In this document: positions 1 to 64,000 of the stretch, one piece after another
Position numbering within the stretch: position 1 is the stretch's first letter
Layout of the letters: every line of letters begins with the position of its first letter
DNA from: Candidatus Latescibacterota bacterium
GTDB taxonomy: Bacteria; Latescibacterota; UBA2968; GCA-2709665
DNA length: 64,000 nucleotides
NCBI GenBank assembly: GCA_965237675.1
Contig: OZ250150.1
Coordinates: 1,664,001 to 1,728,000 of the forward strand
Direction of reading: 5' to 3'
Notes under the pieces: generated by a model
The model's input: only the letters and a program-made list of their open reading frames with translations
Database searches by the model: none
Told to the model about the DNA's origin: nothing
Program-made: the position numbers and the translations under genes

Positions 1-1237
1 GGTTGCTCACGGCGTCGCCGCCGGCGTATCCTTCCAGACTCCGGTTTTCGTCCGCATATTGCAGCAACGAATCCACGGACAGACCATCGGGATTGTAGAT
101 TCCGGTGGTCACATCGCTCACGCCCACCACCCTGACACCGCAGGCTTCCAGGAATCGCGCCGCATTGCTGCCCACGTTTCCGAACCCCTGGACAATGGCG
201 GTTGCGCCGCTCAAGTCCATCCCGATATGTTTGGCCGCCTCCTCCACCAGATACACCAGCCCCCGTCCCGTCGCCTCACGGCGTCCTTCGGAGCCGCCCA
301 GCACCACCGGCTTCCCTGTGACGACCGCAGGAACGGTATGTCCCATCTGGTGGCTGTAGGTGTCCATCATCCAGGCCATTACGTGTTCGTCGGTGCCCAT
401 ATCCGGCGCGGGGATATCTTTTTGCGGTCCGATAACGTCGATGATCTCCGAGGTATACCGGCGCGTGAGGCGCTGCAGTTCGGGGCGTGAGAGTACGGTC
501 GGATCGATCCGTACTCCGCCCTTGGCGCCGCCAAACGGCAGGTTCATCAGAGCGCACTTCCACGTCATCCACATGGCCAGGGCGGTTACCTCGCCCAGGT
601 TCACGTCCTGATGATAGCGCACGCCGCCCTTGGTGGGGCCCATTGTCAACAGATGCTGAATCCGATAACCCGAGACCGTTTCCACCTGATCGTGTTCATC
701 CCGCCGGAACGGAAAGGTGACCACGTGGGTGCGCTGAGGAAACAACAGCCGCTGCCGGATGTTGTCGTCCAGTTCCATCAGGTGGGCGGCCTTCAGAAAC
801 TGCTGCTGCGCCAGCCGGAACATCGGCGACTCCCATTCGGCGTGCAGCGCCCGGCTGCGTTCAACGGCGTATCGGATCGACCTCACCAGCACCGTGCTGT
901 TCAACTTCGATTTCACGAGATAATCCTGCGCGCCCGCCTGAACGGCACGAGCCGCCAGTTTTATGTCCTTCAGGCTGGACAGGATCACAACCGTCAGGTC
1001 CGGATACGCGGCGCGGACCCGGAAATAGGTGTCCAGATCCTCGCTGTCGGGCAGCACCAGGTCCAGCAGCAGCAACTCGTATCCGTCCGCCGCAAGCCGG
1101 TTCAGCCCGGCCGCGAGCGTATTCGCCGCATCCACCTCGAATACCGGACCGTGTGATTCGGAGAGCAGTTCTCGAATCAAGCGCGTGTGCAGGGGATTGT
1201 CTTCAATCAACAACGTCTTTAGGTTCGTTCCAGGCAT
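1..1237 (-). CDS. gdhA: Receiver (REC) domain fused to Glu/Leu/Phe/Val (glutamate) dehydrogenase; 3' end runs off the window
   Basis: Manual translation from ATG 1237 (not in ORF track): MPGTNLKTLLIEDN...LLLLDLVLPD...VILSS...AGAQDYLVK (REC), then in frame GPTKGGVRYH, MTWKCA, PFGGAKGG, DIPAPDMGT, TGKP..GGS.GRREATGRG, VQGFGNVG (GDH). Confidence 0.92.
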   Translation of the reverse strand, partial: MPGTNLKTLLIEDNPLHTRLIRELLSESHGPVFEVDAANTLAAGLNRLAADGYELLLLDLVLPDSEDLDTYFRVRAAYPDLTVVILSSLKDIKLAARAVQAGAQDYLVKSKLNSTVLVRSIRYAVERSRALHAEWESPMFRLAQQQFLKAAHLMELDDNIRQRLLFPQRTHVVTFPFRRDEHDQVETVSGYRIQHLLTMGPTKGGVRYHQDVNLGEVTALAMWMTWKCALMNLPFGGAKGGVRIDPTVLSRPELQRLTRRYTSEIIDVIGPQKDIPAPDMGTDEHVMAWMMDTYSHQMGHTVPAVVTGKPVVLGGSEGRREATGRGLVYLVEEAAKHIGMDLSGATAIVQGFGNVGSNAARFLEACGVRVVGVSDVTTGIYNPDGLSVDSLLQYADENRSLEGYAGGDAVSN

Positions 1238-1477
1238 GGTTCCATTGCCCACGCAATTTCAGGTGCGTTTAAGGTACGACCGCGGTACATCGAATATTTA
1301 GCCCTATTGCCGATTCCAGTCAAGTCCAAAGCGCCGCATGAGACGCATTTATGCAATTCGACCTGGTATTTCCTGTGGAAACAGGTAGGGATTCTCCGAT
1401 GCCCCGCCCGTTTTTCGTCACGAAACCTATCCTGAGGATTTAGACGAATAGATCCATCTCCGGTTGCACGTTATCCG

Positions 1478-2446
1478 TCATCGGCTGCCCCGTCGCAGAT
1501 CCAGCCAGTCCACCTCCCCAGGCGTAAGCGGGATATCCAGAGCCTCGAGGTTTAGCCGGCTCTCGTCGACCGACCTGCAACCGGCCACGGTGAAGAGGTT
1601 CAGCGGCTGGTTGACGAGAAACGCGAGCGCGATCTGCGCCACGGTCTTTCCGCGCTCGTTGGCAAGTTCGACCGCGCGGTCCAGCCGCTTGAAGTTCTCT
1701 TCGTACCCGTAGACCTGCGCGCAGCCTTCCGTCATTTCATTCACCATCTCCGTGATATTTTCGCGCCCCAAAAGACCGGAGAAAAAGCCCTGCGCCAGGC
1801 TGGACCAGGAAAACACCGGCATCCGCGATTGCTGGTACCAGGCCCGTTCCTCAGCCCCCCGAGGGCCGGAGATACTCAGACAGCCCTCCCAGATCTCCTT
1901 CAGGCGCACGGCCAGGCTGAAATTCGGACTGCTGGCCACAAAGGGCCTCAGGCCGTGGGTCTCCGCGTACAAATTCGCTTCACGGATGCGATTCACCGAC
2001 CAGTTGGATCCGCCGAAAGCACGGATACGCCCTTCGGACATGTGCTCGTTCAGCGCCTCCACGAGCGGCCCCACGGGCACCCCGAGATCGTCCCGATGAA
2101 GCATGTAGAGGTCGATGTAATCGGTTTTGAGCCGCGCGAGCGAATCGAACAGGTCGGACGCGATGTCGAAAACCGTCACGCGGCGCCGGTCCGCATTGTG
2201 ATGACCGCCCTTGCTCAGAATGAATACCTCGTTTCGATTTCCTCGCCGATCCATCCAGGCGCCTAGCGTCCGCTCCGCCTGTCCGTTCCCATATATCTGC
2301 GCGGTATCAAAGCTGTTGCAACCCAGCGCCCGAATCCCGTCAAGAAACGCGATGCTCGCCTCCAGGTCGTCCGTCGACAACATCAACGTACCCTGTACCA
2401 GCCGGGAAACCGGTTTGTCAATCCCTCCAACGCGTCCGTACTTCAT
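1478..2446 (-). CDS. Aldo/keto reductase
   Basis: FDTAQIYG, SKGG, SLARLKTDYIDLYMLH, GGSNW, AQIALAF; GGAGG at 2452-2456 favours the MKYG start at 2446. Confidence 0.9.
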   Translation of the reverse strand: MKYGRVGGIDKPVSRLVQGTLMLSTDDLEASIAFLDGIRALGCNSFDTAQIYGNGQAERTLGAWMDRRGNRNEVFILSKGGHHNADRRRVTVFDIASDLFDSLARLKTDYIDLYMLHRDDLGVPVGPLVEALNEHMSEGRIRAFGGSNWSVNRIREANLYAETHGLRPFVASSPNFSLAVRLKEIWEGCLSISGPRGAEERAWYQQSRMPVFSWSSLAQGFFSGLLGRENITEMVNEMTEGCAQVYGYEENFKRLDRAVELANERGKTVAQIALAFLVNQPLNLFTVAGCRSVDESRLNLEALDIPLTPGEVDWLDLRRGSR

Positions 2447-2456
2447 CGGTTCCTCC

Positions 2457-2483
2457 ATATTATATTTAGTATAAATATAATAT
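2457..2483. promoter_or_regulatory. AT-only 12-bp inverted repeat, candidate operator/promoter element
   Basis: ATATTATATTTA-gta-TAAATATAATAT directly upstream of the AKR ribosome-binding site. Confidence 0.4.
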
Positions 2484-2590
2484 AAAAGGTATGTATCGCG
2501 TCGAAGAAGCTATCAGCTGTCAGCCGTCAGCTAACACTGGAAAGCGATAAGGCCTGGCGATGTCGACCATCGATATCTGCACCGTTACGT

Positions 2591-2695
2591 GGGCAACTTT
2601 GAAAGTTGCCCCTACAAATTCAACAACGGCGCGTAACACGGCGAAATTAATATCACGGATGTCCGGTTTTTGTAGGGGCGGTTCGAGAACCGCCC
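2591..2695. repeat. Pair of GTAG-type REP-like hairpins in inverted orientation
   Basis: GGGCAACTTTgAAAGTTGCCC-CTAC (2591-2615) and GTAG-GGGCGGTTCgaGAACCGCCC (2672-2695). Confidence 0.6.
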
Positions 2696-3392
2696 GCCCG
2701 GCGCCGCGGCGGAAGGGAGAAGGGCAAAACCAAATTTAAAATCCTCACCTCCACAAATTCCCTGCCTCCGGCGGGTTCCTTAAAACCGTGAGACGTAAGA
2801 CGGTAGAGGTAAGAAGGCCACTCAGCCACCCACCGGTTACGCGCCCTCTTTCGCGATCCACTTCTGTATTCCCTTTAGCGAAAGTCCGGCTCCGAGGGTG
2901 TCATATGACAAAGTTACCAACCCCTCTCCCTTCTTGCCTCTTTCTTCTTACCACATTATGTAACCAAAAGTCGCCGCTCGGCGCGGGGCCGTTCATATGC
3001 ACAGCGCGAATTGCCTCACGGGATGCACATAATCTGCTGCCCTACCATCGAAGGCGGATATCGAGGTTCCGTGCGGGACGGAACCTCGCGCTCTGCTATA
3101 TAAGCGCTCTGGAATACGGTCGCGTTCGAAACCGGCTTGGCTTCCTGAGTACGAGGAGCAATTAGCCGTCAGCAGTCAGCTTGAAGCAAAACCGAAAACC
3201 ATACAGAGAGAGGCGAACAGCAATCAACAAAGGCGGTTCGACCCACAATCCACGCGACTGTCCAAACCGGTCAACCACCAGCCAGCCCGGTCTGGCTGAA
3301 GGGAGAGTAGATGCCTGTGGCCGCCCGGAACGCAGCATAAGGGATGAATTGTCGGCAGAATACCGGCGTATTTAAGAGGCCGGACTCTAAGG

Positions 3393-4385
3393 TTATTCCA
3401 TCGGGAATTTCAGCGCTATCCGGTCGCGGACCCTATCCATCGTACCCATGATCGCAACGGTCTCATCCAGCGGAATAACGTCGCTTTCCAGTTTCCCGTC
3501 ACGCAAATAACGTCCCACCGCTTCCGCCTGGCAGTTGTAGCCATTCCCGGCGTACCGTCGCTCGGCCACCGTCTCCTTGCCGTTTCTCACCAGCGACGCG
3601 GTCGTACCACGCCAGAACGGCGGATGGATGCGGATCATCCCATTCCTTCCCATAATATATGCACAGTGAGGCGTGCTGCATTGGATCGACGTATACAGCA
3701 GGGCCATCTCTCCCCTATCGTATCCGAGCATGATCCCGGCCTGCTCGTCCACCGCCAATTCACCGATATGCGCCATGCTTACGACCCGCGACGGCTGGCG
3801 TTGGAACACCATGGACGCGAATGACAGTGTATAGATGCCCACGTCCATCAGCGCACCGCCGCCCAGCGCGGGATCGTAGAGGCGGGGTTTTGAAGTGCCG
3901 GGACTGGATCCGAACCCGAAGTCCGCAGACACCATCCGGACCTCGCCGATCGCGCCTTCACGCAGCCACTGCCTCACCTGGAACATGATCGGCAGAAAGC
4001 GCGTCCACATGGCCTCCATCAGAAAAAGGCCCTCCTCACGCGCCACCGCAACGACTTCTTCGGCCTCCGAACGATTTATCGTAAAGGGCTTCTCGCACAG
4101 TACCGGCTTCCCCGCCTTCAGGCACAGGATACTGTTCTCTTTGTGGAGTGAATGCGGTGTGGCAACGTAGATGACATCGACTTCCGGATCGTTCGCCAGA
4201 TCCGCATAGCACGGGTGTCGCCGTGGAATACCGAATTCATTTCCGAACGTATCCGCCGCTTCCTGCGTCCGCGATCCCACGGCGACCAGTTGCACATCCG
4301 GAACCGCTTCCAGGCCCTTCGCAAACGACCTTGCAATCGACGCCGTGCTCAATATGCCCCACCGGATTCTGTCGCCCATCTCCAT
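3393..4385 (-). CDS. Gfo/Idh/MocA family oxidoreductase
   Basis: RWGILST, YVATPH, VLCEKP, LMEAMWTRF, GGGALMDVGIY. Confidence 0.93.
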   Translation of the reverse strand: MEMGDRIRWGILSTASIARSFAKGLEAVPDVQLVAVGSRTQEAADTFGNEFGIPRRHPCYADLANDPEVDVIYVATPHSLHKENSILCLKAGKPVLCEKPFTINRSEAEEVVAVAREEGLFLMEAMWTRFLPIMFQVRQWLREGAIGEVRMVSADFGFGSSPGTSKPRLYDPALGGGALMDVGIYTLSFASMVFQRQPSRVVSMAHIGELAVDEQAGIMLGYDRGEMALLYTSIQCSTPHCAYIMGRNGMIRIHPPFWRGTTASLVRNGKETVAERRYAGNGYNCQAEAVGRYLRDGKLESDVIPLDETVAIMGTMDRVRDRIALKFPME

Positions 4386-4455
4386 TCCTCACTCGTGATT
4401 TTCTGGCCTGGCGGATTCGCGTAATCGGCCGAAACGGCGGATTGACCACCCACGT

Positions 4456-6327
4456 TCAACTTCCGGCGCTGGAGGACGTTCCTTCCCGCCAGGACGGCAG
4501 CACACCTGGCAATAGCGCCTCCAGTTGTGCCAGCGGTTCCTCCAGGCTGCGAATCGCGCGCACCCAGAATTCCGGCTGATCCAGGGCGCTGCCGATACTT
4601 CGTTTCGCCACATTCTCGGCCGTGTCTTTGCCCGTCAGCCGCAAGAACTTCTCGTACCGGGGCAGGAAGTCCGGCCCTTCCTTCTTGAACATTGCAAAAA
4701 GCCCACGGCTCAACAGATAGCCGAATGTATAGGGAAAATTGTAAAACGTAACGCCCGTAATGTAAAAATGCAGCTTGGATGCCCAGAAATAGGGATCCTC
4801 GCCCCCAACCTGAAGCACCTCGCCAAACACCCTGCGCTGCTTTTCCGCCATCAACGCCTTTAGCTGAGACACGCTCAACTCTCCGCTGCCCCTCTCCTCG
4901 TACAGCGCCCTTTCGAACTCAAACCGCACCGGAATATCCAACAGGTATGCCCCCGCGTGGCCCACCTCCGAGTCTAGAATCACCGCCCTCTGCAGGTCAT
5001 CCATTTCCGGATCTGAAAGAACCCCGTCGGCCAGAATCATCTCCGCGAACGTGGAGGCCGACTCCGCCAGCGTCATCGGGTACCCCCGCGCGAACGGACG
5101 CAGATCGCGCATGACATGGCTGTGAAACGCGTGTCCGGCCTCGTGCGCCAGGGTCAGTGCGTCACCCATGGTCCGGTTATACGTCATAAAGATCCGCGAC
5201 TCCGAGATCATCGACGAACCAGTACAAAAACCACCGGGACGTTTTCCCGGACGCGGTTCATAGTCGATCCACCGCTTGTCGTACATCTGCTGTGTAAACC
5301 GTCCCAGCGCGGGATAAGCCCGTGCGAATGCCCGCTGCACCAGGCCCTTGCCCTCATCCCAATCCATTGGCGACACGTCGGGAAACGGCAGCGGCGCTCC
5401 CAGATCAAACCAGGACACTTTTTCGATGCCCATTGCCTTTGCCTTGAAACGCAAAATCCGGCGCCCAAGCTCAACCTCGGAAAAGATCGCTTCGAACATG
5501 GCGTCCAGCGTCTTCCGCGTGATGGCGGACTGGAACAGGGCCACCTCCAGGAAATGTGGAACTCTCCGGTACCGATTCAACGTCAGTCGCGCGCCGGATA
5601 TCGCATTGAGTGCGGCCGCCGTCACGTCCTCAACGCTTTGCCACGCGGCGTTGCCGCCCTCGAATGCAGCCTTGCGGACCCGCCGATCCGGATTTTCCAT
5701 CAACGACCGCCGCTGGGAAATGGGCAGCGTCTCGGTCCGTTCATCCGGAAACCTCATTTCAAACTCGAGCTTTCCGGACAGGGTGTCGTAAAGCCGGCCC
5801 CACGCCGATAACCCATCCACCCTCAGGTCCGCGGCCAGTGCCTCGCGCTCCGAATCCATCGTATATCGCGCCTCCCGGCGCATCCGTCCTAGGAAATAGC
5901 CGGCGTCCGATAGCGCCTCCCGGCCGGCGAACGTCTTGAAGCTGCCGTCGGATGCCGTTTTCAAACCCCGCAACAGCTCGGTCTGCAGTTTTGAGCCCTC
6001 GGCGTATTGGAGCGTCAGGGCGGCTTCCTCCTTCAAATACGCCTCGTTCCGCGCGTCCGCCGCCGTCAGACATCCCACGTACGATCCGAGATGACGCAGC
6101 CGCGTAAACAGGTCCTCGCTTCGGAGAAAGATGTCCTCCCACGTATCTACGTTGTCCTCCGCCAGCGGCGGCAGCGCCCTTGCTTTATCCAATAGATCCC
6201 GGGTATCCCGTTCCAGGGATTCCTTGAACCGCACCATCTTCGGCCCGTTGAACGCCGGGAAATAACTCGTCAGATCCCAGTTCATCTCCTGCTCGGCATC
6301 TTTCCTCACCATGCGCGCGTTCCTCAT
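4456..6327 (-). CDS. pepF: M3 family oligoendopeptidase F
   Basis: WDL N-terminus, GKRPGGFC, TLAHEAGHAFH, LAESASTFAE, FYNFPYTFG; ATG 6327 overlaps the upstream stop (ATGA). Confidence 0.9.
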   Translation of the reverse strand: MRNARMVRKDAEQEMNWDLTSYFPAFNGPKMVRFKESLERDTRDLLDKARALPPLAEDNVDTWEDIFLRSEDLFTRLRHLGSYVGCLTAADARNEAYLKEEAALTLQYAEGSKLQTELLRGLKTASDGSFKTFAGREALSDAGYFLGRMRREARYTMDSEREALAADLRVDGLSAWGRLYDTLSGKLEFEMRFPDERTETLPISQRRSLMENPDRRVRKAAFEGGNAAWQSVEDVTAAALNAISGARLTLNRYRRVPHFLEVALFQSAITRKTLDAMFEAIFSEVELGRRILRFKAKAMGIEKVSWFDLGAPLPFPDVSPMDWDEGKGLVQRAFARAYPALGRFTQQMYDKRWIDYEPRPGKRPGGFCTGSSMISESRIFMTYNRTMGDALTLAHEAGHAFHSHVMRDLRPFARGYPMTLAESASTFAEMILADGVLSDPEMDDLQRAVILDSEVGHAGAYLLDIPVRFEFERALYEERGSGELSVSQLKALMAEKQRRVFGEVLQVGGEDPYFWASKLHFYITGVTFYNFPYTFGYLLSRGLFAMFKKEGPDFLPRYEKFLRLTGKDTAENVAKRSIGSALDQPEFWVRAIRSLEEPLAQLEALLPGVLPSWREGTSSSAGS

Positions 6328-7460
6328 GTATTTAGATCCAGCCCCAGAATCCTCGCGGTGGTCCCGCCCATAATCATCCTCAGGTCGTCCTCGCTCAATG
6401 AATCGCAATACTTCTCAATCCAATTCCTCGACTGCCGGTACGTACAGAAACGATTCTGAAACGGCATATCCGTGCCCCAGTTCAGGTGATCGGCGCCCAC
6501 GTGTTCCACCATGGACTCCAGTACCGGCCGCACCTCCCGGTATGGAAAGTCGAACCCATCACCAATTCGCACGGGGAAGCAGACCTCCAGATTACAGTTC
6601 GGACTTTCAAACGGCAGCCAGATCTCCCGGGGCATGGGCAGAAACGCTCCGTCCTCGACGAACGCGCGCCACGGGAATCCGTGCGTTAAATTCACGACCG
6701 CATCGGGATATCGTTCCATCCAGCGTATCAACACCTTTTGCTCGTCCAGATACCCCTGGCGGGCGCCCTTCGGCGTCATCCGCCGCGTGACGTCCCCCGG
6801 ACCGGAACCCAGCGTAAAGAAAATGGGCACGCCCAAAGAGGTCGCCGCATCCCAGAACGGACGGCAGGATGCCGCATCCCACGGCTCCGTCGTGCCGAAA
6901 TAGGCCGGCCGGGCGTTGAACTTGATGGCGTGGAGCCCATGTTCCTGAATGCCTGTCTGGAGTTCCTGAATCACGGCATCCGTCTCGGACCGGATGCGCC
7001 ACTCGTCCACGGGCGCCATGGATCGGAGCCGGTCCGGGTACTGTCGCACGCAATCGGCCAGGAATTCACTGTTGCGGGTCAACATCGGATTCGTGTGGAT
7101 GAGCGCCATGTCGACGTCCGCGTAATCCATCTCAGCGATCAGGCTGTGTGGCGTATACTCCAGGTTCGTCAGATTGGGCGGATAAAACTGCTTGGTATAG
7201 TCCTCCCCGTCGATGGTCCAGAGTACCCGCCCTTTCAGTTTATCCACTCGAAAGTTCACATCGGGCAGTTTCCACAGGAACTCGTAATCCGGCGGGATCA
7301 ATCCGTCCGAAGTCGCCGGCGCCCGATCTCTCACGCGCCAGGCCGGCTGCTGGTGCAGGCCCTGAGCCTCCTGGATCCAACTCAAATGCGCATTGCTGGT
7401 TTCGAAACCGGCCGGCGCATCTCCAGGCTCAAAACAATACGCGTGGGAATCGATAATCAT
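6324..7460 (-). CDS. Amidohydrolase_2-type protein
   Basis: MIIDSHAY (second His of HxH replaced), LTHGFP, WGTDMP, IMGGT; GGAGG upstream of 7460. Confidence 0.82.
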   Translation of the reverse strand: MIIDSHAYCFEPGDAPAGFETSNAHLSWIQEAQGLHQQPAWRVRDRAPATSDGLIPPDYEFLWKLPDVNFRVDKLKGRVLWTIDGEDYTKQFYPPNLTNLEYTPHSLIAEMDYADVDMALIHTNPMLTRNSEFLADCVRQYPDRLRSMAPVDEWRIRSETDAVIQELQTGIQEHGLHAIKFNARPAYFGTTEPWDAASCRPFWDAATSLGVPIFFTLGSGPGDVTRRMTPKGARQGYLDEQKVLIRWMERYPDAVVNLTHGFPWRAFVEDGAFLPMPREIWLPFESPNCNLEVCFPVRIGDGFDFPYREVRPVLESMVEHVGADHLNWGTDMPFQNRFCTYRQSRNWIEKYCDSLSEDDLRMIMGGTTARILGLDLNT

Positions 7461-7687
7461 TGCACACCTCCCGGTGTTCTGCTCCGGAAATATGTCACCA
7501 TTCTTCCGCCTGTCTGTGTGCAGGTCTTCCGCACAGGCAGGCCGGTTCATACCGTCTCCCTGCGTTGCTTGCGCTGAGCTTGTCGAAGTGCCTTCACTCG
7601 CCGACCTTGGGCAGGTCGCAGGTGCCTTGCGAGCCGGGCGACTCGTCGGCCGAATTTCGGCAATCTATTCCCGGGACAGAACAATAG

Positions 7688-8488
7688 CTATGCCGCGACC
7701 TGTTCGGGCATCAATGCGCTCTCTCCGAAGATCATCGAGAATGATGATTTGCGACTGGAGCGGGTTCGTGCGTCAATATAACACGCGCTGAACGCCCGCC
7801 TGGCGATATCCATCCGGTTCACCCCGGACCGGTGCAGCAGCCAGTTGTGCAGAATCACGACCTCCCCCGGATCCATTGTCAGGTCCGCGATCCTTTCTTC
7901 GGGGCACAAGTCCCGTTCCTGTTTGCCCGTAATGGTATGTCCATGCCCGCTCAGAATCCCCAACTGATGCGAACCCGGCACCACCTGCACGCATCCATTC
8001 TCCGGTTTGGCCGGGTCCAGCGCCGTCCAGATCGTCACCAGCGGATCCCGATCCACATGCCACGAACCCCCGCCGTCCTGATGCCAGGGCAGATCGGAAC
8101 CCTGATGTGCCGGTTTGTTCATGAACATTGCCCGAAAACAGGCGATCGATGCGTGGGCTCCGTAGATATACGCGCAGATTTCCCTGAAAACAGGCTTCTT
8201 CATATAGGATAAAAATAAGGGATCGAACTCCAGCCCCTGGATCTTGCGATAGCCCAGACTCGCCCCCTGATGGCCGATTCCACCGCCCTTCACGTCGTCA
8301 TACCGGTCGGTGTTCGGATCCAACTGCATCGTCAGCCGGTCATAATCCAGCGGCGCCCGACCCAGCATGATCTCGTCGATTCGCCGCTGCAACCCCGCCA
8401 GTTCCCCCTCGCTGCACTGCCTGCCGATTTTCAGAAACCCGTTCCGGTGGTAGTCACTCCATTGGTCCTGCGAAATCATACGCTTCAT
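7688..8488 (-). CDS. Phytanoyl-CoA dioxygenase (PhyH) family protein
   Basis: WHQD (HxD), TIWTALD, NGC.QVVPGSH, LHRSGVN, RRAF. Confidence 0.9.
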   Translation of the reverse strand: MKRMISQDQWSDYHRNGFLKIGRQCSEGELAGLQRRIDEIMLGRAPLDYDRLTMQLDPNTDRYDDVKGGGIGHQGASLGYRKIQGLEFDPLFLSYMKKPVFREICAYIYGAHASIACFRAMFMNKPAHQGSDLPWHQDGGGSWHVDRDPLVTIWTALDPAKPENGCVQVVPGSHQLGILSGHGHTITGKQERDLCPEERIADLTMDPGEVVILHNWLLHRSGVNRMDIARRAFSACYIDARTRSSRKSSFSMIFGESALMPEQVAA

Positions 8489-8556
8489 AGGGTTTCCTCC
8501 GGTGTAGATTGTAAACGAAAAGTGGGTGCCAAGGCGGTCAGCTCCGTACGTCTTCG

Positions 8557-10131
8557 TCACGGCGCAGATACCAACCGGTCCCGTACAACCTGCTTCTGGA
8601 TTTTACCCACCGACGTTCTCGGCAACGTATCCACAAATTCGATGCGTTCCGGCACCTTGAACGCCGCGAGCCGTTTCTTGCAATACGTCCGTATCGCTTC
8701 TTCGCTCAGATCGGCTTCCGGTTTCGACACGACGGCCGCAACGACGCGTTCATCCCGAATCTCGTCAGGCACGCCAATCACGCAGACATCCACGACACCT
8801 TCGCATACCTGAATCACGCCCTCTACTTCGATACTGGAGATATTTTCTCCGGCCCGCTTGATTAAATCCTTTCCACGATCCAGAAAATACAGAAACCCGT
8901 CGTCATCCGCACGCACCGTATCCCCCGAATGCAACCAGGTCCCGTCCGGATGGATTTGAAGGGTTTCGGCCGTTGCCCCGGGATTCTTCAGATAGCCCAG
9001 CATGATCGTTCGTCCCGGAATCCCCTTCACAATCACTTCGCCCGGTGTGCCCACGCCCACTTCCTCACGCTGCTCATCCACCACCTTCACTTCATATCCG
9101 GGTACCGGCTTTCCCATCGCCGGGAGGTTGCGTCTGCCCGTCAAAGGACTCATCACGGGGAGCCCGCACGTCTCCGTCATCCCCCACAACTGCTGCAACG
9201 GGGCCTTGTACCGCCGCCGCCACGTCTCGTACTGCGCGGTGGTGAGATTCTGGGCGAACGTGACGTTCCGGATGCCGTGTGCCGCATCGGTCTTCCGCTC
9301 CGGCTGGTTCAAGAGCATCCGCAACAAGGCCCCGAACATGGCGGCCACGGTGCAGCCGTATTCGATGGCCTGTTCAAAGAACCGGCTCGCGCTGAATCGG
9401 GCCATCACCGCCACACTCGCGCCAGCAATCAGGGACGGCCACAACGCGTGGCATTGCGCCCCCGCGTGAAAGAGCGGGAGCGCAACCAGATGCCGGTCCT
9501 CCCGCCGCAACCCCGTACACCTGGCGAACACCTCCGCGCCATAGATAAAACAGGTATTGGTCAGCATCACCCCTTTGGGCCGCGACGTGGTCCCCGAAGT
9601 ATAGAGGAGTTGCACCACGCCCTCCGCAGAGCCGGCTCCATCCGGCGGTTCGACGCTCTGCCCGGACAGCGCATCTTCATACACCGGATATCCGCCGGGG
9701 ATCATCTCGCCCGTCTCGCAAACCACGGGTACGATCCTGGAATCCGCCGCAACCCGGTTCGCCACATCCAGACACCCTGCCTCCGTAAATATCGCCTTGC
9801 TCTCGGAATGTGCGACAAGGTACGCCAGTTCATCCTCGGTAGACGCCGGATTCGTGGGCATTGCCGTTGCCCCGAGGTGTGATGCGGCAAGTATCAACTG
9901 CGCGTAGGCCGGATGGTTGGACAGGTGAAGATTGAAAACGTCCCCTGCACGGATTCCCAGTTCGATCAGCAGATTGGCCGCCTGATGCACGCTTTGAAGA
10001 AACGTGGCGTACGTCCATCGCAACACGTCCCCGTCTCCCCGTTCGTACACCATCCACTCCTCATCCGGCTGTTGTTCAGCGTAACCCGCAAAATCCTGGT
10101 AGAGCGTGCGATCCCACGCAATGTCCATCAT
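8557..10131 (-). CDS. AMP-binding acyl-CoA ligase, CaiC (crotonobetaine/carnitine-CoA ligase)-like
   Basis: LYTSGTTSRPKGVML, WGMTE, WLHSGD, DLIKRAGENIS, LPRTSVGKIQK; start overlaps the hydratase stop (ATGA). Confidence 0.88.
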   Translation of the reverse strand: MMDIAWDRTLYQDFAGYAEQQPDEEWMVYERGDGDVLRWTYATFLQSVHQAANLLIELGIRAGDVFNLHLSNHPAYAQLILAASHLGATAMPTNPASTEDELAYLVAHSESKAIFTEAGCLDVANRVAADSRIVPVVCETGEMIPGGYPVYEDALSGQSVEPPDGAGSAEGVVQLLYTSGTTSRPKGVMLTNTCFIYGAEVFARCTGLRREDRHLVALPLFHAGAQCHALWPSLIAGASVAVMARFSASRFFEQAIEYGCTVAAMFGALLRMLLNQPERKTDAAHGIRNVTFAQNLTTAQYETWRRRYKAPLQQLWGMTETCGLPVMSPLTGRRNLPAMGKPVPGYEVKVVDEQREEVGVGTPGEVIVKGIPGRTIMLGYLKNPGATAETLQIHPDGTWLHSGDTVRADDDGFLYFLDRGKDLIKRAGENISSIEVEGVIQVCEGVVDVCVIGVPDEIRDERVVAAVVSKPEADLSEEAIRTYCKKRLAAFKVPERIEFVDTLPRTSVGKIQKQVVRDRLVSAP

Positions 10132-10880
10132 CGGCCTTTTTTTCGCTCCATGAAAGCCGCCACGTTCGCGCGGGCCGCGTCGGTACCGAAACAAGCCTCG
10201 AACGCCTCCGAGGCGGCGGCATCCCACCTGGCGTCGCGAAGCGTGGATATCCGGTTCAACAGGGCCTTGGTCCGGCTCAGTGCCTCCGTCGGAAACGACG
10301 CGAGACGCAGCGCAAATGTCCTGACCCGATCCCTCAACGCGTCGTCCGCAACGCAGTCGTGCACCAGGCCGAGCCCCTTCGCCTCGCTGCCCGTCACGGT
10401 TTCGCACCCCATGGCGATCCATCTTGCGGCCGATCCGCCAACGACGTCGACCAGCCGTCCCATCCCCCACGGCGGCGTCCATCCGAGTTTCACTTCCGGC
10501 ATCCCAAGCCGCGCCGATACCGATGCGATCCGGAAGTCATGATATAGCGCCATTCCCACGCCGCCGCCGAGCACGTAACCGTGCAACATGGCGACAGTCG
10601 GCTGCGGCATCGCGTCTATGAGGGCGAATGCATTCTCATGTTCCCGTTCCACGGCCGCGGCCTCCGCGGGAGACAACGCCGCCAGATCCGTCAGATCGCT
10701 CCCCGCACAGAACGCCCGACCCGCGCCTTCGGTGACCACGACCCGCACGTCCTCCCGTTCGCGTATCCCTTCCAGGTGCGCGGCGAGTGCCCGCACACTT
10801 CCCAGATCCATCGCGTTCAACACCTCCGGCCGGTTCAGCGTCAGCCATGCGATCCCGTCTTCAACCGTGAGACCGATCAT
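10128..10880 (-). CDS. Enoyl-CoA hydratase/isomerase family protein
   Basis: LTLNRPEVLNA, AFCAGSDL, GYVLGGG, GMPEVKLG. Confidence 0.92.
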   Translation of the reverse strand: MIGLTVEDGIAWLTLNRPEVLNAMDLGSVRALAAHLEGIREREDVRVVVTEGAGRAFCAGSDLTDLAALSPAEAAAVEREHENAFALIDAMPQPTVAMLHGYVLGGGVGMALYHDFRIASVSARLGMPEVKLGWTPPWGMGRLVDVVGGSAARWIAMGCETVTGSEAKGLGLVHDCVADDALRDRVRTFALRLASFPTEALSRTKALLNRISTLRDARWDAAASEAFEACFGTDAARANVAAFMERKKGR

Positions 10881-11380
10881 TATTTCGACCTGTGTTTTTT
10901 CGGATAGTCGTACGATACCATCCGACCGATACCGGCCGATACGTGAGCCCAGGAGTCAACCGCCAGATCCACGCAGCAGACGGCGCAGGTTGGCATATGG
11001 AGCGGCGGGTCGGAAGTGAGATAGCCGGCCAACGCGGTGAAACCCGGATTGTGTCCCACCAGGATGACCTCTTCGCAAACGTCGGGAATTTCCTCCACCA
11101 CGGCGTTGAGATCCTGCAGACTCGCCTCGTAAATCGCCATTTCCTCGGCGATTTTTCCGACCGGGTATCCCACTGCCTTCGCAAGCGCGCGGGCCGTCTG
11201 CGACGCACGTCTGGCCGGGCTGGAGATGACCATGTCGGGTTTCGCCCCGTCTTTTTTCAGACGCGTACCCATAAACGGCGCGTCCCGCTTGCCACGTTTG
11301 TTCAACGGGCGCTCGAAGTCCCCCAGCCCCGGATCGCTCCAACTCGATTTTGCATGTCGAATCACATAAAGCCGTTTCAT
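10880..11380 (-). CDS. sixA: SixA-type histidine phosphatase
   Basis: IRHAKSSW, DFERPLNKRG, SSPARRA, LVGHNPG, MPTCA. Confidence 0.88.
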   Translation of the reverse strand: MKRLYVIRHAKSSWSDPGLGDFERPLNKRGKRDAPFMGTRLKKDGAKPDMVISSPARRASQTARALAKAVGYPVGKIAEEMAIYEASLQDLNAVVEEIPDVCEEVILVGHNPGFTALAGYLTSDPPLHMPTCAVCCVDLAVDSWAHVSAGIGRMVSYDYPKKHRSK

Positions 11381-11430
11381 ACAGTTGCGCCCCCAATCGT
11401 GTCGATGAGAGCCCGCCGCGTTTACCCGTT

Positions 11431-12063
11431 TTATACCCTTCTTACCCGGCACACCGCCCGGGAACCGGCGTCACAGTACCAGAACGCCCCCTCCCACATC
11501 GTCATCCCGTGCGGTTCAGGGTAGTCTTCGGGAATCTCGATCTTTTCGCGGATAGCTCCGTCCGCCGCGTTCAACCGGTAAATTGCACGGTGGTTGGTTT
11601 CGACACACCAGAGATCCCTGCCCTCCCAGGCAATACCGTGCGGCCGTTCCCCGGGAGAGGGAAAAGAATGTACCACTTTGAAACCGCTCTGCAGATCCAC
11701 CTGATATATCGTCGCCGATGGCGGCACGGCCATCCACAGGTGGCTGTCACGGATCTCAAGGCCGTGAGCCCCGGTGACATCCGCGCCAGGGGTATCGAAC
11801 CGTTCCAGCGTTTCACCCGTCTGCCGGTCCACACACAGAATTTCCCGGTTATATGTGGACGCCAGCCACAGCGCCGGCCCCGTATCCGTAATCCCGCTCC
11901 CGCGATCCGACGCCGTATCCATTGTCTTTAATACTTCACCCGAGAAGGAAACCAGATCCGCCTGGTTCGTTTTCTGATCCAGAATCCAGATTCCGTCGGG
12001 CGTTGCCTGCATGCCATTCGGCTGCGGCCCGGGCGCGTAAAATTCGTGTGTAATTTCCACCAT
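11431..12063 (-). CDS. Small beta-propeller protein (NHL/glutaminyl-cyclase-like repeats)
   Basis: Repeated P(N/H)G-x-x-W..G..(L/F)W units (PNGMQAT, AHGLEIRD, PHGIAWEG, PHGMTMWEG). Confidence 0.65.
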   Translation of the reverse strand: MVEITHEFYAPGPQPNGMQATPDGIWILDQKTNQADLVSFSGEVLKTMDTASDRGSGITDTGPALWLASTYNREILCVDRQTGETLERFDTPGADVTGAHGLEIRDSHLWMAVPPSATIYQVDLQSGFKVVHSFPSPGERPHGIAWEGRDLWCVETNHRAIYRLNAADGAIREKIEIPEDYPEPHGMTMWEGAFWYCDAGSRAVCRVRRV

Positions 12064-12251
12064 GCGATTGTTCCCGATCACCCGTTTTCCAGTTTAAGAG
12101 GTCCTGTCCAGTCCGATTTCCCAGGCGCCCCGAGGGCTTCGCAGCGCGAGAAGTGTGAGAACGTCCTTAACCTACCCTTCGACCATTGCCCCAACGGCCA
12201 CGGCGACTGAATCGCCAGCGGAGAGGAGGACAGCATCCGCGACCTCTTCGG

Positions 12252-12911
12252 CTAGAGTTGGAGCCGGCTACGCTCCAATGCCCGTTTCACTAACTCAGTA
12301 GGAACAGACGCCTGCGAAGTCCAGAATCGGCTTGGGTGGGTCAGTTGCACCACCTGCAACCCATACCCATTTTTAAAAGTGAGGCTCTCATATCCGCGTC
12401 TGTTTTTTTCTGTAAAGGAGTCTATTGGCCCAGAATCGGCCTTCAAGAAATTTCGAACGAGGTTCCCGCATTTCCGCTTTCCCAAGCAGACAACCACCTT
12501 AACTCCCAATTTTCCTATGACTTCCTCGTGGAATGGCCAACACTTTCTTGCAAGACGCCTCATCGCTAGCGTTTGTTCGCTTTGCGATCTCAAGAAGACC
12601 AGGTTGCTTGCTGGCACTTCGCAAGGATCAAGTTCAAGATAATCGAAGAAATGGTGGCGTAGTCTCTTGTGGAAATCGTCCGCGCCTTCCCGATATCTTG
12701 ACCAATTCTCCATTTCCGGGCGGTTGAGGATACTCTCTACGTTGTCCCCGACTCGATCTTTTGCGTCTGCAGGGTCTCCCCCGGAATTTATGCCAAGCAA
12801 GTACAAATCTCTTGGCGACTCAAAGGCCTTCCTGCCGGAGTAAAACACTCGGCCTGGTTTCTCTATTAGCGATTCGGGCACCAGCGCTGCGAACTCTTCA
12901 ATTGTCGCCAT
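12252..12911 (-). CDS. Uracil-DNA glycosylase-like superfamily protein
   Basis: LLGINSGG, SNLVF.RS, VVVCLGK, LTHPSR; visibly more AT-rich than its neighbours. Confidence 0.7.
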   Translation of the reverse strand: MATIEEFAALVPESLIEKPGRVFYSGRKAFESPRDLYLLGINSGGDPADAKDRVGDNVESILNRPEMENWSRYREGADDFHKRLRHHFFDYLELDPCEVPASNLVFLRSQSEQTLAMRRLARKCWPFHEEVIGKLGVKVVVCLGKRKCGNLVRNFLKADSGPIDSFTEKNRRGYESLTFKNGYGLQVVQLTHPSRFWTSQASVPTELVKRALERSRLQL

Positions 12912-13022
12912 ACACCTTCCCCATCCTGATTAATTCATGATTTGTTAGCTGCTTTGTTCGCGAATCCATCATCTCCTCGCCCGCACAATGGCGTGTAGAA
13001 CCGTTGAGGAAGTAAATATGAA

Positions 13023-13737
13023 GGTGGGGTAGACATTCCTGTCTGCCCTTCTCATCGTTCTTCTGCCGGAATGCACACACAAGAATGGCTTGCGCCGCCT
13101 TTATAGAGCCAATACTCGTGGTCGCGCAGTCCGGATTTTGTGGGGTTTTCCGCGATGTAGCGGACGAATCGCCAATACTGCTTATCGCTGCGCACAATGT
13201 GATCATAGGACTCGCCAAGCCAGAAAGTACCGGTGACGCCCATGAGTTTGTTGATTTCGCGGGCAGATGCACCTTTAATGCCCTGCAAAATCCGCGAAAG
13301 CTCATGGCCTCCGAGCGGCTCCGTAAGGAGGTGAACATGTGTGGGCATGATGACGGCTGCGTGAAGCCGGTGTCTCTCGCCGTCGAACCGCAAAGGACAG
13401 TTCTTGACAGCTTCACGGGCATCGACGCGCGCCAGGGCACGAGAACCCATGCCGGCATCGAGCCAGGATTCGATCTTTTCATCGAAACGTCTGTTGTTTT
13501 CTTTCCAATCGGCGTCAGTCCACGGTTCAGGGTGGCGCTTGAGCCACAGCTTACGCGCTTCCTGAAAGGCGCGGCGTTTGTCCGGGGGGATCGCGTCGGC
13601 GATGCGAAAGGTGATCCAATAGATAGCGCCGTCCTTTTGCCAGTGGGGGAGACGGCGGCGCGTCGCGGTGTGTCCAGACACAGGATTCGGAGGTTCCGGT
13701 TTGATGTATGTGAGCAGACAAGAATGTCCGCTCCACC
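13023..13737. repeat. Inverted GTGG-type REP hairpins flanking the RAYT
   Basis: 13023-13048 GGTGGGGTAGACATTCCTGTCTGCCC; 13712-13737 reverse complement GGTGGAGCGGACATTCTTGTCTGCTC; degenerate third copy at about 13072-13100. Confidence 0.75.
13052..13681 (-). mobile_element. REP-associated tyrosine transposase (RAYT, Y1 HUH)
   Basis: RRRLPHW...YWITFR, VIMPTHVHLL (HUH), FW..ESYDHIVR, YIAENP; bracketed by inverted REP hairpins. Confidence 0.88.
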
Positions 13738-13788
13738 CTTTCAGGCTCTCGTTCGATGTTTACATAACAGCCTATCAGGCTGCTCTCT

Positions 13789-13941
13789 TCACGAATCCAT
13801 CATCTCCGCCGCATCCGCCCGATCGCACATCGTCTCCCAGAGCGCCTTCAGATGCCCGGCGCGTATCCCTGCCTTCACTTCTTCCACCGAGCGCAGGCCA
13901 TCATCGATCTTCTCGGCCGTAACGAAAATATGCGGTCTCAT
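13789..13941 (-). pseudogene. 50-aa ORF, probable truncated N-terminus of a larger protein
   Basis: MRPHIFVTAEKIDDGLRSVEEVKAGIRAGHLKALWETMCDRADAAEMMDS*; host-like codon use; stop lies inside a 29-bp direct repeat. Confidence 0.5.
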
Positions 13942-13993
13942 CGGGACTCACTCGAGTATTGTGAAACCGGATAACGACCAATCGGCAGGTGCG

Positions 13994-14818
13994 TCACGCC
14001 ACTCTCGTCGACGCCATATTCATCAAGCCGATGATGCTGTCGGGGTGCTCGTCGCGGGTGCTGAAACCCGGTGTATCGCCGCGCTTTCTGTAACGCGCGG
14101 TACGCACGTACGGAGGCATCATCTCCGGATATCGGAAAGCCGCCCGATTCGTCTTCAGCTTTTCAATCGCCTCCAGGGCTCCCTCGCGGATCAGCGCGCG
14201 GGACCGTGCCGGCGCAAGGTTGACAGCGCTCAGCTTGGCGCGGCCGTACGCTTCGGCATCCAGATCGTCCAGACCGTCGGGAAGGAGCCCGCGCTTGACG
14301 CCCACCGTTACCACGCCCGACGTAAGCGCCTCCGCCTCCCTCGAAAACGCGTCCTCGCCCGCCGCGAAAATCGTAGGCACCCCCAGTTCCATCGCACACA
14401 ACACGAGTTGCCCGTATTCACCAATCGAAATCCCGTTGATTGCATAGTCCACGCAGGCGAAACTTCCCGTATGGGTCAGGTGCGAATAGGGTGTACCCGC
14501 CTTCGCGTGCTGTCCCACGTATGCCAGCCCCTGGTACGATCCATCCAGACTCCAGGGCCAAATCGGGTCGGCGTGGCCCCGCATCAACTGCGCGCGCTCG
14601 TCCAGAATCTCCGGATCCATCGCGCCGTGCCCGTGTCCGTCGACCACCAGGATCTCCTCGGCGCCGCCTTCGCAAAACCCGTCCACCGCGGCGTTCACCT
14701 CTTGAGTCAAGAGTCTCTTCGCTTTATCGTAATACATCGCGCCCGGCACGCACCAGTCCTCGAAATTCAAAATGCCTGCCACGCCCTCCAGATCCGTCAT
14801 AATCATCAGCTTCATCAT
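13994..14818 (-). CDS. M55 family D-aminopeptidase (DppA-like)
   Basis: MTDLEGVAG, EVNAAVDG, VDGHG, VGQHAKAGT, LTHT, NG..IGE. Confidence 0.9.
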   Translation of the reverse strand: MMKLMIMTDLEGVAGILNFEDWCVPGAMYYDKAKRLLTQEVNAAVDGFCEGGAEEILVVDGHGHGAMDPEILDERAQLMRGHADPIWPWSLDGSYQGLAYVGQHAKAGTPYSHLTHTGSFACVDYAINGISIGEYGQLVLCAMELGVPTIFAAGEDAFSREAEALTSGVVTVGVKRGLLPDGLDDLDAEAYGRAKLSAVNLAPARSRALIREGALEAIEKLKTNRAAFRYPEMMPPYVRTARYRKRGDTPGFSTRDEHPDSIIGLMNMASTRVA

Positions 14819-14831
14819 CGATCTCCTGTCA

Positions 14832-16049
14832 CTAAGTATTTATCGCAATGCGCGCTGACGCTTCGCGCCCAACCCAGAGGTCGTTAAAGCCCGTCACAGG
14901 CCCGTCGTTATTCGGCCCGCTCGCCAGGTCCAGCCCGCCGAACAGATAAACCGATTCATCCATGGCCACCATGCCCGGCACCCGCCGGACGCCGGGATAC
15001 GCCGCGGATGCCGAATAGTCTTTCGATCCGTCGTGCGCCTGGTGACAGGTCCACTTCCCGGAACTCAGGTTCAAACACCAGAGATCGTTCAGTTGCGGTC
15101 CATTCACTTCTTCCGGCATGAACGTCCCCTGCGGTCCGAACCCGCCGAAAACGTACCATCGATCTCCTATCCGGGCCGAACCCTGGCCGTAGCGGGCGGA
15201 AGGCCGGTCTCCCGCGCCGAAGTCGTTCTTCCCGAGGCAAGTCCATACGCGGGTATCCGGATCGAACCGCCAGAGATCGTTATAGAATTGCGGATCACGG
15301 TCCTGCGTGTCCCGCCCCGCCCACAGATAAATCCGATCCTTCCAGGCTATCATCGACATCACATAACGCTTCGGCGGCCAGGCCGCGCCATCCGCCGCTT
15401 CAATCCGCTCCCACGTCCCGGTACCGGTATCATAAGTCCAGAGTTGCCTGCTCAGCACCGCGGTCTCTATCGTCGGGGGAAGCGGCGCCCGGTGACCCCA
15501 TCCGCCGAACAGATGGATCTTCCTCCCGATAACGGCCGTTCCGAACCCGCCCATCGTCGTCGGACGACCGATGCCGGCGCAGTCCGTATGCTCCAGCAGT
15601 TCGCCGTCGTCGGGTTCCAACAGCGTCCAGCGTGCCTCAGAAGGATCGTACATCCACAGGTCGTTCAGCAGGGTGAACTTCCATCCCTCGCTCAGGATCG
15701 ACAAGCCGCCGAACAAATAGAACCGGTCGTCTATCTCAACCCATGCCGGTAACATACGGGCGCACGGACGATCTGCCGAGATGTCGAACCCGGCCGCACC
15801 GTCGTTCTCTTCCAGCAACGTCCATCTCTCGACCGACGGTTCGTACACCCAAAGGTCGTTCAATGCGCCGAGCGTGGACTTGTTGCCCTGTCCGGACGAC
15901 GCGCCGTATCTGAGCGTGCCGCCCCCGAACATAACTATCCGTCCTCGATAGGCCAGCATGGCCCCCGGCGCCTCCCTGGCGCAGGGCACGTCGCCATCTG
16001 TCGCCTCGACTTCAGGATGACAGAGACGCCAACGGAATGCGGAAGTCAT
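14832..16049 (-). CDS. Kelch-repeat beta-propeller protein
   Basis: Six Y/FxFGG...NDLW.Y/FD repeats; no signal peptide. Confidence 0.88.
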   Translation of the reverse strand: MTSAFRWRLCHPEVEATDGDVPCAREAPGAMLAYRGRIVMFGGGTLRYGASSGQGNKSTLGALNDLWVYEPSVERWTLLEENDGAAGFDISADRPCARMLPAWVEIDDRFYLFGGLSILSEGWKFTLLNDLWMYDPSEARWTLLEPDDGELLEHTDCAGIGRPTTMGGFGTAVIGRKIHLFGGWGHRAPLPPTIETAVLSRQLWTYDTGTGTWERIEAADGAAWPPKRYVMSMIAWKDRIYLWAGRDTQDRDPQFYNDLWRFDPDTRVWTCLGKNDFGAGDRPSARYGQGSARIGDRWYVFGGFGPQGTFMPEEVNGPQLNDLWCLNLSSGKWTCHQAHDGSKDYSASAAYPGVRRVPGMVAMDESVYLFGGLDLASGPNNDGPVTGFNDLWVGREASARIAINT

Positions 16050-16107
16050 GTGATTTTCGCGCCGCCTTACCCGGTTTCCACGCGTATCCGCTTCGCTTGT
16101 CGCCGAT

Positions 16108-17808
16108 TCAGTCCACAACCTTCAGGATCAAACGTGAAGGATATTTCTCCGTGTGATGGACTTCCTGTGTCGCCGTCACCAGTTCTGTCCCGGCGAGGTC
16201 GTTCCCGCCCGTGTTGTGATTCCGGTCGTGATTCGGAAAATCGCTGCTGGTGATTTCCAACCGGATCCGGTGCCCCGCGAGGAATCTGCAGGCCGTTGGC
16301 GTCATGCGGATGCAATACTCGGTCACCTCTCCGGGTGTGATGAAATCTTCTTCGTCCATCGACAGACGATGCCGGGCGCGGACCATCCCATAGGCGACCT
16401 CCATCGCCGGACCGTCCGGTGCTTCGTCCACAAGCCGTGAGAAAAAATCGGTGTCCGGCGCCGAAGTCGCCGCGTACAGCACCATTTCGGGATACCCCAC
16501 GGTTTCGAGTTCAACCTCCAGGGGAGGGGTCCGAAAGATCAGGATGTCCTGGCGGTAATCGAGTATCCTCCTGTCCGAAGGCTCCGTAAACAACGCCCGC
16601 GACCAGAGGGTGGGTACCGGGTCGTTCGGATCGTACTCGTATCCATCGGGTTTCCGGCCAGCTCCGGGTTCGTCCTGCAGACTTCCCGACCCCGAGGCCA
16701 GGTGCGCGTCGCCGTCGCTGTCCAGATAGTAGTCGGCCCGAATCGTTCCCCCGGGGGGCCAGGTCGCCGCCGACTTCCATTTGCCCGAGCCCATCACGAA
16801 GTACCGCACCGGCGGTTCCCTGTCCACTCCGTTATCGGTATCCTTCAGCCAGCGGTCGAACCACCGGATCATCCGATCCTGCATATCCATTTGGGCCGCG
16901 GGTCCGAAATCTACCGCGCCCTGGCGCCGGTTTCCCAGCCCACTGTGGTTCCAGGGACCGATAACGAGTCGGGTTTGTGTTTTTGCGATATCCGTTCGAC
17001 CGTTCTCCTGCATGAGCCCCAGGTGAGCCATCGTTCCGCCGCAGTGGTCGTACCAACCGCTGAAATCCAGGTTCGGCACTTCCACCTCCCGGTGCACCTC
17101 GTCGAATTTCCAGCATTTTCGGTTCGGATGCCGCAACCAGTCCTGGGCGTACCCTGCCATTCCTTCGGGCAGATAACGTGGAAAGTCCAACCATGGCATA
17201 AAGTAGAGCCAGCGCATATGCTCCACGTTCTCCCAGACTTCCAGCGCTTCTTCCTTCCGGTGCGGTCCAGGTGCGCCCTCCCGCCTGCGGAGATCCGGCG
17301 CGATTGTGCCCATCCACCATTTGATGCGCCGGCCGGGTCTGAAAGCACCCCACCAGTCGACCTCGGTGTTTTCCAGTGGAATCGACCAGGCGCACATGGC
17401 GACCAGGTGCGGCGGCCGGAGCTTTGCAAGCATCCACTGCATCCAGGCGTTGTAAGACCCACCGAACGTGCCGACCCTTCCGTTACAGAACGGCTGACGC
17501 GCCAGCCACTCGACGCTCTCGTAGCCATCCTTTGCATCCGGGGTGCCGCCCTCAACCGTGTACGGAATATACGTTCCGTCCGAGGCATAGCGGCCGCGGG
17601 AATCCTGGGTGACAACCGCATAACCGGACCGGACGAACCGCTCGAATCCGCCCTGGGGTTTTCCATACGGGGTTCGCATCAAGAGGCCGGGATACCGTCC
17701 CGGAGCATCCGGTCTGAACACGTTTGCTCGCAGTACCACACCGTCCGACATCGGCACTGCAACGTCTTTCTCTGCAACGACCTTGTGTACGCCCGCTTTC
17801 TCGCTCAT
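16108..17808 (-). CDS. CocE/NonD family serine hydrolase
   Basis: RTPYGK, QDSRGRYASDG, GGSYNA, GWYD, IGPWNH, RIRLEITSSDFP. Confidence 0.93.
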   Translation of the reverse strand: MSEKAGVHKVVAEKDVAVPMSDGVVLRANVFRPDAPGRYPGLLMRTPYGKPQGGFERFVRSGYAVVTQDSRGRYASDGTYIPYTVEGGTPDAKDGYESVEWLARQPFCNGRVGTFGGSYNAWMQWMLAKLRPPHLVAMCAWSIPLENTEVDWWGAFRPGRRIKWWMGTIAPDLRRREGAPGPHRKEEALEVWENVEHMRWLYFMPWLDFPRYLPEGMAGYAQDWLRHPNRKCWKFDEVHREVEVPNLDFSGWYDHCGGTMAHLGLMQENGRTDIAKTQTRLVIGPWNHSGLGNRRQGAVDFGPAAQMDMQDRMIRWFDRWLKDTDNGVDREPPVRYFVMGSGKWKSAATWPPGGTIRADYYLDSDGDAHLASGSGSLQDEPGAGRKPDGYEYDPNDPVPTLWSRALFTEPSDRRILDYRQDILIFRTPPLEVELETVGYPEMVLYAATSAPDTDFFSRLVDEAPDGPAMEVAYGMVRARHRLSMDEEDFITPGEVTEYCIRMTPTACRFLAGHRIRLEITSSDFPNHDRNHNTGGNDLAGTELVTATQEVHHTEKYPSRLILKVVD

Positions 17809-17847
17809 ATCCTTCCTTTTGAGTCCTGCTGGTGCGGGATCTGCCTT

Positions 17848-19413
17848 TCAAATCCGCTCGATTATTTCCCGAAACCCATTTACGGATCGCCAGAAACCGG
17901 AACGGCCGGGCAATGGCCGGAGGCAGATGACCCCGTTGAAACTTCGACATCGGAGATTGGATAGAATCTCGACGAGTTCCGCGTTTCCGGTGCCCGGAAC
18001 CGGCTGTTGTCCATTCGCGCTCACGACGTCTCGCAGGTCGACGTGCGCCACGAATCGGCGCACTGGCCCCTTGTACAACCCCATATAAAACGGGCTTCCT
18101 CCCGAAAGCGCGACGGCCGCCGGATCGTATGCCATCTGCATCCTGGCCGACCCGATCTTACTCAACGATCTGGCGATTTCCGACGGGTCCACACCTGCGG
18201 GATTCCCCACAAGCACGTCCATCCCATTGTCATCGGCGACCCGGGAGAGCCGTTCAAGTGCACCGTTCAGGTCCGCCCGATCGAGGTCCTCAGGCAGCCG
18301 GACATGCAGGTGCTTTGCATCGAAACCGGCTGCAATTTCACAAGCTTCCGCCAGCGTCTCAGCAGATGCGAACGGCGTGCGCAATACAACAACGTTGAGG
18401 CCCCGATCCCCCAGGCCTTCACCAAGGATAGCCATATGGACCAGATGATTCGTATGCATTTCGACCCACGAAACCCCCGCCTTTGCGATCGAATCAAGCG
18501 TTTTATCGGGAGCGGCATCAACCGCCCACAGCGGCACGCTAAGCCTGAATTTCTCGTCTTCCAATATGGACGCCAGGGAGTCGGTTCGTATCAGCCGATC
18601 TTCTCCCCGAACCGCCTGACGGCTGCCGGACTGTTTCCGGATCTTCTCTCTGTATCCCACGCAGTCCGTGCAGTTCGGATTCTCGTCCAGCGCAAACCCC
18701 GGATCCCGCGACATTTCCCGACGCATGATCGCTGCGGCCCCGGGCGCGTCGATCAGCCGGCAGACGGCCGGTCCGATCCTGCCCACGTCCATGGCCCCTT
18801 CGGCTCGGAACAGGCGGTCGAACTTCAAGACGCCCCCACGGTGTCCGCCCGGACAACGGCGTATCGACAACGTACGGACCTCGCCACCCGCATCGATATA
18901 CTTCATTTCCAGTTCGCGGAGGTAGGGCAGGTCCAGTTCCGCCTCCACCGTATGCAGCAGCGTCATCGTATCCAGGTCGCATCCCAGGTGCAACACCTTT
19001 CCGCCAAGAGGAATCAGGCGGCCATACGGCGTTTCCGGTCCATCGGGCGCCGCGCTCATCTCATGATTGCACAGGATCTCCTCCGCCCTCGCTCCGCACC
19101 CCGCCACCGGATGATACGGATGCCGGCTGCGCGACACGCCCGCCCGCAACCGGAACGTCTCGCTGATGACGCCCATGTCCGAAGGGATGGCGTCCGGATC
19201 GAAGGTGCGACCATCCCGGGCCGGGTGCGTGGGCATCAACAACGTTCCATGCCTCCCGAGTACCTCCACCAGAGCGTCGATTACCGCGTTCGCGCCGCCG
19301 GATACAGGCCCCAGACTGCTCAGGGACGAATGTACCATCACAATCGTTCCCGGTTGCAGCCCCAGGTCCCCGACCCCATCGACAATATCCTGTTGGGATA
19401 GCATCGCGGCCAT
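17848..19413 (-). CDS. AAC(3)-family N-acetyltransferase fused to a xylose-isomerase-like TIM barrel
   Basis: N-terminus VMVHSSLSSLG, GTLLMPT, SRHP, LGC....TLLHTVE; C-terminus YDPA, HVDLRD, VPGTGNAEL. Confidence 0.8.
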   Translation of the reverse strand: MAAMLSQQDIVDGVGDLGLQPGTIVMVHSSLSSLGPVSGGANAVIDALVEVLGRHGTLLMPTHPARDGRTFDPDAIPSDMGVISETFRLRAGVSRSRHPYHPVAGCGARAEEILCNHEMSAAPDGPETPYGRLIPLGGKVLHLGCDLDTMTLLHTVEAELDLPYLRELEMKYIDAGGEVRTLSIRRCPGGHRGGVLKFDRLFRAEGAMDVGRIGPAVCRLIDAPGAAAIMRREMSRDPGFALDENPNCTDCVGYREKIRKQSGSRQAVRGEDRLIRTDSLASILEDEKFRLSVPLWAVDAAPDKTLDSIAKAGVSWVEMHTNHLVHMAILGEGLGDRGLNVVVLRTPFASAETLAEACEIAAGFDAKHLHVRLPEDLDRADLNGALERLSRVADDNGMDVLVGNPAGVDPSEIARSLSKIGSARMQMAYDPAAVALSGGSPFYMGLYKGPVRRFVAHVDLRDVVSANGQQPVPGTGNAELVEILSNLRCRSFNGVICLRPLPGRSGFWRSVNGFREIIERI

Positions 19414-19550
19414 CTCTCCTCTTCGCTAAAGCGGTCGGCCCGCTACCTGCCACAAGATTTCTGCCTCTGTTACAAGCGACGTCCCCGGCTCCAAACCGGA
19501 AAGGCGTCCCGCGGAATCCCGCCTCTCAATCCTCCACGCCGGTCTCGCGA

Positions 19551-20246
19551 TTAGCGCCATTCGATCAACGCCTTCGCATACGCGCGTCCGACCAGTCTAT
19601 AGCCGTCCCGCAGATACGGCATATGGTGTCCTGACAGAATACAATCCACGTGCCGTTCCGAAAGTCGCTTCAGGGTCCGTATATACGTGGGTTTGTCGAA
19701 TTCCTCTCCGCCCTGCCAGCCCAACTCCGGCTGGTAGTTCGTATTTCCGCAGAACAATACGTCGCCGGCCAGCCAGATGGTCTTTCCCGCGTGTTGGAAC
19801 TGAAAGATGACACATCCGTTCGTGTGGCCCGGCGCATGGATGACCTCGAACCGAAATCCGCAGGCCTCGATTGTGTCGCCGTCCTCAACCACCCGATCCA
19901 CCCTGCAGGCCGGCAACCGGAATCCCGCGGCGTACGGAATGGTGCGCGCGTCCGAACGCTCAATTCCCTCCGCGTCGCCGGGCCCGGCGATCACGAACGC
20001 GCCTCGCTCGCGAATCGCGGCCGCATTGCCGATATGGTCGTAGTGGCTATGCGTCAGGAAGAGGAAATCGACTTTCTCCAGCGAGATTCCCCAAACGCCC
20101 AACTGTGCTTCGGCTCGATCCAGGTCGCCGGGCACCGACCCGGCGTCGACTACGATCGTACCCGCGTCGCTATGCAACACGTAGAAATTCGGGTGCTGCG
20201 CATACGCAAACCCGTCTGCGAGATAGATATCGGGTAGAATCTGCAT
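19551..20246 (-). CDS. Metallo-beta-lactamase-fold hydrolase
   Basis: LTHSHYDHIG, APGHTNG, AGDVLF, LSGH. Confidence 0.9.
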   Translation of the reverse strand: MQILPDIYLADGFAYAQHPNFYVLHSDAGTIVVDAGSVPGDLDRAEAQLGVWGISLEKVDFLFLTHSHYDHIGNAAAIRERGAFVIAGPGDAEGIERSDARTIPYAAGFRLPACRVDRVVEDGDTIEACGFRFEVIHAPGHTNGCVIFQFQHAGKTIWLAGDVLFCGNTNYQPELGWQGGEEFDKPTYIRTLKRLSERHVDCILSGHHMPYLRDGYRLVGRAYAKALIEWR

Positions 20247-20272
20247 ACCTGCCTCCGTCGGCTGTCATCCGG

Positions 20273-21149
20273 TTACACGTCCGAGACACCCCGGTACCCC
20301 GGGGGAATAAGCCCTCTCTGATGATCCCGGCACTGCTCGATAAAGCTGCGGTCCTTCAGCAAAAAGCCGGGATCTTCCAGGATACACCGCGTCCCCGCGT
20401 CGATCAGTTCCCTGGCGTTCATAAGCGTCACGGTCGCGTCGCCGATTTTGCCGTACTGAACAAGATTCCGCCTCCGCATCTCGGGCTCCATCAGGAAATA
20501 ATCCCTGGGCACGTTGGGCGTATGCACCTTCTGCACGTGGAGATGAATCCGGCCATTTTCGTCCGCCACTTCCAGACGGGAGGGCTCGTCCATCAACGCG
20601 TAGGGCGCATGCGCGTATTCCTCGCATGCGTGCATCATCGTGCAACTGTTCCATCCAGTTCCCAGGAACATATAGTGAGCCTCCAGCTCTCCCAGCTTTC
20701 CCCAGGCCGTATCCCGTCCACACGGTGTGAAGCAGCGAATCGCGCCTTCCGCCAGGTACTCCGCGCCGTGCCCGATCGCGCACATCGGATTGCTCGAATC
20801 CAGGCATCTGACGGCCCCTTGATGATGCCGACAACACTTCCGTGATCCGTCCCATCCTGGACGGCGAGTGGCGCACGTCGAACGCTGGCGTCTTGTTCGT
20901 GCGGGCATACTCGCAGTGCCATCCGTTGAAATGACACGTATGTACAGCGATGGTTCCCCGGGGCCCTACGGCTTCCATGAAAGCCTCGATCACGGTGTCC
21001 GCTCCGCCTTCTACGTATCCCATACTGCTGAGGGAATTATGGAAAAACACCGAGTCGCCGGGGTTCACTCCCAGTTTTCGAAGGCCGTCGATGATGTCGT
21101 TTTTTTCAACGGTTGCCTTTCCTTCCGGGGAGTATGGCTTTTTTCCCAT
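20273..21149 (-). pseudogene. AAC(3)-family N-acetyltransferase, frameshifted near 20835
   Basis: 5' frame HNSLSSMGYVEGGA...SRMGRITEV; the 3' half continues in the +1 frame CRHHQGAVR...LGTGWNSCTMMHACEE. Confidence 0.75.
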
Positions 21150-21173
21150 CCAAAGGCCTCCTGTGAATTCAAA

Positions 21174-21779
21174 TCAGCTGTGGTAAGTCGCCAGAGACGG
21201 GTGGCCCAGGACGGTGGCGAGCCAGGCCCAGCCCTCGGCGCATCGGCTGGATGTTTCAAACGGGACAAAACCAAAGTCCAGATATAGATTGATCGCGCGC
21301 ACACTGGTGGTCTGGGTGGTCAGGTAGGCCCGATCGTGAAGCTCCGCGATTCGTCCCAGGGTGGCCGCGAGAAGCGGCTTGGCCAGACCTCGGCCCTGAT
21401 ACTCCGGGCGGACGGCGATCCAGTGGATGCGGCCATAGTCCCTGCCGTTGAACGCGTCGTTGTACCAGGCCGTGCTCGTCCCGATCGCGTGGCTGTCCGT
21501 GTCTTCCAGAAACAGACACCGGGCTTCCATCCCGTCGCGGTCCTGTCCGAACTCGCGTTCGAAGCAGGCCAGTGCCCTGTGCCTGGCATCGAAAGACGCG
21601 ACTGCGACCTCGATGTCGGCCCAGAGGTGGTCTTCGCCGTTCCTGTAGTAGCGGAGGCGGTAGCCCCGCGGGAGCGGAAACGACGGAGGGTCCGTCAGAT
21701 CTTCCCTGACCATGACCACGGGTATGTGCTCCTGCTCCCGTTCCCAGGCCGCATTGATTCTCACAATGTCTTCCTCCAT
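21174..21779 (-). CDS. GNAT family N-acetyltransferase
   Basis: WIAVRPEYQGRGLAK, AINLYLDFGF. Confidence 0.9.
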   Translation of the reverse strand: MEEDIVRINAAWEREQEHIPVVMVREDLTDPPSFPLPRGYRLRYYRNGEDHLWADIEVAVASFDARHRALACFEREFGQDRDGMEARCLFLEDTDSHAIGTSTAWYNDAFNGRDYGRIHWIAVRPEYQGRGLAKPLLAATLGRIAELHDRAYLTTQTTSVRAINLYLDFGFVPFETSSRCAEGWAWLATVLGHPSLATYHS

Positions 21780-21831
21780 TTCGAATCCGAAGCGGATCGG
21801 CCGGGCGTATCCACCGCTCTTCTGTCTATAC

Positions 21832-23931
21832 CTATAAACGAGCCGTTCCGGCCTCCGTCAAACCATATGCCTGGCCCTCGCCCAGCACCGTCCCCCATCG
21901 CTCGTCGTCCAGGTGCTCGAGCGCGAGCCCGATCCGGCCGCCGGACGGCCCTCCAAGCACATATATGCTCTCCGGCCGTTCCGGAAGCACCGGGCCCCGG
22001 ACAGGGGCCGCATCGTCCTCGGACGAAGGCACAAGAACAAGCTGTGGCGAACTGCCGGGGACTGCATACCAGAGAGAGATCATCGAATCGTCCGCCGTCC
22101 CAGTGACGATGCAATCTCCGCCGTGAGGCAAAATCGCCCACAGGACGTCCAGGGTCGTCTCGCCGGCCATCGCGAAACGAATGCGGAGGTCCACCTGATC
22201 CATCGCATCCAGATCTTCGGGCGGAATGTCGTAACCGGACAGATAGACTTTCCAATAGGGGTCGACCGGCTGCGGGACCCGTTCGACCGTCGACGCCTGC
22301 GAACAGATCTGATAGAGCCGGCATGCCTGCCCGGAAGGCGCTTGCAGCCGGATCGATCCGTCCGTACCGATCCGGGTTTCGACCTCATGCCCGACGTGAA
22401 AATGGGCTTCCACGGGGCGGGGCTCACGGCCGGAGAACCGGACACGATCCAGAACGAACACGGTGTGGCGGTCCCTTGCGTGCAACACGGTTCGTTCGAA
22501 GGAGAACAGGCCCGGTACGTCGGGATACGCCCCCGCCGCCTCACACCGCACGGCCGAATACACGTTTTTCTCACCGCAGTAAACGCCCGTCACCTCGCCG
22601 CTGGTGTCGGGGTCGACCGACTGTCCCCGCCCGTCGAAGGTGAGCGTATTTTTGAACCCGGTATCAAACCGAAAATACCCCGAAGGTCTGAAAAAATAGT
22701 GCCCGTTGACAAAATACGTAAAACTCGCACGGTCCCGATAATGGGCGTGTTTATTGTGGGTGATGGTCTGTATCGGAAGCCACGAATCTCTCCGCGCCTG
22801 CGACAGACGGCCGCCCGGAAGCGTACACTCGAAACTCAACACCGACGCGTCGTTGTCGAATCCGGTGCGTGAAAAAAACTGACCCAATGAGGGGAAATAG
22901 GCCGCTGCCGGCAGACCGTCCGGCGGCCGCGCCTCGACCCGTGGATCGTACCACAAGAGGCTCCAGCCGTATTCGTGGTAATCCTTCAGAAACGTCCGGT
23001 AAGACTCCTGTTCCGCCTGCCACTGCGCCAGGCCGTCGTTGAACTCGGACGCGAGTTTGTATAGCTGGAACGCCACGACGCCGCCGGTTTCCCCGTGATA
23101 CCGGCCGCTGGGCGTCGAATCGTCCAGAAATACGTACGTTCCGTCCGGCAGAAGGTGGTACGCACGCCAGCAGGACAGCGCCTTGAGCCATGCGATATCA
23201 AACGCATTTTCTCCGAAGATTCGCTTGCGGCCCTCCAGGTAGAACAACATCGGCCCCAGCGCGTAGTTCAGTGGCGCCACGCCCTCGTTCCACGCGCCAT
23301 CGCTCCCCTGAATGGAGACAATCCGTTCCACCTCTTTTTCAACCGTAGACAACCAGTTCCCGGCTTCGTCCGTGAACGGAAGCAGCGCCAGACAGCCGAC
23401 GCCGGCGCCGAAAATCGGCACCCAACAGTCGTGGTAATGGTATCGCCGGCTCCAGCCGGCCTCCCCCGTATCCATATGCCGGACCATCCGCCCGGTCTCG
23501 ACCCGCAACACCTCCACCGCCCGGCGCACGAGCGCATCCGGGAGAACTTTCCCGAACAGGTCCACGCCATAGGCCAGCGCCATGACGTGGAAGGCCACCA
23601 GATAGGAGGATTTGACCTTTTCGTCATCGGCGGCGCCTGCCTCGATCCATCTGGCCAGCCAGCGTTCGGCCAGATCGCTCCAACGTTTGTCGCCGCTGAG
23701 ATGATAGGCGATGCCACAGTTCACAACCAGAGAAAAACAGATCTCGAGGATATCGCTATACGCCGGCTCCTCCAGATCCCAGAGCGTATTGGGAGGATCG
23801 TGGGCCAACCGTCCGTTCAGATCTTCGACCAGCGCCCGGTAGAACTGCGCATGCGAAGAGGCGATGCGCCCGCGCAGTTCGTCGAGATCATCGGCAGACA
23901 GAATCAGACGCGGCGCCGCTGGATCCACCAT
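21832..23931 (-). CDS. Heparinase II/III-like (DUF4962-type) protein
   Basis: PRLIL N-terminus, helical domain, DGAWNEG, F.RTGF, HAH..D..SF, NTLTFDGRGQ, F.RTV..., VLDRV. Confidence 0.72.
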   Translation of the reverse strand: MVDPAAPRLILSADDLDELRGRIASSHAQFYRALVEDLNGRLAHDPPNTLWDLEEPAYSDILEICFSLVVNCGIAYHLSGDKRWSDLAERWLARWIEAGAADDEKVKSSYLVAFHVMALAYGVDLFGKVLPDALVRRAVEVLRVETGRMVRHMDTGEAGWSRRYHYHDCWVPIFGAGVGCLALLPFTDEAGNWLSTVEKEVERIVSIQGSDGAWNEGVAPLNYALGPMLFYLEGRKRIFGENAFDIAWLKALSCWRAYHLLPDGTYVFLDDSTPSGRYHGETGGVVAFQLYKLASEFNDGLAQWQAEQESYRTFLKDYHEYGWSLLWYDPRVEARPPDGLPAAAYFPSLGQFFSRTGFDNDASVLSFECTLPGGRLSQARRDSWLPIQTITHNKHAHYRDRASFTYFVNGHYFFRPSGYFRFDTGFKNTLTFDGRGQSVDPDTSGEVTGVYCGEKNVYSAVRCEAAGAYPDVPGLFSFERTVLHARDRHTVFVLDRVRFSGREPRPVEAHFHVGHEVETRIGTDGSIRLQAPSGQACRLYQICSQASTVERVPQPVDPYWKVYLSGYDIPPEDLDAMDQVDLRIRFAMAGETTLDVLWAILPHGGDCIVTGTADDSMISLWYAVPGSSPQLVLVPSSEDDAAPVRGPVLPERPESIYVLGGPSGGRIGLALEHLDDERWGTVLGEGQAYGLTEAGTARL

Positions 23932-24510
23932 CGGGGAAATTCTCTACCGAATCGGGGATGAAATCGAGTGGCCCAACCTGCACAACATACACGAGATGAC
24001 AGGGATCTCCGGGTTGAAAACAGTTCCCGCGTTGCGCCGACGGCACAGCGAAATTCCGCTCCGATACCGTTCAAATCCCAAAGAGCGCCAACTTTACGAA
24101 ATTCCTCATCCCAAGTCTAAACCATACCAGGAGCAATTGCAAGTCCCATTGACCGTGGAGTGAACGGCGGCGTTTCAATGACACGACGTTTTTGGACCTC
24201 AGTCGCTGGAAAAACAGTTTGGCCGGATCAACCAACACGTCCTGATAGCGGAAGTGGCACCGAGATTCGGGCAATGCGCGTCCTGTGGATGCAGAAGGGA
24301 CCGAGAGGCTCCTCCGTCCCCGACGTTAGTCGCCGGCGATCTCGTGCGACTGATCGCCTGCAGGTACGTGCGGCATAGGGCGATTATTCAGGGGAACTGT
24401 GTCCCCGATGCCGACCCGGATGAGGTATTTTGGTGATTTTTTTTGTGGGACAACCTGTTGCGGCGCATACACTATTAACCTAAAAAATACTACAAATTAT
24501 AATATTTCAT

Positions 24511-24538
24511 TTGACTCTTTGAGAATGAAACTTATAAA
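24511..24538 (+). promoter_or_regulatory. Possible sigma70 promoter for the giant FN3 gene
   Basis: TTGACT-N16-TATAAA in an AT-rich patch. Confidence 0.3.
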
Positions 24539-24881
24539 TTGGCGTCGCATAGTACGAAAAAAATGTCTCCGAAACAGCGTCCGCGAACGGTCCGAGGACA
24601 CGTCGTCAGGGAAACTGCCCGCCGGCGCCACCGTGCCTCATCTCCCAAAGAAACTGTTCGCCCTATTGCAAGGACATCTTGTGCAACTTCACAGATTCGA
24701 ATCGCCCGGTGCCCGGCACACCTCTGCCTCTTCTGGGATGCGAAGGCAGTACTGTGCCTTAAACCGACGGCGCTTCGCACGCTATGAAATTTTCCCGGAA
24801 AAGTGGGCCGACAATATACCCCTGAGCAAGCAGAAAAAACGCAATTTGTGTAGAAATCACAAACATTAAGGGTGCGACATA

Positions 24882-27800
24882 ATGTATTACGCTAAAAGAA
24901 ACGCCGCCAGCGGTATCGCTTTGTTCTTTGTTACAGTGTGGCTCTTGGGCTCTCCTAACCAATCTCACGGTCAGGATATACCAACGCCGACCGTAACTGC
25001 CGTCGCGGGCGACGGGCAGGTGACGCTGACGTGGGGTGAAGTTCAGAGTACAGATCGAGTTACATCCTGGAGATACGGCGTCAAGGAGGGCAGAAATCCG
25101 TATGATTGGAATGAAATACCAGGAAGCAACAGGAACACGACAACCTATACTGTGACGGGTCTGACCAACGGGATCTCGTACCGGTTCAAGGTTCAGGCGC
25201 GAGACGGAACAGAGACCGGTGCTTCGTCGAATACGGTGTCTGCCACCCCCGGGCAGGGGCAGGAATTCCCGACGCCGACCTTGAGTGCGTTAGCGGGAGA
25301 CGAGCAGGTGACGCTCACGTGGAGTGAGGCCGGCGCCACCGATCGAATTTTATCCTGGAGATACGGCGTCAAGGAGGGCAGACAATCGTATGTTTGGAAT
25401 GACGTGCCTGACAGCGACAGGAACACGACGTCCTATATCGTGACCGATCTGACCAACGGTACCTCGTATCGGTTCAAAGTCAGGGCGCAAGACGGAAACA
25501 ACCTTGGACCTTCGTCTGACACTGCCTTCGCCACGCCTGGCCCGCCGCCGGGTGATGCGCCCGGTGCGGTGACGGGGCTGGGTGCGAGTGGGGGCGTGGG
25601 AGAGGTGACGCTGTCGTGGACGAATCCGAGCGGCACGGTCACGTCGAACGAGATCCGCTATGCGGCGGCGGGCGAGTCGCTGCCGGAGACGTGGACGGAC
25701 ATTGGGGTTGCGACGAGCTATACGGTGGGGAGTCTGACGGACTGCACGGAGTATACGTTCGAGGTGCGTGCCGAGAACGCGACAGGCGCGGGCCCTTCGG
25801 AGAGCGTAACGGAGACGCCGGGTGATGCGCCCGGTGCGGTGACGGGGCTGGGAGCGACGGCGGGCGTGGGAGAAGTGGCGTTGACGTGGACGAATCCGAG
25901 CGGCACGGTCACGTCGAACGAGATCCGATACGCGGCGGCGGGCGAGTCTTTGCCGGAGACGTGGACGGACATCGGGGTTGCGACGAGCTATACGGTGGGG
26001 AGTCTGACGGACTGCACGGAGTATACGTTCGAGGTGCGCGCGACGAACAGTTGCGACGATGGCGGGTCGGACAGCGTAACGGAGACGCCGGGTGATGCGC
26101 CCGGTGCGGTGACGGGGCTGGGAGCGACGGCGGGCGTGGGAGAAGTGGCGTTGACGTGGACGAATCCGAGCGGCACGGTCACGTCGAACGAGATCCGATA
26201 CGCGGCGGCGGGCGAGTCTTTGCCGGAGACGTGGACGGACATCGGGGTTGCGACGAGCTATACGGTGGGGAGTCTGACGGACTGCACGGAGTATACGTTC
26301 GAGGTGCGCGCGGTGAATGGGTGCGGCGATGGCGGGTCGGACAGCGTAACGGAGACGCCGGGTGATGCGCCGGGTGTGGTGGCGGGGCTGGGTGCGAGTG
26401 GGGGCGTGGGAGAGGTGACGCTGTCGTGGACGAACCCGAGCGGCACGGTCACGTCGAACGAGATCCGATACGCGGCGGCGGGCGAGTCGCTGCCGGAGAC
26501 GTGGACGGACATCGGGGTTGCGACGAGCTATACGGCTGGGAGTCTGACGGACTGCACGGAGTATACGTTCGAGGTACGTGCGATCAACGGCTGCGGCGAT
26601 GGCGGGTCGGACAGCGTAACGGAGACGCCCGGCAGCGCGCCGGGTGTGGTGGCGGGGCTGGGTGCGAGTGGGGGCGTGGGAGAGGTGACGCTGTCGTGGA
26701 CGAACCCGAGCGGCACGGTCACGTCGAACGAGATCCGATACGCGGCGGCGGGCGAGTCGCTGCCGGAGACGTGGACGGACATCGGGGTTGCGACGAGCTA
26801 TACGGTGGGGAGTCTGACGGACTGCACGGAGTATACGTTCGAGGTACGTGCGATCAACGGCTGCGGCGATGGCGGGTCGGACAGCGTAACGGAGACGCCC
26901 GGCAGCGCGCCGGGTGTGGTGGCGGGGCTGGGTGCGAGTGGGGGCGTGGGAGAGGTGACGCTGTCGTGGACGAATCCTGGCGGCACGGTCACGTCGAACG
27001 AGATCCGATACGCGGCGGCGGGCGAGTCGCTGCCGGAGACGTGGACGGACATCGGGGTTGCGACGAGCTATACGGTGGGGAGTCTGACGGACTGCACGGA
27101 GTATACGTTCGAGGTACGTGCGATCAACGGCTGCGGCGATGGCGGGTCGGACAGCGTGACGGAGACGCCCGGCAGCGCGCCGGGTGTGGTGGCGGGGCTG
27201 GGTGCGAGTGGGGGCGTGGGAGAGGTGACGCTGTCGTGGACGAATCCTGGCGGCACGGTCACGTCGAACGAGATCCGATACGCGGCGGCGGGCGAGTCGC
27301 TGCCGGAGACGTGGACGGACATCGGGGTTGCGACGAGCTATACGGTGGGGAGTCTGACGGACTGCACGGAGTATACGTTCGAGGTACGTGCGATCAACGG
27401 CTGCGGCGATGGCGGGTCGGACAGCGTGACGGAGACGCCCGGCAGCGCGCCGGGTGTGGTGGCGGGGCTGGGTGCGAGTGGGGGCGTGGGAGAGGTGACG
27501 CTGTCGTGGACGAATCCTGGCGGCACGGTCACGTCGAACGAGATCCGATACGCGGCGGCGGGCGAGTCGCTGCCGGAGACGTGGACGGACATCGGGGTTG
27601 CGACGAGCTATACGGTGGGGAGTCTGACGGACTGCACGGAGTATACGTTCGAGGTACGTGCGATCAACGGCTGCGGCGATGGCGGGTCGGACAGCGTGAC
27701 GGAGACGCCCGGCAGCGCGCCGGGTGTGGTGGCGGGGCTGGGTGCGAGTGGGGGCGTGGGAGAGGTGACGCTGTCGTGGACGAATCCTGGCGGCACGGTC

Positions 27801-30800
27801 ACGTCGAACGAGATCCGATACGCGGCGGCGGGCGAGTCGCTGCCGGAGACGTGGACGGACATCGGGGTTGCGACGAGCTATACGGTGGGGAGTCTGACGG
27901 ACTGCACGGAGTATACGTTCGAGGTACGTGCGATCAACGGCTGCGGCGATGGCGGGTCGGACAGCGTGACGGAGACGCCCGGCAGCGCGCCGGGTGTGGT
28001 GACGGGGCTGGGTGCGAGTGGGGGCGTGGGAGAGGTGACGCTGTCGTGGACGAACCCAAGCGGGACGATCACGAACAATCAGGTTCGTTACGCGAAGGAA
28101 GGCACGGATATTAACACGAAGAGCTGGACGGATATCGGGGTGCTGACGAGCCACACGGTGGGCGGTCTGGACGATTGCGCTGAGTATACGTTCGAGGTGC
28201 GCGCGGTGAATGGGTGCGGCGATGGCGGTTCGGACAGCGTGACGGAGACGCCGACTGCGGGTTCAACCGCCGGTCCGGTGAGCGGCCTGACGGTGGCGGC
28301 GGTGCGCGCCAGCGCGGTGGATCTGTCGTGGACGAATCCGGCTGGCGTCACAAAGGTAGAGATCCGTCACGCGCAAAAGGGCGCGGCGTGGTCGTCCTGG
28401 TCGAACGTAGGTGTGGTGACGAGCTACACGGTATCGGGTGTGGACACTTACTGTAACGGCTATAATTTCGAGGTGCGGGCGTACGTCTGCGGTGGTGACG
28501 GATCGTCCAGCACGATGACGCAGGCGACCGGGTCCGCCCCAGGGCCGGTGCGCAACCTGAGCGCGACGGCGGGAAACCGGAGCGTGACGCTGAACTGGGA
28601 TGCTCCCAATACCGGCGGTACTGTCGGGATATATAAGATCCGGATTGGAGACATCACTAAGACCACCACGGGGACCAGCATTACAGTGTCGAACCTGACC
28701 AACTGCGCGGAGTATACCTTCACGGTGCTTGCCAACAACTGTATAGACGATGGCCCATCCAGAAGCGAGGATGCGACGCCGACTGCGGGTTCAACCGCCG
28801 GTCCGGTGAGCGGCCTGGGGGTGGCGGCGGTGCGCGCCAGCGCGGTGGATCTGTCGTGGACGAATCCGGCTGGCGTCACAAAGGTAGAGATCCGTCACGC
28901 GCAAAAGGGCGCGGCGTGGTCGTCCTGGTCGAACGTAGGTGTGGTGACGAGCTACACGGTATCGGGTGTGGACACTTACTGTAACGGCTATAATTTCGAA
29001 GTGCGGGCGTACGTCTGCGGCGGTGGCGGCGGATCGTCCAGCACGATGACGCAGGCGACCGGGTCCGCCCCAGGGCCGGTGCGCAACCTGAGCGAGACGG
29101 CGGGAAACCGGAGCGTGACGCTGAACTGGGATGCTCCCAATACCGGCGGTACTGTCGGGATATATAAGATCCGGATTGGAGACATCACTAAGACCACCAC
29201 GGGGACCAGCATTACAGTGTCGAACCTGACCAACTGCGCGGAGTATACCTTCACGGTGCTTGCCAACAACTGTATAGACGATGGCCCATCCAGAAGCGAG
29301 GATGCGACGCCGACTGCGGGTTCAACCGCCGGTCCGGTGAGCGGCCTGACGGTGGCGGTGCGCGCCAGCGCGGTGGATCTGTCGTGGACGAATCCGGCTG
29401 GCGTCACAAAGGTAGAGATCCGTCACGCGCAAAAGGGCGCGGCGTGGTCGTCCTGGTCGAACGTAGGTGTGGTGACGAGCTACACGGTATCGGGTGTGGA
29501 CACTTACTGTAACGGCTATAATTTCGAAGTGCGGGCGTACGTCTGCGGCGGTGGCGGCGGATCGTCCAGCACGATGACGCAGGCGACCGGGTCCGCCCCA
29601 GGGCCGGTGCGCAACCTGAGCGAGACGGCGGGAAACCGGAGCGTGACGCTGAACTGGGATGCTCCCAATACCGGCGGTACTGTCGGGATATATAAGATCC
29701 GGATTGGAGACATCACTAAGACCACCACGGGGACCAGCATTACAGTGTCGAACCTGACCAACTGCGCGGAGTATACCTTCACGGTGCTTGCCAACAACTG
29801 TATAGACGATGGTCCATCCAGAAGCGAGGATGCGACGCCGACTGCGGGTTCAACCGCCGGTCCGGTGAGCGGCCTGACGGTGGCGGTGCGCGCCAGCGCG
29901 GTGGATCTGTCGTGGACGAATCCGGCTGGCGTCACAAAGGTAGAGATCCGTCACGCGCAAAAGGGCGCGGCGTGGTCGTCCTGGTCGAACGTAGGTGTGG
30001 TGACGAGCTACACGGTATCGGGCCTGGACACCTACTGTAACGGCTATAATTTCGAGGTGCGGGCGTACGTCTGCGGTGGTGACGGCGGATCGTCCAGCAC
30101 GATGACGCAGGCGACCGGGTCCGCCCCAGGGCCGGTGCGCAACCTGAGCGCGACGGCGGGAAACCGGAGCGTGACGCTGAACTGGGATGCTCCCAATACC
30201 GGCGGTACTGTCGGGATATATAAGATCCGGATTGGAGACATCACTAAGACCACCACGGGGACCAGCATTACAGTGTCGAACCTGACCAACTGCGCGGAGT
30301 ATACCTTCACGGTGCTTGCCAACAACTGTATAGACGATGGCCCATCCAGAAGCGAGGATGCGACGCCGACTGCGGGTTCAACCGCCGGTCCGGTGAGCGG
30401 CCTGACGGTGGCGGCGGTGCGCGCCAGCGCGGTGGATCTGTCGTGGACGAATCCGGCTGGCGTCACAAAGGTAGAGATCCGTCACGCGCAAAAGGGCGCG
30501 GCGTGGTCGTCCTGGTCGAACGTAGGTGTGGTGACGAGCTACACGGTATCGGGCCTGGACACCTACTGTAACGGGTATAATTTCGAGGTGCGGGCGTACG
30601 TTTGCGGTGGCGATGGATCGTCCAGCACGATGACGCAGGCGACCGGGTCCGCGCCCGGGGCCGTGACCAACCTCGGTGCGAGGCGGGAGGGTAGCGGGAA
30701 TATTAGTTTGACATGGACGAATCCAGGCGGCCCGATAACCGAGAGTCAGATCCGTTATGCGAAAACGAGCACGTTACTTCCGACCACTTGGACCGACATA

Positions 30801-31658
30801 GGCGTCAAGACGAGCTACAAGGTGACCGGCCTGACCAATTGTGCCGAGTATACCTTCCAAGTGCGTGCGAAAAACTGCCGCGGTGAGGGCGGCCCCGACA
30901 GCGACACCGAAACGCCAGCGGCATATTTGTCCGTGGCCTCAATATCGAAGGTGGCGGCCTCCAGAAACGAGTTTATTACTGCGATCCAGGTGAGTCCAAG
31001 TGGCGGATGTACACCTTACACGTATAGTCTTTCGGCAAACGCAAGTGCTGCCGGTCTCTCTATTTCGTCTGGTGGGAAGATCAGTGGCGACCCGCCAACG
31101 CTTGGCAGTTGGACGATCACCGTGTCTGTAACCGACGCCAATAGCAGCACGGTCTCCAAGTCATTCAAGATAGTCGTGGCTGAGCCCCTCGTAATTGGTC
31201 CGATCCACGAATTTTCCGGGCAAGTTGGCCTGTATTTTTCAGAAGGTCCTTTGGATGTCTCCGGCGGGCAGACCCCCTATTCTTATTCGCTTTCCGGCGC
31301 GCCAACCGGACTGGAGATTACCAGTTCCGGTGTGATTCAGGGCACGCCGACGGCGGATGGTTATTTCGACGTTACTTTGACCGTGACCGATAATGACGGA
31401 CGCACCGAATCGCACTTGTTTGGAATAGATATCCCGTTGGACGGCGACTTCAACGGCGACGGCACGCGAGACGCTTCCGACGCTGCCCTGTTCAAGAAGA
31501 AATCGGGGCTCAGGTCGTCGGATTCGGGGTTTGACTCCAGAATGGACCTGAACGGCGACGGGACCATCAATTTCGCCGATCTCGTCATTCTGAGCGGCTA
31601 TATTCAACGAGACGCGTCGTCGCAGAGCAATAGTGAATCAGATGATGATTCAGAATGA
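24882..31658 (+). CDS. Giant secreted surface protein: signal peptide, 22 FN3 domains, 2 putative Ig (He_PIG) domains, C-terminal dockerin-like domain
   Basis: FN3 signatures (VTLSW...Y...LT..T.Y.FEVRA.N); He_PIG (SGG.TPY.YS...GL.I.S.G.I.G.P); two Ca loops GDFNGDG..D and DLNGDGTINFAD. Confidence 0.9.
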   Translation: MYYAKRNAASGIALFFVTVWLLGSPNQSHGQDIPTPTVTAVAGDGQVTLTWGEVQSTDRVTSWRYGVKEGRNPYDWNEIPGSNRNTTTYTVTGLTNGISYRFKVQARDGTETGASSNTVSATPGQGQEFPTPTLSALAGDEQVTLTWSEAGATDRILSWRYGVKEGRQSYVWNDVPDSDRNTTSYIVTDLTNGTSYRFKVRAQDGNNLGPSSDTAFATPGPPPGDAPGAVTGLGASGGVGEVTLSWTNPSGTVTSNEIRYAAAGESLPETWTDIGVATSYTVGSLTDCTEYTFEVRAENATGAGPSESVTETPGDAPGAVTGLGATAGVGEVALTWTNPSGTVTSNEIRYAAAGESLPETWTDIGVATSYTVGSLTDCTEYTFEVRATNSCDDGGSDSVTETPGDAPGAVTGLGATAGVGEVALTWTNPSGTVTSNEIRYAAAGESLPETWTDIGVATSYTVGSLTDCTEYTFEVRAVNGCGDGGSDSVTETPGDAPGVVAGLGASGGVGEVTLSWTNPSGTVTSNEIRYAAAGESLPETWTDIGVATSYTAGSLTDCTEYTFEVRAINGCGDGGSDSVTETPGSAPGVVAGLGASGGVGEVTLSWTNPSGTVTSNEIRYAAAGESLPETWTDIGVATSYTVGSLTDCTEYTFEVRAINGCGDGGSDSVTETPGSAPGVVAGLGASGGVGEVTLSWTNPGGTVTSNEIRYAAAGESLPETWTDIGVATSYTVGSLTDCTEYTFEVRAINGCGDGGSDSVTETPGSAPGVVAGLGASGGVGEVTLSWTNPGGTVTSNEIRYAAAGESLPETWTDIGVATSYTVGSLTDCTEYTFEVRAINGCGDGGSDSVTETPGSAPGVVAGLGASGGVGEVTLSWTNPGGTVTSNEIRYAAAGESLPETWTDIGVATSYTVGSLTDCTEYTFEVRAINGCGDGGSDSVTETPGSAPGVVAGLGASGGVGEVTLSWTNPGGTVTSNEIRYAAAGESLPETWTDIGVATSYTVGSLTDCTEYTFEVRAINGCGDGGSDSVTETPGSAPGVVTGLGASGGVGEVTLSWTNPSGTITNNQVRYAKEGTDINTKSWTDIGVLTSHTVGGLDDCAEYTFEVRAVNGCGDGGSDSVTETPTAGSTAGPVSGLTVAAVRASAVDLSWTNPAGVTKVEIRHAQKGAAWSSWSNVGVVTSYTVSGVDTYCNGYNFEVRAYVCGGDGSSSTMTQATGSAPGPVRNLSATAGNRSVTLNWDAPNTGGTVGIYKIRIGDITKTTTGTSITVSNLTNCAEYTFTVLANNCIDDGPSRSEDATPTAGSTAGPVSGLGVAAVRASAVDLSWTNPAGVTKVEIRHAQKGAAWSSWSNVGVVTSYTVSGVDTYCNGYNFEVRAYVCGGGGGSSSTMTQATGSAPGPVRNLSETAGNRSVTLNWDAPNTGGTVGIYKIRIGDITKTTTGTSITVSNLTNCAEYTFTVLANNCIDDGPSRSEDATPTAGSTAGPVSGLTVAVRASAVDLSWTNPAGVTKVEIRHAQKGAAWSSWSNVGVVTSYTVSGVDTYCNGYNFEVRAYVCGGGGGSSSTMTQATGSAPGPVRNLSETAGNRSVTLNWDAPNTGGTVGIYKIRIGDITKTTTGTSITVSNLTNCAEYTFTVLANNCIDDGPSRSEDATPTAGSTAGPVSGLTVAVRASAVDLSWTNPAGVTKVEIRHAQKGAAWSSWSNVGVVTSYTVSGLDTYCNGYNFEVRAYVCGGDGGSSSTMTQATGSAPGPVRNLSATAGNRSVTLNWDAPNTGGTVGIYKIRIGDITKTTTGTSITVSNLTNCAEYTFTVLANNCIDDGPSRSEDATPTAGSTAGPVSGLTVAAVRASAVDLSWTNPAGVTKVEIRHAQKGAAWSSWSNVGVVTSYTVSGLDTYCNGYNFEVRAYVCGGDGSSSTMTQATGSAPGAVTNLGARREGSGNISLTWTNPGGPITESQIRYAKTSTLLPTTWTDIGVKTSYKVTGLTNCAEYTFQVRAKNCRGEGGPDSDTETPAAYLSVASISKVAASRNEFITAIQVSPSGGCTPYTYSLSANASAAGLSISSGGKISGDPPTLGSWTITVSVTDANSSTVSKSFKIVVAEPLVIGPIHEFSGQVGLYFSEGPLDVSGGQTPYSYSLSGAPTGLEITSSGVIQGTPTADGYFDVTLTVTDNDGRTESHLFGIDIPLDGDFNGDGTRDASDAALFKKKSGLRSSDSGFDSRMDLNGDGTINFADLVILSGYIQRDASSQSNSESDDDSE
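25551..28253 (+). repeat. Ten tandem ~270-bp coding repeats (one FN3 each)
   Basis: Units start every 270 bp from 25551; units 6-9 essentially identical; unit 10 diverged. Confidence 0.95.
28254..30650 (+). repeat. About 4.5 tandem 528/531-bp coding repeats (two FN3 each)
   Basis: Equivalent positions recur at 28351, 28879, 29407, 29935 and 30466. Confidence 0.95.
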
Positions 31659-31832
31659 AGGACTGCACCGCAGGGTTTAATCGCGGCGACTATTCCACCT
31701 TGATTCGATGCGCTCGCGCGAGCCTTTTTCATCGCCGGTTCCATTTGCATTCACGGCGATGTTCGCTCGGATTCAACTGTTCGCAACACTCACGACGTCA
31801 CCGCAACGGCGACATCAAACCGGGAGGCAGCT

Positions 31833-32642
31833 ATGTGGAACCGTATTTTTTCAACCATCTGTTCAGCGTTTGTGTTGACTGGTCCGGCATTGGCGGGAGA
31901 GATGACCACGGGCCTTGACATTGGCGGAGGCCGCAACGCGTCTGCAAAACTGACGCTGGTTCGGGTGAATGATCCTGCCGCCGATAACGAAACTCTGAAG
32001 GTGCGCGTCTCTTTATTGCATGTAGAAGACGTGAAGGGATACGGCTTTTTGCTACAATACGATACGGACAGGTATGACTTCCTGGAGGCCAGAGAATTGG
32101 CCGACAGTTTTCTAAAATCGGGCTCCGGCGGGAAGCCGGTGTCGATGGCTTCGAACCGCACGCCGGGAAAGTTGGAAATCGGCGCCGTTAAGATCGATGG
32201 CCAAGTCGCCGGCGGGGAGGGCGATCTGGTGGACCTCGTCTTCAGGACGAGCGTCACGCCGTCCGCGGAAGATTTCCAGATAACAGAGAGCGTGCTGGTG
32301 GGGCTGGACGGTGCGGTCGAACCGTTTACAAACGTTGAGATAGGCGACTTGAGACCGCTTCCAGACGCCCACGGTCTGGATCGGAACGCGCCGAATCCGT
32401 TCAATCCGTCCACGGTCATCGGATTTCGGCTTCCCGAGGCCGGCAGGGTGCGGCTGGTGGTCTACAATCTTCTGGGCCAGGAGGTGCGTGTTCTGGTGAA
32501 CGAAAAAATGGAGGCGGGTTATTTCACGATGACATGGGATGGGACCGATGAACTGGGCCGGCGCGTTGCCAGCGGTGTGTATATCTACCGTATGAAGGCC
32601 GGCGCCTTCTCGGCGACCCGGAGGATGTTGTTGTTGAAATAG
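31833..32642 (+). CDS. Secreted cohesin-like domain plus FlgD-Ig/T9SS type-A-like C-terminal sorting domain
   Basis: Signal peptide; VKGYGF.LQYD...GEGDLVDLVFR (cohesin-like); NAPNPFNPST.I.F.LP...VYNLLGQEV...WDG.D..GR.VASGVY.YR...RRMLLLK. Confidence 0.85.
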   Translation: MWNRIFSTICSAFVLTGPALAGEMTTGLDIGGGRNASAKLTLVRVNDPAADNETLKVRVSLLHVEDVKGYGFLLQYDTDRYDFLEARELADSFLKSGSGGKPVSMASNRTPGKLEIGAVKIDGQVAGGEGDLVDLVFRTSVTPSAEDFQITESVLVGLDGAVEPFTNVEIGDLRPLPDAHGLDRNAPNPFNPSTVIGFRLPEAGRVRLVVYNLLGQEVRVLVNEKMEAGYFTMTWDGTDELGRRVASGVYIYRMKAGAFSATRRMLLLK

Positions 32643-32818
32643 GCTTGTCGACACGCGTCACGTCGATGTGGATGCGCCGGGAGGCTTTTTGTTCGTTCGG
32701 GAGTTCCCGGTTGCTCGTTCAGGCTGTGTTGCCCGAAACACCAGAATCACGAAATGAACGTTGAGGCATTCGCTGATTCGCAAGCTTACCCGGTGCAACC
32801 GGGACACCCTGTGTCAAG

Positions 32819-32859
32819 GCGCGCCGGTTTCCCCAATCCTTCCGGGCGTCGCCTTTTTT
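32819..32859 (+). terminator. Possible intrinsic terminator
   Basis: GGCGCGCCGG...CCGGGCGTCGCC followed by a T run. Confidence 0.4.
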
Positions 32860-32904
32860 CCTGAATCCACCTGAGCTTTTTAGATTTCCCACTTACAATA
32901 CAGT

Positions 32905-32955
32905 GCCGGGACGCAGGTCTTGATCGTAGGACGCGGGTTCCGGCGCTTTTTTTTG
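32905..32955 (+). terminator. Possible intrinsic terminator
   Basis: GCCGGGAC...GTTCCGGC stem followed by a T run. Confidence 0.45.
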
Positions 32956-33267
32956 CCAGGAATCCCTCTGTTTCCGGGGATTCTTCGACTTCGCTCAGAA
33001 TGACATGCTATGCAATCACCATTGGCGAAACCTTTCTGTCAGGTGTCGGCACGAACTGTCATCCTGAGGAAGGCCTGCCTGCTGAAGCATGCGAAACAGG
33101 CAGCAGAACCGCGCATTCTTCTGGTTTATCTGGAAGCCGCACCAGGCTTGATCTGTGAGGTGTCGTAGCACCTTCCGTAGCGATACATCCATCAGATTTT
33201 CCTCTGACAGAGCCCGTGCACGACCTCGCCACGCTGTTTGGAGACCTCGACACCCCGAAAACGAAAA

Positions 33268-35164
33268 CCAGTCCTAAAATAAGCGAGTATTGATGTTTGG
33301 TGAACAGAATTGCAGATTTGTGCGACGTTGTGGTTGAATGACGTATGTGTGTTGTCTATTGAGGTGCGCGTGAGGTCGTTTTGAGGTTTGTGGAGTGTAA
33401 GTTGGTGAGGTAAAGCGCAGCGTTAGGGGTGTGTTGTTGGTGTCTGGTTGTGGTGTAGGCGTATTTGTCCGTTACGTCGCCGTGGGCGTCGTGGATCCCG
33501 TGGTATGTGATCACGGTTCGTGCGGGTGTCATGTGAATCCGGTGCGTTCGATGGTGGCCCAGGCGCTCAAGAGTCTTTTCAGGGATGGCTGATAGCCGAT
33601 GATGCGCACGGTGGTGCTTCGGGCGTGTCTCACGACACGACAGGGATAAAGGATGATGTGTGTGAGGAAGGTGCGAAAGTCCATTCGGATATATTTTCGG
33701 CGATGGTTTTTGCGATGCATCATCAGGGCAAACCACGACTTGATGTTCCAGGCCAGGGCGGCGATGACCATGTAGGCCCAGTTGCTGATCAGGTCATACA
33801 AGGGCACGCGCAGGGCATTGACGCCGTTTTTGAGCTGTTCGATCACGTTTTCCTGGTCGCATCGTTTGTTGGCAGCAACGACGACCTCGGCGGGCGTGAG
33901 GTCGTCGCGCGTGGTGATGTAGAAGAAGTATCGGAACGTGTCGAAGAGGGTCTGCTGGCCTTGGGTCTCACGGATGTTTTTGCGCAGCGCCACGACGCGG
34001 TAGGGGCGTTTGCACTTGCCGGGCTGGTAGTCAAACTCAGCCACGTCTTCGAAGGTGAGCGTCAGCTTGCGGTAGCCCCGCGCTTTGACGATACGCTGCT
34101 TCTCATTGTCCCGTCGCTGCCTTTTCTGGGGCGCGCGAGGGCGGTGCAGGCGCTGCCAGTTGGCTTCGTCAAGGGCCTCGGCGCGTGTTCGTAAGGTGCT
34201 ATTGCAGTCCATGCCGAAGATGAAATCGACGTCCTTCGCCCAGCGGTCCAAGTGAGCCGTAAGCGAAAAGTCCGTGTCGCCGCGTAGGCACACGCGCGGC
34301 GCGTGGGGCTTCACCAGCGCGATGGCCGCATCGATCCAGGGTGCGGCCCCCTGGTGAGAAGACGCGTTGCCCGGACGGTTGACCACGTACAGCACCTCTT
34401 TGGTGTTGGCCAACGATACGATCAGGGGCGCATAACCCCCACACGCCCTTGTAGGAGATGTCCATACCGCCCTTCTTCTCCCCATACGTCGGAGCGGTCG
34501 TACCATCCACATCGATGTAGGCGACCGGTTCCAGGAGTCTGGCAGCGCGTGTGCGCCACAACTTGGGGCGTACCGCGTTAATGCAGTCCATCAGCCCGAT
34601 CACGTCCGCCTCAGAAAAGCGACGCGTGAAGTCGCCCGCAGTGGTCGGGTCCGGGATCAACTCCGCGTTCAAGGCATTCATGTACGCCTCGTTGTGACGC
34701 AAACGCTCGATGTCCTCCAGACACGTGCCACCGCACATCACGTTGTAGGAAAGGTTCAACACGTGATCCGACTCATGATACGGCAGATGCACCTTCAGCA
34801 ACGCCAACGTCCCGTCGATCTGCTTGACCAATCCCAACTTGGTCACCAGTCGATGCACCGCCGCAATGCCACCAAAGCTCATCGCTTCTCCGTGCGCGCT
34901 GACCTCGTAATGCACATTACCGCTGCCAAACATCGGCTTGGCTTGCGCACAAAATCCACGGGCAAGCTTATGCCGAGCACGTACCCGACGCCCACATTTT
35001 TCACTGTTCCTGCGGCTGTTTTTTGTCGATATTCTTTTCACCGGAAAGGCCCCCTTCGTTGGAGTAGCAATTTCTCGTCCGATACTGCTAACTCCAACTA
35101 AGATAAGTCTTTCCGGTACTTTTGTACACAAAAATCTGAAAAAACCCGCTTATTTAGGGACTAG
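33268..35164 (-). mobile_element. IS1380-family insertion sequence (~1.9 kb)
   Basis: Imperfect terminal IRs CCAGTCCTAAAATAAGCGAG / CTAGTCCCTAAATAAGCGGG (16/20) enclosing an IS1380-type transposase; no clear TSD. Confidence 0.82.
33529..35041 (-). pseudogene. IS1380 transposase split by a +1 frameshift in a G run at 34436-34440
   Basis: HLPYHESDHVLN, PDPTTAGDF.RRF, IDVDGT, SYKGVWG|YAPLIVSLANT, LRGDTDFS, RCDQENVIEQLKNG. Confidence 0.85.
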
Positions 35165-35180
35165 ACACCCCATTTTTCTC

Positions 35181-35210
35181 TTGACAACATCCGCTCGTTA
35201 GTGTTATCAT
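35181..35210 (+). promoter_or_regulatory. Sigma70-like promoter for the OMP/TBDR operon
   Basis: TTGACA-N18-TATCAT with an extended TGn; a further TATAAT at 35222-35227. Confidence 0.55.
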
Positions 35211-35513
35211 TTAGCTAATACTATAATGAATCAGTTATGTACTCGTTTCACCGGCGGGTATCGAAACGGCATCGCGAGGGCTTTCTCTGTGGGAGGGGCG
35301 CCGTATTGCCGTATCCGTAATTGTTGGCCCTTCCCCGGTATTTGCTGACGCCCGTTCCAACTGCCGCCGAACGGACTCCGGAAGCAACGCCGGGAACGTT
35401 ACCGGGGGAATCGGTGACAGGTTAAGCCACAGTACTGCAAACGGACCTGGTCCTGCGGGAATTGTCGGCGGCGGCGCTCGCGCGACCTGATCCATCACTA
35501 AGGAGGGCAGTCT

Positions 35514-36257
35514 ATGGGCACATGGAGGGTTACGGCTGTTGTCGGATTTCTGGCGTTGTTTCTCGCAACGGATTCCGGCGCACAGGAGTATCACCGGATC
35601 GGCGGGCGGATAATGCTGGGTTACAACCTGCCCGTTATGGGCCTGCGAACCAACTGGTACAACCAGGCCGTGCGGTGGGGCGGCAGCGTGGTTTACAACC
35701 GGGATGCCAACACCGCGCTCGAGTTTGAATATCATCGGCTGAAATACACCGACGGCAAGATCGAGAGTAAGACGTTCACCTGGAACGAAGACAAGAGAGA
35801 TTATTCAAGCCCGAATTCCGAAGCCAGTATGCGGATCAACAGCGTGCTGTGCAACGTGATTTTTCGACTCGGTGACAAATCAAACCTTTTCTCTAGCCAG
35901 ATGACGTCCCCCTACGTCGTTGCCGGTGGAGGGTTTCACAGCTACAGCAATCGCGTGAGCGGCCTGATTTATCCCGGGCAGAAGGGCATCGCTGTCGAGG
36001 GCGCCGATGAGAACGTACTGGACCCAGGCGTGGTCCTCACACCGGTGGTCGAGAGCCGGTGGGCGCTGGGGGCACATTTCGGGTTCGGCGTCGAACGGTT
36101 CATGACGAACAATTTTTCACTGGATTTCCGGGCTCAGCACAATTTCCTGGTCGGGGACCTCGGTCCGCGGGAGGCCTGGGGCATAAAAGGGGTTATGCCA
36201 CTGCTGCAGATGCTGGATCTGGAGGTCGCTGTCAAATTCTACGAATCGGGAAGGTAG
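35514..36257 (+). CDS. Outer-membrane beta-barrel protein (8-strand OmpA/OMP_b-brl-like)
   Basis: Signal peptide; amphipathic strands (LEFEYHR, PYVVAGGG, FGFGVE, LDFRAQH, VAVKFY). Confidence 0.75.
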   Translation: MGTWRVTAVVGFLALFLATDSGAQEYHRIGGRIMLGYNLPVMGLRTNWYNQAVRWGGSVVYNRDANTALEFEYHRLKYTDGKIESKTFTWNEDKRDYSSPNSEASMRINSVLCNVIFRLGDKSNLFSSQMTSPYVVAGGGFHSYSNRVSGLIYPGQKGIAVEGADENVLDPGVVLTPVVESRWALGAHFGFGVERFMTNNFSLDFRAQHNFLVGDLGPREAWGIKGVMPLLQMLDLEVAVKFYESGR

Positions 36258-36353
36258 CTCGTCTGGCAGGCCCGGGAAAGGAGGAGGCGTATTCCGAGAC
36301 GGGCATGTAGGCGAATCGTTAATTGGAGAGACCATCAATGCGGAGGTTCGGCA

Positions 36354-39300
36354 ATGAAGAAGTGTGTTTTGTTTATCGGAATTCTTTCCCTCTGCACGGC
36401 ACTGGCTTTAAGCGGAAGCGCCTGGGCCGGCACGACCGGAAAGATCGTTGGGAAGGTCCTGGACAGACAGGGCGAATCGCTGCCTGGCGCCAACGTGGTC
36501 ATCGAGGGCCTGAACCAGGGGTCCACGGCCGATGCGGAGGGGTTCTACGTGATCCTGCGCGCCGATCCGGGGCTTTATACCGTTAAGGCGTCCCTGATCG
36601 GATATCAGACCGAGTCCCAGACGGATGTTCGGGTGCAGGCCGACGTGACCACGGAAGTTGATTTCACGCTCTATGAGGCGACGCTGGAATTGGGGGAGAT
36701 GGTTGTCAAGGCGGAACGCCCTCTCGTAGAGGTCGACAAGACCTTCAGCAAATACATCGTCGGCGCCGATGAGATCGAGCAACTTCCCATCGTGCGCACC
36801 ACCGCCGAAATGATCACGCTGCAGCCGGGCGTTCACCTCGACGGCTCCGACCGCATGCGGGGAAGCAACCGCCCCGGTGAGTGGCGAAGCCGCACGGGCG
36901 GAGACGTGGCCTATTACGTGGACGGTGTGAAAATTGTGAACAGCGACGGCGCCGGCTCCCACAACTGGAAGAGCATCAACCGGTCGACCGTCCAGGAGAT
37001 TTCCGTGGTTACGGGCGGGATGAACGCCGAGTACGGCAATGCTCAGGCCGGGGTCGTCAGTATAATTACGAAAGACGGCGGCCAGAACTTCCACGGATGG
37101 GCGGAGTACCGCCGGCAGCCGCCCGGACAGAAACACTGGGGCGCAAACGTCTACGAAAGCCCGATGCACCTCGACAAGATGCAATGGGGCGAGGGCGTAT
37201 GGGAGAACGAGCGTGATCCCGATACGGGCCGACTCACCCACCAGCGCGCGAACTACGACGAAATCATCGGGCACGAGGTGGAGGGAAATATCTCGGGCCC
37301 GCTTTCCAAGAGCGCTTCGTTCATCGTTTCGGGCAAGACGGCCCGGCTGGCGCCCACGTATCCCAGCGGCACGGCGAGGGGCTATTACGACGACATCGGT
37401 CGGTTTATTCCCTCGCTGACCAATTATCAGGGGTCATACAGCGTCACTGTCCGCGCATCCGAAAATATGAAGATGAAGATCGGCGGGTTGTTCGAGTACA
37501 ACAAGAAGTATATCGGAACCGACCGGGACACCTACCGGAACGAACGGTCCGCGGGTACCTCCAGCGGCGTCATCCGTGGCATTGTGTACGACAACGGGAA
37601 GAACATCTTCCTGCCGGAGGATTGGAGCGCGGCGGGCAAGATGAGCACGAACAACAATATGCAATACCTGGCCATCACCCATTCCCTTTCGCCCAGGACA
37701 TTTTACGACCTCCGGATTTCACGTTATTCAACCGTCGACGACACGAGCGACATTGCGAACACAACGACGGACGTGCGTACGGATGGGGACGGCTGGTTCG
37801 CCGTGGACCGGCAGGTGCGCCAGTACCAGGTTGCGGAACGGAATCGGTACCAGGTCAAGCTGGATCTGGCCAGCCAGATCACCAAGGGGCATTACGTGAA
37901 GGCCGGTTTCGAATTCATCAAGTACAGCATGTTTCTTACCCGCTACACGGGAGAGAGCGCGCAGGCCAGGCGGCTGGAGTTCGCGGGCGCGCAAGGCGTT
38001 ATCGGAGAGCCTGTCAAGCCCCAGCATCTCGCCATCTACGCGCAGGACAAGATGGAGTTCGAAGGCATGGTCATCAATGCCGGTCTGCGCCTGGATCTGT
38101 TCGATCCGGTATCCAAATTTCCGGCCTCGGGCGCTTACGCGTTCTCGCCCATGTACAACTCGCCGCTACGTTTCCAGAATGCGCCCCACCGTAAGCCGGT
38201 CGTGTTCAAGAACCTGAGCCCACGGTTGGGGGTGTCGCATCCCATTACGGCGCGTTCGTCCATGCACTATTTCGCGGGGCTGTTCCTGGCCTATCCGGAC
38301 ATTTATTATCTGTTCAACGGAGATTGGCGGACTTCGGGCCCGGACCAGGACTGGAACGGGAACGGCGTTATCGACTCGGGTGAGCAGTATAACGCCATGC
38401 GGCCGTCATACCCGATACGCAGCGGGCAGGGCACCACCGAAATCCGACCCGAAAAGACCGTGTCGATGGAGGTGGGCGCGGACTGGAACTTCGTGCAGGA
38501 CTATACCGGTGCGATCGCTCTATTTTACAAGAGCGCCAAAGATCAGTACCACTATCATTCCGACGTCCGTTTTTACGCGCCGCACAAGCAGGGCTACGTA
38601 CATCCCTACGCCCGGATCCTCCATAACAACGGGTTCGAAGAGCAGCGGGGACTGGAACTTTCCGTGCGGAAGCCGCTCAGCCACAACTTTGCCATAAACG
38701 TGGCCTACAACATGACCTGGGCGCAGGCCGGGTGGGGCAACTTCGACGCCTGGTTCAACTTCCTCTTTCCCGACTCCCTCTATGTCGCCAGCGGCCGCTA
38801 CTGGTACGAATACAGCGTGGAGAACGGCGTTGAGGTGCCGGTGCCCCTCACTCAGGACCAAATCCGAACGATCGGTCACAATGCCAACATTGCGATTCGG
38901 AGAAACGCCCGGCGGGACGGTAACCCGGGTGGCCGGGGTTACGAGCAGACCAGGATGACCGCCAGGGAGTACGGGCTCATCGGTCTGGACGACTTCGAAC
39001 TGGATCACATCCACGTATGGGCCAGGGGTTACCAGACCGGCCTGAACGCCGACGGCGGCGACATCCGAAACCAGGGCAGCCTGCAGTTCCTCTACCTCAC
39101 GCCGGGGGACTATGGCCCGAATTTCAACGTGTTCGGTAGCAAGATACTCGCCAACTGGCGGGTCAACCTGCTCTGGCGCATGCAGAATACCGGATCGTTC
39201 TGGTACACGCCCGCGAATGCCGGCCGGGAGCGGCGCCTGAGGCCCATCCGCACCTGGACCGACCTGGCCGTTGAGAAGCGCTTTCCGTTCGGCCGGGGGC

Positions 39301-39506
39301 GCGGCGATATAAGCCTGTTCCTGGAGGTGCGAAACCTGTTCAACCAGCAGGACGACAGTTCCTTCAATTCCACCGACTGGACCAACTGGGGCCTGCATAC
39401 GGCCCGTCCGGACAACTCTGAATTCCTCCTGTACGGGGATACCGACGACCGCAGATACTACAGCCATCCCCGGCGCATGGAAATGGGTCTGAGAATGCAG
39501 TTCTGA
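36354..39506 (+). CDS. TonB-dependent receptor with N-terminal carboxypeptidase-regulatory-like domain
   Basis: GKIVGKV.D..GE.LPGANV, LQPGV, VQEISVVTGGMNAEYGNAQAGVV, INAGLRLD, SPRLGVSHPI, PEKT..ME.G, C-terminal PRR.E.GLRMQF. Confidence 0.92.
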   Translation: MKKCVLFIGILSLCTALALSGSAWAGTTGKIVGKVLDRQGESLPGANVVIEGLNQGSTADAEGFYVILRADPGLYTVKASLIGYQTESQTDVRVQADVTTEVDFTLYEATLELGEMVVKAERPLVEVDKTFSKYIVGADEIEQLPIVRTTAEMITLQPGVHLDGSDRMRGSNRPGEWRSRTGGDVAYYVDGVKIVNSDGAGSHNWKSINRSTVQEISVVTGGMNAEYGNAQAGVVSIITKDGGQNFHGWAEYRRQPPGQKHWGANVYESPMHLDKMQWGEGVWENERDPDTGRLTHQRANYDEIIGHEVEGNISGPLSKSASFIVSGKTARLAPTYPSGTARGYYDDIGRFIPSLTNYQGSYSVTVRASENMKMKIGGLFEYNKKYIGTDRDTYRNERSAGTSSGVIRGIVYDNGKNIFLPEDWSAAGKMSTNNNMQYLAITHSLSPRTFYDLRISRYSTVDDTSDIANTTTDVRTDGDGWFAVDRQVRQYQVAERNRYQVKLDLASQITKGHYVKAGFEFIKYSMFLTRYTGESAQARRLEFAGAQGVIGEPVKPQHLAIYAQDKMEFEGMVINAGLRLDLFDPVSKFPASGAYAFSPMYNSPLRFQNAPHRKPVVFKNLSPRLGVSHPITARSSMHYFAGLFLAYPDIYYLFNGDWRTSGPDQDWNGNGVIDSGEQYNAMRPSYPIRSGQGTTEIRPEKTVSMEVGADWNFVQDYTGAIALFYKSAKDQYHYHSDVRFYAPHKQGYVHPYARILHNNGFEEQRGLELSVRKPLSHNFAINVAYNMTWAQAGWGNFDAWFNFLFPDSLYVASGRYWYEYSVENGVEVPVPLTQDQIRTIGHNANIAIRRNARRDGNPGGRGYEQTRMTAREYGLIGLDDFELDHIHVWARGYQTGLNADGGDIRNQGSLQFLYLTPGDYGPNFNVFGSKILANWRVNLLWRMQNTGSFWYTPANAGRERRLRPIRTWTDLAVEKRFPFGRGRGDISLFLEVRNLFNQQDDSSFNSTDWTNWGLHTARPDNSEFLLYGDTDDRRYYSHPRRMEMGLRMQF

Positions 39507-39611
39507 TCCATTCCGGTAAACGTCACGAACGGCGGGAGCCCGGAGCCGTATGCGGGTTCCCGCTACCATGCGATTTTTTACTGAGGAACTACAAATGCTA
39601 AGGAGGATACG

Positions 39612-42044
39612 ATGCATTCGAAACGTTTGAACGCCGTCCTGAAAGGGCGCGGCGGATGGGCGTTCGCAGTAGTCCTGGCGATATCCTGGTCCGGACAGGT
39701 CTGGGGCCAGGCGAATCATCCGGGGTCCGCGGGCAGGGCCGCCCTGGAGCGCGGGATGCTGTATACGTCCGTGACCAATTTGGGCACGCAGGGAGGCTCC
39801 ATCGGCGCTGCGCTCTCACGATCTTCCAGCATGGTGTACCCCGCCACGGTGGGCGGCGATATCATTACAGGTGATGGCTGGGCGAGCCAGCTGCCCTTTT
39901 TCCGCGTCGACTGCAACAGCGAAGGGCGAATCGAGAGCACGTCGCACGGGGAGGGCATCGGCCTGGCATTGCGGCTGCCGTCGAGCTTTGCGGGCACGAG
40001 AGCGTACGATTCTTTCTCCCAAAACGAGTTCTACGTGGTATTGACCGGCCCGCGGTCGGACATGCTCGACGAGATCGTGCCCATGGTGGCAGACCCCATG
40101 ATGGACGAGAACCTGGCGTATCTGGGCGGGGAGCCACGGGTGCAACCCTCGTCCGCCGAGGATCCGGGCGAGGAGTGGCGTAAAGGCGCGCCATGGTACT
40201 ACGCGCCCACCTGGAGCGAGAACCTGGCGCAGATTTTGGTGGACGATGCGCTGAATAGGGCCCCCGTGAGGATCAGCAACTGGTCGTTCGGGGAATACGC
40301 GACCGCGGGGCCGCCGGCCGCGCCGTCGTCTCGTTCCGACGAATGGCCTGAAGAAATCATCCTCACCAAGTGGACCACGCTTGCGGGGGTTACCTTTACG
40401 CGGAGGACGATGACCTGGAGCTATCCGGCGTGGGACGACTTTATCATTACGGAGATCGAGTTCGAAAACACGGGCGACAGCAACGGGGACGGCGAGAGGG
40501 ACCTGCCCGCGGAAACGCTGGACGACGTCTTCATTCCCATCATCAACGCCTGGATGCTCACGGACGCGGGGCTTTCCCACTACAACCGGTCGGATGCCTG
40601 GCACTGGTACAATGTGGGCGGTCTCGACGACTGGATCGTTTATACGGAGAATGCCGGCTATTCGGGTCCGGCCAAGGGGCTGAAGATGATCGTGGACTGG
40701 GACGGCGACAGTCCCGAGTTTCCTTGGGACGATACGGGCGATCCCGTCAACCTGCGGATTATTTCGCCGTCGTGCGATACAGGCCGCAAGGACGGTGAGT
40801 TTGCCTCCTACCAATATATGGGCTTCGGTCCGCTGGCCTATCAGGACGGCGGTGAATGGGGCTTCAACTCCCGGGATATCGGCAAGTACGCGCAGCCTGA
40901 GGGTGACCAGCCGCACGCCGTTCGCTTCTGGCGGATCGAAGGCCCTACCGTGTCGGCGGACCCCCGGCCGGGCGCGCACGACCGGCAGACCATGTACAAC
41001 ATGATAACGGAACAGGGCTATCAATCCAATCCTGGAGAGATCGGTGTGTTCTACAGCGCCGAGACCTTCGGCCCGTATTCGCTGGCGCCGGGCGAAAAGG
41101 CCAAACTGGTCGTGGCCTGGGTGGGCGGTTCGGGTGCCGGAGAGAGCGACCTATACACCTGGACGCGGTCGCATCTGTATGACTTCGACGGTCTGAAGAA
41201 GGGCGAGGAATGGATGGTGGAGTTCTTCAAGCGGGCGAAGTGGGCCTATCAGAATGAGTACGACGTGCCCGATTCGCCGCCGGACGTTTACGTGGCGGTC
41301 TCAAACAGCCCGGATGCGCAGAACCTGCTCACCTGGAACTCGGCCGACGGCGCAATGAACCCGGACTATATGGGCGCGGAGGCACAGGACGTGGCGGGTT
41401 ACCGCATTTTCCGCTCCGAGTGGAACCCGGACGGGCCGTGGGACAGGATCGGCGAGGTTTCGGCGGGGACCCATACGTTTACGGACGAGTCGTCGGTAGC
41501 CGGCTTCAACTACTGGTATTCGGTGCGGCCGTTTTCCAGTGGCCACGAAGACTGGGTGGGCCGGGTGGGCACCATGGCCACGCTGCCTGAATTGGTGCAG
41601 GCGCAGGTGAGGGCCGGCCTGGAGGGCGGCCAGTGGGCGCGGTCACAGCGCAAGCCACCGTTTTACAGCCCGAAGCAGCCCGCGGTGGGTGAAACCGAGC
41701 AGTTGGGCCGGGAGGTTTTCGTGGTACCCAATCCGTTCCGGGTTGGCGACGCCAATCTGCAATACCCTGGCAAACCGCAGATCCGGTTCGTCAATGTACC
41801 GAGCAAGTGCTGGATCTACGTGTTCAACAGCGCGGGCGACATGGTCGGAAAGATCCTGCACGACGACCGCACGGATGCGCCGAACGATTCCAATTTGTGG
41901 CTGGGCGAAGCGCAGTGGGACCAGTTGGCGATGTCGCTGGGTACGGGGTCGATTTCAGCGGGCGTCTACTTCTTCGTCGTGGAATCTCTCGTGTCCGAAA
42001 GTCAGGGGAAGAAGCGGATAGGCAAATTCATGGTCATCCGATAA
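39612..42044 (+). CDS. Secreted protein with an FN3-like module and a C-terminal sorting-type domain
   Basis: Signal peptide; LTW...GYRIFRS...D......YWYSV; VVPNPF...IRFVNVP.KC.I.VFNSAGD.V...WD...AGVYFFVVE...GKFMVIR. Confidence 0.75.
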   Translation: MHSKRLNAVLKGRGGWAFAVVLAISWSGQVWGQANHPGSAGRAALERGMLYTSVTNLGTQGGSIGAALSRSSSMVYPATVGGDIITGDGWASQLPFFRVDCNSEGRIESTSHGEGIGLALRLPSSFAGTRAYDSFSQNEFYVVLTGPRSDMLDEIVPMVADPMMDENLAYLGGEPRVQPSSAEDPGEEWRKGAPWYYAPTWSENLAQILVDDALNRAPVRISNWSFGEYATAGPPAAPSSRSDEWPEEIILTKWTTLAGVTFTRRTMTWSYPAWDDFIITEIEFENTGDSNGDGERDLPAETLDDVFIPIINAWMLTDAGLSHYNRSDAWHWYNVGGLDDWIVYTENAGYSGPAKGLKMIVDWDGDSPEFPWDDTGDPVNLRIISPSCDTGRKDGEFASYQYMGFGPLAYQDGGEWGFNSRDIGKYAQPEGDQPHAVRFWRIEGPTVSADPRPGAHDRQTMYNMITEQGYQSNPGEIGVFYSAETFGPYSLAPGEKAKLVVAWVGGSGAGESDLYTWTRSHLYDFDGLKKGEEWMVEFFKRAKWAYQNEYDVPDSPPDVYVAVSNSPDAQNLLTWNSADGAMNPDYMGAEAQDVAGYRIFRSEWNPDGPWDRIGEVSAGTHTFTDESSVAGFNYWYSVRPFSSGHEDWVGRVGTMATLPELVQAQVRAGLEGGQWARSQRKPPFYSPKQPAVGETEQLGREVFVVPNPFRVGDANLQYPGKPQIRFVNVPSKCWIYVFNSAGDMVGKILHDDRTDAPNDSNLWLGEAQWDQLAMSLGTGSISAGVYFFVVESLVSESQGKKRIGKFMVIR

Positions 42045-42081
42045 CCGGCGCGTGGCAATTCCGGGAAGGAGCAATAAGCTT

Positions 42082-43062
42082 ATGAAGCGGATACTTTGTA
42101 TGACACTGATGACCGTTCTCGTGGCCGGCGCATTCTGGAATCCGCCCGCAGAAGCGCGGGACGCACCCGAGATCCTGAAGTCGGAGGACTTCCGGAAGCT
42201 TGGACTGGCGTCGTTTCCATGGATGAAGGTGAACCAGTCCTCACGTGCGGCGGCTATGGGAGATGCATTTACGGCAGTGTCGAACGACATAAACGCGATC
42301 TTTTTCAACCCGGCCGGTCTGGTCCACCTGAAGCGGTTCGGTTACCAGCTTTCCCACACCATGTGGCTGGTCGACACCGGATTTTACAGCGGTGCGTTTG
42401 CCTACAGGACGGGTTGGGGCGTGTTGGGCGTCAACGTCGTGAATTACGACGTGGGCGATATGCCGGTGCGGACCATTTACAACCCCGAGGGCACCGGGGA
42501 AATGGTCAAAGGCGGCGGAATGTCGTTCGGCGTGGCCTATGCGTTTCAGGCAACCGATAAACTGGGGTTGGGCATCCGGGGGGTGTATATTTCCGAGACC
42601 CTGCACACCGACAATATGTCTTCGATCGTACTGGACGCCGGCACGCACTTCTATACCGGTTTTCGTAGCTCCCGAATCGCCTTGGCCATGCGGAATTTCG
42701 GGCCTGATACCAAGGTGCTGGCGGAAGACCAGAAATTCCTGATGCCGATGAATTTCGATATCGGCGTGGCGATGGAAATATTCGGCGAGATGGCCGATCC
42801 GAATTACCTGACGGTCTCTTTCGAGAGTTCCTATCAGGTGGACTACGAACAGAGGTGGCAGATCGGCGGGGAACTCTGGCTGTCAAACGCCGTGGCCCTG
42901 CGAGCAGGATACAAGTTCAACCACGACCTTGAAAGCTATAGCTTTGGCGCGGGTTTCAAGGGCAACTGGGGAGGCCGAACGGTGCTTGTCGACGTCGCCT
43001 ATACCAATGTCGGCGAACTGCTCGATGCACCGCTCCGGTTCAGCATTGGAGGCGCATTTTAA
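42082..43062 (+). CDS. porV: PorV/PorQ family outer-membrane protein
   Basis: RAAAMGDAFTAVSND..AIFFNPAGL, H..WL.D, LRAGYKF, C-terminal RFSIGGAF; AGGAG upstream of 42082. Confidence 0.85.
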   Translation: MKRILCMTLMTVLVAGAFWNPPAEARDAPEILKSEDFRKLGLASFPWMKVNQSSRAAAMGDAFTAVSNDINAIFFNPAGLVHLKRFGYQLSHTMWLVDTGFYSGAFAYRTGWGVLGVNVVNYDVGDMPVRTIYNPEGTGEMVKGGGMSFGVAYAFQATDKLGLGIRGVYISETLHTDNMSSIVLDAGTHFYTGFRSSRIALAMRNFGPDTKVLAEDQKFLMPMNFDIGVAMEIFGEMADPNYLTVSFESSYQVDYEQRWQIGGELWLSNAVALRAGYKFNHDLESYSFGAGFKGNWGGRTVLVDVAYTNVGELLDAPLRFSIGGAF

Positions 43063-43261
43063 CTTCCAATGCCGTCGCAGCCCTCTCGTTAGGGCCATTT
43101 GACGTGAACAGAGCTAACGGCGGCGCAATGTGTCTCCGGCCGGGTCGGCGGGAAGGGGCATTGGCCGCCGTTTTGTTATCGACGCACGGATCGGTAAGGG
43201 GTATAGACAGGCCCGGGTATGATGGGACTGGACTGGCGTTTTCCCATCGACTTGGCGCGAG

Positions 43262-44155
43262 GTGGTCATGCGGGCCATCGGATTGTTCTGTGTTTGTCTG
43301 ATTTGGTGGGGCGTTGCGGGTTGTGGGGGTGCGGACGAGCCGCCCACCAGCGCCGTGGAGGAAGTCGACCCGAACAAAGATCGGCCCCTTCCGGTGGGTC
43401 TGGCGCGGCGGTTCGGAGGGGTGGAAATGGTACGGGTGCCCTCCGGTAACTTCACCATGGGCATGGAAAGGGGACCGGCGGATCAGCAGCCCGCCCGGCA
43501 GGTGTACCTGAATGCATTCTACATCGACCGTTTTGAAGTGACCAATGCCGAGTATTTCAAATTCTGGGCGGCTCCTGACGGCGGCATTCGGGAACGTCAT
43601 ACGCCAGCCAGCCACGGTTCCAAGGACGGCATCGGAGACTGGCCTGAGCGTGCCAACACCAGGCCGAACTTTCCCATTGTGGGGATCAACTGGTTCGACG
43701 CGGGCGCCTATTGCGCCTGGCGGGGCGTCCGATTGCCCACGGAGGCGGAATGGGAGAAGACCGCCCGCGGCGATGAGGCGAGGGAGCCGTATCCATGGAA
43801 CAAGGGCCTGAATGGTTCCCGGGCGAATTACAGGGACGGCGACGACGGCTATGACAATACCCTGGCCCCCGTGGGCAATTATACCGAAGGCGTGAGTTTT
43901 TACGGGGCCATGGACCTGGTGGGAAACGTGTGGGAGTGGTGCGCGGACTACTACGATTCCGAATATTACAAGGTGGGCGCCACCACCGGCCCCGAGGGAC
44001 CGGTGGTGGGCCGGTTCCGGGTACTTCGGGGAGGGTCCTGGCGGACAGCCGCGTTCCAGGATCCGAACAAACTCAGCATCACCTACCGGAGTTGGTCGGA
44101 TCCCGAGGGCGCCACCGATGGATGGGGCGTCCGGTGCGCCAGGGACGTAAACTGA
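43262..44155 (+). CDS. FGE-sulfatase (SUMF1)-fold lipoprotein
   Basis: Lipobox VAGC; F.MG, EVTN, RLPTEAEWEK, DLVGNVWEW, RVLRGGSW, GVRCARD. Confidence 0.88.
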   Translation: MVMRAIGLFCVCLIWWGVAGCGGADEPPTSAVEEVDPNKDRPLPVGLARRFGGVEMVRVPSGNFTMGMERGPADQQPARQVYLNAFYIDRFEVTNAEYFKFWAAPDGGIRERHTPASHGSKDGIGDWPERANTRPNFPIVGINWFDAGAYCAWRGVRLPTEAEWEKTARGDEAREPYPWNKGLNGSRANYRDGDDGYDNTLAPVGNYTEGVSFYGAMDLVGNVWEWCADYYDSEYYKVGATTGPEGPVVGRFRVLRGGSWRTAAFQDPNKLSITYRSWSDPEGATDGWGVRCARDVN

Positions 44156-44157
44156 AA

Positions 44158-45015
44158 ATGCGGGGGTGGAGGCGGTGGCAGGCTGCCTGGTATGGTCTCC
44201 TGGTGTGTGCCGGGTGCAGAGGCGGGTCCCTGCTGGACGACCTTCCGGAGGGCGTCTTCCTGGACCGGACACCTGCCGGTACGGTCGATACGATGCTGGT
44301 CGTACCCTCGGGCGATTTCCTGATGGGCACGAATCGTGGATTCGACCCGGAAGGTCCTGCGCATGTCGTCTATCTCAATGCGTTTTATATTGACAAATAC
44401 GAGGTGACGAACGCTCAATTCCGTGCGTATGCCCGTGCGACGGGAGTTTCGTTGCCGCTGGAAACCCGGAATCCGTTATTTTCCAATGACCGTCAGCCGG
44501 TTGTGGGGGTGATGTGGACCGAAGCGGATGCCTATTGCAGGTGGCGCGGCGGACGCCTGCCCACGGAGGCGCAGTGGGAAAAGGCGGCTCGGGGGACGGA
44601 CGGACGGACATATTCGTGGGGTGAAGAGGCGCCCGGAGGGAACTACGCGATCATGGATCTGGGCGGGAGGTGCGGGCGTACCAACTGGGCCAACCCGTCC
44701 GCCGGTCCGGTGCCCGGGGAGTTCTGTCATACCATGCCGGTGGGTTCGAGGCCCAGGGGCGCGAGCCCGTACGGGTTGCTGGACATGGCGGGCAATGCCT
44801 GGGAGTGGTGCAACGACTGGTACGACGATACTTACTACAGTCGAAGTCCCAAAGAAGATCCATCCGGCCCGGCGACCGGGACGTTCCGTGTGGTGAGAGG
44901 CAGTTCCTGGCACCACCTGCCCCATTATCTGAAGACGTCGGCCCGGTTCAGATTTTATCCGGACCAGAAGGGCAATTTCATCGGGTTTCGCTGTGTGCGG
45001 GACGTACATCAATAA
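44158..45015 (+). CDS. FGE-sulfatase (SUMF1)-fold lipoprotein, paralogue 2
   Basis: Lipobox-like CAGC; YEVTN, RLPTEAQWEKAARG, DMAGNAWEW, RGSSW, GFRCVRD. Confidence 0.88.
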   Translation: MRGWRRWQAAWYGLLVCAGCRGGSLLDDLPEGVFLDRTPAGTVDTMLVVPSGDFLMGTNRGFDPEGPAHVVYLNAFYIDKYEVTNAQFRAYARATGVSLPLETRNPLFSNDRQPVVGVMWTEADAYCRWRGGRLPTEAQWEKAARGTDGRTYSWGEEAPGGNYAIMDLGGRCGRTNWANPSAGPVPGEFCHTMPVGSRPRGASPYGLLDMAGNAWEWCNDWYDDTYYSRSPKEDPSGPATGTFRVVRGSSWHHLPHYLKTSARFRFYPDQKGNFIGFRCVRDVHQ

Positions 45016-46162
45016 CCTGTGCGTCGGCGCGGTGGGCCGGGCGCTGTGGCGGGGTACGCTGGTGGTCTGCGTGATGTCTGCGCAACCTCTCCTCGCGAGC
45101 ACGGAAAGGGTCGCTCTTAACGATAGCGCGGCCAGCCGGTTGACCGAGGCGATTGGCCTGATGCCGCCGGCGGCAACCGGATTGGGGGCGGGAGCGACAC
45201 CCGGCGCGTATCCGCCATTTGCAGAGGCCGCCGGCCTCGTGGCCGGGAGCCGAGGTGAGAGTGAGGCGGAATGGAATCTGACCCAGGCGGCGCTCGGCCT
45301 CACGGTTGCGCACCTGCGTAAAGCCCTGGTGGCCGCTCCGGATTTCGCCGCGGCGCACTACCTTCTGGGCCTGATGGATGCGAGACAGCGCAGGTACGGG
45401 GACGCGCTTGCAGCCTATCGGCGGGCCGCCAGGGCGGGGATGCCCTTTTCCGGCGATCCGTTGAAGGCGCTTTTCCTGCGGGCGGTCTCCCGTTGTCAGT
45501 CCGCCGCGGAGCAGGTTGCGACGGGCACCCAGTTCCTGGATCGGGGGAAAGTTGAGGAGGCGCGGGCGGCGTATCGGGAGGCCGTCGCGCTGATGCCGGA
45601 CTACGCTGAGGCGCACGCGAACCTGGGCCTTGTCCATATGCTCGCGGGAGATCTTGAAGGGGCCGTTTCCCGGCAACTGGAGGCTATCCGCCTGAAGCCG
45701 GACCTGGCCGAGGCGCATTACAACCTGGGCAATGTATATTCCCGGCAGGGCAGGTACACGGAGGCGGTGCTCTCGTACCGCGAGGCCATCCGGCTGAAAC
45801 CGGGAAGCGCGCCGCCCGATTCGCTCGTGTCGGTTGTCGACGCGCACCAGGGGGCGTATACCCGGTCGGTGGCCGGGTACCAGCATGCCAGGCGCTACGC
45901 GGGTCTGGCAAACGCGTATTTCAATCTCGGAAACAACGAAGCGGCGATTGCGGCCTACGAGCGCGCGATCGGTTTCGCGCCCGATTTTGCCGACGGGCAC
46001 TACAATCTGGCCGTTATCCACGAACGGACGGGCGACGTGGGGAGCGCCATCGTCCACTGGCGGGCTTATCTGAAGCTTGCCCGGCGGGATTCCGCACAGC
46101 AGGCGTGGGTTGCCGACGCCAGGGCAAGACTGAATCGGCTGGAAGAATCTCAAAAAAAGTGA
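44993..46162 (+). CDS. Tetratricopeptide repeat protein (start may be GTG 45032)
   Basis: Repeated P..AEAH.NLG...G...EA...YR.AI.L.P units. Confidence 0.85.
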   Translation: MCGTYINNLCVGAVGRALWRGTLVVCVMSAQPLLASTERVALNDSAASRLTEAIGLMPPAATGLGAGATPGAYPPFAEAAGLVAGSRGESEAEWNLTQAALGLTVAHLRKALVAAPDFAAAHYLLGLMDARQRRYGDALAAYRRAARAGMPFSGDPLKALFLRAVSRCQSAAEQVATGTQFLDRGKVEEARAAYREAVALMPDYAEAHANLGLVHMLAGDLEGAVSRQLEAIRLKPDLAEAHYNLGNVYSRQGRYTEAVLSYREAIRLKPGSAPPDSLVSVVDAHQGAYTRSVAGYQHARRYAGLANAYFNLGNNEAAIAAYERAIGFAPDFADGHYNLAVIHERTGDVGSAIVHWRAYLKLARRDSAQQAWVADARARLNRLEESQKK

Positions 46163-47892
46163 TACGCTTCTGTATTATATGGACCTTTTCTGTGTTCCTG
46201 ACGTGCATGGAGGGAAACAGCCTCGCGCAGGGGGTGGTCTTCAAGGATGTGACCGAGGCCGCAGGGATCCGGTTCAGGCACGATAACGGCGGGTCCGGCA
46301 GGGAATATATGCCGGAATCGATGGGGTCGGGATGCGCGTTCTGGGATTACGACGGCGATGGGGATGCGGATATTCTCCTGATCAACGGCGCCCCGTTGCG
46401 GGAGCGCGGATCGGGGCCGCCATCGACGATGGCGCTTTACCGCAACGATGGAGACGGGAGCTTTTCGGATGTAACGGCGCAGGCGGGGCTCAAGCAGCCC
46501 GTGTACGGCATGGGCTGCGCGGCTGGAGACTATGACAACGACGGAGACGGCGACCTGTACGTGGCCTGCCTGGGCGTCAACCGGCTGTACCGGAATCGGG
46601 GAGACGGTACATTTGAGGACGCCACGACGCGGATGGGGGTGGGAGATTCGACCTGGAGCGTGTGCGCGGTCTGGCTGGACTACGATCGGGATGGGGATCT
46701 GGACCTGTTTGTCGGCAATTACCTGAAATGGACGGCGGAACGGGATAATTGGCTATCCGAGCGATCGGACGCGCGATCGTACGCACCCCAGCTGTACGAT
46801 CCGGAGTATTCGCGGTTATACCGCAACGACGGTGACCGTTTTTCCGACGTCACGGCAGTATCCGGAATCGGGGAAAAACCGGGAAAGGGAATGTCGGCCG
46901 TCGCGGTGGATTACAATGGGGACGGATGGCCGGACATTCTGATGTCCAACGACACCATGCCGGACTATCTTTACCGTAACAACGGAGACGGCACGTTCAC
47001 GGAGGACGGCCTACTGGCCGGCGTGGCGTTCAGCGCCGCGGGAGAGGCGAAATCCGGCATGGGGGTAGACGCCGGAGACATCCGAAACACCGGCCGGGCG
47101 GACGTGGCAATCGGAAATTTCGCCTTTGAGATGATTTCGCTGTTTCAATGCCAGGAAGGCGGGTACTTCACGGATTGGACCCTGCCTTCCGGCGTGGGTC
47201 ACCCGAGTGCGCAGTTCGTGACTTTTGGCGTGTTTTTTTTCGACTTTGACCTGGACGGCCACCTGGACCTCTTCGCGGCAAACGGACATGTGGACGACCG
47301 GATCGAGGAGGCCAAACCTCACCTCAGGTACGCCCAGCGCCCGCTGCTGTACCGTAACACCGGGGGTGGCCGCTTTGCGGAAGTCGGAGCGAAGAGCGGC
47401 GACCTTGAACGCCCGCTGGTGGGTCGAGGGGCGGCGTACGCGGACTACGACGGAGACGGAGACCTGGACGTACTGGTGTCCACCAACAACGGCCGTCCCG
47501 CGCTATTTCGCAACGACGGGGGAAACAGGAACCGTTGCCTGCGGGTGAAACTGGTCGGAGGTGTCCCACCCACGGGCGACCGGCTTCGGAAGCCGATCGG
47601 AGAACCGTCCTGGTCCAACCGGGATGGGATCGGCTCGGTCGTTCGGGTGCGGGTGGCGGGCAAGTTGCAAACGCGCTCCGTCAGGGCGGGATCCAGCTAT
47701 TGTTCGCAGAGTGAGCAGATATTGACATTCGGGCTGGCAGGCGCCCGGGCCGCCGATGCGGTTGAGGTGGTCTGGCCCTCCGGCCGGATAGAACGGATCA
47801 ACAACGTTGCAGCCGGGCAGACGGTGACCGTTCGGGAGGGACGGGGAATTGTTGCCAGGGCGCCGCTAAGGGCTATATCGGCGGCGGATTGA
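46159..47892 (+). CDS. CRTAC1/ASPIC-UnbV family FG-GAP repeat protein
   Basis: F.DVT..AG, multiple DYD.DGD.D repeats, SNRDGIG..V, SY.SQSE..L.FGL, EV.WPSG; GTG overlaps the TPR stop. Confidence 0.9.
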   Translation: MIRFCIIWTFSVFLTCMEGNSLAQGVVFKDVTEAAGIRFRHDNGGSGREYMPESMGSGCAFWDYDGDGDADILLINGAPLRERGSGPPSTMALYRNDGDGSFSDVTAQAGLKQPVYGMGCAAGDYDNDGDGDLYVACLGVNRLYRNRGDGTFEDATTRMGVGDSTWSVCAVWLDYDRDGDLDLFVGNYLKWTAERDNWLSERSDARSYAPQLYDPEYSRLYRNDGDRFSDVTAVSGIGEKPGKGMSAVAVDYNGDGWPDILMSNDTMPDYLYRNNGDGTFTEDGLLAGVAFSAAGEAKSGMGVDAGDIRNTGRADVAIGNFAFEMISLFQCQEGGYFTDWTLPSGVGHPSAQFVTFGVFFFDFDLDGHLDLFAANGHVDDRIEEAKPHLRYAQRPLLYRNTGGGRFAEVGAKSGDLERPLVGRGAAYADYDGDGDLDVLVSTNNGRPALFRNDGGNRNRCLRVKLVGGVPPTGDRLRKPIGEPSWSNRDGIGSVVRVRVAGKLQTRSVRAGSSYCSQSEQILTFGLAGARAADAVEVVWPSGRIERINNVAAGQTVTVREGRGIVARAPLRAISAAD

Positions 47893-47951
47893 GGGATCTC
47901 AACAAATAGTGTCCCGTCCCAGAAATATGTTACCATTCATCCGCCGATTCA

Positions 47952-48010
47952 TCCCGTCTCGCTACGCCCGTTCTGGTCCCGTCTCGCTACGCCCGTTCTG
48001 GTCCCGTCTC
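47952..48010. repeat. 25-bp tandem duplication
   Basis: TCCCGTCTCGCTACGCCCGTTCTGG x2 plus a partial third copy. Confidence 0.85.
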
Positions 48011-48143
48011 TTCACGGCGCTGATGTCAACTGATTGGGTTTTTGGTTCAAGCTGACGGCTGAGAGCTGATAGCTGTTTTTGCTGCTTCTGATCGGCCGAA
48101 TTTAGCCAATCTATTTCAGGGACAGAACACTAGGGGGCGCGAC

Positions 48144-50615
48144 ATGGACACCGGACATCGATTCCAGCCTGTCCTTCTTCAGCAATTCTGTACCGCGGTT
48201 CTGTTGCTTGGATTGTGCGTACCGACGACAGCGGGTACGCTTTCGAGGAGGGATTCAATACTCGCCGTCGGTGATCGGCAGATGGATAACCGCCAACCCG
48301 GGGAGGCCGTGGTCACCTTCACCCGGCTTGCCGAGGCCTTTCCCGGTGACGCGCACGTACTGACCCGCCTGGGACGTGCACAACTCAAGGTTGGAGACTT
48401 CAAGGCGGCCAAGAGGTCCTTTGAGGCGGCCCTCGAACTGGATGAGGAAAATGCGGCGGCCCACGCCGGCCTTGCACTTTCGTACGCCGAGATGCCCGCC
48501 AAGGGGATCAGCGCCTTTCATAACTTCCGCCGGTCCGTGAGCGCGGCAAAAAAGGCCATCGAGCTGGATCCCGGACAGGCTGAGGCCTACCGGGCCCTTG
48601 GAGAGGCTCACGAACGATTCAAGGAGAACTACGAGAAAGCGCTTGAGTATTTCGATACGTACCTGGAGATGGAGCCGGACGATCCCGACGGTCTTTACTA
48701 TTTCGGGCTGGCCTGCATACAGGCCGAGACCTACGAGAGAATCGCCAGGCACATAATCCCCTATATGGAGACGAACGCCGAGGATGTCCGGCTGTTTCCC
48801 ATCGGCGCGCAGGGCTTTTTCTTCGAGGAAAGGTACAAAGAGGCGCTGGACTATTTCGAACGCTTCCTGGGCACTGTTGACCCGCAGGAACGCGAAATGT
48901 ACACCGATATTGCGAACGTGGCTTCCGCGGAGGAACTCCGGGAGTTCCAGGCGCTGCCAGACACGACGGAGCGCCAGGCCTTCCTTGAGCGGTTCTGGCT
49001 GCGGCGGGATCCCGATATGATGACCCGCGTCAACGAACGCATCGTCGAGCACTACCGGCGGGTCTGGTATGCCCGCACCTTTTTTGCGGAGAAGGTCTCG
49101 CCCTGGGACAAGCGCGGGGAAGTCTACATCCGTTACGGCAAGCCGGACTACCGGTCGCGGTCCTACGATCGCGACCTGACCCTCACCCCCGACGTGGAAG
49201 CGGTCCGCATGCGCATGGCATACAGCCTCTACGGGGCCGAGGCTTCCTTTATGACGTTTACCGGTCCGGTTTTTCCAATCCGGGCGTTTCGCCATCCCAT
49301 TACCCAGCGCACGCTGGACGACCTCCACGGTTTCGGTTCCGTCGATCAACGCGACGCCAGTTTTCAGGATGACGGCTTCACCTCCAATACCGATGCCGCG
49401 GACGAGGAGGAATTTCAGGAACGCAACCTGGAGGGAACCCCGCTGACTACGCCGCTCACCCGGAGCGACTACGATGACCAGGACGGGGCGCGGTTCGACG
49501 AGTTCGGAAATCAGATCGCCCGGATCAAGTTCGGCGACTATATCCCCGTAACGATCCACACCGACCTGGCCACCGTACCCTGGGAAACCTGGATCTACAC
49601 GCAGATACAGGGGGGAATCGAGATTGTGTTTACGGATGAAAACAAGAGCGGTCAATTCAATTTCGCCCCGATTCCCCCGGTTACCTCCCTGAACAGGCAA
49701 CTCGTCAACGTAACCCGTCTGGTCAAATACGCGCCCGAGATCATATACCAGAACGCCGCGCACGAGACCCCCGACTATTACCGGCCGGGCATCCAGGGAC
49801 CTGCGCTGAACTTTTATTACGATCTCGCCAACTTCCAGGGTTCCGATGGGCAAACCAGCGTAGAAGTCTACTACGGCATTCCACCGGAACAGGTCCGGAT
49901 TGCCGAGCAGGCCGATTCCGCGCAGGTCAGAGTGCAGTGCGCCATGGCCCTGGCCGACGCGGCCCACAAGACGATTTACCGCGATACCCGGGAGTTTTTC
50001 TATGAGGGTCGGGCGGACTTCGCCAGGGACAAAGGCGCGTTTCTGCCCGAAATGCTAAGGACCCGCGTTCCGCCGGGGAAATACGAACTCCAGGTGCAGG
50101 TCAAGGACCTGTCTTCCGGACATACCGGGCTATACAAGCAGGCTGTCCAGGTTCCGGACTACAACGTCGAAAAGCTCAAGATCAGCGATATCCTGCTGGC
50201 TTCGGAAATCGGTGACGCGGATTCAGCCGGCAAGTTCAGCAGGGGCGATATCCGGGTTGTACCGATGCCCACGAGGAATTACAGGAAGGCACAGAAGGTG
50301 TATGCCTACTACGAGATCTACAACCTGGAAAAGAACCGTTTCGGACAAACAGACTACGAGGTGAAGTATGTTGTCCGAAACGTCGTCGGGCGGTCGGAAG
50401 GCGTGGCGGGCGCCATCACCTCGCTCTTCAAGCGCAGAAAGACGCAGGTGTCGGTGTCGTACGAACACGCCGGAACGGCCACCACCGAACAGCAGTACTT
50501 TGAAATCGACCTGGACAAAGCCAAACCGGGCGTGCAGGTCCTGGAGGTAAAGATCAAGGACAGGGTCAGCGGGGATACCGGGACCCGCGAGATTCAGTTC
50601 CGATACGGGATTTGA
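48144..50615 (+). CDS. TPR + GWxTD-like domain protein
   Basis: Signal peptide, TPRs, FW.RRDP...NE...EHYRRV.YA..FF, PWDKRGEVYIRYGKPD, WETWIY, C-terminal Ig-like part with L.ISDI.LA. Confidence 0.85.
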   Translation: MDTGHRFQPVLLQQFCTAVLLLGLCVPTTAGTLSRRDSILAVGDRQMDNRQPGEAVVTFTRLAEAFPGDAHVLTRLGRAQLKVGDFKAAKRSFEAALELDEENAAAHAGLALSYAEMPAKGISAFHNFRRSVSAAKKAIELDPGQAEAYRALGEAHERFKENYEKALEYFDTYLEMEPDDPDGLYYFGLACIQAETYERIARHIIPYMETNAEDVRLFPIGAQGFFFEERYKEALDYFERFLGTVDPQEREMYTDIANVASAEELREFQALPDTTERQAFLERFWLRRDPDMMTRVNERIVEHYRRVWYARTFFAEKVSPWDKRGEVYIRYGKPDYRSRSYDRDLTLTPDVEAVRMRMAYSLYGAEASFMTFTGPVFPIRAFRHPITQRTLDDLHGFGSVDQRDASFQDDGFTSNTDAADEEEFQERNLEGTPLTTPLTRSDYDDQDGARFDEFGNQIARIKFGDYIPVTIHTDLATVPWETWIYTQIQGGIEIVFTDENKSGQFNFAPIPPVTSLNRQLVNVTRLVKYAPEIIYQNAAHETPDYYRPGIQGPALNFYYDLANFQGSDGQTSVEVYYGIPPEQVRIAEQADSAQVRVQCAMALADAAHKTIYRDTREFFYEGRADFARDKGAFLPEMLRTRVPPGKYELQVQVKDLSSGHTGLYKQAVQVPDYNVEKLKISDILLASEIGDADSAGKFSRGDIRVVPMPTRNYRKAQKVYAYYEIYNLEKNRFGQTDYEVKYVVRNVVGRSEGVAGAITSLFKRRKTQVSVSYEHAGTATTEQQYFEIDLDKAKPGVQVLEVKIKDRVSGDTGTREIQFRYGI

Positions 50616-50661
50616 TACCAGGGCGGGCGCGGTAGATCGAGCGCCGTTCTGAACGTGAGGA

Positions 50662-50699
50662 ATGCAAGTAGGGCGCAGTGTACTGCGCCCTACTTGCAT
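50662..50699. repeat. Perfect 18-bp inverted repeat with GTAG ends (REP-like or terminator)
   Basis: ATGCAAGTAGGGCGCAGT-gt-ACTGCGCCCTACTTGCAT. Confidence 0.75.
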
Positions 50700-50810
50700 C
50701 TGAATAGGCTCCCGGCGAGAATAAGAACCGTGTCAGGTGAGAATAGAACGCATTGGCGGATCGGAGACGTGGCAACACACGCAGGATTGTCATCAGGGAG
50801 GAGCCGGGAA

Positions 50811-51791
50811 ATGACGGAACTTCGTGCGGGGCTGATCGGATGCGGAGCGATCGGGGGTGTGCATAGCGAGGCGGTGGCCGGGCTGGACGGCATACGAATG
50901 CTGGCGTTCTGCGACGTGGTTGAAGAGAAGGCCCAAGCGTTGTGCGCTCGCTACGGGGGAATCTACGCGACCACCGATGCGGACCGCATCTTCTCCGACG
51001 CTTCGCTGGACGTCGTCTATATCTGCACGCACCATGACACCCATGCCGACTTTTGTATCCGCGCCGCGGAGGCGGGGAAAAATATGCTGGTTGAAAAGCC
51101 TCTTGCGCTGACGGTGGAAGACTGCCGGAGGATCGGGGACGCGGTGGAGCGGCATAGAGTCAAGCTGTTTACGGCCTTCAAGATGCGGTACTATCCGATG
51201 GTTCAGAAAGCCCGCGAGCTTGTTCCCGAACCGTTGATGGTGGTGATGCAGATGATGGACAACCGATGGGGGGATACCTGGGCAAACGATCCCATTCTGG
51301 GTGGAGGCAACGTATTCAGCCAGGGATGCCATTCGTGCGATATCCTGCGATATGTGGCCGGGTCCGATCCGGTGGAGGTCTACGCGGCGGGTGGGAACTA
51401 CTATCAGGCAAACGGCAGACTGGACAATCTGACGGCCACGTTCAGGTTTGAAAATGGCGCAGCCGGTTGCTGGATCCAGGGAGATGCCAACCGGCCGGCG
51501 TTAACCAGCAAGCTTTTTATGGAGATTTTCTCCGAAAATCGTTCCGTTCTACTTACCGACCGGTTCTGTACGCTGACGTATACGGAAACCGGGAAGGAGC
51601 CGGTGGAGTACCGTGGTGAAGAGGGTGGATTCGTCGAGGAGAACCGGCTGTTTGTCGAGGCGCTTCGAACCGGCGCACCCATGGCCGCGGACCACGTGGA
51701 CGGGCTGATGGCCACACTGATGATGATTCAGGCCGGTACGAGCATCCGGACCGGGCGGCCGGAGTGCGTGGCGTCGCTTGCGAGATCTTGA
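50811..51791 (+). CDS. Gfo/Idh/MocA family oxidoreductase
   Basis: GLIGCGAIG, YICT, LVEKPLA, GGG....GCH..D. Confidence 0.9.
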   Translation: MTELRAGLIGCGAIGGVHSEAVAGLDGIRMLAFCDVVEEKAQALCARYGGIYATTDADRIFSDASLDVVYICTHHDTHADFCIRAAEAGKNMLVEKPLALTVEDCRRIGDAVERHRVKLFTAFKMRYYPMVQKARELVPEPLMVVMQMMDNRWGDTWANDPILGGGNVFSQGCHSCDILRYVAGSDPVEVYAAGGNYYQANGRLDNLTATFRFENGAAGCWIQGDANRPALTSKLFMEIFSENRSVLLTDRFCTLTYTETGKEPVEYRGEEGGFVEENRLFVEALRTGAPMAADHVDGLMATLMMIQAGTSIRTGRPECVASLARS

Positions 51792-51819
51792 GGCCGCCGC
51801 GGAGGGCGGGAGATTTGAA

Positions 51820-54072
51820 ATGAAATCGAGTCGTAATAACGGGTATGGGGTCGTCCTTGTCTTCGCCATAATGACCGTATCGGCAGGAGGGGAAACGATG
51901 CACCCCGTCGGCCATAAACAGGCTGCCGGAACGCGGCGCATGGTCGAACGGCTGGAAAGGGTCGCCCGCAACACGGATCTCGAACTCAACAAATATGGAA
52001 ATGCGGAACGCGCGCGTTATTTTCGTCAAAGGCTCGAGGAACCCCTTGAGCGAACGGAACTGGTGATGGTCCGTGCGCTGCTGGCCGAGGAACTGTTGAA
52101 TGCGGGGCAGACCGGGGAGGCGATCCGCCACTTCCGGGTGGTGCGGGCGGCTGTGGACCGGGGTCCGGCCGAGTTCCCGTCGGGGTTTTCGGAGACGATC
52201 GAGGAACTGCTGGCTATTTCGCACCTGCGGATCGGCGAGCAGGAAAACTGCGTCGTCCACGGGGGAATCGAGGCCTGTCTGCTCCCCATCGGAAGCGCGG
52301 GTATCCACGCCCGTCAACGCGGATCGCGGGCCGCCATTGGCGCCTATACGGCCATCCTCAATCGGGATGCGGGGGATCTGACGGCCCGGTGGCTGCTGAA
52401 CGTGGCGTATATGACTGTCGGGAAGTACCCGAACGGTGTGCCCGAAGCGTGGATTATTCCCCCGGAGGCATTCGATTCCGATTACGATATCGGACGATTC
52501 CGGGATGTTGCGCCGGCGGTGGGCCTCGACGTAATGGGCCTTGCCGGGGGATGCGTGATGGAGGATTTCGACGGAGACGGTCTGCTGGACCTGATGGTAT
52601 CCTCCTGGGGACTTCGAGACCAGATCCGTTTCTTCCGGAACGACGGAGACGGCACGTTTTCGGACCGCACGGAAGCGGCGGGCCTGTTTGGAATCGTCGG
52701 CGGGTTGAACCTGGTCCACGCCGATTACAATAACGACGGATACACGGATGTGCTTGTGTTGCGCGGGGCCTGGTTGAGGCGGGCTGGAGCCCATCCGAAT
52801 TCGTTGTTGCGCAACAACGGGGACGGCACGTTTGACGATGTGACGGCGGCGGCGGGGTTGCTCAGCTTTCATCCCACGCAGACTGCCGCTTGGGCGGATT
52901 ACGACAACGACGGATGGGTTGACCTGTTTATAGGTAACGAAACGGTCGATGGCGACGTTCACCTCTGCGAGCTTTTCCGCAACAACGGAGACGGAACCTT
53001 TACGGACGCGGCGCGGGAGGCGGGGGTCGCGACGGAGGGCTACGTAAAGGGATGTATATGGGGGGATTACGATAACGACGGGTTTCCGGATCTGTACGTC
53101 TCACGCCTGCTGGAGCCCAATCTCCTTTACCGGAACGCCGGCAGGGATTCGGAGGGCCGGTGGCGTTTCGAGGATGTGAGCGAGGCGGCCGGCGTCACGG
53201 AGCCGCTGAACAGCTTCCCGGCCTGGTTCTGGGACTACGACAATGACGGCTGGCTGGATCTGTTCGTTTCCGGATACCGTGCCAACTCCGGCGACGTGGC
53301 CGCCGAATACCTGGGAATTACCACGGACGCGGAGCGGCCCCGGCTTTACCGGAACCGGCGGGACGGTACGTTCGCCGATGTGACACGAGAATGCGGTCTG
53401 GATAAAGTGATGTATACCATGGGGTGCAATTTCGGCGACCTGGACAACGACGGATTTCAGGATTTCTACGTGGGCACCGGGGACCCGGACTACCGTGAGA
53501 TCATGCCGAACCGGATGTTTCGCAACGCGGGAGGCGCGTTTTTCCAGGATGTGACGACTTCCGGCGGGTTCGGGCATTTGCAGAAAGGGCACGGCGTGGC
53601 TTTCGGCGATATCGATAACGACGGCGACCAGGACATCTACGCTGTGATGGGCGGGGCGTATTCGGGTGACGTGTTTCAGAATGTGCTTTTCGAAAATCCT
53701 GGACACGGCAACCGATGGATCGTGCTCAAGCTGGAGGGATTGCGGTCCAACCGGGCGGCGATCGGAGCGCGGATAACGGTGCGGGTGGAGACGGGCGAGG
53801 GGGTTGCCGACGTCCACGCGAGCGTAACCGCCGGCGGGAGCTTCGGCGCGTCCCCCCTGCAACAGGAGATCGGACTCGGAAGGGCAACGCGTATCCGGGA
53901 GGTGGGGATCACGTGGCCCGCGACGGGTCAGGTCCAGGTTTTCAAGGAGGTGGAGATGGACCGCGCATATCGGGTACGGGAGGGCCACCCCGTGCTCATG
54001 CCAATGCCATTCAAACGCCTGCGCATGTCTCCCCTGACGGGACGGAAGCGAGCTTCTCACCATCATCACTGA
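51820..54072 (+). CDS. CRTAC1/ASPIC-UnbV family protein with helical N-terminal extension
   Basis: GEQENC...CLLPI, RWLLNVAYMTVG.YP, DYDNDG repeats, GHLQKGHGVAFGD, SNRAAIGARI. Confidence 0.9.
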   Translation: MKSSRNNGYGVVLVFAIMTVSAGGETMHPVGHKQAAGTRRMVERLERVARNTDLELNKYGNAERARYFRQRLEEPLERTELVMVRALLAEELLNAGQTGEAIRHFRVVRAAVDRGPAEFPSGFSETIEELLAISHLRIGEQENCVVHGGIEACLLPIGSAGIHARQRGSRAAIGAYTAILNRDAGDLTARWLLNVAYMTVGKYPNGVPEAWIIPPEAFDSDYDIGRFRDVAPAVGLDVMGLAGGCVMEDFDGDGLLDLMVSSWGLRDQIRFFRNDGDGTFSDRTEAAGLFGIVGGLNLVHADYNNDGYTDVLVLRGAWLRRAGAHPNSLLRNNGDGTFDDVTAAAGLLSFHPTQTAAWADYDNDGWVDLFIGNETVDGDVHLCELFRNNGDGTFTDAAREAGVATEGYVKGCIWGDYDNDGFPDLYVSRLLEPNLLYRNAGRDSEGRWRFEDVSEAAGVTEPLNSFPAWFWDYDNDGWLDLFVSGYRANSGDVAAEYLGITTDAERPRLYRNRRDGTFADVTRECGLDKVMYTMGCNFGDLDNDGFQDFYVGTGDPDYREIMPNRMFRNAGGAFFQDVTTSGGFGHLQKGHGVAFGDIDNDGDQDIYAVMGGAYSGDVFQNVLFENPGHGNRWIVLKLEGLRSNRAAIGARITVRVETGEGVADVHASVTAGGSFGASPLQQEIGLGRATRIREVGITWPATGQVQVFKEVEMDRAYRVREGHPVLMPMPFKRLRMSPLTGRKRASHHHH

Positions 54073-54092
54073 AATCATCGCGAGGTAACGCC

Positions 54093-56447
54093 ATGAAGGA
54101 ACACAGACATCCGCACCCGCACAAGGATCCGCGCCAGCCCAGGGCAGACGCCAGGCCGGGGACCAACCCCCCCGTTTTTGCGTGGCTGCCGGTGCCCTCG
54201 GTATCGGGCTATCGCCTGCAGGTGGCGCGGGATTCGAGCTTTGAGACTATCTGCCTGGACAAGGGTGATTTGCAGGATCCCTTATTCCTTCCCGAAACGG
54301 CATTTGAGCCCGGGAGGTATTTCTGGCGGTGGTCCTCGGGGCCTGCCGCGACGTCCGAGGTTTTCGCGTTTGATATCGGGGCCGAGGCGGCGGTGGTGGA
54401 GGTGCCGCCGGCAAGCGAGTGGCTGAAGCGATTCCCGGCGGAACACCCGCGCATCTACGTCCGTCCGGAGGAGGTGCCGGCGCTGCGGGCGGCGGTACGC
54501 GGCGCCCTGGCCCCCGCATGGGAAACCCTTCGGAGCAGCGCCCAGTCCGTTTTGGCCGAGGCGCATGAGATCGACGAGCCGCCCTTTCTGCCCGACCGAA
54601 GCAAGAACTATCAGGCATACCACGAGACCTGGGCGCCGGTGATGTGGAACTCACGGCGGTTCGTCAAAGGCGCCGAGACCCTGGCGTTGGCCCATCTCGT
54701 GGGCGGGGAGGATCGATATGCCCGCGCCGCGTGCCGGAGGTTGGCGTCCATATCCCGTTGGGACCCGGAGGGGTCCAGCCACCTTGCCCACAATGACGAA
54801 GCCCACATGTCGGTGATCTGGAACGGCTCGAACGCGTGCGACTGGGTGTGGGACCGTTTTATCGACAAGGAACGGGACGCCGTCGTGGAACAATTCCGGC
54901 AGCGGGGACAGATTACGTTCGACCATATGCACAACAGGGGATCCTACGGGGTAACGCGTTTCGACTCGCACGCAGGCCGCGAGATCGTGTTCCTGGCGCA
55001 CATCGCTCTGGTATTCCACGAGCATATTCCCGAGGCGCAGACATGGCTGGAATGGCTGAGGCCGGTGCTGTGCGGCGTGTGGCCGATCTGGTCGGGTGAC
55101 GACGGGGCATGGGCGGAAGGACCTTCATACGGATTGGCTTACGTGACGATTATGTCCATGTTCGCCACGGCGCTGAAGCGGGGCGCCGGCGTGGACCTGT
55201 ACCGGCGGCCTTTCTGGAAAAACCACGCCCGATGGCGACAGTACTGTCTGCCGCCCTATGCCGAATGGATGGGCTTCGGCGACCATACGGAGCGTTGGGC
55301 CGGCACGTGGAGGTCCAACGCGGATCTCGTGGATCTGATCGGACGCGAGACGGGTACGGATGAGTTCACGGAATACGTGAAGGCGTTCCGGGCGGAGGCG
55401 GAGCGTATGCAGACGCCGAAGGAGCGGCGCAGCGCGGGGGTTACGTCACAGCTCTTCCTGGCAGCGACTGAAAGTGCGCCACCGCCGTCCGACGCGGCGG
55501 ATTCAAGGTTCCGCGTGTTTCCCGCCGCGGGCTGGTGCGCGGTACGAACCGATCTGGACGATCCCGCCCGCGATATCGCGCTGATCTTTCGCTCTTCTCC
55601 ACTGGGCGCCATCAGTCACTCTCACGCGAATAACAACGATTTCATTCTGCACGCCGGGGGCAAGGTGATGGCGATGCCGAGCGGCTATTACGCCGGGTAC
55701 GGTTCGGACCACCACACCCACTGGGTGTGGCACACCCGGTCTCACAACTGCGTGACGCTCTCGGACGCCTCCCAGATCATGCGATCGCACGAATCGCGGG
55801 GGAGCATTGAGAATCCATTCGAGGACGAGCGGCTCGTTTACTTTGTGGGCATCGCGGACGCCAGCTACAGCGAACGCGCGAAACGGTGCCGGAGGCATGT
55901 AATTTTCCTGAAGGCGCAGAGCTGTTTTGTGATGATCGACGAGTTTGTCGCGGTTACCGGCATCGATTCGGCGCTCCAGTGGAATATCCACTCCTGGAAT
56001 CGTTTCGCGGTGGACGAGCAGGAAAGAACTTTCCTGCTGGAGCGTGAAGGAAGTTCACTCGAAGGGCATTTCATGTACCACAATAACGCGTTTTTCTCCC
56101 TGAGCGAGGGTTGGGACCCTCCGCCGATGCGGACCGGCAAGGACGAATCACAGTGGCACCAGCAGTACCACCTGTGTTTTACGCCATCCGGACTGGTCAA
56201 CCGCCGGAACCTGGGCGTCGTGCTGTGCCCGGGGCATGGGTCTCTTGACCGCGCGGAGGTGCAGACCGAGCGATCGGGTAAAACGGAAGTCGCGCGGATC
56301 GGGGAGGACCTTGTGCTGGTGGGCGGTCGAGATGGCGTGGCATACGGCAACCATCGCTCAGACGGGCTGGCGCTGCTGGTCGTGCAGGGCCGGGGGTACG
56401 AACTTCGGGATAAGGGCCTTGTAACGGGACGCGGCGAGGTGCATTAG
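54093..56447 (+). CDS. DUF4962 + heparinase II/III-like protein (oligoalginate-lyase-like)
   Basis: NPPVFAW, HPRIY, FDSHA, DGAWAEGPSYG, GFGD, SHSHANNNDF, SHNCVT; true start MKEHRH at 54093. Confidence 0.85.
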   Translation: MKEHRHPHPHKDPRQPRADARPGTNPPVFAWLPVPSVSGYRLQVARDSSFETICLDKGDLQDPLFLPETAFEPGRYFWRWSSGPAATSEVFAFDIGAEAAVVEVPPASEWLKRFPAEHPRIYVRPEEVPALRAAVRGALAPAWETLRSSAQSVLAEAHEIDEPPFLPDRSKNYQAYHETWAPVMWNSRRFVKGAETLALAHLVGGEDRYARAACRRLASISRWDPEGSSHLAHNDEAHMSVIWNGSNACDWVWDRFIDKERDAVVEQFRQRGQITFDHMHNRGSYGVTRFDSHAGREIVFLAHIALVFHEHIPEAQTWLEWLRPVLCGVWPIWSGDDGAWAEGPSYGLAYVTIMSMFATALKRGAGVDLYRRPFWKNHARWRQYCLPPYAEWMGFGDHTERWAGTWRSNADLVDLIGRETGTDEFTEYVKAFRAEAERMQTPKERRSAGVTSQLFLAATESAPPPSDAADSRFRVFPAAGWCAVRTDLDDPARDIALIFRSSPLGAISHSHANNNDFILHAGGKVMAMPSGYYAGYGSDHHTHWVWHTRSHNCVTLSDASQIMRSHESRGSIENPFEDERLVYFVGIADASYSERAKRCRRHVIFLKAQSCFVMIDEFVAVTGIDSALQWNIHSWNRFAVDEQERTFLLEREGSSLEGHFMYHNNAFFSLSEGWDPPPMRTGKDESQWHQQYHLCFTPSGLVNRRNLGVVLCPGHGSLDRAEVQTERSGKTEVARIGEDLVLVGGRDGVAYGNHRSDGLALLVVQGRGYELRDKGLVTGRGEVH

Positions 56448-56663
56448 CGCCATACGTGTGCCGCCGAAGGATAGGATTTCCGTACGTCTGCAGCAGGTCG
56501 GACGCTCTGTAGAGTCTGGCTTGGCCGTAGCAAGGGAGAGGGGTTACGTTTGTATTGCGGGACCGCGGGGTAGGTGTCTAGGACCCCGTATATCCAATGT
56601 AACCCGGCGTGGTGTTTCATCCGTATTGTTGGAAAAATCCCTTGAAACAGTCTTTACGAGGAG

Positions 56664-59600
56664 GTGGCCGTGAAAAATGGATCGGCGGGTCTGAAGGTGG
56701 ATGAGTTGAAAGACCTGTGTCTGGAGACGGCACTGGTGGTCAACGGTGAGCCTCAGGCGAAGATCGTCATCGGGGGGGATGGAGCGCACGAGCGGTTGGC
56801 GGGACGGATCGTTGAGCGGGTCGAGGCGGCGACGGGCGCGCGGCTGGAGGTGGTCCGGGCGGGCGAGGCGGCGCCCGGGATGCTGTTGGAGGGGCACGTG
56901 GTGGCGCTGGGGAATATGGCTGACAACGCCTTTATCCGGTGGCTGTATTACCAGTGGTGGGCGGTGGAAGACCGCTGTTATCCCGGCAGGGGCGGGTACG
57001 CGCTGCGGACGATGCACAATCCCCTGGGGAACGGAAAGAACGTGGTGCTGCTCGGGGCCAGCGACGCCGCCGGGCTGGAGCGTGTGACGTCGCGTTTTGT
57101 GGGGCTTGTGCCCGACGAAAAGACGCTCAGCTTCGGGTGGTTGATGGACATCAGGCTCGGTTCCGGGTTCGACGCTTTTGGCTGTCCGCCGGAGGGGTGG
57201 TTGCAGGAGCGGCGGGAGGACTTCATTGCGCGTGCCACCGCACCGCACGCTTCCGAATCAGGCGCGGGCTTTGAGCTGATTTCGGAGGCGGGCGCGTACG
57301 GGTTGATGTATCACCGGACCGGGCACGAGGCCTATGCGGCGGCCGTTCGGGAGATCGCAGAGGCGCATCTGAGGATGGGCGAGCACGGGGTGATGGCGCA
57401 CTTTCACGTCTGGTGGCTGGCGGTGGTCTGGGACCTGATCGAGGAGAGCCCGGTGTTCTCGGACGAGGACCGGCTGAAGATCACGCAATATCTGCTGTGG
57501 ATCATGGATTCCGCGGAGGGGGCGTATACCCAGTTCTTCCGCCAGGGTGTGGGGCACCGGATGATCCGGCAGAACCACCAGACGCTGGTGGCGCTGGCGG
57601 CGTGGTTCGGAGGGCGGTATTTTTCAACGCACTACGGTTTTGAGGAATCGAAGGAGTGGATGGCTGCGTCTGCGGACGTGTTCAAGGGGCAGGCGGTGTC
57701 GTTCAAGCCGATTGAGGACGCCAACGCTTACCAGTGGATGACGCTGGACCACATGTTGACCTATTCGCTGGCAAGCGGGGATACCACGTATATCGACAAT
57801 GGAAACTGCAAGCGGTCGCTGGACCAGGCGGTGCTTTACTGCAACAACCGGGGAGCGCTGCCCGCGTTTGGAGATACGGGCGCTCCGATGGACGGATACC
57901 CGACGAATTTCCTGGTCAAAGCGGGGCATGTGCTGCAGGACGGACGCGCGGCGTTCCTGCTCGGCAAACGGTTCGACAGGCCGTCGGACTATTTTCGGCC
58001 GCAGCCGCCGGGAGAGCGCTACGAGAGCGTGAGCGATCCGTTGCTGGTGAGGAGTTTTGAGAAGTACTTCTGCGACGGACTGGCGCCCGAGGTTCCCGAC
58101 GGGATGGCCGGCGTGCAGGTGCTGGAGGTTGCTGGCGGGTTCTACGATTTCGCGGAAGACCCGCAGGCGAAAGAGCGCGAAGTGAAGCCGCTGAACATGC
58201 AAAGAGAAGACGCGTTCGATACGGTCTGTTTCCGGGAGGGGTTCGAGCGGGAGGACCAGTACCTGATGCTCCACGGGATCTTTTACGGCAACCACAGCCA
58301 CGAAGACGGGAATACCATACCGGAATTTTCGGCGAACGATCGGATTTTCCTGGTGGATGCGTCGTATACGGAGGGGCCGACGCTTAAGCACCACAATGGC
58401 GTGACGGCGGTCCGGGATGGAGAGGCGTGGGAAGTACCTGCACTGTGCCGGCTGGAGGGTGTGGCGGATCTGGGTCGCGTGGGCATGAGCCGGACGTCCG
58501 TGACAGGGGACTGGGGCGCGTTGTGGGTTCGGAACGTGGTGTGGCGCAGGGGGCGTTATTTTGTGGTGGTGGATGAGGTTGAAGCGACAAAGGCGGGCGC
58601 GTTCGCGCTGCAGTGTCACTGGCGCACATTGGGGACACCCGCTTTGAGGGACGGTACGCTCGAGGTGGTGCAGCAAGACCCGGACAGCGGGCGGGAAGAT
58701 CGGTTTGTTCTGCAGAGCGTGGGCGGTGGCCGGATGTCGCTGGAGCGGGACTGGGAGAATTTCGGCCACTGGTGGGATGCATATCCCTATGCGGATGACT
58801 ATGTGAATATCCTGCGCGAGTCGGCCAACCGGGAGATGGCGGTCGGAGACCGGCACACGTTTATCAACCTGTTCTATGCGTCGAGCCCGCACAAGCCCGT
58901 GGACGACCGGATGCGTCGCGTGGGCGATTCGGCCGTGGTGGTCGAAGGGTCGGACGGCCGGATGGTAGTGGGGACGGGGAGCGGGACCGGCGCGTTTGCG
59001 GTTGGGCCTCTTTCCGGCCGCGCCGGGATCTATGCGGCCGGCGATGGGTGGTTTGCGCTGTGCAACGGGACGTCGCTGTCGACGCAAGACACGATTTTTG
59101 AAAGCGAGCTTCCTGTTTCGATCGAGTTCGATCTGGAGTCGGGTGAGGGCGTGGTCGTGGCGCCGGAACCCGTTGAGATCACGCTGTGCGGAGAACGGTT
59201 ACGCGTTATGGCCGGAAGGCAGGCGGTGAAAACGAGGAAGCCCGGGGCGGGTGTATTGTCGCTGGACGGGGTTGCAGACCTGCCGGCGTGGGAGGCGGGC
59301 TCCCGGGCGCGAGCGCAGGCGGCATCGGTTCCCGGGCTGCGCAGGGTTTGGACCTACGATGCCGGTTCGGGCGTACGTTGCGCCGCTGCCGGAGAGGATG
59401 GGGTGGTTCTGGGTACGGAGGACGGACGGGTGGTGGCTCTGGACGAAAACGGAAAGCCGGCCTGGTCCTTCCAGGCGGAAGGGCGCGTGCTTTCGGTGTG
59501 CCCGGTGGTCATGGACGGCCGGCGTTGTGTGATTGCAGGCGCGGACGACCGGCGCCTCTATCTGCTGGAGGAAGGCGGAGGCGTGCGGTGGTCGCGCGCG

Positions 59601-60407
59601 TTTGAGGTCTACAGGGGGACGTGGGACCGGTACGCCCGGAATTCCGCGGTGGAGTTCGTGACGGCGGCGGACCTGCGTGGAGACGGGCGGTTGGATATTC
59701 TGGCGGCGGTCTCGGACCGGAAGCTTCACTGTTTTGACGCGAGTGGAAACGAGCGGTGGAGCTTTATGATCTACGGGATTTTTGCGCCGCTTCGCGCGGC
59801 GGATATCAACGGGGATGGGAAGCAGGAGGTGATCGGCGGTCCGGGCCGGATCACCTGCGGGGGGACCTGCTATGTGCTGGACGCCGACGGCGGCCAAACT
59901 GCGAGCCATGGGCTGGACGGGTGGGCGTCGATGATGCCTGCCTGCGACGTGTGGGTGCAGGGGGAAGATCACCTGGTTGTGTGCGGCACGAACCGGTCGA
60001 ATGTCTTTGCGTTGAAACTCGAATGCGGTCGATTGGAGACGCTCTGGAAGCAGAGAGTGGGAGAGGAAGTCAACGCGATCTGTGCGGTGGACGTGGATGG
60101 GGACGACAGGCCGGAGGTCGTGGTCGGGTCGGACTGTTTTTATCTCTATTTGCTGGATGAGCACGGTACGGAGCGGTGGCGGCGTAACCTGGGGGCGCCC
60201 GTGGAGCGGGTGATCGTCGGTGATCTGAACGGGAGCCCGAAGATTGTGGCGGGGTGTGAGGACGGGACCGTATGGGTTCTGGACGGGGAGGGCACGCCGG
60301 TTGCCAGACACCAGCAACAGGGCGCGGTCCACGCCTTGACTGCCGACGGCAGGGGCCATCTGATGCTGGGTGGGTCGGATGGGACGCTTTCGGTGCTGGG
60401 GGTGTGA
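56664..60407 (+). CDS. Large protein: N-terminal alpha/beta domain, heparinase II/III-like core, C-terminal PQQ/FG-GAP beta-propeller
   Basis: YPGRGGY, RQNHQT, PAFGD, NHSHEDGN, HNGVT, W.RNV.W....YFVVVD, then DING/DVDGD and W-type propeller repeats. Confidence 0.75.
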   Translation: MAVKNGSAGLKVDELKDLCLETALVVNGEPQAKIVIGGDGAHERLAGRIVERVEAATGARLEVVRAGEAAPGMLLEGHVVALGNMADNAFIRWLYYQWWAVEDRCYPGRGGYALRTMHNPLGNGKNVVLLGASDAAGLERVTSRFVGLVPDEKTLSFGWLMDIRLGSGFDAFGCPPEGWLQERREDFIARATAPHASESGAGFELISEAGAYGLMYHRTGHEAYAAAVREIAEAHLRMGEHGVMAHFHVWWLAVVWDLIEESPVFSDEDRLKITQYLLWIMDSAEGAYTQFFRQGVGHRMIRQNHQTLVALAAWFGGRYFSTHYGFEESKEWMAASADVFKGQAVSFKPIEDANAYQWMTLDHMLTYSLASGDTTYIDNGNCKRSLDQAVLYCNNRGALPAFGDTGAPMDGYPTNFLVKAGHVLQDGRAAFLLGKRFDRPSDYFRPQPPGERYESVSDPLLVRSFEKYFCDGLAPEVPDGMAGVQVLEVAGGFYDFAEDPQAKEREVKPLNMQREDAFDTVCFREGFEREDQYLMLHGIFYGNHSHEDGNTIPEFSANDRIFLVDASYTEGPTLKHHNGVTAVRDGEAWEVPALCRLEGVADLGRVGMSRTSVTGDWGALWVRNVVWRRGRYFVVVDEVEATKAGAFALQCHWRTLGTPALRDGTLEVVQQDPDSGREDRFVLQSVGGGRMSLERDWENFGHWWDAYPYADDYVNILRESANREMAVGDRHTFINLFYASSPHKPVDDRMRRVGDSAVVVEGSDGRMVVGTGSGTGAFAVGPLSGRAGIYAAGDGWFALCNGTSLSTQDTIFESELPVSIEFDLESGEGVVVAPEPVEITLCGERLRVMAGRQAVKTRKPGAGVLSLDGVADLPAWEAGSRARAQAASVPGLRRVWTYDAGSGVRCAAAGEDGVVLGTEDGRVVALDENGKPAWSFQAEGRVLSVCPVVMDGRRCVIAGADDRRLYLLEEGGGVRWSRAFEVYRGTWDRYARNSAVEFVTAADLRGDGRLDILAAVSDRKLHCFDASGNERWSFMIYGIFAPLRAADINGDGKQEVIGGPGRITCGGTCYVLDADGGQTASHGLDGWASMMPACDVWVQGEDHLVVCGTNRSNVFALKLECGRLETLWKQRVGEEVNAICAVDVDGDDRPEVVVGSDCFYLYLLDEHGTERWRRNLGAPVERVIVGDLNGSPKIVAGCEDGTVWVLDGEGTPVARHQQQGAVHALTADGRGHLMLGGSDGTLSVLGV

Positions 60408-60452
60408 GGGTTTTGGGGAAGGCAGTCGGTTATATCTGCGAGAGGTGCAAAG

Positions 60453-63400
60453 ATGGGCGGGCACAGGATTGTTGAAGTGAAGCCGATGTCGCTGGAGATT
60501 CCGTTCGACGCGCGGGCTGTGGAGGTGGTGGCCGGTGGCGGAGACGCTCAGCAGGCCGCTGCCCTGCGCATCGCAGGAGCGTTGGCGCGGGCGTGCGGTT
60601 CGGAGGTCGTGGTGGCGGACGATTCGGCGTACGCCGCGTGGGATATCCGGCCGGAACGCCACGCGATTCTCGTGGGCAGCCTGGGGGACAACCGGGGGAT
60701 CGAGTACCTCTACTATCGATGGTTGACATTCGTGGACGGGTCCTATCCGGGTCGAGGGGGGTACGTGCTGACCACGGTCCGGGACCCGTGGGGGACGGGT
60801 CATAACGCGCTCGTGGTGGGAGCCGCGGACGAGGTGGGCCTGGATGCGGCTGTTGCACGCCTGACAAACGCTATCGCAGCAGCAGACGGGGGCATTCCCG
60901 GGCTTTACGAAGTGGTCTATGGGTCATCCCGGCCAGAGGAGGTGGCCGACGTGGCGCGCTGGGCAAGTGTGGGTCCCACCCCCGAAGGGTGGGTTTACGA
61001 TTTCACGGGATACGGGGGCCTGTCGCACGTTCCGTCGGCGGCGTGGGCATATGTGCGGAGTGGAGACACAAGAATCGCGGAGGGACTGAAACAGGGACTG
61101 ATGGCATTGATGGAGACGCCCGTTCTGCACACGCCCGAAAGCCAGCTTCACCTGGGATTCTGGCCGGTGATGATGATGTGGCCGATCGTGGAGACGTCTC
61201 CCGTGTTTTCCGAACCGGACCGGCTGAAGATCGTCCGGTTTCTGTACAATGTGCTGGTGTCACCCGAAGGGTCCGGGAACAGAGGGTTGAGGCATACGGC
61301 CGGGTCGGAGCTGCCGCGCCAGAACCACCAGACGCGGTGCGCGCTGGGCGTGCTGTTCGGGTCGATTTATTTTGAGCGGCACTATCATCTTCCCGAAGCT
61401 CGGGAATGGCGTGCGCTTGTTGACGAGCTGTTCCGTATCGGCGCCTATTGTTCCAAACAGATCTGCGACGACAACGCCCACGGGTGGAACCAGAGCATCG
61501 GGGATTTCGCGACCTATGCCCTGCTGACGGGGAATACGGTGTTTTTCGACAATGGAATGGCGCGCCTGGCAGCGGACCGCGCAGTGGGGAACTGTACGAG
61601 CAACGGGTTTGCCGCTACCATAGGAGACGGAGACGTGAAGTCGTATCCGAACGGGTTCCTGGCCCAGGTGTCCTTCTATCTGCGGGATGCCGGGCTGCGC
61701 TATGCCCTGGAAAATATGGCGCCCGAGATTGCACCCTCCGGCGGCCTGATGCCGTGCCGACAGCTCTACGATGCGGGGGTGGAGGTGGCGCCGCCCAGCG
61801 ATCAGGTTGGAACGCGCGTGTTTCCGCTGGACCGGCTGTATTACGATATTCCCAAGCATTCTCCCGGCGCGGTTGCGCTCAGGCCTCCGGGCGTGCCGTA
61901 TGGGCAGACGTTCGATATTCTGACAATGCGGAGCGGGTGGGAGAAGACGTCACAGTATCTGATCCTGGACGGCACGGGCGGAGGGTCGCATTCCTACGAG
62001 GACGCCAATGCCATTCTCACACTCACGCAGGACGACCGGTTTCTGCTGCTGTCCGCGGACCAGCTTTATTTTACCGCGCCCAAGTATCACAATATGGTGA
62101 CGGTGACACGGAACGGGCTGGGGGAGGAACTTCCAAGCTACTGCCGGGTGGACGGGAAGGCGGATCTGCAGACGTTCGGATTCTCCGCGACGACGCTTCC
62201 GGACTATGTGGGTATGGACTGGACGCGGGTGCTGCTGTGGAAAAAGGGGGACTTTTTCCTGGTGGTCGACCGGCTGGTGGCGAAGGAGAGGGCAACGTAC
62301 AGCGGTATGTGCCGCTGGTTCAGTCTGGGACAGCCGGAGCTGTCGGATCATGCATGTATTTTCCACCAGAGTGAGTGGAAGGGCAGCCGGACCGATTTTG
62401 TGGTTCAGAATCTGTCGGGACAGGCCTGCCGCACCCAGGAGGCGTTCTACGGCCCCACGGCGTCGTGGAAGTCGGGCTATGATCCTGAGCTCGGCGAGCA
62501 ATTGAGAACGGACCGGACGCTGCTTAGGGAGCTGGATCAGAGCCAGAGCGCCGTGCTGGAAGCGGGTGAGGCGCTGCGTTTTGTGAACTTGCTTTACGCC
62601 CGGTCCGGGGACCGGGTTGGAGACCGGCTCGAAGCGCAGTGCAACGCGTCGGGATGGATGCAGGTGAAAGCGCCGGAAGGGACATTTGCTATTTGTACAG
62701 GCGAGGTTCGGGGTGATGGCCTGCGCGCGGTGTGTGACGTGCTGGCGGTCTGGCGCGAGGGGGTTTTTGCGGCGAACTGCACGGCGTTGAAAGTTGGCGG
62801 GCTATCGGTTCAGTTTTCCAGGCCGTGCGGTGTGGAGGTGGATGCATCGGGCAGGCTTGAGGTGGACGCCGCAGAAGACCTGGCGGTTCTGTGGCGGGTT
62901 GAGGGCGGGGCGTCGGGGGAGTGCGAACTGGACGGCGGAGTCGTTCATACGCTGAATATCGGGTCCGTTGCCCTGCCCGATCCGGAGGATCTGTTCGATG
63001 CAGTGGGCGGACAGGAGGCGGTTGCCCCGGCGCGGCCAGGTCTAACGGCAGCGCCGCAGTCCGCGTGGACGGCGCAGGGAAGAGGGCGAATCAATGCTCT
63101 GCATATCGCGGAAGGGGATGTGGTGCTGGCCGCGTGTGAGGGAGACGCGCTGGTGGCCTTCGGGTTGGACGGAGCGTCCGCGTGGACTCTTGAGACGGGT
63201 AGTCCGGTCAATACGGTCCACACCGGGGTGCTGTGCGAGGGGGACCCCGCCCGGATCGTTCTGGGATGCGAGGACACGTTCGTGCGCGCGCTGGATTCCG
63301 CCACCCGCGAGGAGATCTGGCGGTATCATCCCGAATACGGCAACCAGTACTGGGACTACTGGTCCTGGTACAAATCGAGTATCAAACGCGTGTGGGTGGA

Positions 63401-64000
63401 AGACCTGGACGGCGACGGGAGCGGTGAGGTGGTTGTAACCCCTGGAAATATGCGGCTGCACCTGGTCGACGCCGCGGGGAATGAAAGGTGGGAGTACCGT
63501 ACGGACCACGGGACGTTTCTGACCTTTGAGACGTACGATCTGGATGGGGATGGGCAGAAGGAGATTGTGGGGGGGTGCGATATCCTGTCGTCGGGGAGTG
63601 TCTGCCGCGTGATCGGTATGGACGGACTGCAGAAGCATGCATTTTCCAATGCGGGATGGACATCGCAGGTGAAGGATGTGCTGATCGCGGACCTGGACGG
63701 CGACGGCAAGGTGGAGGTGGCCTGCGCGGTCAACCGGCAGGAGAACCTGAGGGTGCACAGCTTTGCTGAGAAGGCGAGGCGCTGGGGCCACTGCCTGGGC
63801 GAGGTGCCGGCGGGGCTGGCGCTTCTGGCCGGTTCCGGAGGAAAGGTCCTTTTTGCAGCTACGGAAGGGTCGACGGCAATCGGCTTTGGCCCGGAGGGTA
63901 CGCCGCTGTGGACTGTGGACGTGGCCCCCGGAGCGGCACGGGTCGTCCGCACGGGGAGTACAGCTGCTGTGGTGTGCGTGGACGGCCGCGTTCTGCGGGT
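60453..64000 (+). CDS. Paralogue of 56664-60407; runs off the window
   Basis: Not in ORF track; manual translation from ATG 60453 (GAGAGG RBS) gives YPGRGGY, LPRQNHQT, SHSYEDAN, HNMVTV, DLDGDG repeats in one frame. Confidence 0.8.
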   Translation, partial: MGGHRIVEVKPMSLEIPFDARAVEVVAGGGDAQQAAALRIAGALARACGSEVVVADDSAYAAWDIRPERHAILVGSLGDNRGIEYLYYRWLTFVDGSYPGRGGYVLTTVRDPWGTGHNALVVGAADEVGLDAAVARLTNAIAAADGGIPGLYEVVYGSSRPEEVADVARWASVGPTPEGWVYDFTGYGGLSHVPSAAWAYVRSGDTRIAEGLKQGLMALMETPVLHTPESQLHLGFWPVMMMWPIVETSPVFSEPDRLKIVRFLYNVLVSPEGSGNRGLRHTAGSELPRQNHQTRCALGVLFGSIYFERHYHLPEAREWRALVDELFRIGAYCSKQICDDNAHGWNQSIGDFATYALLTGNTVFFDNGMARLAADRAVGNCTSNGFAATIGDGDVKSYPNGFLAQVSFYLRDAGLRYALENMAPEIAPSGGLMPCRQLYDAGVEVAPPSDQVGTRVFPLDRLYYDIPKHSPGAVALRPPGVPYGQTFDILTMRSGWEKTSQYLILDGTGGGSHSYEDANAILTLTQDDRFLLLSADQLYFTAPKYHNMVTVTRNGLGEELPSYCRVDGKADLQTFGFSATTLPDYVGMDWTRVLLWKKGDFFLVVDRLVAKERATYSGMCRWFSLGQPELSDHACIFHQSEWKGSRTDFVVQNLSGQACRTQEAFYGPTASWKSGYDPELGEQLRTDRTLLRELDQSQSAVLEAGEALRFVNLLYARSGDRVGDRLEAQCNASGWMQVKAPEGTFAICTGEVRGDGLRAVCDVLAVWREGVFAANCTALKVGGLSVQFSRPCGVEVDASGRLEVDAAEDLAVLWRVEGGASGECELDGGVVHTLNIGSVALPDPEDLFDAVGGQEAVAPARPGLTAAPQSAWTAQGRGRINALHIAEGDVVLAACEGDALVAFGLDGASAWTLETGSPVNTVHTGVLCEGDPARIVLGCEDTFVRALDSATREEIWRYHPEYGNQYWDYWSWYKSSIKRVWVEDLDGDGSGEVVVTPGNMRLHLVDAAGNERWEYRTDHGTFLTFETYDLDGDGQKEIVGGCDILSSGSVCRVIGMDGLQKHAFSNAGWTSQVKDVLIADLDGDGKVEVACAVNRQENLRVHSFAEKARRWGHCLGEVPAGLALLAGSGGKVLFAATEGSTAIGFGPEGTPLWTVDVAPGAARVVRTGSTAAVVCVDGRVLR

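Follow-up and report, generated by a model that had tools for sequence, protein, structure and literature searches.

Can a phosphorelay act directly on glutamate dehydrogenase (GDH), the enzyme at which carbon and nitrogen metabolism meet? The question is raised by a stretch of 64,000 nucleotides (hereafter, the window) from a Candidatus Latescibacterota genome, at whose start a response-regulator receiver (REC) domain and a GDH appear to be encoded in one frame. An initial sequence-only reading had proposed that a two-component phosphorelay may switch this enzyme directly. To our knowledge, the known controls of bacterial GDHs are transcriptional, allosteric or exerted via separate partner proteins.

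The fused gene

The gene (hereafter, REC-GDH) appears in the ORF listing as a minus-strand ORF of 417 aa at window positions 2..1252, open at the window start; it is missing from the list of closed ORFs because the window edge cuts the frame. The whole frame (locus L002, 11588..13252, minus strand) encodes 554 aa from a GTG, or 549 aa when counted from the ATG at window positions 1235-1237. Since relatives measure 549-552 aa, this ATG is the likely start codon, and it coincides with the end coordinate, 1237, assigned to the feature in the sequence-only reading. The last 137 codons and the stop lie beyond the window (G000:C1:1663588-1664000). Residue numbers follow the 554-aa numbering throughout (Table 1).

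Table 1. Features of the REC-GDH gene within the window.
Feature	Residues or codons	Window position	Strand	Basis or remark
REC-GDH coding sequence	codons 1-412 of 549	1..1237	-	ORF, Pfam, 549-aa relatives
Receiver (REC) domain	14-115	908..1213	-	PF00072 Pfam envelope, E 3.2e-15
Predicted phospho-acceptor codon	Asp64	1061..1063	-	+ strand gtc = GAC coding
Junction	136-171	740..847	-	REC helix alpha-5 end into GDH N-terminal helix (EWESPMFRLAQQQFLKAA)
GDH domain I (ELFV_dehydrog_N)	172-301	350..739	-	PF02812, E 1.1e-52
Codon of the Lys in GGAKGG	Lys244	521..523	-	+ strand ctt = AAG coding
NAD(P)-binding domain start (ELFV_dehydrog)	319-417	1..298	-	PF00208, GFGNVG; rest outside the window

Three Pfam domains match the translation of window positions 2-1237: Response_reg (57.3 bits, cut-off 30.2), ELFV_dehydrog_N (178.3 bits) and ELFV_dehydrog (95.3 bits, the match ending with the window at position 93 of the 241-position profile). 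In the whole protein, the corresponding scores are 56.7 bits for PF00072 (cut-off 30.2; residues 14-115), 177.5 bits for PF02812 (cut-off 25.3) and, following the latter in order, 267.9 bits for PF00208 (cut-off 23.4; E 1.2e-79). The uninterrupted REC-to-GDH frame reported from the sequence is thus borne out, and all the motifs then named (IEDN, LLLLDLVLPD, ILSS, DYLVK, TKGG, TWKC, GGAKGG and GFGNVG) are present in the translation.

The fusion is a real gene, and the same full-length frame is found in all 14 other genomes of the genus (89-92% identity). That it might be an artefact of assembly (a chimera) or of reading through from one gene into another can be dismissed: the sole fact contributing to this suspicion is the cutting of the frame by the window edge, no supporting evidence was found, and the idea is already refuted by (i) the single uninterrupted frame; (ii) contigs (X1 record 8 and X3 record 24) which bridge the REC/GDH junction and come from two runs, each of a different study; and (iii) stop-free full-length frames in 23 of the 168 genomes of the phylum and in 17 genomes of other species.

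Receiver and dehydrogenase domains

The receiver of this REC-GDH carries E17-D18, D64, S92, Y111 and K114, to which we assign, by assumption from CheY, the roles of acidic pair, phospho-acceptor, Thr/Ser, aromatic switch and Lys, respectively. All 16 diverse database members compared retain E17, D18, D64, S/T92, Y/F111 and K114. Among 18 fused genomic loci (17 found elsewhere plus the one in this genome), D64 is invariant and the full set of residues for phospho-chemistry is kept in 15. The other three, L015-L017, all from Planctomycetota, have a degenerate receiver (D18 changed to G/S, T92 to I); control in this subclade may be by means other than phosphorylation.

As for the dehydrogenase, domain I contains the lysines of TKGG, WKC and GGAKGG, and K208, K232, K244, D284 and G356-x-G358-x-x-G361 are invariant in the 16 diverse members. 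Their roles are presumably those known from the C. symbiosum GDH, which would make Lys244 the family's catalytic lysine. In the GDH of T. maritima (1b26, 416 aa), residues 3-416 are matched by residues 141-554 of REC-GDH (E 7.7e-139); among the PDB matches listed, 56 of 60 are glutamate dehydrogenases (E 1e-139 to 1e-37), and phenylalanine dehydrogenases do not come in until about E 1e-17. The protein scores below the equivalog cut-offs of the NCBIfam models GdhB_Halo (NF041398; 498.3 vs 620) and GdhA_Arch (NF040817; 484.4 vs 750).

In an AF2 model, the REC part shows the (beta-alpha)5 pattern with a pLDDT of 80-90, and at the junction two helices (119-141 and 143-158) follow each other without a separate linker. 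The model as a whole, built from a 16-row alignment, has a mean pLDDT of 65.7 (under 50 in GDH domain I) and a pTM of 0.47; because of this low confidence, it says nothing reliable on contacts between the REC and GDH parts. When residues 1-160 were modelled as a pair, the complex prediction, a run without controls, gave a score of 0.00 (mark 0.42) and no answer; it is neutral on dimerisation. A fusion-specific linker motif was considered and rejected: EWD-PMF(R/N)LAQ also opens unfused relatives, so EWD-PMFRLAQ is not a coupling element.

Distribution and origin of the family

Hundreds of database entries have the REC-GDH architecture, and the family is widespread among marine and soil bacteria, with culturable carriers in Halomonas, Sinorhizobium, Leisingera, Gimesia and Nitrococcus. 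An architecture search confirmed that the domains occur together: among the relatives listed (120, from 1537 database matches), all 120 have REC and the GDH N-domain, and 119 of the 120 have all three domains.

In the GDH tree, one clade (SH-aLRT 99) comprises the 18 fused genes and four nested unfused ones, a topology that points to a single origin of the 18 fused genes and one nested loss of REC. The four genes which lost REC remain intact GDHs. Separately, five of the 227 columns conserved in fused genes (K154, F182, T252, E289 and N497) are changed in at least three of these four genes; as candidate REC-docking positions, they are a lead and not a finding. The long upstream open frames of some GDHs scored as unfused were considered as other N-terminal domains and rejected, as they hold no Pfam domain; at L029 and L033, what extends upstream is a lipoate-ligase gene in its own right, joined only by reading through a stop.

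This genome has one PF00208 match and no large Bac_GDH, together with both GOGAT and GS. Judging by these profile matches, REC-GDH is the sole GDH found in this genome; likewise, all 15 genomes of the genus have it as their only GDH match.

A hybrid kinase beside the gene

The sequence-only reading had stated that no cognate kinase lies in the window. This is literally true but misleading, as inspection of the adjacent sequence revealed a hybrid histidine kinase gene which begins 175 nt downstream of the REC-GDH stop, on the same strand and just outside the window. Its Pfam domains are PAS_3, HisKA (79.8 bits), HATPase_c (98.7 bits), two REC (164.6 bits) and Hpt (50.9 bits), the scores given all being above the cut-offs, and about 5-6 membrane helices and the PAS domain precede HisKA. 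The translation shows a SHEIRTP H-box, an Asp in both receivers and an HTLKGSA Hpt motif. Its best NCBIfam matches are BarA (483.9 vs a cut-off of 890) and TorS (478.7 vs 676.5), both below the equivalog cut-offs.

In this genome, a 164-nt interspersed repeat separates the two genes, so their co-transcription here is not assured; a sequence scan for promoter- and terminator-like sites between them gave none above chance. In one metatranscriptome run, contigs about 91% alike cover L002 12133-12583 and the repeat only, which does not demonstrate transcription of REC-GDH.

A complete hybrid kinase adjoins REC-GDH in 10 of the 18 fused loci, from phyla including Gemmatimonadota, Pseudomonadota, Myxococcota and Planctomycetota (Gemmatimonadota loci, Halomonas, Microbulbifer, Sinorhizobium, Enhygromyxa, Lujinxingia and one Pirellulales genome); at one further locus, the adjoining ORF has a CHASE domain and is cut by the contig end. 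When nine neighbour kinases from other loci were compared with this genome, the GDH-adjacent kinase was the best match of all nine. For the eight from other genera, identity was 41-50% over about 550-740 aa (433-595 bits). A second kinase of this genome passed the 1e-20 threshold for eight of the nine, L014 being the exception, and reached only 97-118 bits. What the analysis shows directly is the fused gene, its intact phospho-sites and catalytic residues, and its conserved kinase partner.

An adjacent kinase is absent at five of the 18 fused loci, all of them in Planctomycetota and including L015-L017. In planctomycete genomes, the kinase subfamily is multi-copy and unlinked, and it is not dedicated to REC-GDH. 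The sensor parts vary as well: multiple transmembrane helices plus PAS in this genome, GAF-PAS in Halomonas, CHASE in Microbulbifer and Lujinxingia, and none at L008. Such varied sensors on related kinases show what is predicted to be the coupling of different signals, in different lineages, to the same metabolic valve.

A second signalling protein had also been tied, speculatively, to the fusion: a SixA phosphohistidine phosphatase encoded some 10 kb away (window positions 10880-11452). This link finds no support. The gene product scores 68.2 bits against the 74.5-bit equivalog cut-off of TIGR00249, its best match, the Pfam His_Phos_1 match is partial, and a scan of 55 neighbour ORFs from other loci gave no His_Phos_1 protein (0/55).

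Proposed mechanism and alternatives

REC-GDH is probably the terminal response regulator of a multi-step phosphorelay which controls GDH post-translationally. Direct switching of the enzyme by the relay is made probable by the fact that a receiver-fused sole GDH adjoins its own sensor kinase; the earlier proposal is in this way supported computationally, through the kept receiver residues, the Hpt-bearing kinase downstream and the pairing across phyla. The following steps would be involved: (i) the hybrid kinase encoded downstream would sense a signal; (ii) it would relay phosphate from His to Asp and then to the His of Hpt; (iii) the Hpt domain would phosphorylate Asp64 of REC-GDH; and (iv) the phosphorylation-induced change in the alpha4-beta5-alpha5 face of REC would be passed rigidly to GDH domain I, since alpha-5 continues linker-free into the GDH N-terminal helix, and would alter catalytic activity or the state of the hexamer. 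The output domain of the response regulator would then be a hexamer-type glutamate dehydrogenase, and the relay would gate the interconversion of glutamate and 2-oxoglutarate plus ammonium post-translationally, avoiding a futile cycle with GS-GOGAT.

Signalling might instead run in the opposite direction, with GDH as a metabolite sensor (of glutamate, 2-oxoglutarate or NAD(P)H) tuning the gain or loss of phosphate by the receiver, and REC-GDH as a phosphate sink modulating the kinase's relay to other regulators. The two internal receivers and the Hpt domain of the kinase do permit branching and phosphate sinks, the many unlinked planctomycete copies of the kinase mean that one-to-one wiring is not required, and at L008 REC-GDH lies inside a chemosensory-like cluster with several receivers. 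Nevertheless, we hold this reversed arrangement to be unlikely: the GDH catalytic residues are all invariant, the neighbours scanned yielded no DNA-binding protein or other regulator and, as the only GDH in genome and genus, REC-GDH must work as an enzyme.

Equally improbable, in our estimation, is that the receiver is a phosphorylation-independent pseudo-receiver serving GDH assembly, localisation or partner binding, while the kinase serves other regulators. Such a role would suit L015-L017 (3 of the 18 loci), where Thr/Ser and one acidic residue have been lost and no kinase is adjacent, and the four nested genes, which dispense with REC and are still intact GDHs. It sits badly with the phospho-chemistry residues, complete in 15 of the 18 loci and in all 16 database members, and with the adjacency of the same kinase subfamily in several phyla, which is hard to explain other than by a functional kinase-GDH link.

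Relation to known systems

Response regulators with an enzyme as output are well known, such as CheB (REC-methylesterase), PleD/WspR (REC-GGDEF) and RpfG (REC-HD-GYP). Like them, REC-GDH joins an N-terminal receiver with the full phospho-residues to an enzyme, and it is encoded beside a histidine kinase; unlike them, its predicted output is not a signalling enzyme but a normally hexameric oxidoreductase of primary metabolism. The enzyme part resembles the T. maritima GDH (1b26), Thermus GdhA/GdhB (3aoe) and B. subtilis RocG (3k92), to which residues 141-554 align over the whole chain. With unfused hexameric ELFV GDHs it shares both Pfam domains and the invariant catalytic residues; it differs from them by about 135 extra N-terminal residues forming the receiver.

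GDHs are also controlled by partners: GarA/OdhI (FHA proteins controlled by PknG, a Ser/Thr kinase), Thermus GdhA-GdhB with leucine, and RocG-GltC. In these cases, as presumably in REC-GDH, the signalling input acts on the GDH protein and not on transcription. But while they rely on separate proteins, on Ser/Thr phosphorylation or on small ligands, the module of REC-GDH is covalently fused and would use His-Asp phosphorelay chemistry. The neighbouring kinase, for its part, is like BarA, TorS and ArcB in its HisKA-HATPase_c-REC-Hpt order and its intact H-box, Asp and Hpt His, and unlike them in its two tandem internal receivers, its lineage-variable sensor and its scores below the cut-offs.

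The sequence-only reading knew of no characterised example. This stands, inasmuch as no characterised or tested REC-GDH member was found in the literature searched (in the parts consulted, neither PMC12918730 nor PMC12316311 concerns a REC-GDH fusion). The architecture itself, however, is already catalogued, not only in the database entries mentioned above but also in P2CS (2009), the consulted part of which lists GDH (EC 1.4.1.3) among the "probable" enzymes on two-component proteins.

Biological significance

Taken together, kinase and REC-GDH would form a mobile two-gene cassette, present in at least four phyla, horizontally transferred, in which a kinase with an exchangeable sensor wires arbitrary environmental signals onto GDH activity; on balance, we lean slightly towards this broader interpretation. 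Because culturable genera carry the family, control of GDH by the relay is directly testable by biochemistry and genetics. With its paired kinase, a receiver fused to GDH would allow rapid post-translational switching where carbon and nitrogen metabolism meet. If true, this would be the first case in which a His-Asp phosphorelay, through covalent fusion and with transcription bypassed, controls a central carbon/nitrogen enzyme, and REC-GDH would extend the outputs of response regulators from signalling enzymes to primary metabolism.

Gene structure and domain architecture

The receiver-glutamate dehydrogenase fusion (REC-GDH) is real: the complete frame was recovered once the 12 kb past the window start had been added as locus L002 (window position = L002 position - 12000), and its translation holds in a single frame all the motifs listed by the sequence-only reading (IEDN, LLLLDLVLPD, ILSS, DYLVK, TKGG, TWKC, GGAKGG and GFGNVG). 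In genome coordinates the window spans G000:C1:1664001-1728000. A track of closed ORFs would miss the gene because its frame runs off the window's first base. In the in-window part, Pfam recognises (i) Response_reg (57.3 bits versus a cut-off of 30.2); (ii) ELFV_dehydrog_N (178.3 bits); and (iii) ELFV_dehydrog, which covers only positions 1-93 of 241. Since its relatives are 549-552 aa long, the ATG is the likely start codon; residue numbers here follow the 554-aa version.

Coordinates of REC-GDH, its domains and the features discussed with it
Feature	Position	Strand	Remarks
REC-GDH, in-window ORF	window 2..1252	-	417 aa, open at the window's first base
REC-GDH, complete frame	L002 11588..13252	-	554 aa from first GTG; 549 aa from ATG at window 1235-1237
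REC	residues 14-115		whole protein, Pfam E 3e-15
ELFV_dehydrog_N	residues 172-301		whole protein, Pfam E 1e-52
ELFV_dehydrog	residues 319-551		whole protein, Pfam E 1e-79
Hybrid kinase ORF	L002 8140..11511	same as REC-GDH	directly downstream; PAS_3, HisKA, HATPase_c, two receivers, Hpt (Pfam)
Repeat, ~164-167 nt	L002 11424-11590 (G000:C1:1663424-1663590)		between REC-GDH stop codon and kinase
Repeat, partial copies	window 7589-7687, 47907-47966, 48093-48133
ATPase and 295-aa protein	L002 4900-7101	-	downstream of kinase
SixA-like histidine phosphatase	window 10880-11452	-	best NCBIfam match TIGR00249, 68.2 bits, below the 74.5 cut-off
Second His_Phos_1 gene	L002 342-977

Across 16 diverse aligned members, E17, D18, D64 and K114 never vary, position 92 holds Ser or Thr and position 111 Tyr or Phe; these residues, whose roles we take to be those of their CheY counterparts, form by alignment the full set expected for a phosphorylatable receiver. 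At 15 of 18 genomic loci the receiver is fully canonical. The others (L015-L017, one planctomycete subclade, Pirellulales / Planctomycetota) carry D18 to G/S and T92 to I changes and may represent a pseudo-receiver branch of the family. Their receivers also have weaker Pfam scores (36-41 bits), and no kinase is adjacent to them. In one database record of the alignment, P0057, a stretch of about 100 NAD-domain residues (columns 434-530) is wholly divergent before the consensus resumes, which looks like a double frameshift in the record.

In the dehydrogenase, the alignment shows K208, K232, K244, D284 and G356-x-G-x-x-G361 to be invariant. Thermotoga maritima GDH (1b26, 416 residues) aligns through its residues 3-416 with residues 141-554 of the fusion (E 7.7e-139), and the top PDB matches are all hexameric glutamate dehydrogenases, none of them with a receiver attached to the solved chain. 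The GDH begins exactly at the end of the receiver's final helix; an AF2 model, weak overall (pLDDT 65.7, pTM 0.47), has two successive helices there, 119-141 and 143-158. The junction motif EW(D/E)SPMFRLAQQQFLKAA is nearly invariant. It was ruled out as a fusion-specific linker since unfused relatives start with the same motif; the receiver was, therefore, grafted straight onto the native GDH N-terminus.

The neighbouring hybrid kinase

The sequence-only reading had seen no cognate kinase in the window; a hybrid histidine kinase gene lies just outside it, next to REC-GDH. Its translation contains a SHEIRTP H-box and an HTLKGSA Hpt motif, and each of the two receivers has its Asp; receiver 2 is fully canonical and receiver 1 has D-N replacing the acidic pair. 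Within residues 1-283, six hydropathy windows exceed the threshold; as two of these overlap, some 5-6 membrane helices are predicted. The true start is likely at L002 11412 (ATG, MNTDAD...), where the alignment with the orthologue from L003, a locus of the same genus, begins.

The gap between the GDH stop and the kinase measures 175 nt, about 164 of which are filled by an inserted, MITE-like interspersed repeat. This 167-nt element has inverted ends and 159 BLAST matches in the genome (42 of at least 120 nt), and read depth across L002 11405-11647 exceeds the flanking depth about 30- to 100-fold; many unrelated loose ends occur there. The repeat is absent from a related strain's contig (run X4, record 25), which joins L002 11423 directly to 11588, and only 11 nt separate both genes in L003; hence, the two genes ancestrally formed a tight tandem pair. 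Further downstream lies what could be a defence-type pair: a 437-aa AAA_21/AAA_15 ATPase (AbiEii-like matches) and, after it, a 295-aa protein to which Pfam assigns no family.

Conservation of the pairing was assessed by a pattern scan with one genome per species, which gave at least 597 matching stretches; 17 full-length fusions occur among the best 80, which were the ones used. Around these 17 loci 147 ORFs were predicted, the nearest 55 being scanned with Pfam, and the own genome raises the count to 18 loci: (i) a complete hybrid kinase (HisKA-HATPase-REC x2) is adjacent at 10 (own, L003, L004, L006, L008, L009 Halomonas, L011 Enhygromyxa, L014 Microbulbifer, L018 Sinorhizobium and L022 Lujinxingia); (ii) a CHASE-domain ORF truncated by the contig end at one (L013); (iii) a contig stopping directly after REC-GDH, where the neighbour cannot be judged, at two (L005, L007); and (iv) no adjacent kinase at five, all Planctomycetota (L010, L012, L015, L016, L017). 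Hpt was detected in 9 of the 10 complete kinases, L014 being the exception.

All nine neighbour kinases from other loci find the GDH-adjacent kinase as their best match in the own genome: that of L003 matches end to end at 84% identity, and the remaining eight match at 41-50% across ~550-740 aa of core sequence (433-595 bits). Eight queries have a runner-up above the 1e-20 threshold, which reaches only 97-118 bits; the L014 kinase has none above it. The N-terminal sensor part varies by lineage: the own kinase combines multi-TM and PAS, Halomonas has GAF-PAS, Microbulbifer and Lujinxingia have CHASE, and L008 has no sensor part. Where planctomycetes lack an adjacent kinase, four of the five genomes contain one to several unlinked full-core homologues (40-50% identity), and the fifth, fragmentary, only a partial match. 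Therefore, this kinase subfamily does not belong to REC-GDH alone, and no partner can be assigned in these genomes. In L008 (570-11360, a Pirellulales MAG), REC-GDH is the last gene of a chemosensory-like cluster (CheA-like kinase, CheB, hybrid kinase with four receiver stretches and Hpt) and is followed by a convergent REC-PAS-SpoIIE phosphatase gene.

The link to a SixA phosphatase, advanced earlier as speculation, finds no support: the candidate scores below its cut-off, with only a partial Pfam His_Phos_1 match, it lies among fatty-acid genes (enoyl-CoA hydratase, AMP-binding enzyme), and no His_Phos_1 gene occurs among the 55 neighbour ORFs scanned elsewhere. Neither this candidate nor the second His_Phos_1 gene accompanies REC-GDH at other loci.

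Proposed mechanism

REC-GDH is probably the terminal regulator of its neighbour's relay: the His-Asp-His-Asp pathway of the kinase would end at the fused receiver, where phosphorylation of D64 would change GDH activity or assembly via a rigid helix-to-helix junction. This builds on the architecture, residues, synteny and orthology observed; the phosphotransfer, any effect and its sign are what we infer. On comparative grounds, the phosphorelay switch proposed from the sequence alone is well supported. A rival reading, in which the GDH domain would act as a metabolite sensor that adjusts the receiver as a phosphate sink, is rather unlikely. Similarly improbable for the family is a receiver acting as a structural module independent of phosphorylation, which is more plausible for L015-L017.

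Like other response regulators with enzymatic output, REC-GDH belongs to a known kind of system, although its GDH output is unusual. In line with the earlier reading, a full-text literature search (subscription journals being outside its coverage) returned no characterised receiver-GDH fusion. The P2CS database paper gives glutamate dehydrogenase (EC 1.4.1.3) as a "probable" activity on two-component proteins (PMC2716373). The output has been catalogued, with no study of it among the papers searched.

Occurrence, origin and spread

An artefactual fusion has next to no probability, being refuted by (i) contigs from two runs of different studies that bridge the REC/GDH junction (near L002 12847), namely X1 record 8 (L002 12554-13400, 0 differences; X1 may be the source sample itself) and X3 record 24 (L002 12552-13360, 28 differences); and (ii) the stop-free, full-length fused frame in 23 of 168 genomes scanned across the phylum. 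Apart from the own genome, these are all 14 others of its genus, at 89-92% identity, and more distant ones: three in its family (75-77%) and five (58-69%) in a second family of that class. A protein search with residues 1-200 returned 1537 proteins at E <= 1e-3. Of the 120 matches listed, 119 show the complete three-domain set, and one, a 330-aa fragment, combines REC with the GDH N-domain; source names among the 120 include Gimesia, Pontibacterium, Amphritea, Nitrococcus, Zobellella, Leisingera, Longimicrobiaceae and Latescibacteria. In the ESM Atlas, the protein's cluster has 114 members, 88% of them with REC.

A maximum likelihood tree of the GDH portion (IQ-TREE quick search, LG+G4; 81 rows, none dropped) samples the neighbourhood only, since it covers the best 80 loci, selected through motifs that characterise this GDH subfamily. 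All 18 fused genes fall with four unfused ones in a single clade (SH-aLRT 99), whose sister is a group of unfused Myxococcota GDHs. The four (L019, L020, L021, L026) group together in a single nested sub-clade (96). The fusion label requires two changes on the tree, or one if starred branches alone are considered; the simplest history would be one fusion origin and one receiver loss. In the four unfused genes a short shared leader replaces the receiver, with (V/I)RPFDQPL-P-AEWDSPMF in three of them, and is consistent with a single loss. Branching within the fused clade departs from organism phylogeny (e.g., Sinorhizobium is sister to Halomonas at 99), an indication that the gene and, given the conserved pairing, the gene pair spread horizontally.

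Metabolic setting

The fusion is the only PF00208 match in the own genome (completeness 99.93%), which lacks a large NAD-GDH (Bac_GDH type), and a single GDH match was found in 15 of 15 genomes of the genus (E <= 1e-30). The own genome also contains a 1547-aa GOGAT large subunit, two more Glu_synthase matches and three glutamine synthetase loci. REC-GDH is, therefore, the only GDH beside a full GS-GOGAT route, and we infer that it serves either as a catabolic exit from glutamate or as a high-ammonium assimilation route. Gating of this enzyme would avert a futile cycle.

Follow-up and report, generated by a model that had tools for sequence, protein, structure and literature searches.

The FN3 rod gene and its cysteines

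The window, i.e. the whole stretch of 64,000 nucleotides analysed here from an uncultured, sediment-type Candidatus Latescibacterota bacterium, carries on its + strand a single open reading frame for a protein of 2258 aa (24882..31658), in which a putative signal peptide is followed by 22 FN3 domains (D1 to D22), two He_PIG Ig domains and a dockerin. All features of this FN3 rod protein named below lie on the same strand. The signal-peptide-like N-terminal segment (residues 1-31; 24882..24974) combines a basic start with a hydrophobic stretch and a subsequent SHGQ, and was picked up as an export signal by a crude export filter. The Pfam profile PF00041 (FN3) matches 22 stretches of the protein with 628.8 bits (cut-off 25) and He_PIG (PF05345) matches two stretches with 69.2 bits (cut-off 24); the SprB repeat profile (PF13573) also matches the C-terminal Ig domains (29.9 bits; cut-off 28). 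A type I dockerin with two DxNxDG-type calcium-loop repeats forms the end of the protein (31443..31604; Dockerin_1, PF00404, 36.7 bits; cut-off 22.9). Cohesin profiles find six matches in the same genome, all six over the cut-off, and judged by these profile matches the dockerin is likely an anchor to a cohesin-bearing protein. The last 248 residues gave no NCBIfam match to a T9SS C-terminal sorting domain. The next gene downstream matches Por_Secre_tail with 30 bits. An upstream open reading frame (24399-24869) was judged spurious. Records of the same FN3 rod protein come from two contigs.

The exact number of Cys in the 2258 aa is 40, the highest among the exported-like proteins of the genome (the next one has 20). 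Exported-like proteins of the host genome are Cys-poor in general (0.60%). Residues 1-287, comprising the signal peptide and D1-D2 (24972..25556), contain no Cys. D3 (25557..25826), the start of the chain, carries a Cys in the E-F loop only (C288 in LTDCTEY, codon 25743-25745), and its F-G loop reads ENATGAG. Each of the domains D4-D22 has one E-F Cys (HMM column 63) and one F-G Cys (column 75/76), 12 or 13 residues apart. Within this run D4-D12 (25827..28268) are 90-aa repeats of type A with a spacing of 13 residues, and D13-D21 (28269..30659) alternate between type B (YCNGY...YVCGG) and type C (NCAEY...NNCID) with a spacing of 12 residues; D22 (30660..30917), the last FN3 domain, carries C1987 in the E-F and C1999 in the F-G loop. 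The F-G motifs are NSCD in D4, NGCG in D5-12, YVCG in five domains, NNCI in four domains and KNCR in D22. While 39 of the 40 Cys thus fall into two alignment columns, the 40th, C2043 (SGGCTPY, codon 31008-31010), is the lone Cys of the He_PIG/SprB-like Ig domain 1 (30912..31187), where it sits at the GGC site in the B-C loop. Ig domain 2 (31176..31436) has no Cys, with A at the N-terminal site and Q at the GGC site. The first-pass annotation had described this pattern from the letters alone, and our recount agrees with it throughout: the total of 40, the Cys-free first two FN3 domains, the single E-F Cys of D3, the two Cys in every domain from D4 to D22, the C/Q difference between both Ig domains, and coordinates that fit the first (25743) and the last (31008-31010) Cys codon.

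At the DNA level D4-D12 are mutually ~95% identical, and the 19 two-Cys domains are therefore by no means 19 independent observations; the independent units amount to about four repeat types plus two ends. Identity between the four repeat types is 34-48%, with the Cys kept in all of them. D3 and D4 are identical at 199 of 212 bases outside the F-G loop vs 17 of 34 inside it. Among the 150 best representatives, most of the 121 other giant FN3 proteins with FN3 hits have no Cys at the E-F and F-G loops.

Loop positions and the adjacency of cysteines

The first-pass annotation had placed the two Cys of a domain in the E-F and F-G loops and had argued that they should not pair within one domain. 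An AlphaFold2 model analysed with DSSP confirms the placement (numbers are those of the modelled fragment): C62 is flanked by strands 52-56 and 65-73, C74 follows strand 65-73, and C153 and C165 stand on either side of strand 156-163. D21 is modelled with the seven strands of an FN3 beta sandwich (A, B, C, C', E, F, G; block pLDDT 81-90) and D22 with six detected strands; the model of Ig domain 1 is poor (pLDDT <50; pTM 0.53). Since a 9-residue F strand intervenes between the two Cys of one domain, the model of D21 and D22 rules out an intradomain disulfide, in line with the earlier argument. Fold searches with the two-domain model returned FN3 tandems as best matches, 2gee being the closest (rmsd 3.6 A); the two-domain arrangement fits most solved tandems poorly (rmsd 8-10 A). 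The five best PDB sequence matches compared residue by residue (titin, RPTP delta, RPTP F/LAR, FN3con) have no Cys at either site. In an excerpted paper on topology, the B-C loop of a domain is opposed by the A-B, C-C' and E-F loops of the preceding one (PMC2818841).

The annotation had further proposed a bond between the E-F Cys of domain n and the F-G Cys of domain n+1. In the FN3 rod protein an E-F Cys in one FN3 domain is followed by a B-C or F-G Cys in the adjoining FN3 domain at 19 of 19 junctions. The same rule holds at 46 of 46 such junctions in 174 other proteins and at three of three in 113 further proteins, and this adjacency (49/49 in 287 proteins in total) supports the proposed pairing at the level of sequence. 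The remaining junctions of the 174 proteins comprise 2208 with neither Cys, 14 with an N-pole Cys only and none with an E-F Cys only. The 46 junctions derive from P0003 (20), P0011 (13), L036 (6), P0062 (5), P0124 (1) and L032 (1); such counts overstate the number of events, as neither kin nor repeats within one protein can be taken as independent. In eleven domains with an E-F Cys, the B-C and F-G loops of the same domain lack Cys. The reverse pairing, F-G of domain n with E-F of domain n+1, was rejected because it leaves both ends unpaired and produces mismatches, two in the FN3 rod protein and 23 in the others.

The offset ends recur in other proteins, at the start in P0003 and P0011, where the first Cys-bearing domain has an E-F Cys alone, and at the end in P0003, P0011 and L036, where the Ig domain behind the last FN3 domain carries just the GGC Cys. 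The final domain of P0124 and of L032 has its Cys in the F-G loop alone, and P0078 shows the order E-F / B-C+E-F / B-C. P0003 is the positional orthologue of the FN3 rod protein; flanking genes are 79-89% identical, the protein itself is ~46% identical, and the whole Cys code is kept. The loops involved vary, with the B-C instead of the F-G loop supplying the N-pole partner in D21-22 of P0003 and in the P0062 family, and with the A-B loop of domain n once supplying the C-pole partner (together with the F-G loop of domain n+1) in P0262. Relatives of P0062 (54-67% identity) differ in their number of Cys pairs: none in P0263 and P0071, one in P0261, two in P0078, P0262 and P0265, one plus a lone last Cys in P0264, and five in P0062. 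Read from these sequences, the two Cys always appear to be gained and lost together, as pairs.

A few proteins are exceptions to the rule: P0090 has a lone E-F-like Cys, the last E-F Cys of P0264 lies 34 residues before the end of the record, one B-C Cys of P0265 is left unpaired, an F strand of P0003 carries one additional Cys, and P0092, a eukaryotic phosphatase, has lone B-C Cys. Among further loci in other phyla, which were selected by the E-F Cys motif, L044 and L049 obey the rule, in L047 and L048 the partner of the E-F Cys lies in the tail behind the domain, L046 is a misfit in which domains with E-F Cys are followed by ~300 Cys-free non-FN3 residues, and L045 is too frame-broken to be read. 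Contrary to expectation, the FN3 Cys code was not found in the own-genome paralogues P0151 and P0153 nor in G013 (L078); their FN3 domains are Cys-free and their Cys are confined to Ig arrays.

The Ig domains add a second kind of evidence. Of 47 Ig domains with a GGC Cys, 43 also carry their own N-terminal Cys, and the four that lack it are exactly the four that stand behind an FN3 domain with an E-F Cys. Ig domain 1 is one that lacks the N-terminal Cys, and its C2043 is proposed as the partner of C1987 in D22. Outside this count, one GGC Cys without an own N-terminal Cys in G013 follows an Ig domain with an extra Cys.

A predicted disulfide chain and its alternatives

We consider it probable, on the grounds of the Cys pattern and the model, that the protein is a secreted, dockerin-ended rod in which every junction from D3 to Ig domain 1 is closed by a predicted disulfide. 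The bond would run from the C-terminal pole of domain n (E-F Cys) to the N-terminal pole of domain n+1 (F-G Cys), and at the last junction the E-F Cys of D22 would be bonded to the Cys in the B-C loop of Ig domain 1. The 40 Cys would thus form 20 disulfide staples, each joining two domains that the peptide linker already connects covalently. From the covariation of the Cys we infer that the thiols touch and are oxidised. Provided that the dockerin is the anchor, D1-D2 would represent the unstapled distal end. Such staples would halt hinge motion at the Pro/Gly-rich linkers and would make the rod inextensible. Because the F strand of a domain lies between its two Cys (12-13 residues), F strands and disulfides together would form a continuous covalent path of about the length of the folded rod, which could bear load without unfolding of domains. 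A more far-reaching reading is rather doubtful, namely that a single covalent cable runs from D3 to the Ig domain as a force-inextensible FN3 rod of ~70-80 nm, that its stiffness is set by redox state, and that the code is a general rule for bacterial FN3 arrays.

One alternative, which we regard as unlikely, is that the Cys pairs face each other at the junctions but are no permanent disulfides, being reduced in low oxygen or holding a metal. In a redox variant of this scenario the pairs close upon oxidation only and the stiffness of the rod is redox-dependent. The host genome (99.93% complete) has no match to DsbB (PF02600), VKOR (PF07884) or Thioredoxin_4, with the DsbB and VKOR profiles matching 6 of 14 and 3 of 14 control genomes, respectively, and among 31 genomes of the lineage (the host and 30 relatives) DsbB is found in none and VKOR over the cut-off in one. 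Two DsbA-like proteins are encoded in the host genome, one cytoplasmic-looking and one exported and atypical with CPYG (C1:4143468-4145090). A search for Erv/ALR oxidases matched none of the control genomes and was for that reason uninformative. A crude parity test, which had no positive control, gave no bias towards even numbers of Cys in exported-like proteins (129/285), also after removal of lipoprotein-like proteins (121/264). Covariation, moreover, shows the coupling of residues and not their chemistry. The lack of DsbB, VKOR and Thioredoxin_4, the parity result and this limit of covariation speak for reduced or metal-holding pairs. Against it stands that the Cys pair alone is conserved across families while its neighbours differ (LTDC/NGCG, YCNG/YVCG, GLSCNT/APMCG), and that the whole FN3 rod protein has nine His and no fuller metal site is apparent. 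A haem-copper oxidase is encoded in the host genome and the organism therefore meets oxygen, which speaks against permanently reduced pairs, and true disulfides are reported, in the excerpted text, for the comparable stem of the grappling hook protein GhpA of Aureispira (bioRxiv 10.1101/2024.01.29.577165). Under the preferred reading of closed disulfides, oxidation may take place outside the cell or via another oxidase, because DsbB and VKOR were not found.

Disulfides between molecules, which would cross-link rods into a surface sheet or mesh, are highly improbable. Cys at both poles could bridge staggered neighbours, and GhpA stems are, according to the same excerpt, bundles of seven chains; the interchain contacts of GhpA are described there as hydrogen bonds, however, and its disulfides as intramolecular. 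A lattice also leaves unexplained why chains begin with an E-F Cys alone and finish with an F-G or B-C Cys alone, why Ig domains have lost the N-terminal Cys exactly behind stapled FN3 domains (4/4) and why isolated single pairs occur, as in P0261. Barely credible, finally, is the view that two functionless Cys of an ancestral repeat were copied by tandem duplication and that the ends differ by chance: the near-identity of D4-D12 does make many of the 40 Cys copies, but the Cys were retained in four divergent repeat types and in the ~46% identical orthologue despite change all around them, the same rule is followed with other loops in unrelated families, and the divergence of D3 is all but limited to the F-G loop.

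Comparison with known surface fibres

Two solutions to the problem of a stiff surface fibre are known. Gram-positive pilins and adhesin stalks of the Spy0128 type contain intramolecular isopeptide bonds, which carry the load around the fold and render the fibre unstretchable. The load logic proposed here for F strands and disulfides would be the same; the isopeptide bond, in contrast, is an autocatalytic Lys-Asn/Asp amide within one domain, formed with a catalytic Glu/Asp, whereas the bond predicted here is a disulfide between domains. MpIBP and SiiE are long rods of Ig-fold repeats whose linkers are stiffened by calcium on acidic residues. They share with our proposal a junction-stiffening element at each linker, but theirs is non-covalent and reversible. 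If the predicted bonds exist, they would constitute a third route to a stiff, force-proof Ig-fold surface fibre besides isopeptide and calcium. They would also yield a sequence rule for locked junctions (a C-terminal-pole Cys in domain n plus an N-terminal-pole Cys in domain n+1) and a naturally occurring template for building rigid protein rods, and they raise the question of how 20 pairs get oxidised in a lineage in which DsbB was not found and VKOR is nearly absent.

Among eukaryotic proteins, the Cys647-Cys872 disulfide of the insulin receptor joins the FnIII-2 and FnIII-3 regions. In an excerpt of a paper on this receptor, Cys647-Cys872 is given as an alpha-beta disulfide (PMC8513149). 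This bond resembles the predicted staples in linking adjacent FN3-type regions within one receptor half; the difference is that it is a single eukaryotic bond that tethers two cleaved chains and not a repeated junction staple. A paper on usherin mentions, in the part available, disulfides of laminin-EGF domains only (PMC7317166). In our literature searches we found no description of disulfides between bacterial FN3 domains, and if the bonds exist this would be the first such case for FN3 domains.

The closest counterpart is GhpA, for which cryoEM revealed intramolecular disulfides between nearby Ig-like domains; in the excerpted text its authors regard these disulfides as the basis of a straight, rigid stem, liken the protein to SprB and mention calcium-binding adhesins (bioRxiv 10.1101/2024.01.29.577165). 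The first-pass annotation had been aware of no description of inter-domain staples in bacterial FN3 adhesins; within our searches this stands for FN3 domains, but with the GhpA excerpt inter-domain disulfides are in print for an Ig-like stem. Of the 351 PDB matches to the rod protein's FN3 profile, the 60 best do not include GhpA. As far as the excerpt allows a comparison, both are giant bacterial proteins with a long run of Ig-fold repeats, the repeats being termed Ig-like in GhpA and being FN3 in the rod protein, and the bonds are solved in GhpA and predicted only in the rod. The example bond given for GhpA, Cys2988-Cys3140, spans 152 residues, whereas the predicted bonds of the rod have a spacing of 103 and would run strictly from n to n+1 in an unbroken series. 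GhpA, as excerpted, further forms a heptameric bundle and has a T9SS sorting domain and glycans, in contrast to the dockerin end of the FN3 rod protein.

Cysteine pattern of the giant FN3 protein

The giant FN3 protein is encoded by a single ORF of 2258 codons (window 24882-31658, + strand). Upstream of it lies a ~950-bp stretch of non-coding DNA with promoter-like sites; a 156-codon ORF in this stretch looks spurious. The protein has a signal-peptide-like start, 22 FN3 domains (D1-D22; Pfam, 628.8 bits, 22 stretches), two He_PIG Ig domains (Ig1, Ig2; the SprB repeat model was also touched) and a type I dockerin. Since six cohesin matches are found in its own genome, anchoring via the dockerin is plausible. 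A T9SS sorting domain was not found in the last 248 residues of the giant protein, unlike in the product of the next gene, a 269-aa ORF (window 31833-32642, +) that matches Por_Secre_tail, the model for T9SS type A sorting domains, at 30 bits, and also FlgD_ig.

Our count of exactly 40 Cys residues agrees with that of the first-pass annotation, and so does their distribution: D1 and D2 lack Cys altogether, in D3 the E-F loop Cys is the only one, each of D4-D22 carries two with a spacing of 12 or 13 residues, at profile columns 63 and 75/76, and Ig1 has a lone Cys in a GGC motif where Ig2 has Q. No other exported-like protein of the genome contains as many Cys residues, the Cys content being 0.60% in exported-like versus 1.45% in cytoplasmic-like proteins. 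As D4-D12 are near-identical copies (~95% DNA identity), the independent evidence inside the protein amounts to about four repeat types (34-48% identical to each other) and the two ends. Between D3 and D4, 199 of 212 bases are identical outside the F-G loop but only 17 of 34 inside it, and the first repeat has lost just the one Cys that would be partnerless.

Loop poles and co-occurrence of cysteines in adjacent domains

In a sandwich with full-length strands the loops alternate between poles, the A-B, C-C' and E-F loops lying at the C-terminal and the B-C, C'-E and F-G loops at the N-terminal one. An AlphaFold2 model of D21-D22-Ig1, built from a 4-row alignment (pTM 0.53; pLDDT ~80-90 in the FN3 part, <50 in the Ig part), shows seven strands in D21, with C62 between the fifth and sixth and C74 right after the sixth, and the same arrangement in D22. 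Contact between the two Cys residues of one domain had been named beforehand as the observation contrary to inter-domain bonding; the 9-residue strand between them rules out an intradomain bond in this model. PMC2818841 describes the A-B, C-C' and E-F loops as turned towards the B-C loop of the domain that follows.

A 90-column FN3 profile built from ten domains of the giant protein was used to annotate every FN3 domain in the best 150 representatives of 14,899 matches, in the 120 listed of 223 matches of a second search, and in ORFs of related genomes, altogether 175 proteins with 3041 full-length domains. Among directly adjacent FN3 pairs outside the giant protein, 2208 junctions have neither an E-F Cys in domain n nor a B-C or F-G Cys in domain n+1, 46 have both, 14 have the B-C or F-G Cys without the E-F Cys, and not a single one has the E-F Cys alone. 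As the 46 concordant junctions belong to six proteins, several of which are kin, they do not amount to 46 events. In the giant protein the partner is present at all 19 junctions having an E-F Cys. In eleven E-F Cys domains (one in the giant protein, ten elsewhere) neither the B-C nor the F-G loop has a Cys. If the pairing is reversed, F-G Cys of domain n with E-F Cys of domain n+1, two mismatches arise in the giant protein and 23 in the others. A third search, seeded with the FN3 protein P0062 (120 of 602 matches listed), added 113 new proteins and 1498 domains, where 1166 junctions have neither Cys, three have both, one has the N-terminal-pole Cys alone and none the E-F Cys alone. The closest P0062 relatives among the matches listed have zero, one, two or five staples (proposed disulfides from domain n to n+1), always paired; in one pair the Cys of domain n lies in the A-B loop and that of domain n+1 in the F-G loop. 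The proposed pairing of E-F Cys in domain n with F-G or B-C Cys in domain n+1 is thus well supported by these comparisons (46:0 and 3:0 elsewhere, 19/19 in the giant protein), while the 20 disulfides themselves are predictions.

Relatives, Ig domains and distribution

The same offset ends, which the first-pass annotation had suggested looking for in homologues, are seen in several of them. P0003, from a sister species and the orthologue by position, begins its series with an E-F-only domain, continues with sixteen two-Cys domains and two with a B-C Cys and a Cys-free F-G loop, and terminates in an Ig domain with a lone GGC Cys; the ends are repeated in P0011 and the partial locus L036. P0124 and L032 have one staple each, terminating in an F-G-only domain, P0062 alternates E-F-only and B-C-only domains five times, and P0078 has the order E-F, B-C plus E-F, B-C. 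Among loci in other phyla, chosen solely by the E-F Cys motif, L044 from an Acidimicrobiia MAG obeys the rule, and so does L049 from a Nitrospirae MAG, where the partner Cys follows after 103 residues like that of the giant protein. In L047 and L048, both from a Porticoccaceae MAG, the E-F Cys is paired with a tail Cys, and L046, in which ~300 Cys-free, non-FN3 residues come after the E-F Cys domains, does not obey the rule. Further exceptions are a lone E-F-like Cys in P0090, a final E-F Cys 34 residues from the end of the P0264 record, a partnerless B-C Cys in P0265, an additional F-strand Cys in P0003 and lone B-C Cys residues in the eukaryotic phosphatase P0092. Of 168 phylum genomes searched with the stapled FN3 pair as query, close relatives were found in four of the 14 other members of the genus and in none of the other 153.

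The locus is flanked by genes for a SusC-like TonB-dependent receptor (window 36354-39506, +; CarboxypepD_reg and Plug) and a heparinase II/III-like protein (window 21832-23931, -), which are kept at 79-89% identity in the sister genome, with the giant protein between them at ~46%. Two adjacent ORFs of 327 and 310 aa (window 33529-35131, -) match the C-terminal and N-terminal part of DDE_Tnp_1_4, respectively, and resemble one transposase broken into two parts. In the sister genome the corresponding interval between the giant and the SusC-like gene seems shorter, and an insertion in the window would fit this.

With a second profile, 618 He_PIG-like domains were tabulated: 449 have neither Cys, 122 an N-terminal Cys alone, 43 this and the GGC Cys (B-C loop), and four the GGC Cys alone. 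The last four (in P0001, the giant protein itself, P0003, P0011 and L036) all directly follow an FN3 domain with an E-F Cys. The usual partner of the GGC Cys would thus lie in the N-terminal pole of the same Ig domain, and in these four cases a Cys of the FN3 domain in front would have taken its place.

Other Ig arrangements were also observed. Outside the 618-domain table, a 2083-aa paralogue-type protein of another genome (L078, G013:C2:628000-643000, ORF 7011-13259) has a GGC Cys without a start Cys in its second Ig domain and an extra Cys 57 residues upstream in the Ig domain before, a possible Ig-to-Ig staple. Two paralogous giant dockerin proteins of the own genome, P0151 and P0153 (in no assigned order C1:~346600-354000, -, and C1:~3117000-3123000, +), have FN3 arrays devoid of Cys and, after these, He_PIG Ig arrays, where a domain-start Cys co-occurs with a GGC Cys 29-30 residues on; a disulfide between the two probably fastens the N-terminal strand to the B-C loop. 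In the long Ig arrays of P0058, P0130, P0133, P0139, P0193 and P0223 a second Cys lies ~11-15 (mostly 12) residues before each domain-start Cys, late in the previous domain. As this repeats in every domain, the start Cys could be bonded to a Cys in the F-G loop of its own domain, a different stapling scheme.

Oxidation, proposed load path and known precedents

The genomic evidence on disulfide formation speaks against the staples. No DsbB, VKOR or Thioredoxin_4 match was found in the own genome (99.93% complete); among 31 related genomes DsbB is found in none and VKOR above cut-off in one. Two DSBA-family matches exist, one without a signal peptide and one exported with CPYG in place of CxxC. 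The latter, a 540-aa protein (C1:4143468-4145090, -) whose predicted mature part contains 14 Cys and which has a weak DsbA/Thioredoxin_4-like part, adjoins a cohesin match (C1:4145698-4146015, -) and is a candidate for oxidative folding where neither DsbB nor VKOR was found. A parity test, an idea reportedly due to Dutton and colleagues, gave no even-Cys excess in exported-like proteins (129/285, or 121/264 without lipoprotein-like ones), although this crude version used home-made gene-calling and signal-peptide heuristics and had no positive control. The genome encodes a haem-copper oxidase, so oxygen exposure of the organism is likely.

If formed, the staples would connect neighbouring domains from D3 to Ig1 by a disulfide in addition to the Pro/Gly-rich linker, and this double covalent connection should fix the hinge at each junction. 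Since the two Cys residues of one domain flank the F strand, F strands and 20 disulfides would form a continuous covalent path of about the length of the folded rod, and pulling on the rod would load this path instead of the folds. The logic resembles that of isopeptide-bonded pilins, in which covalent bonds take the load and not the folds.

The first-pass annotation was not aware of such bonds having been described for bacterial FN3 adhesins, and no description for bacterial FN3 domains was found in the literature searched for them. Inter-domain disulfides as such are already known. In GhpA of Aureispira, which was not among the best 60 of 351 PDB matches to the FN3 profile, the preprint describes many intramolecular disulfides joining nearby Ig-like stem domains (e.g. 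Cys2988-Cys3140), which in the authors' view likely underlie the straight, rigid stem (bioRxiv 10.1101/2024.01.29.577165).
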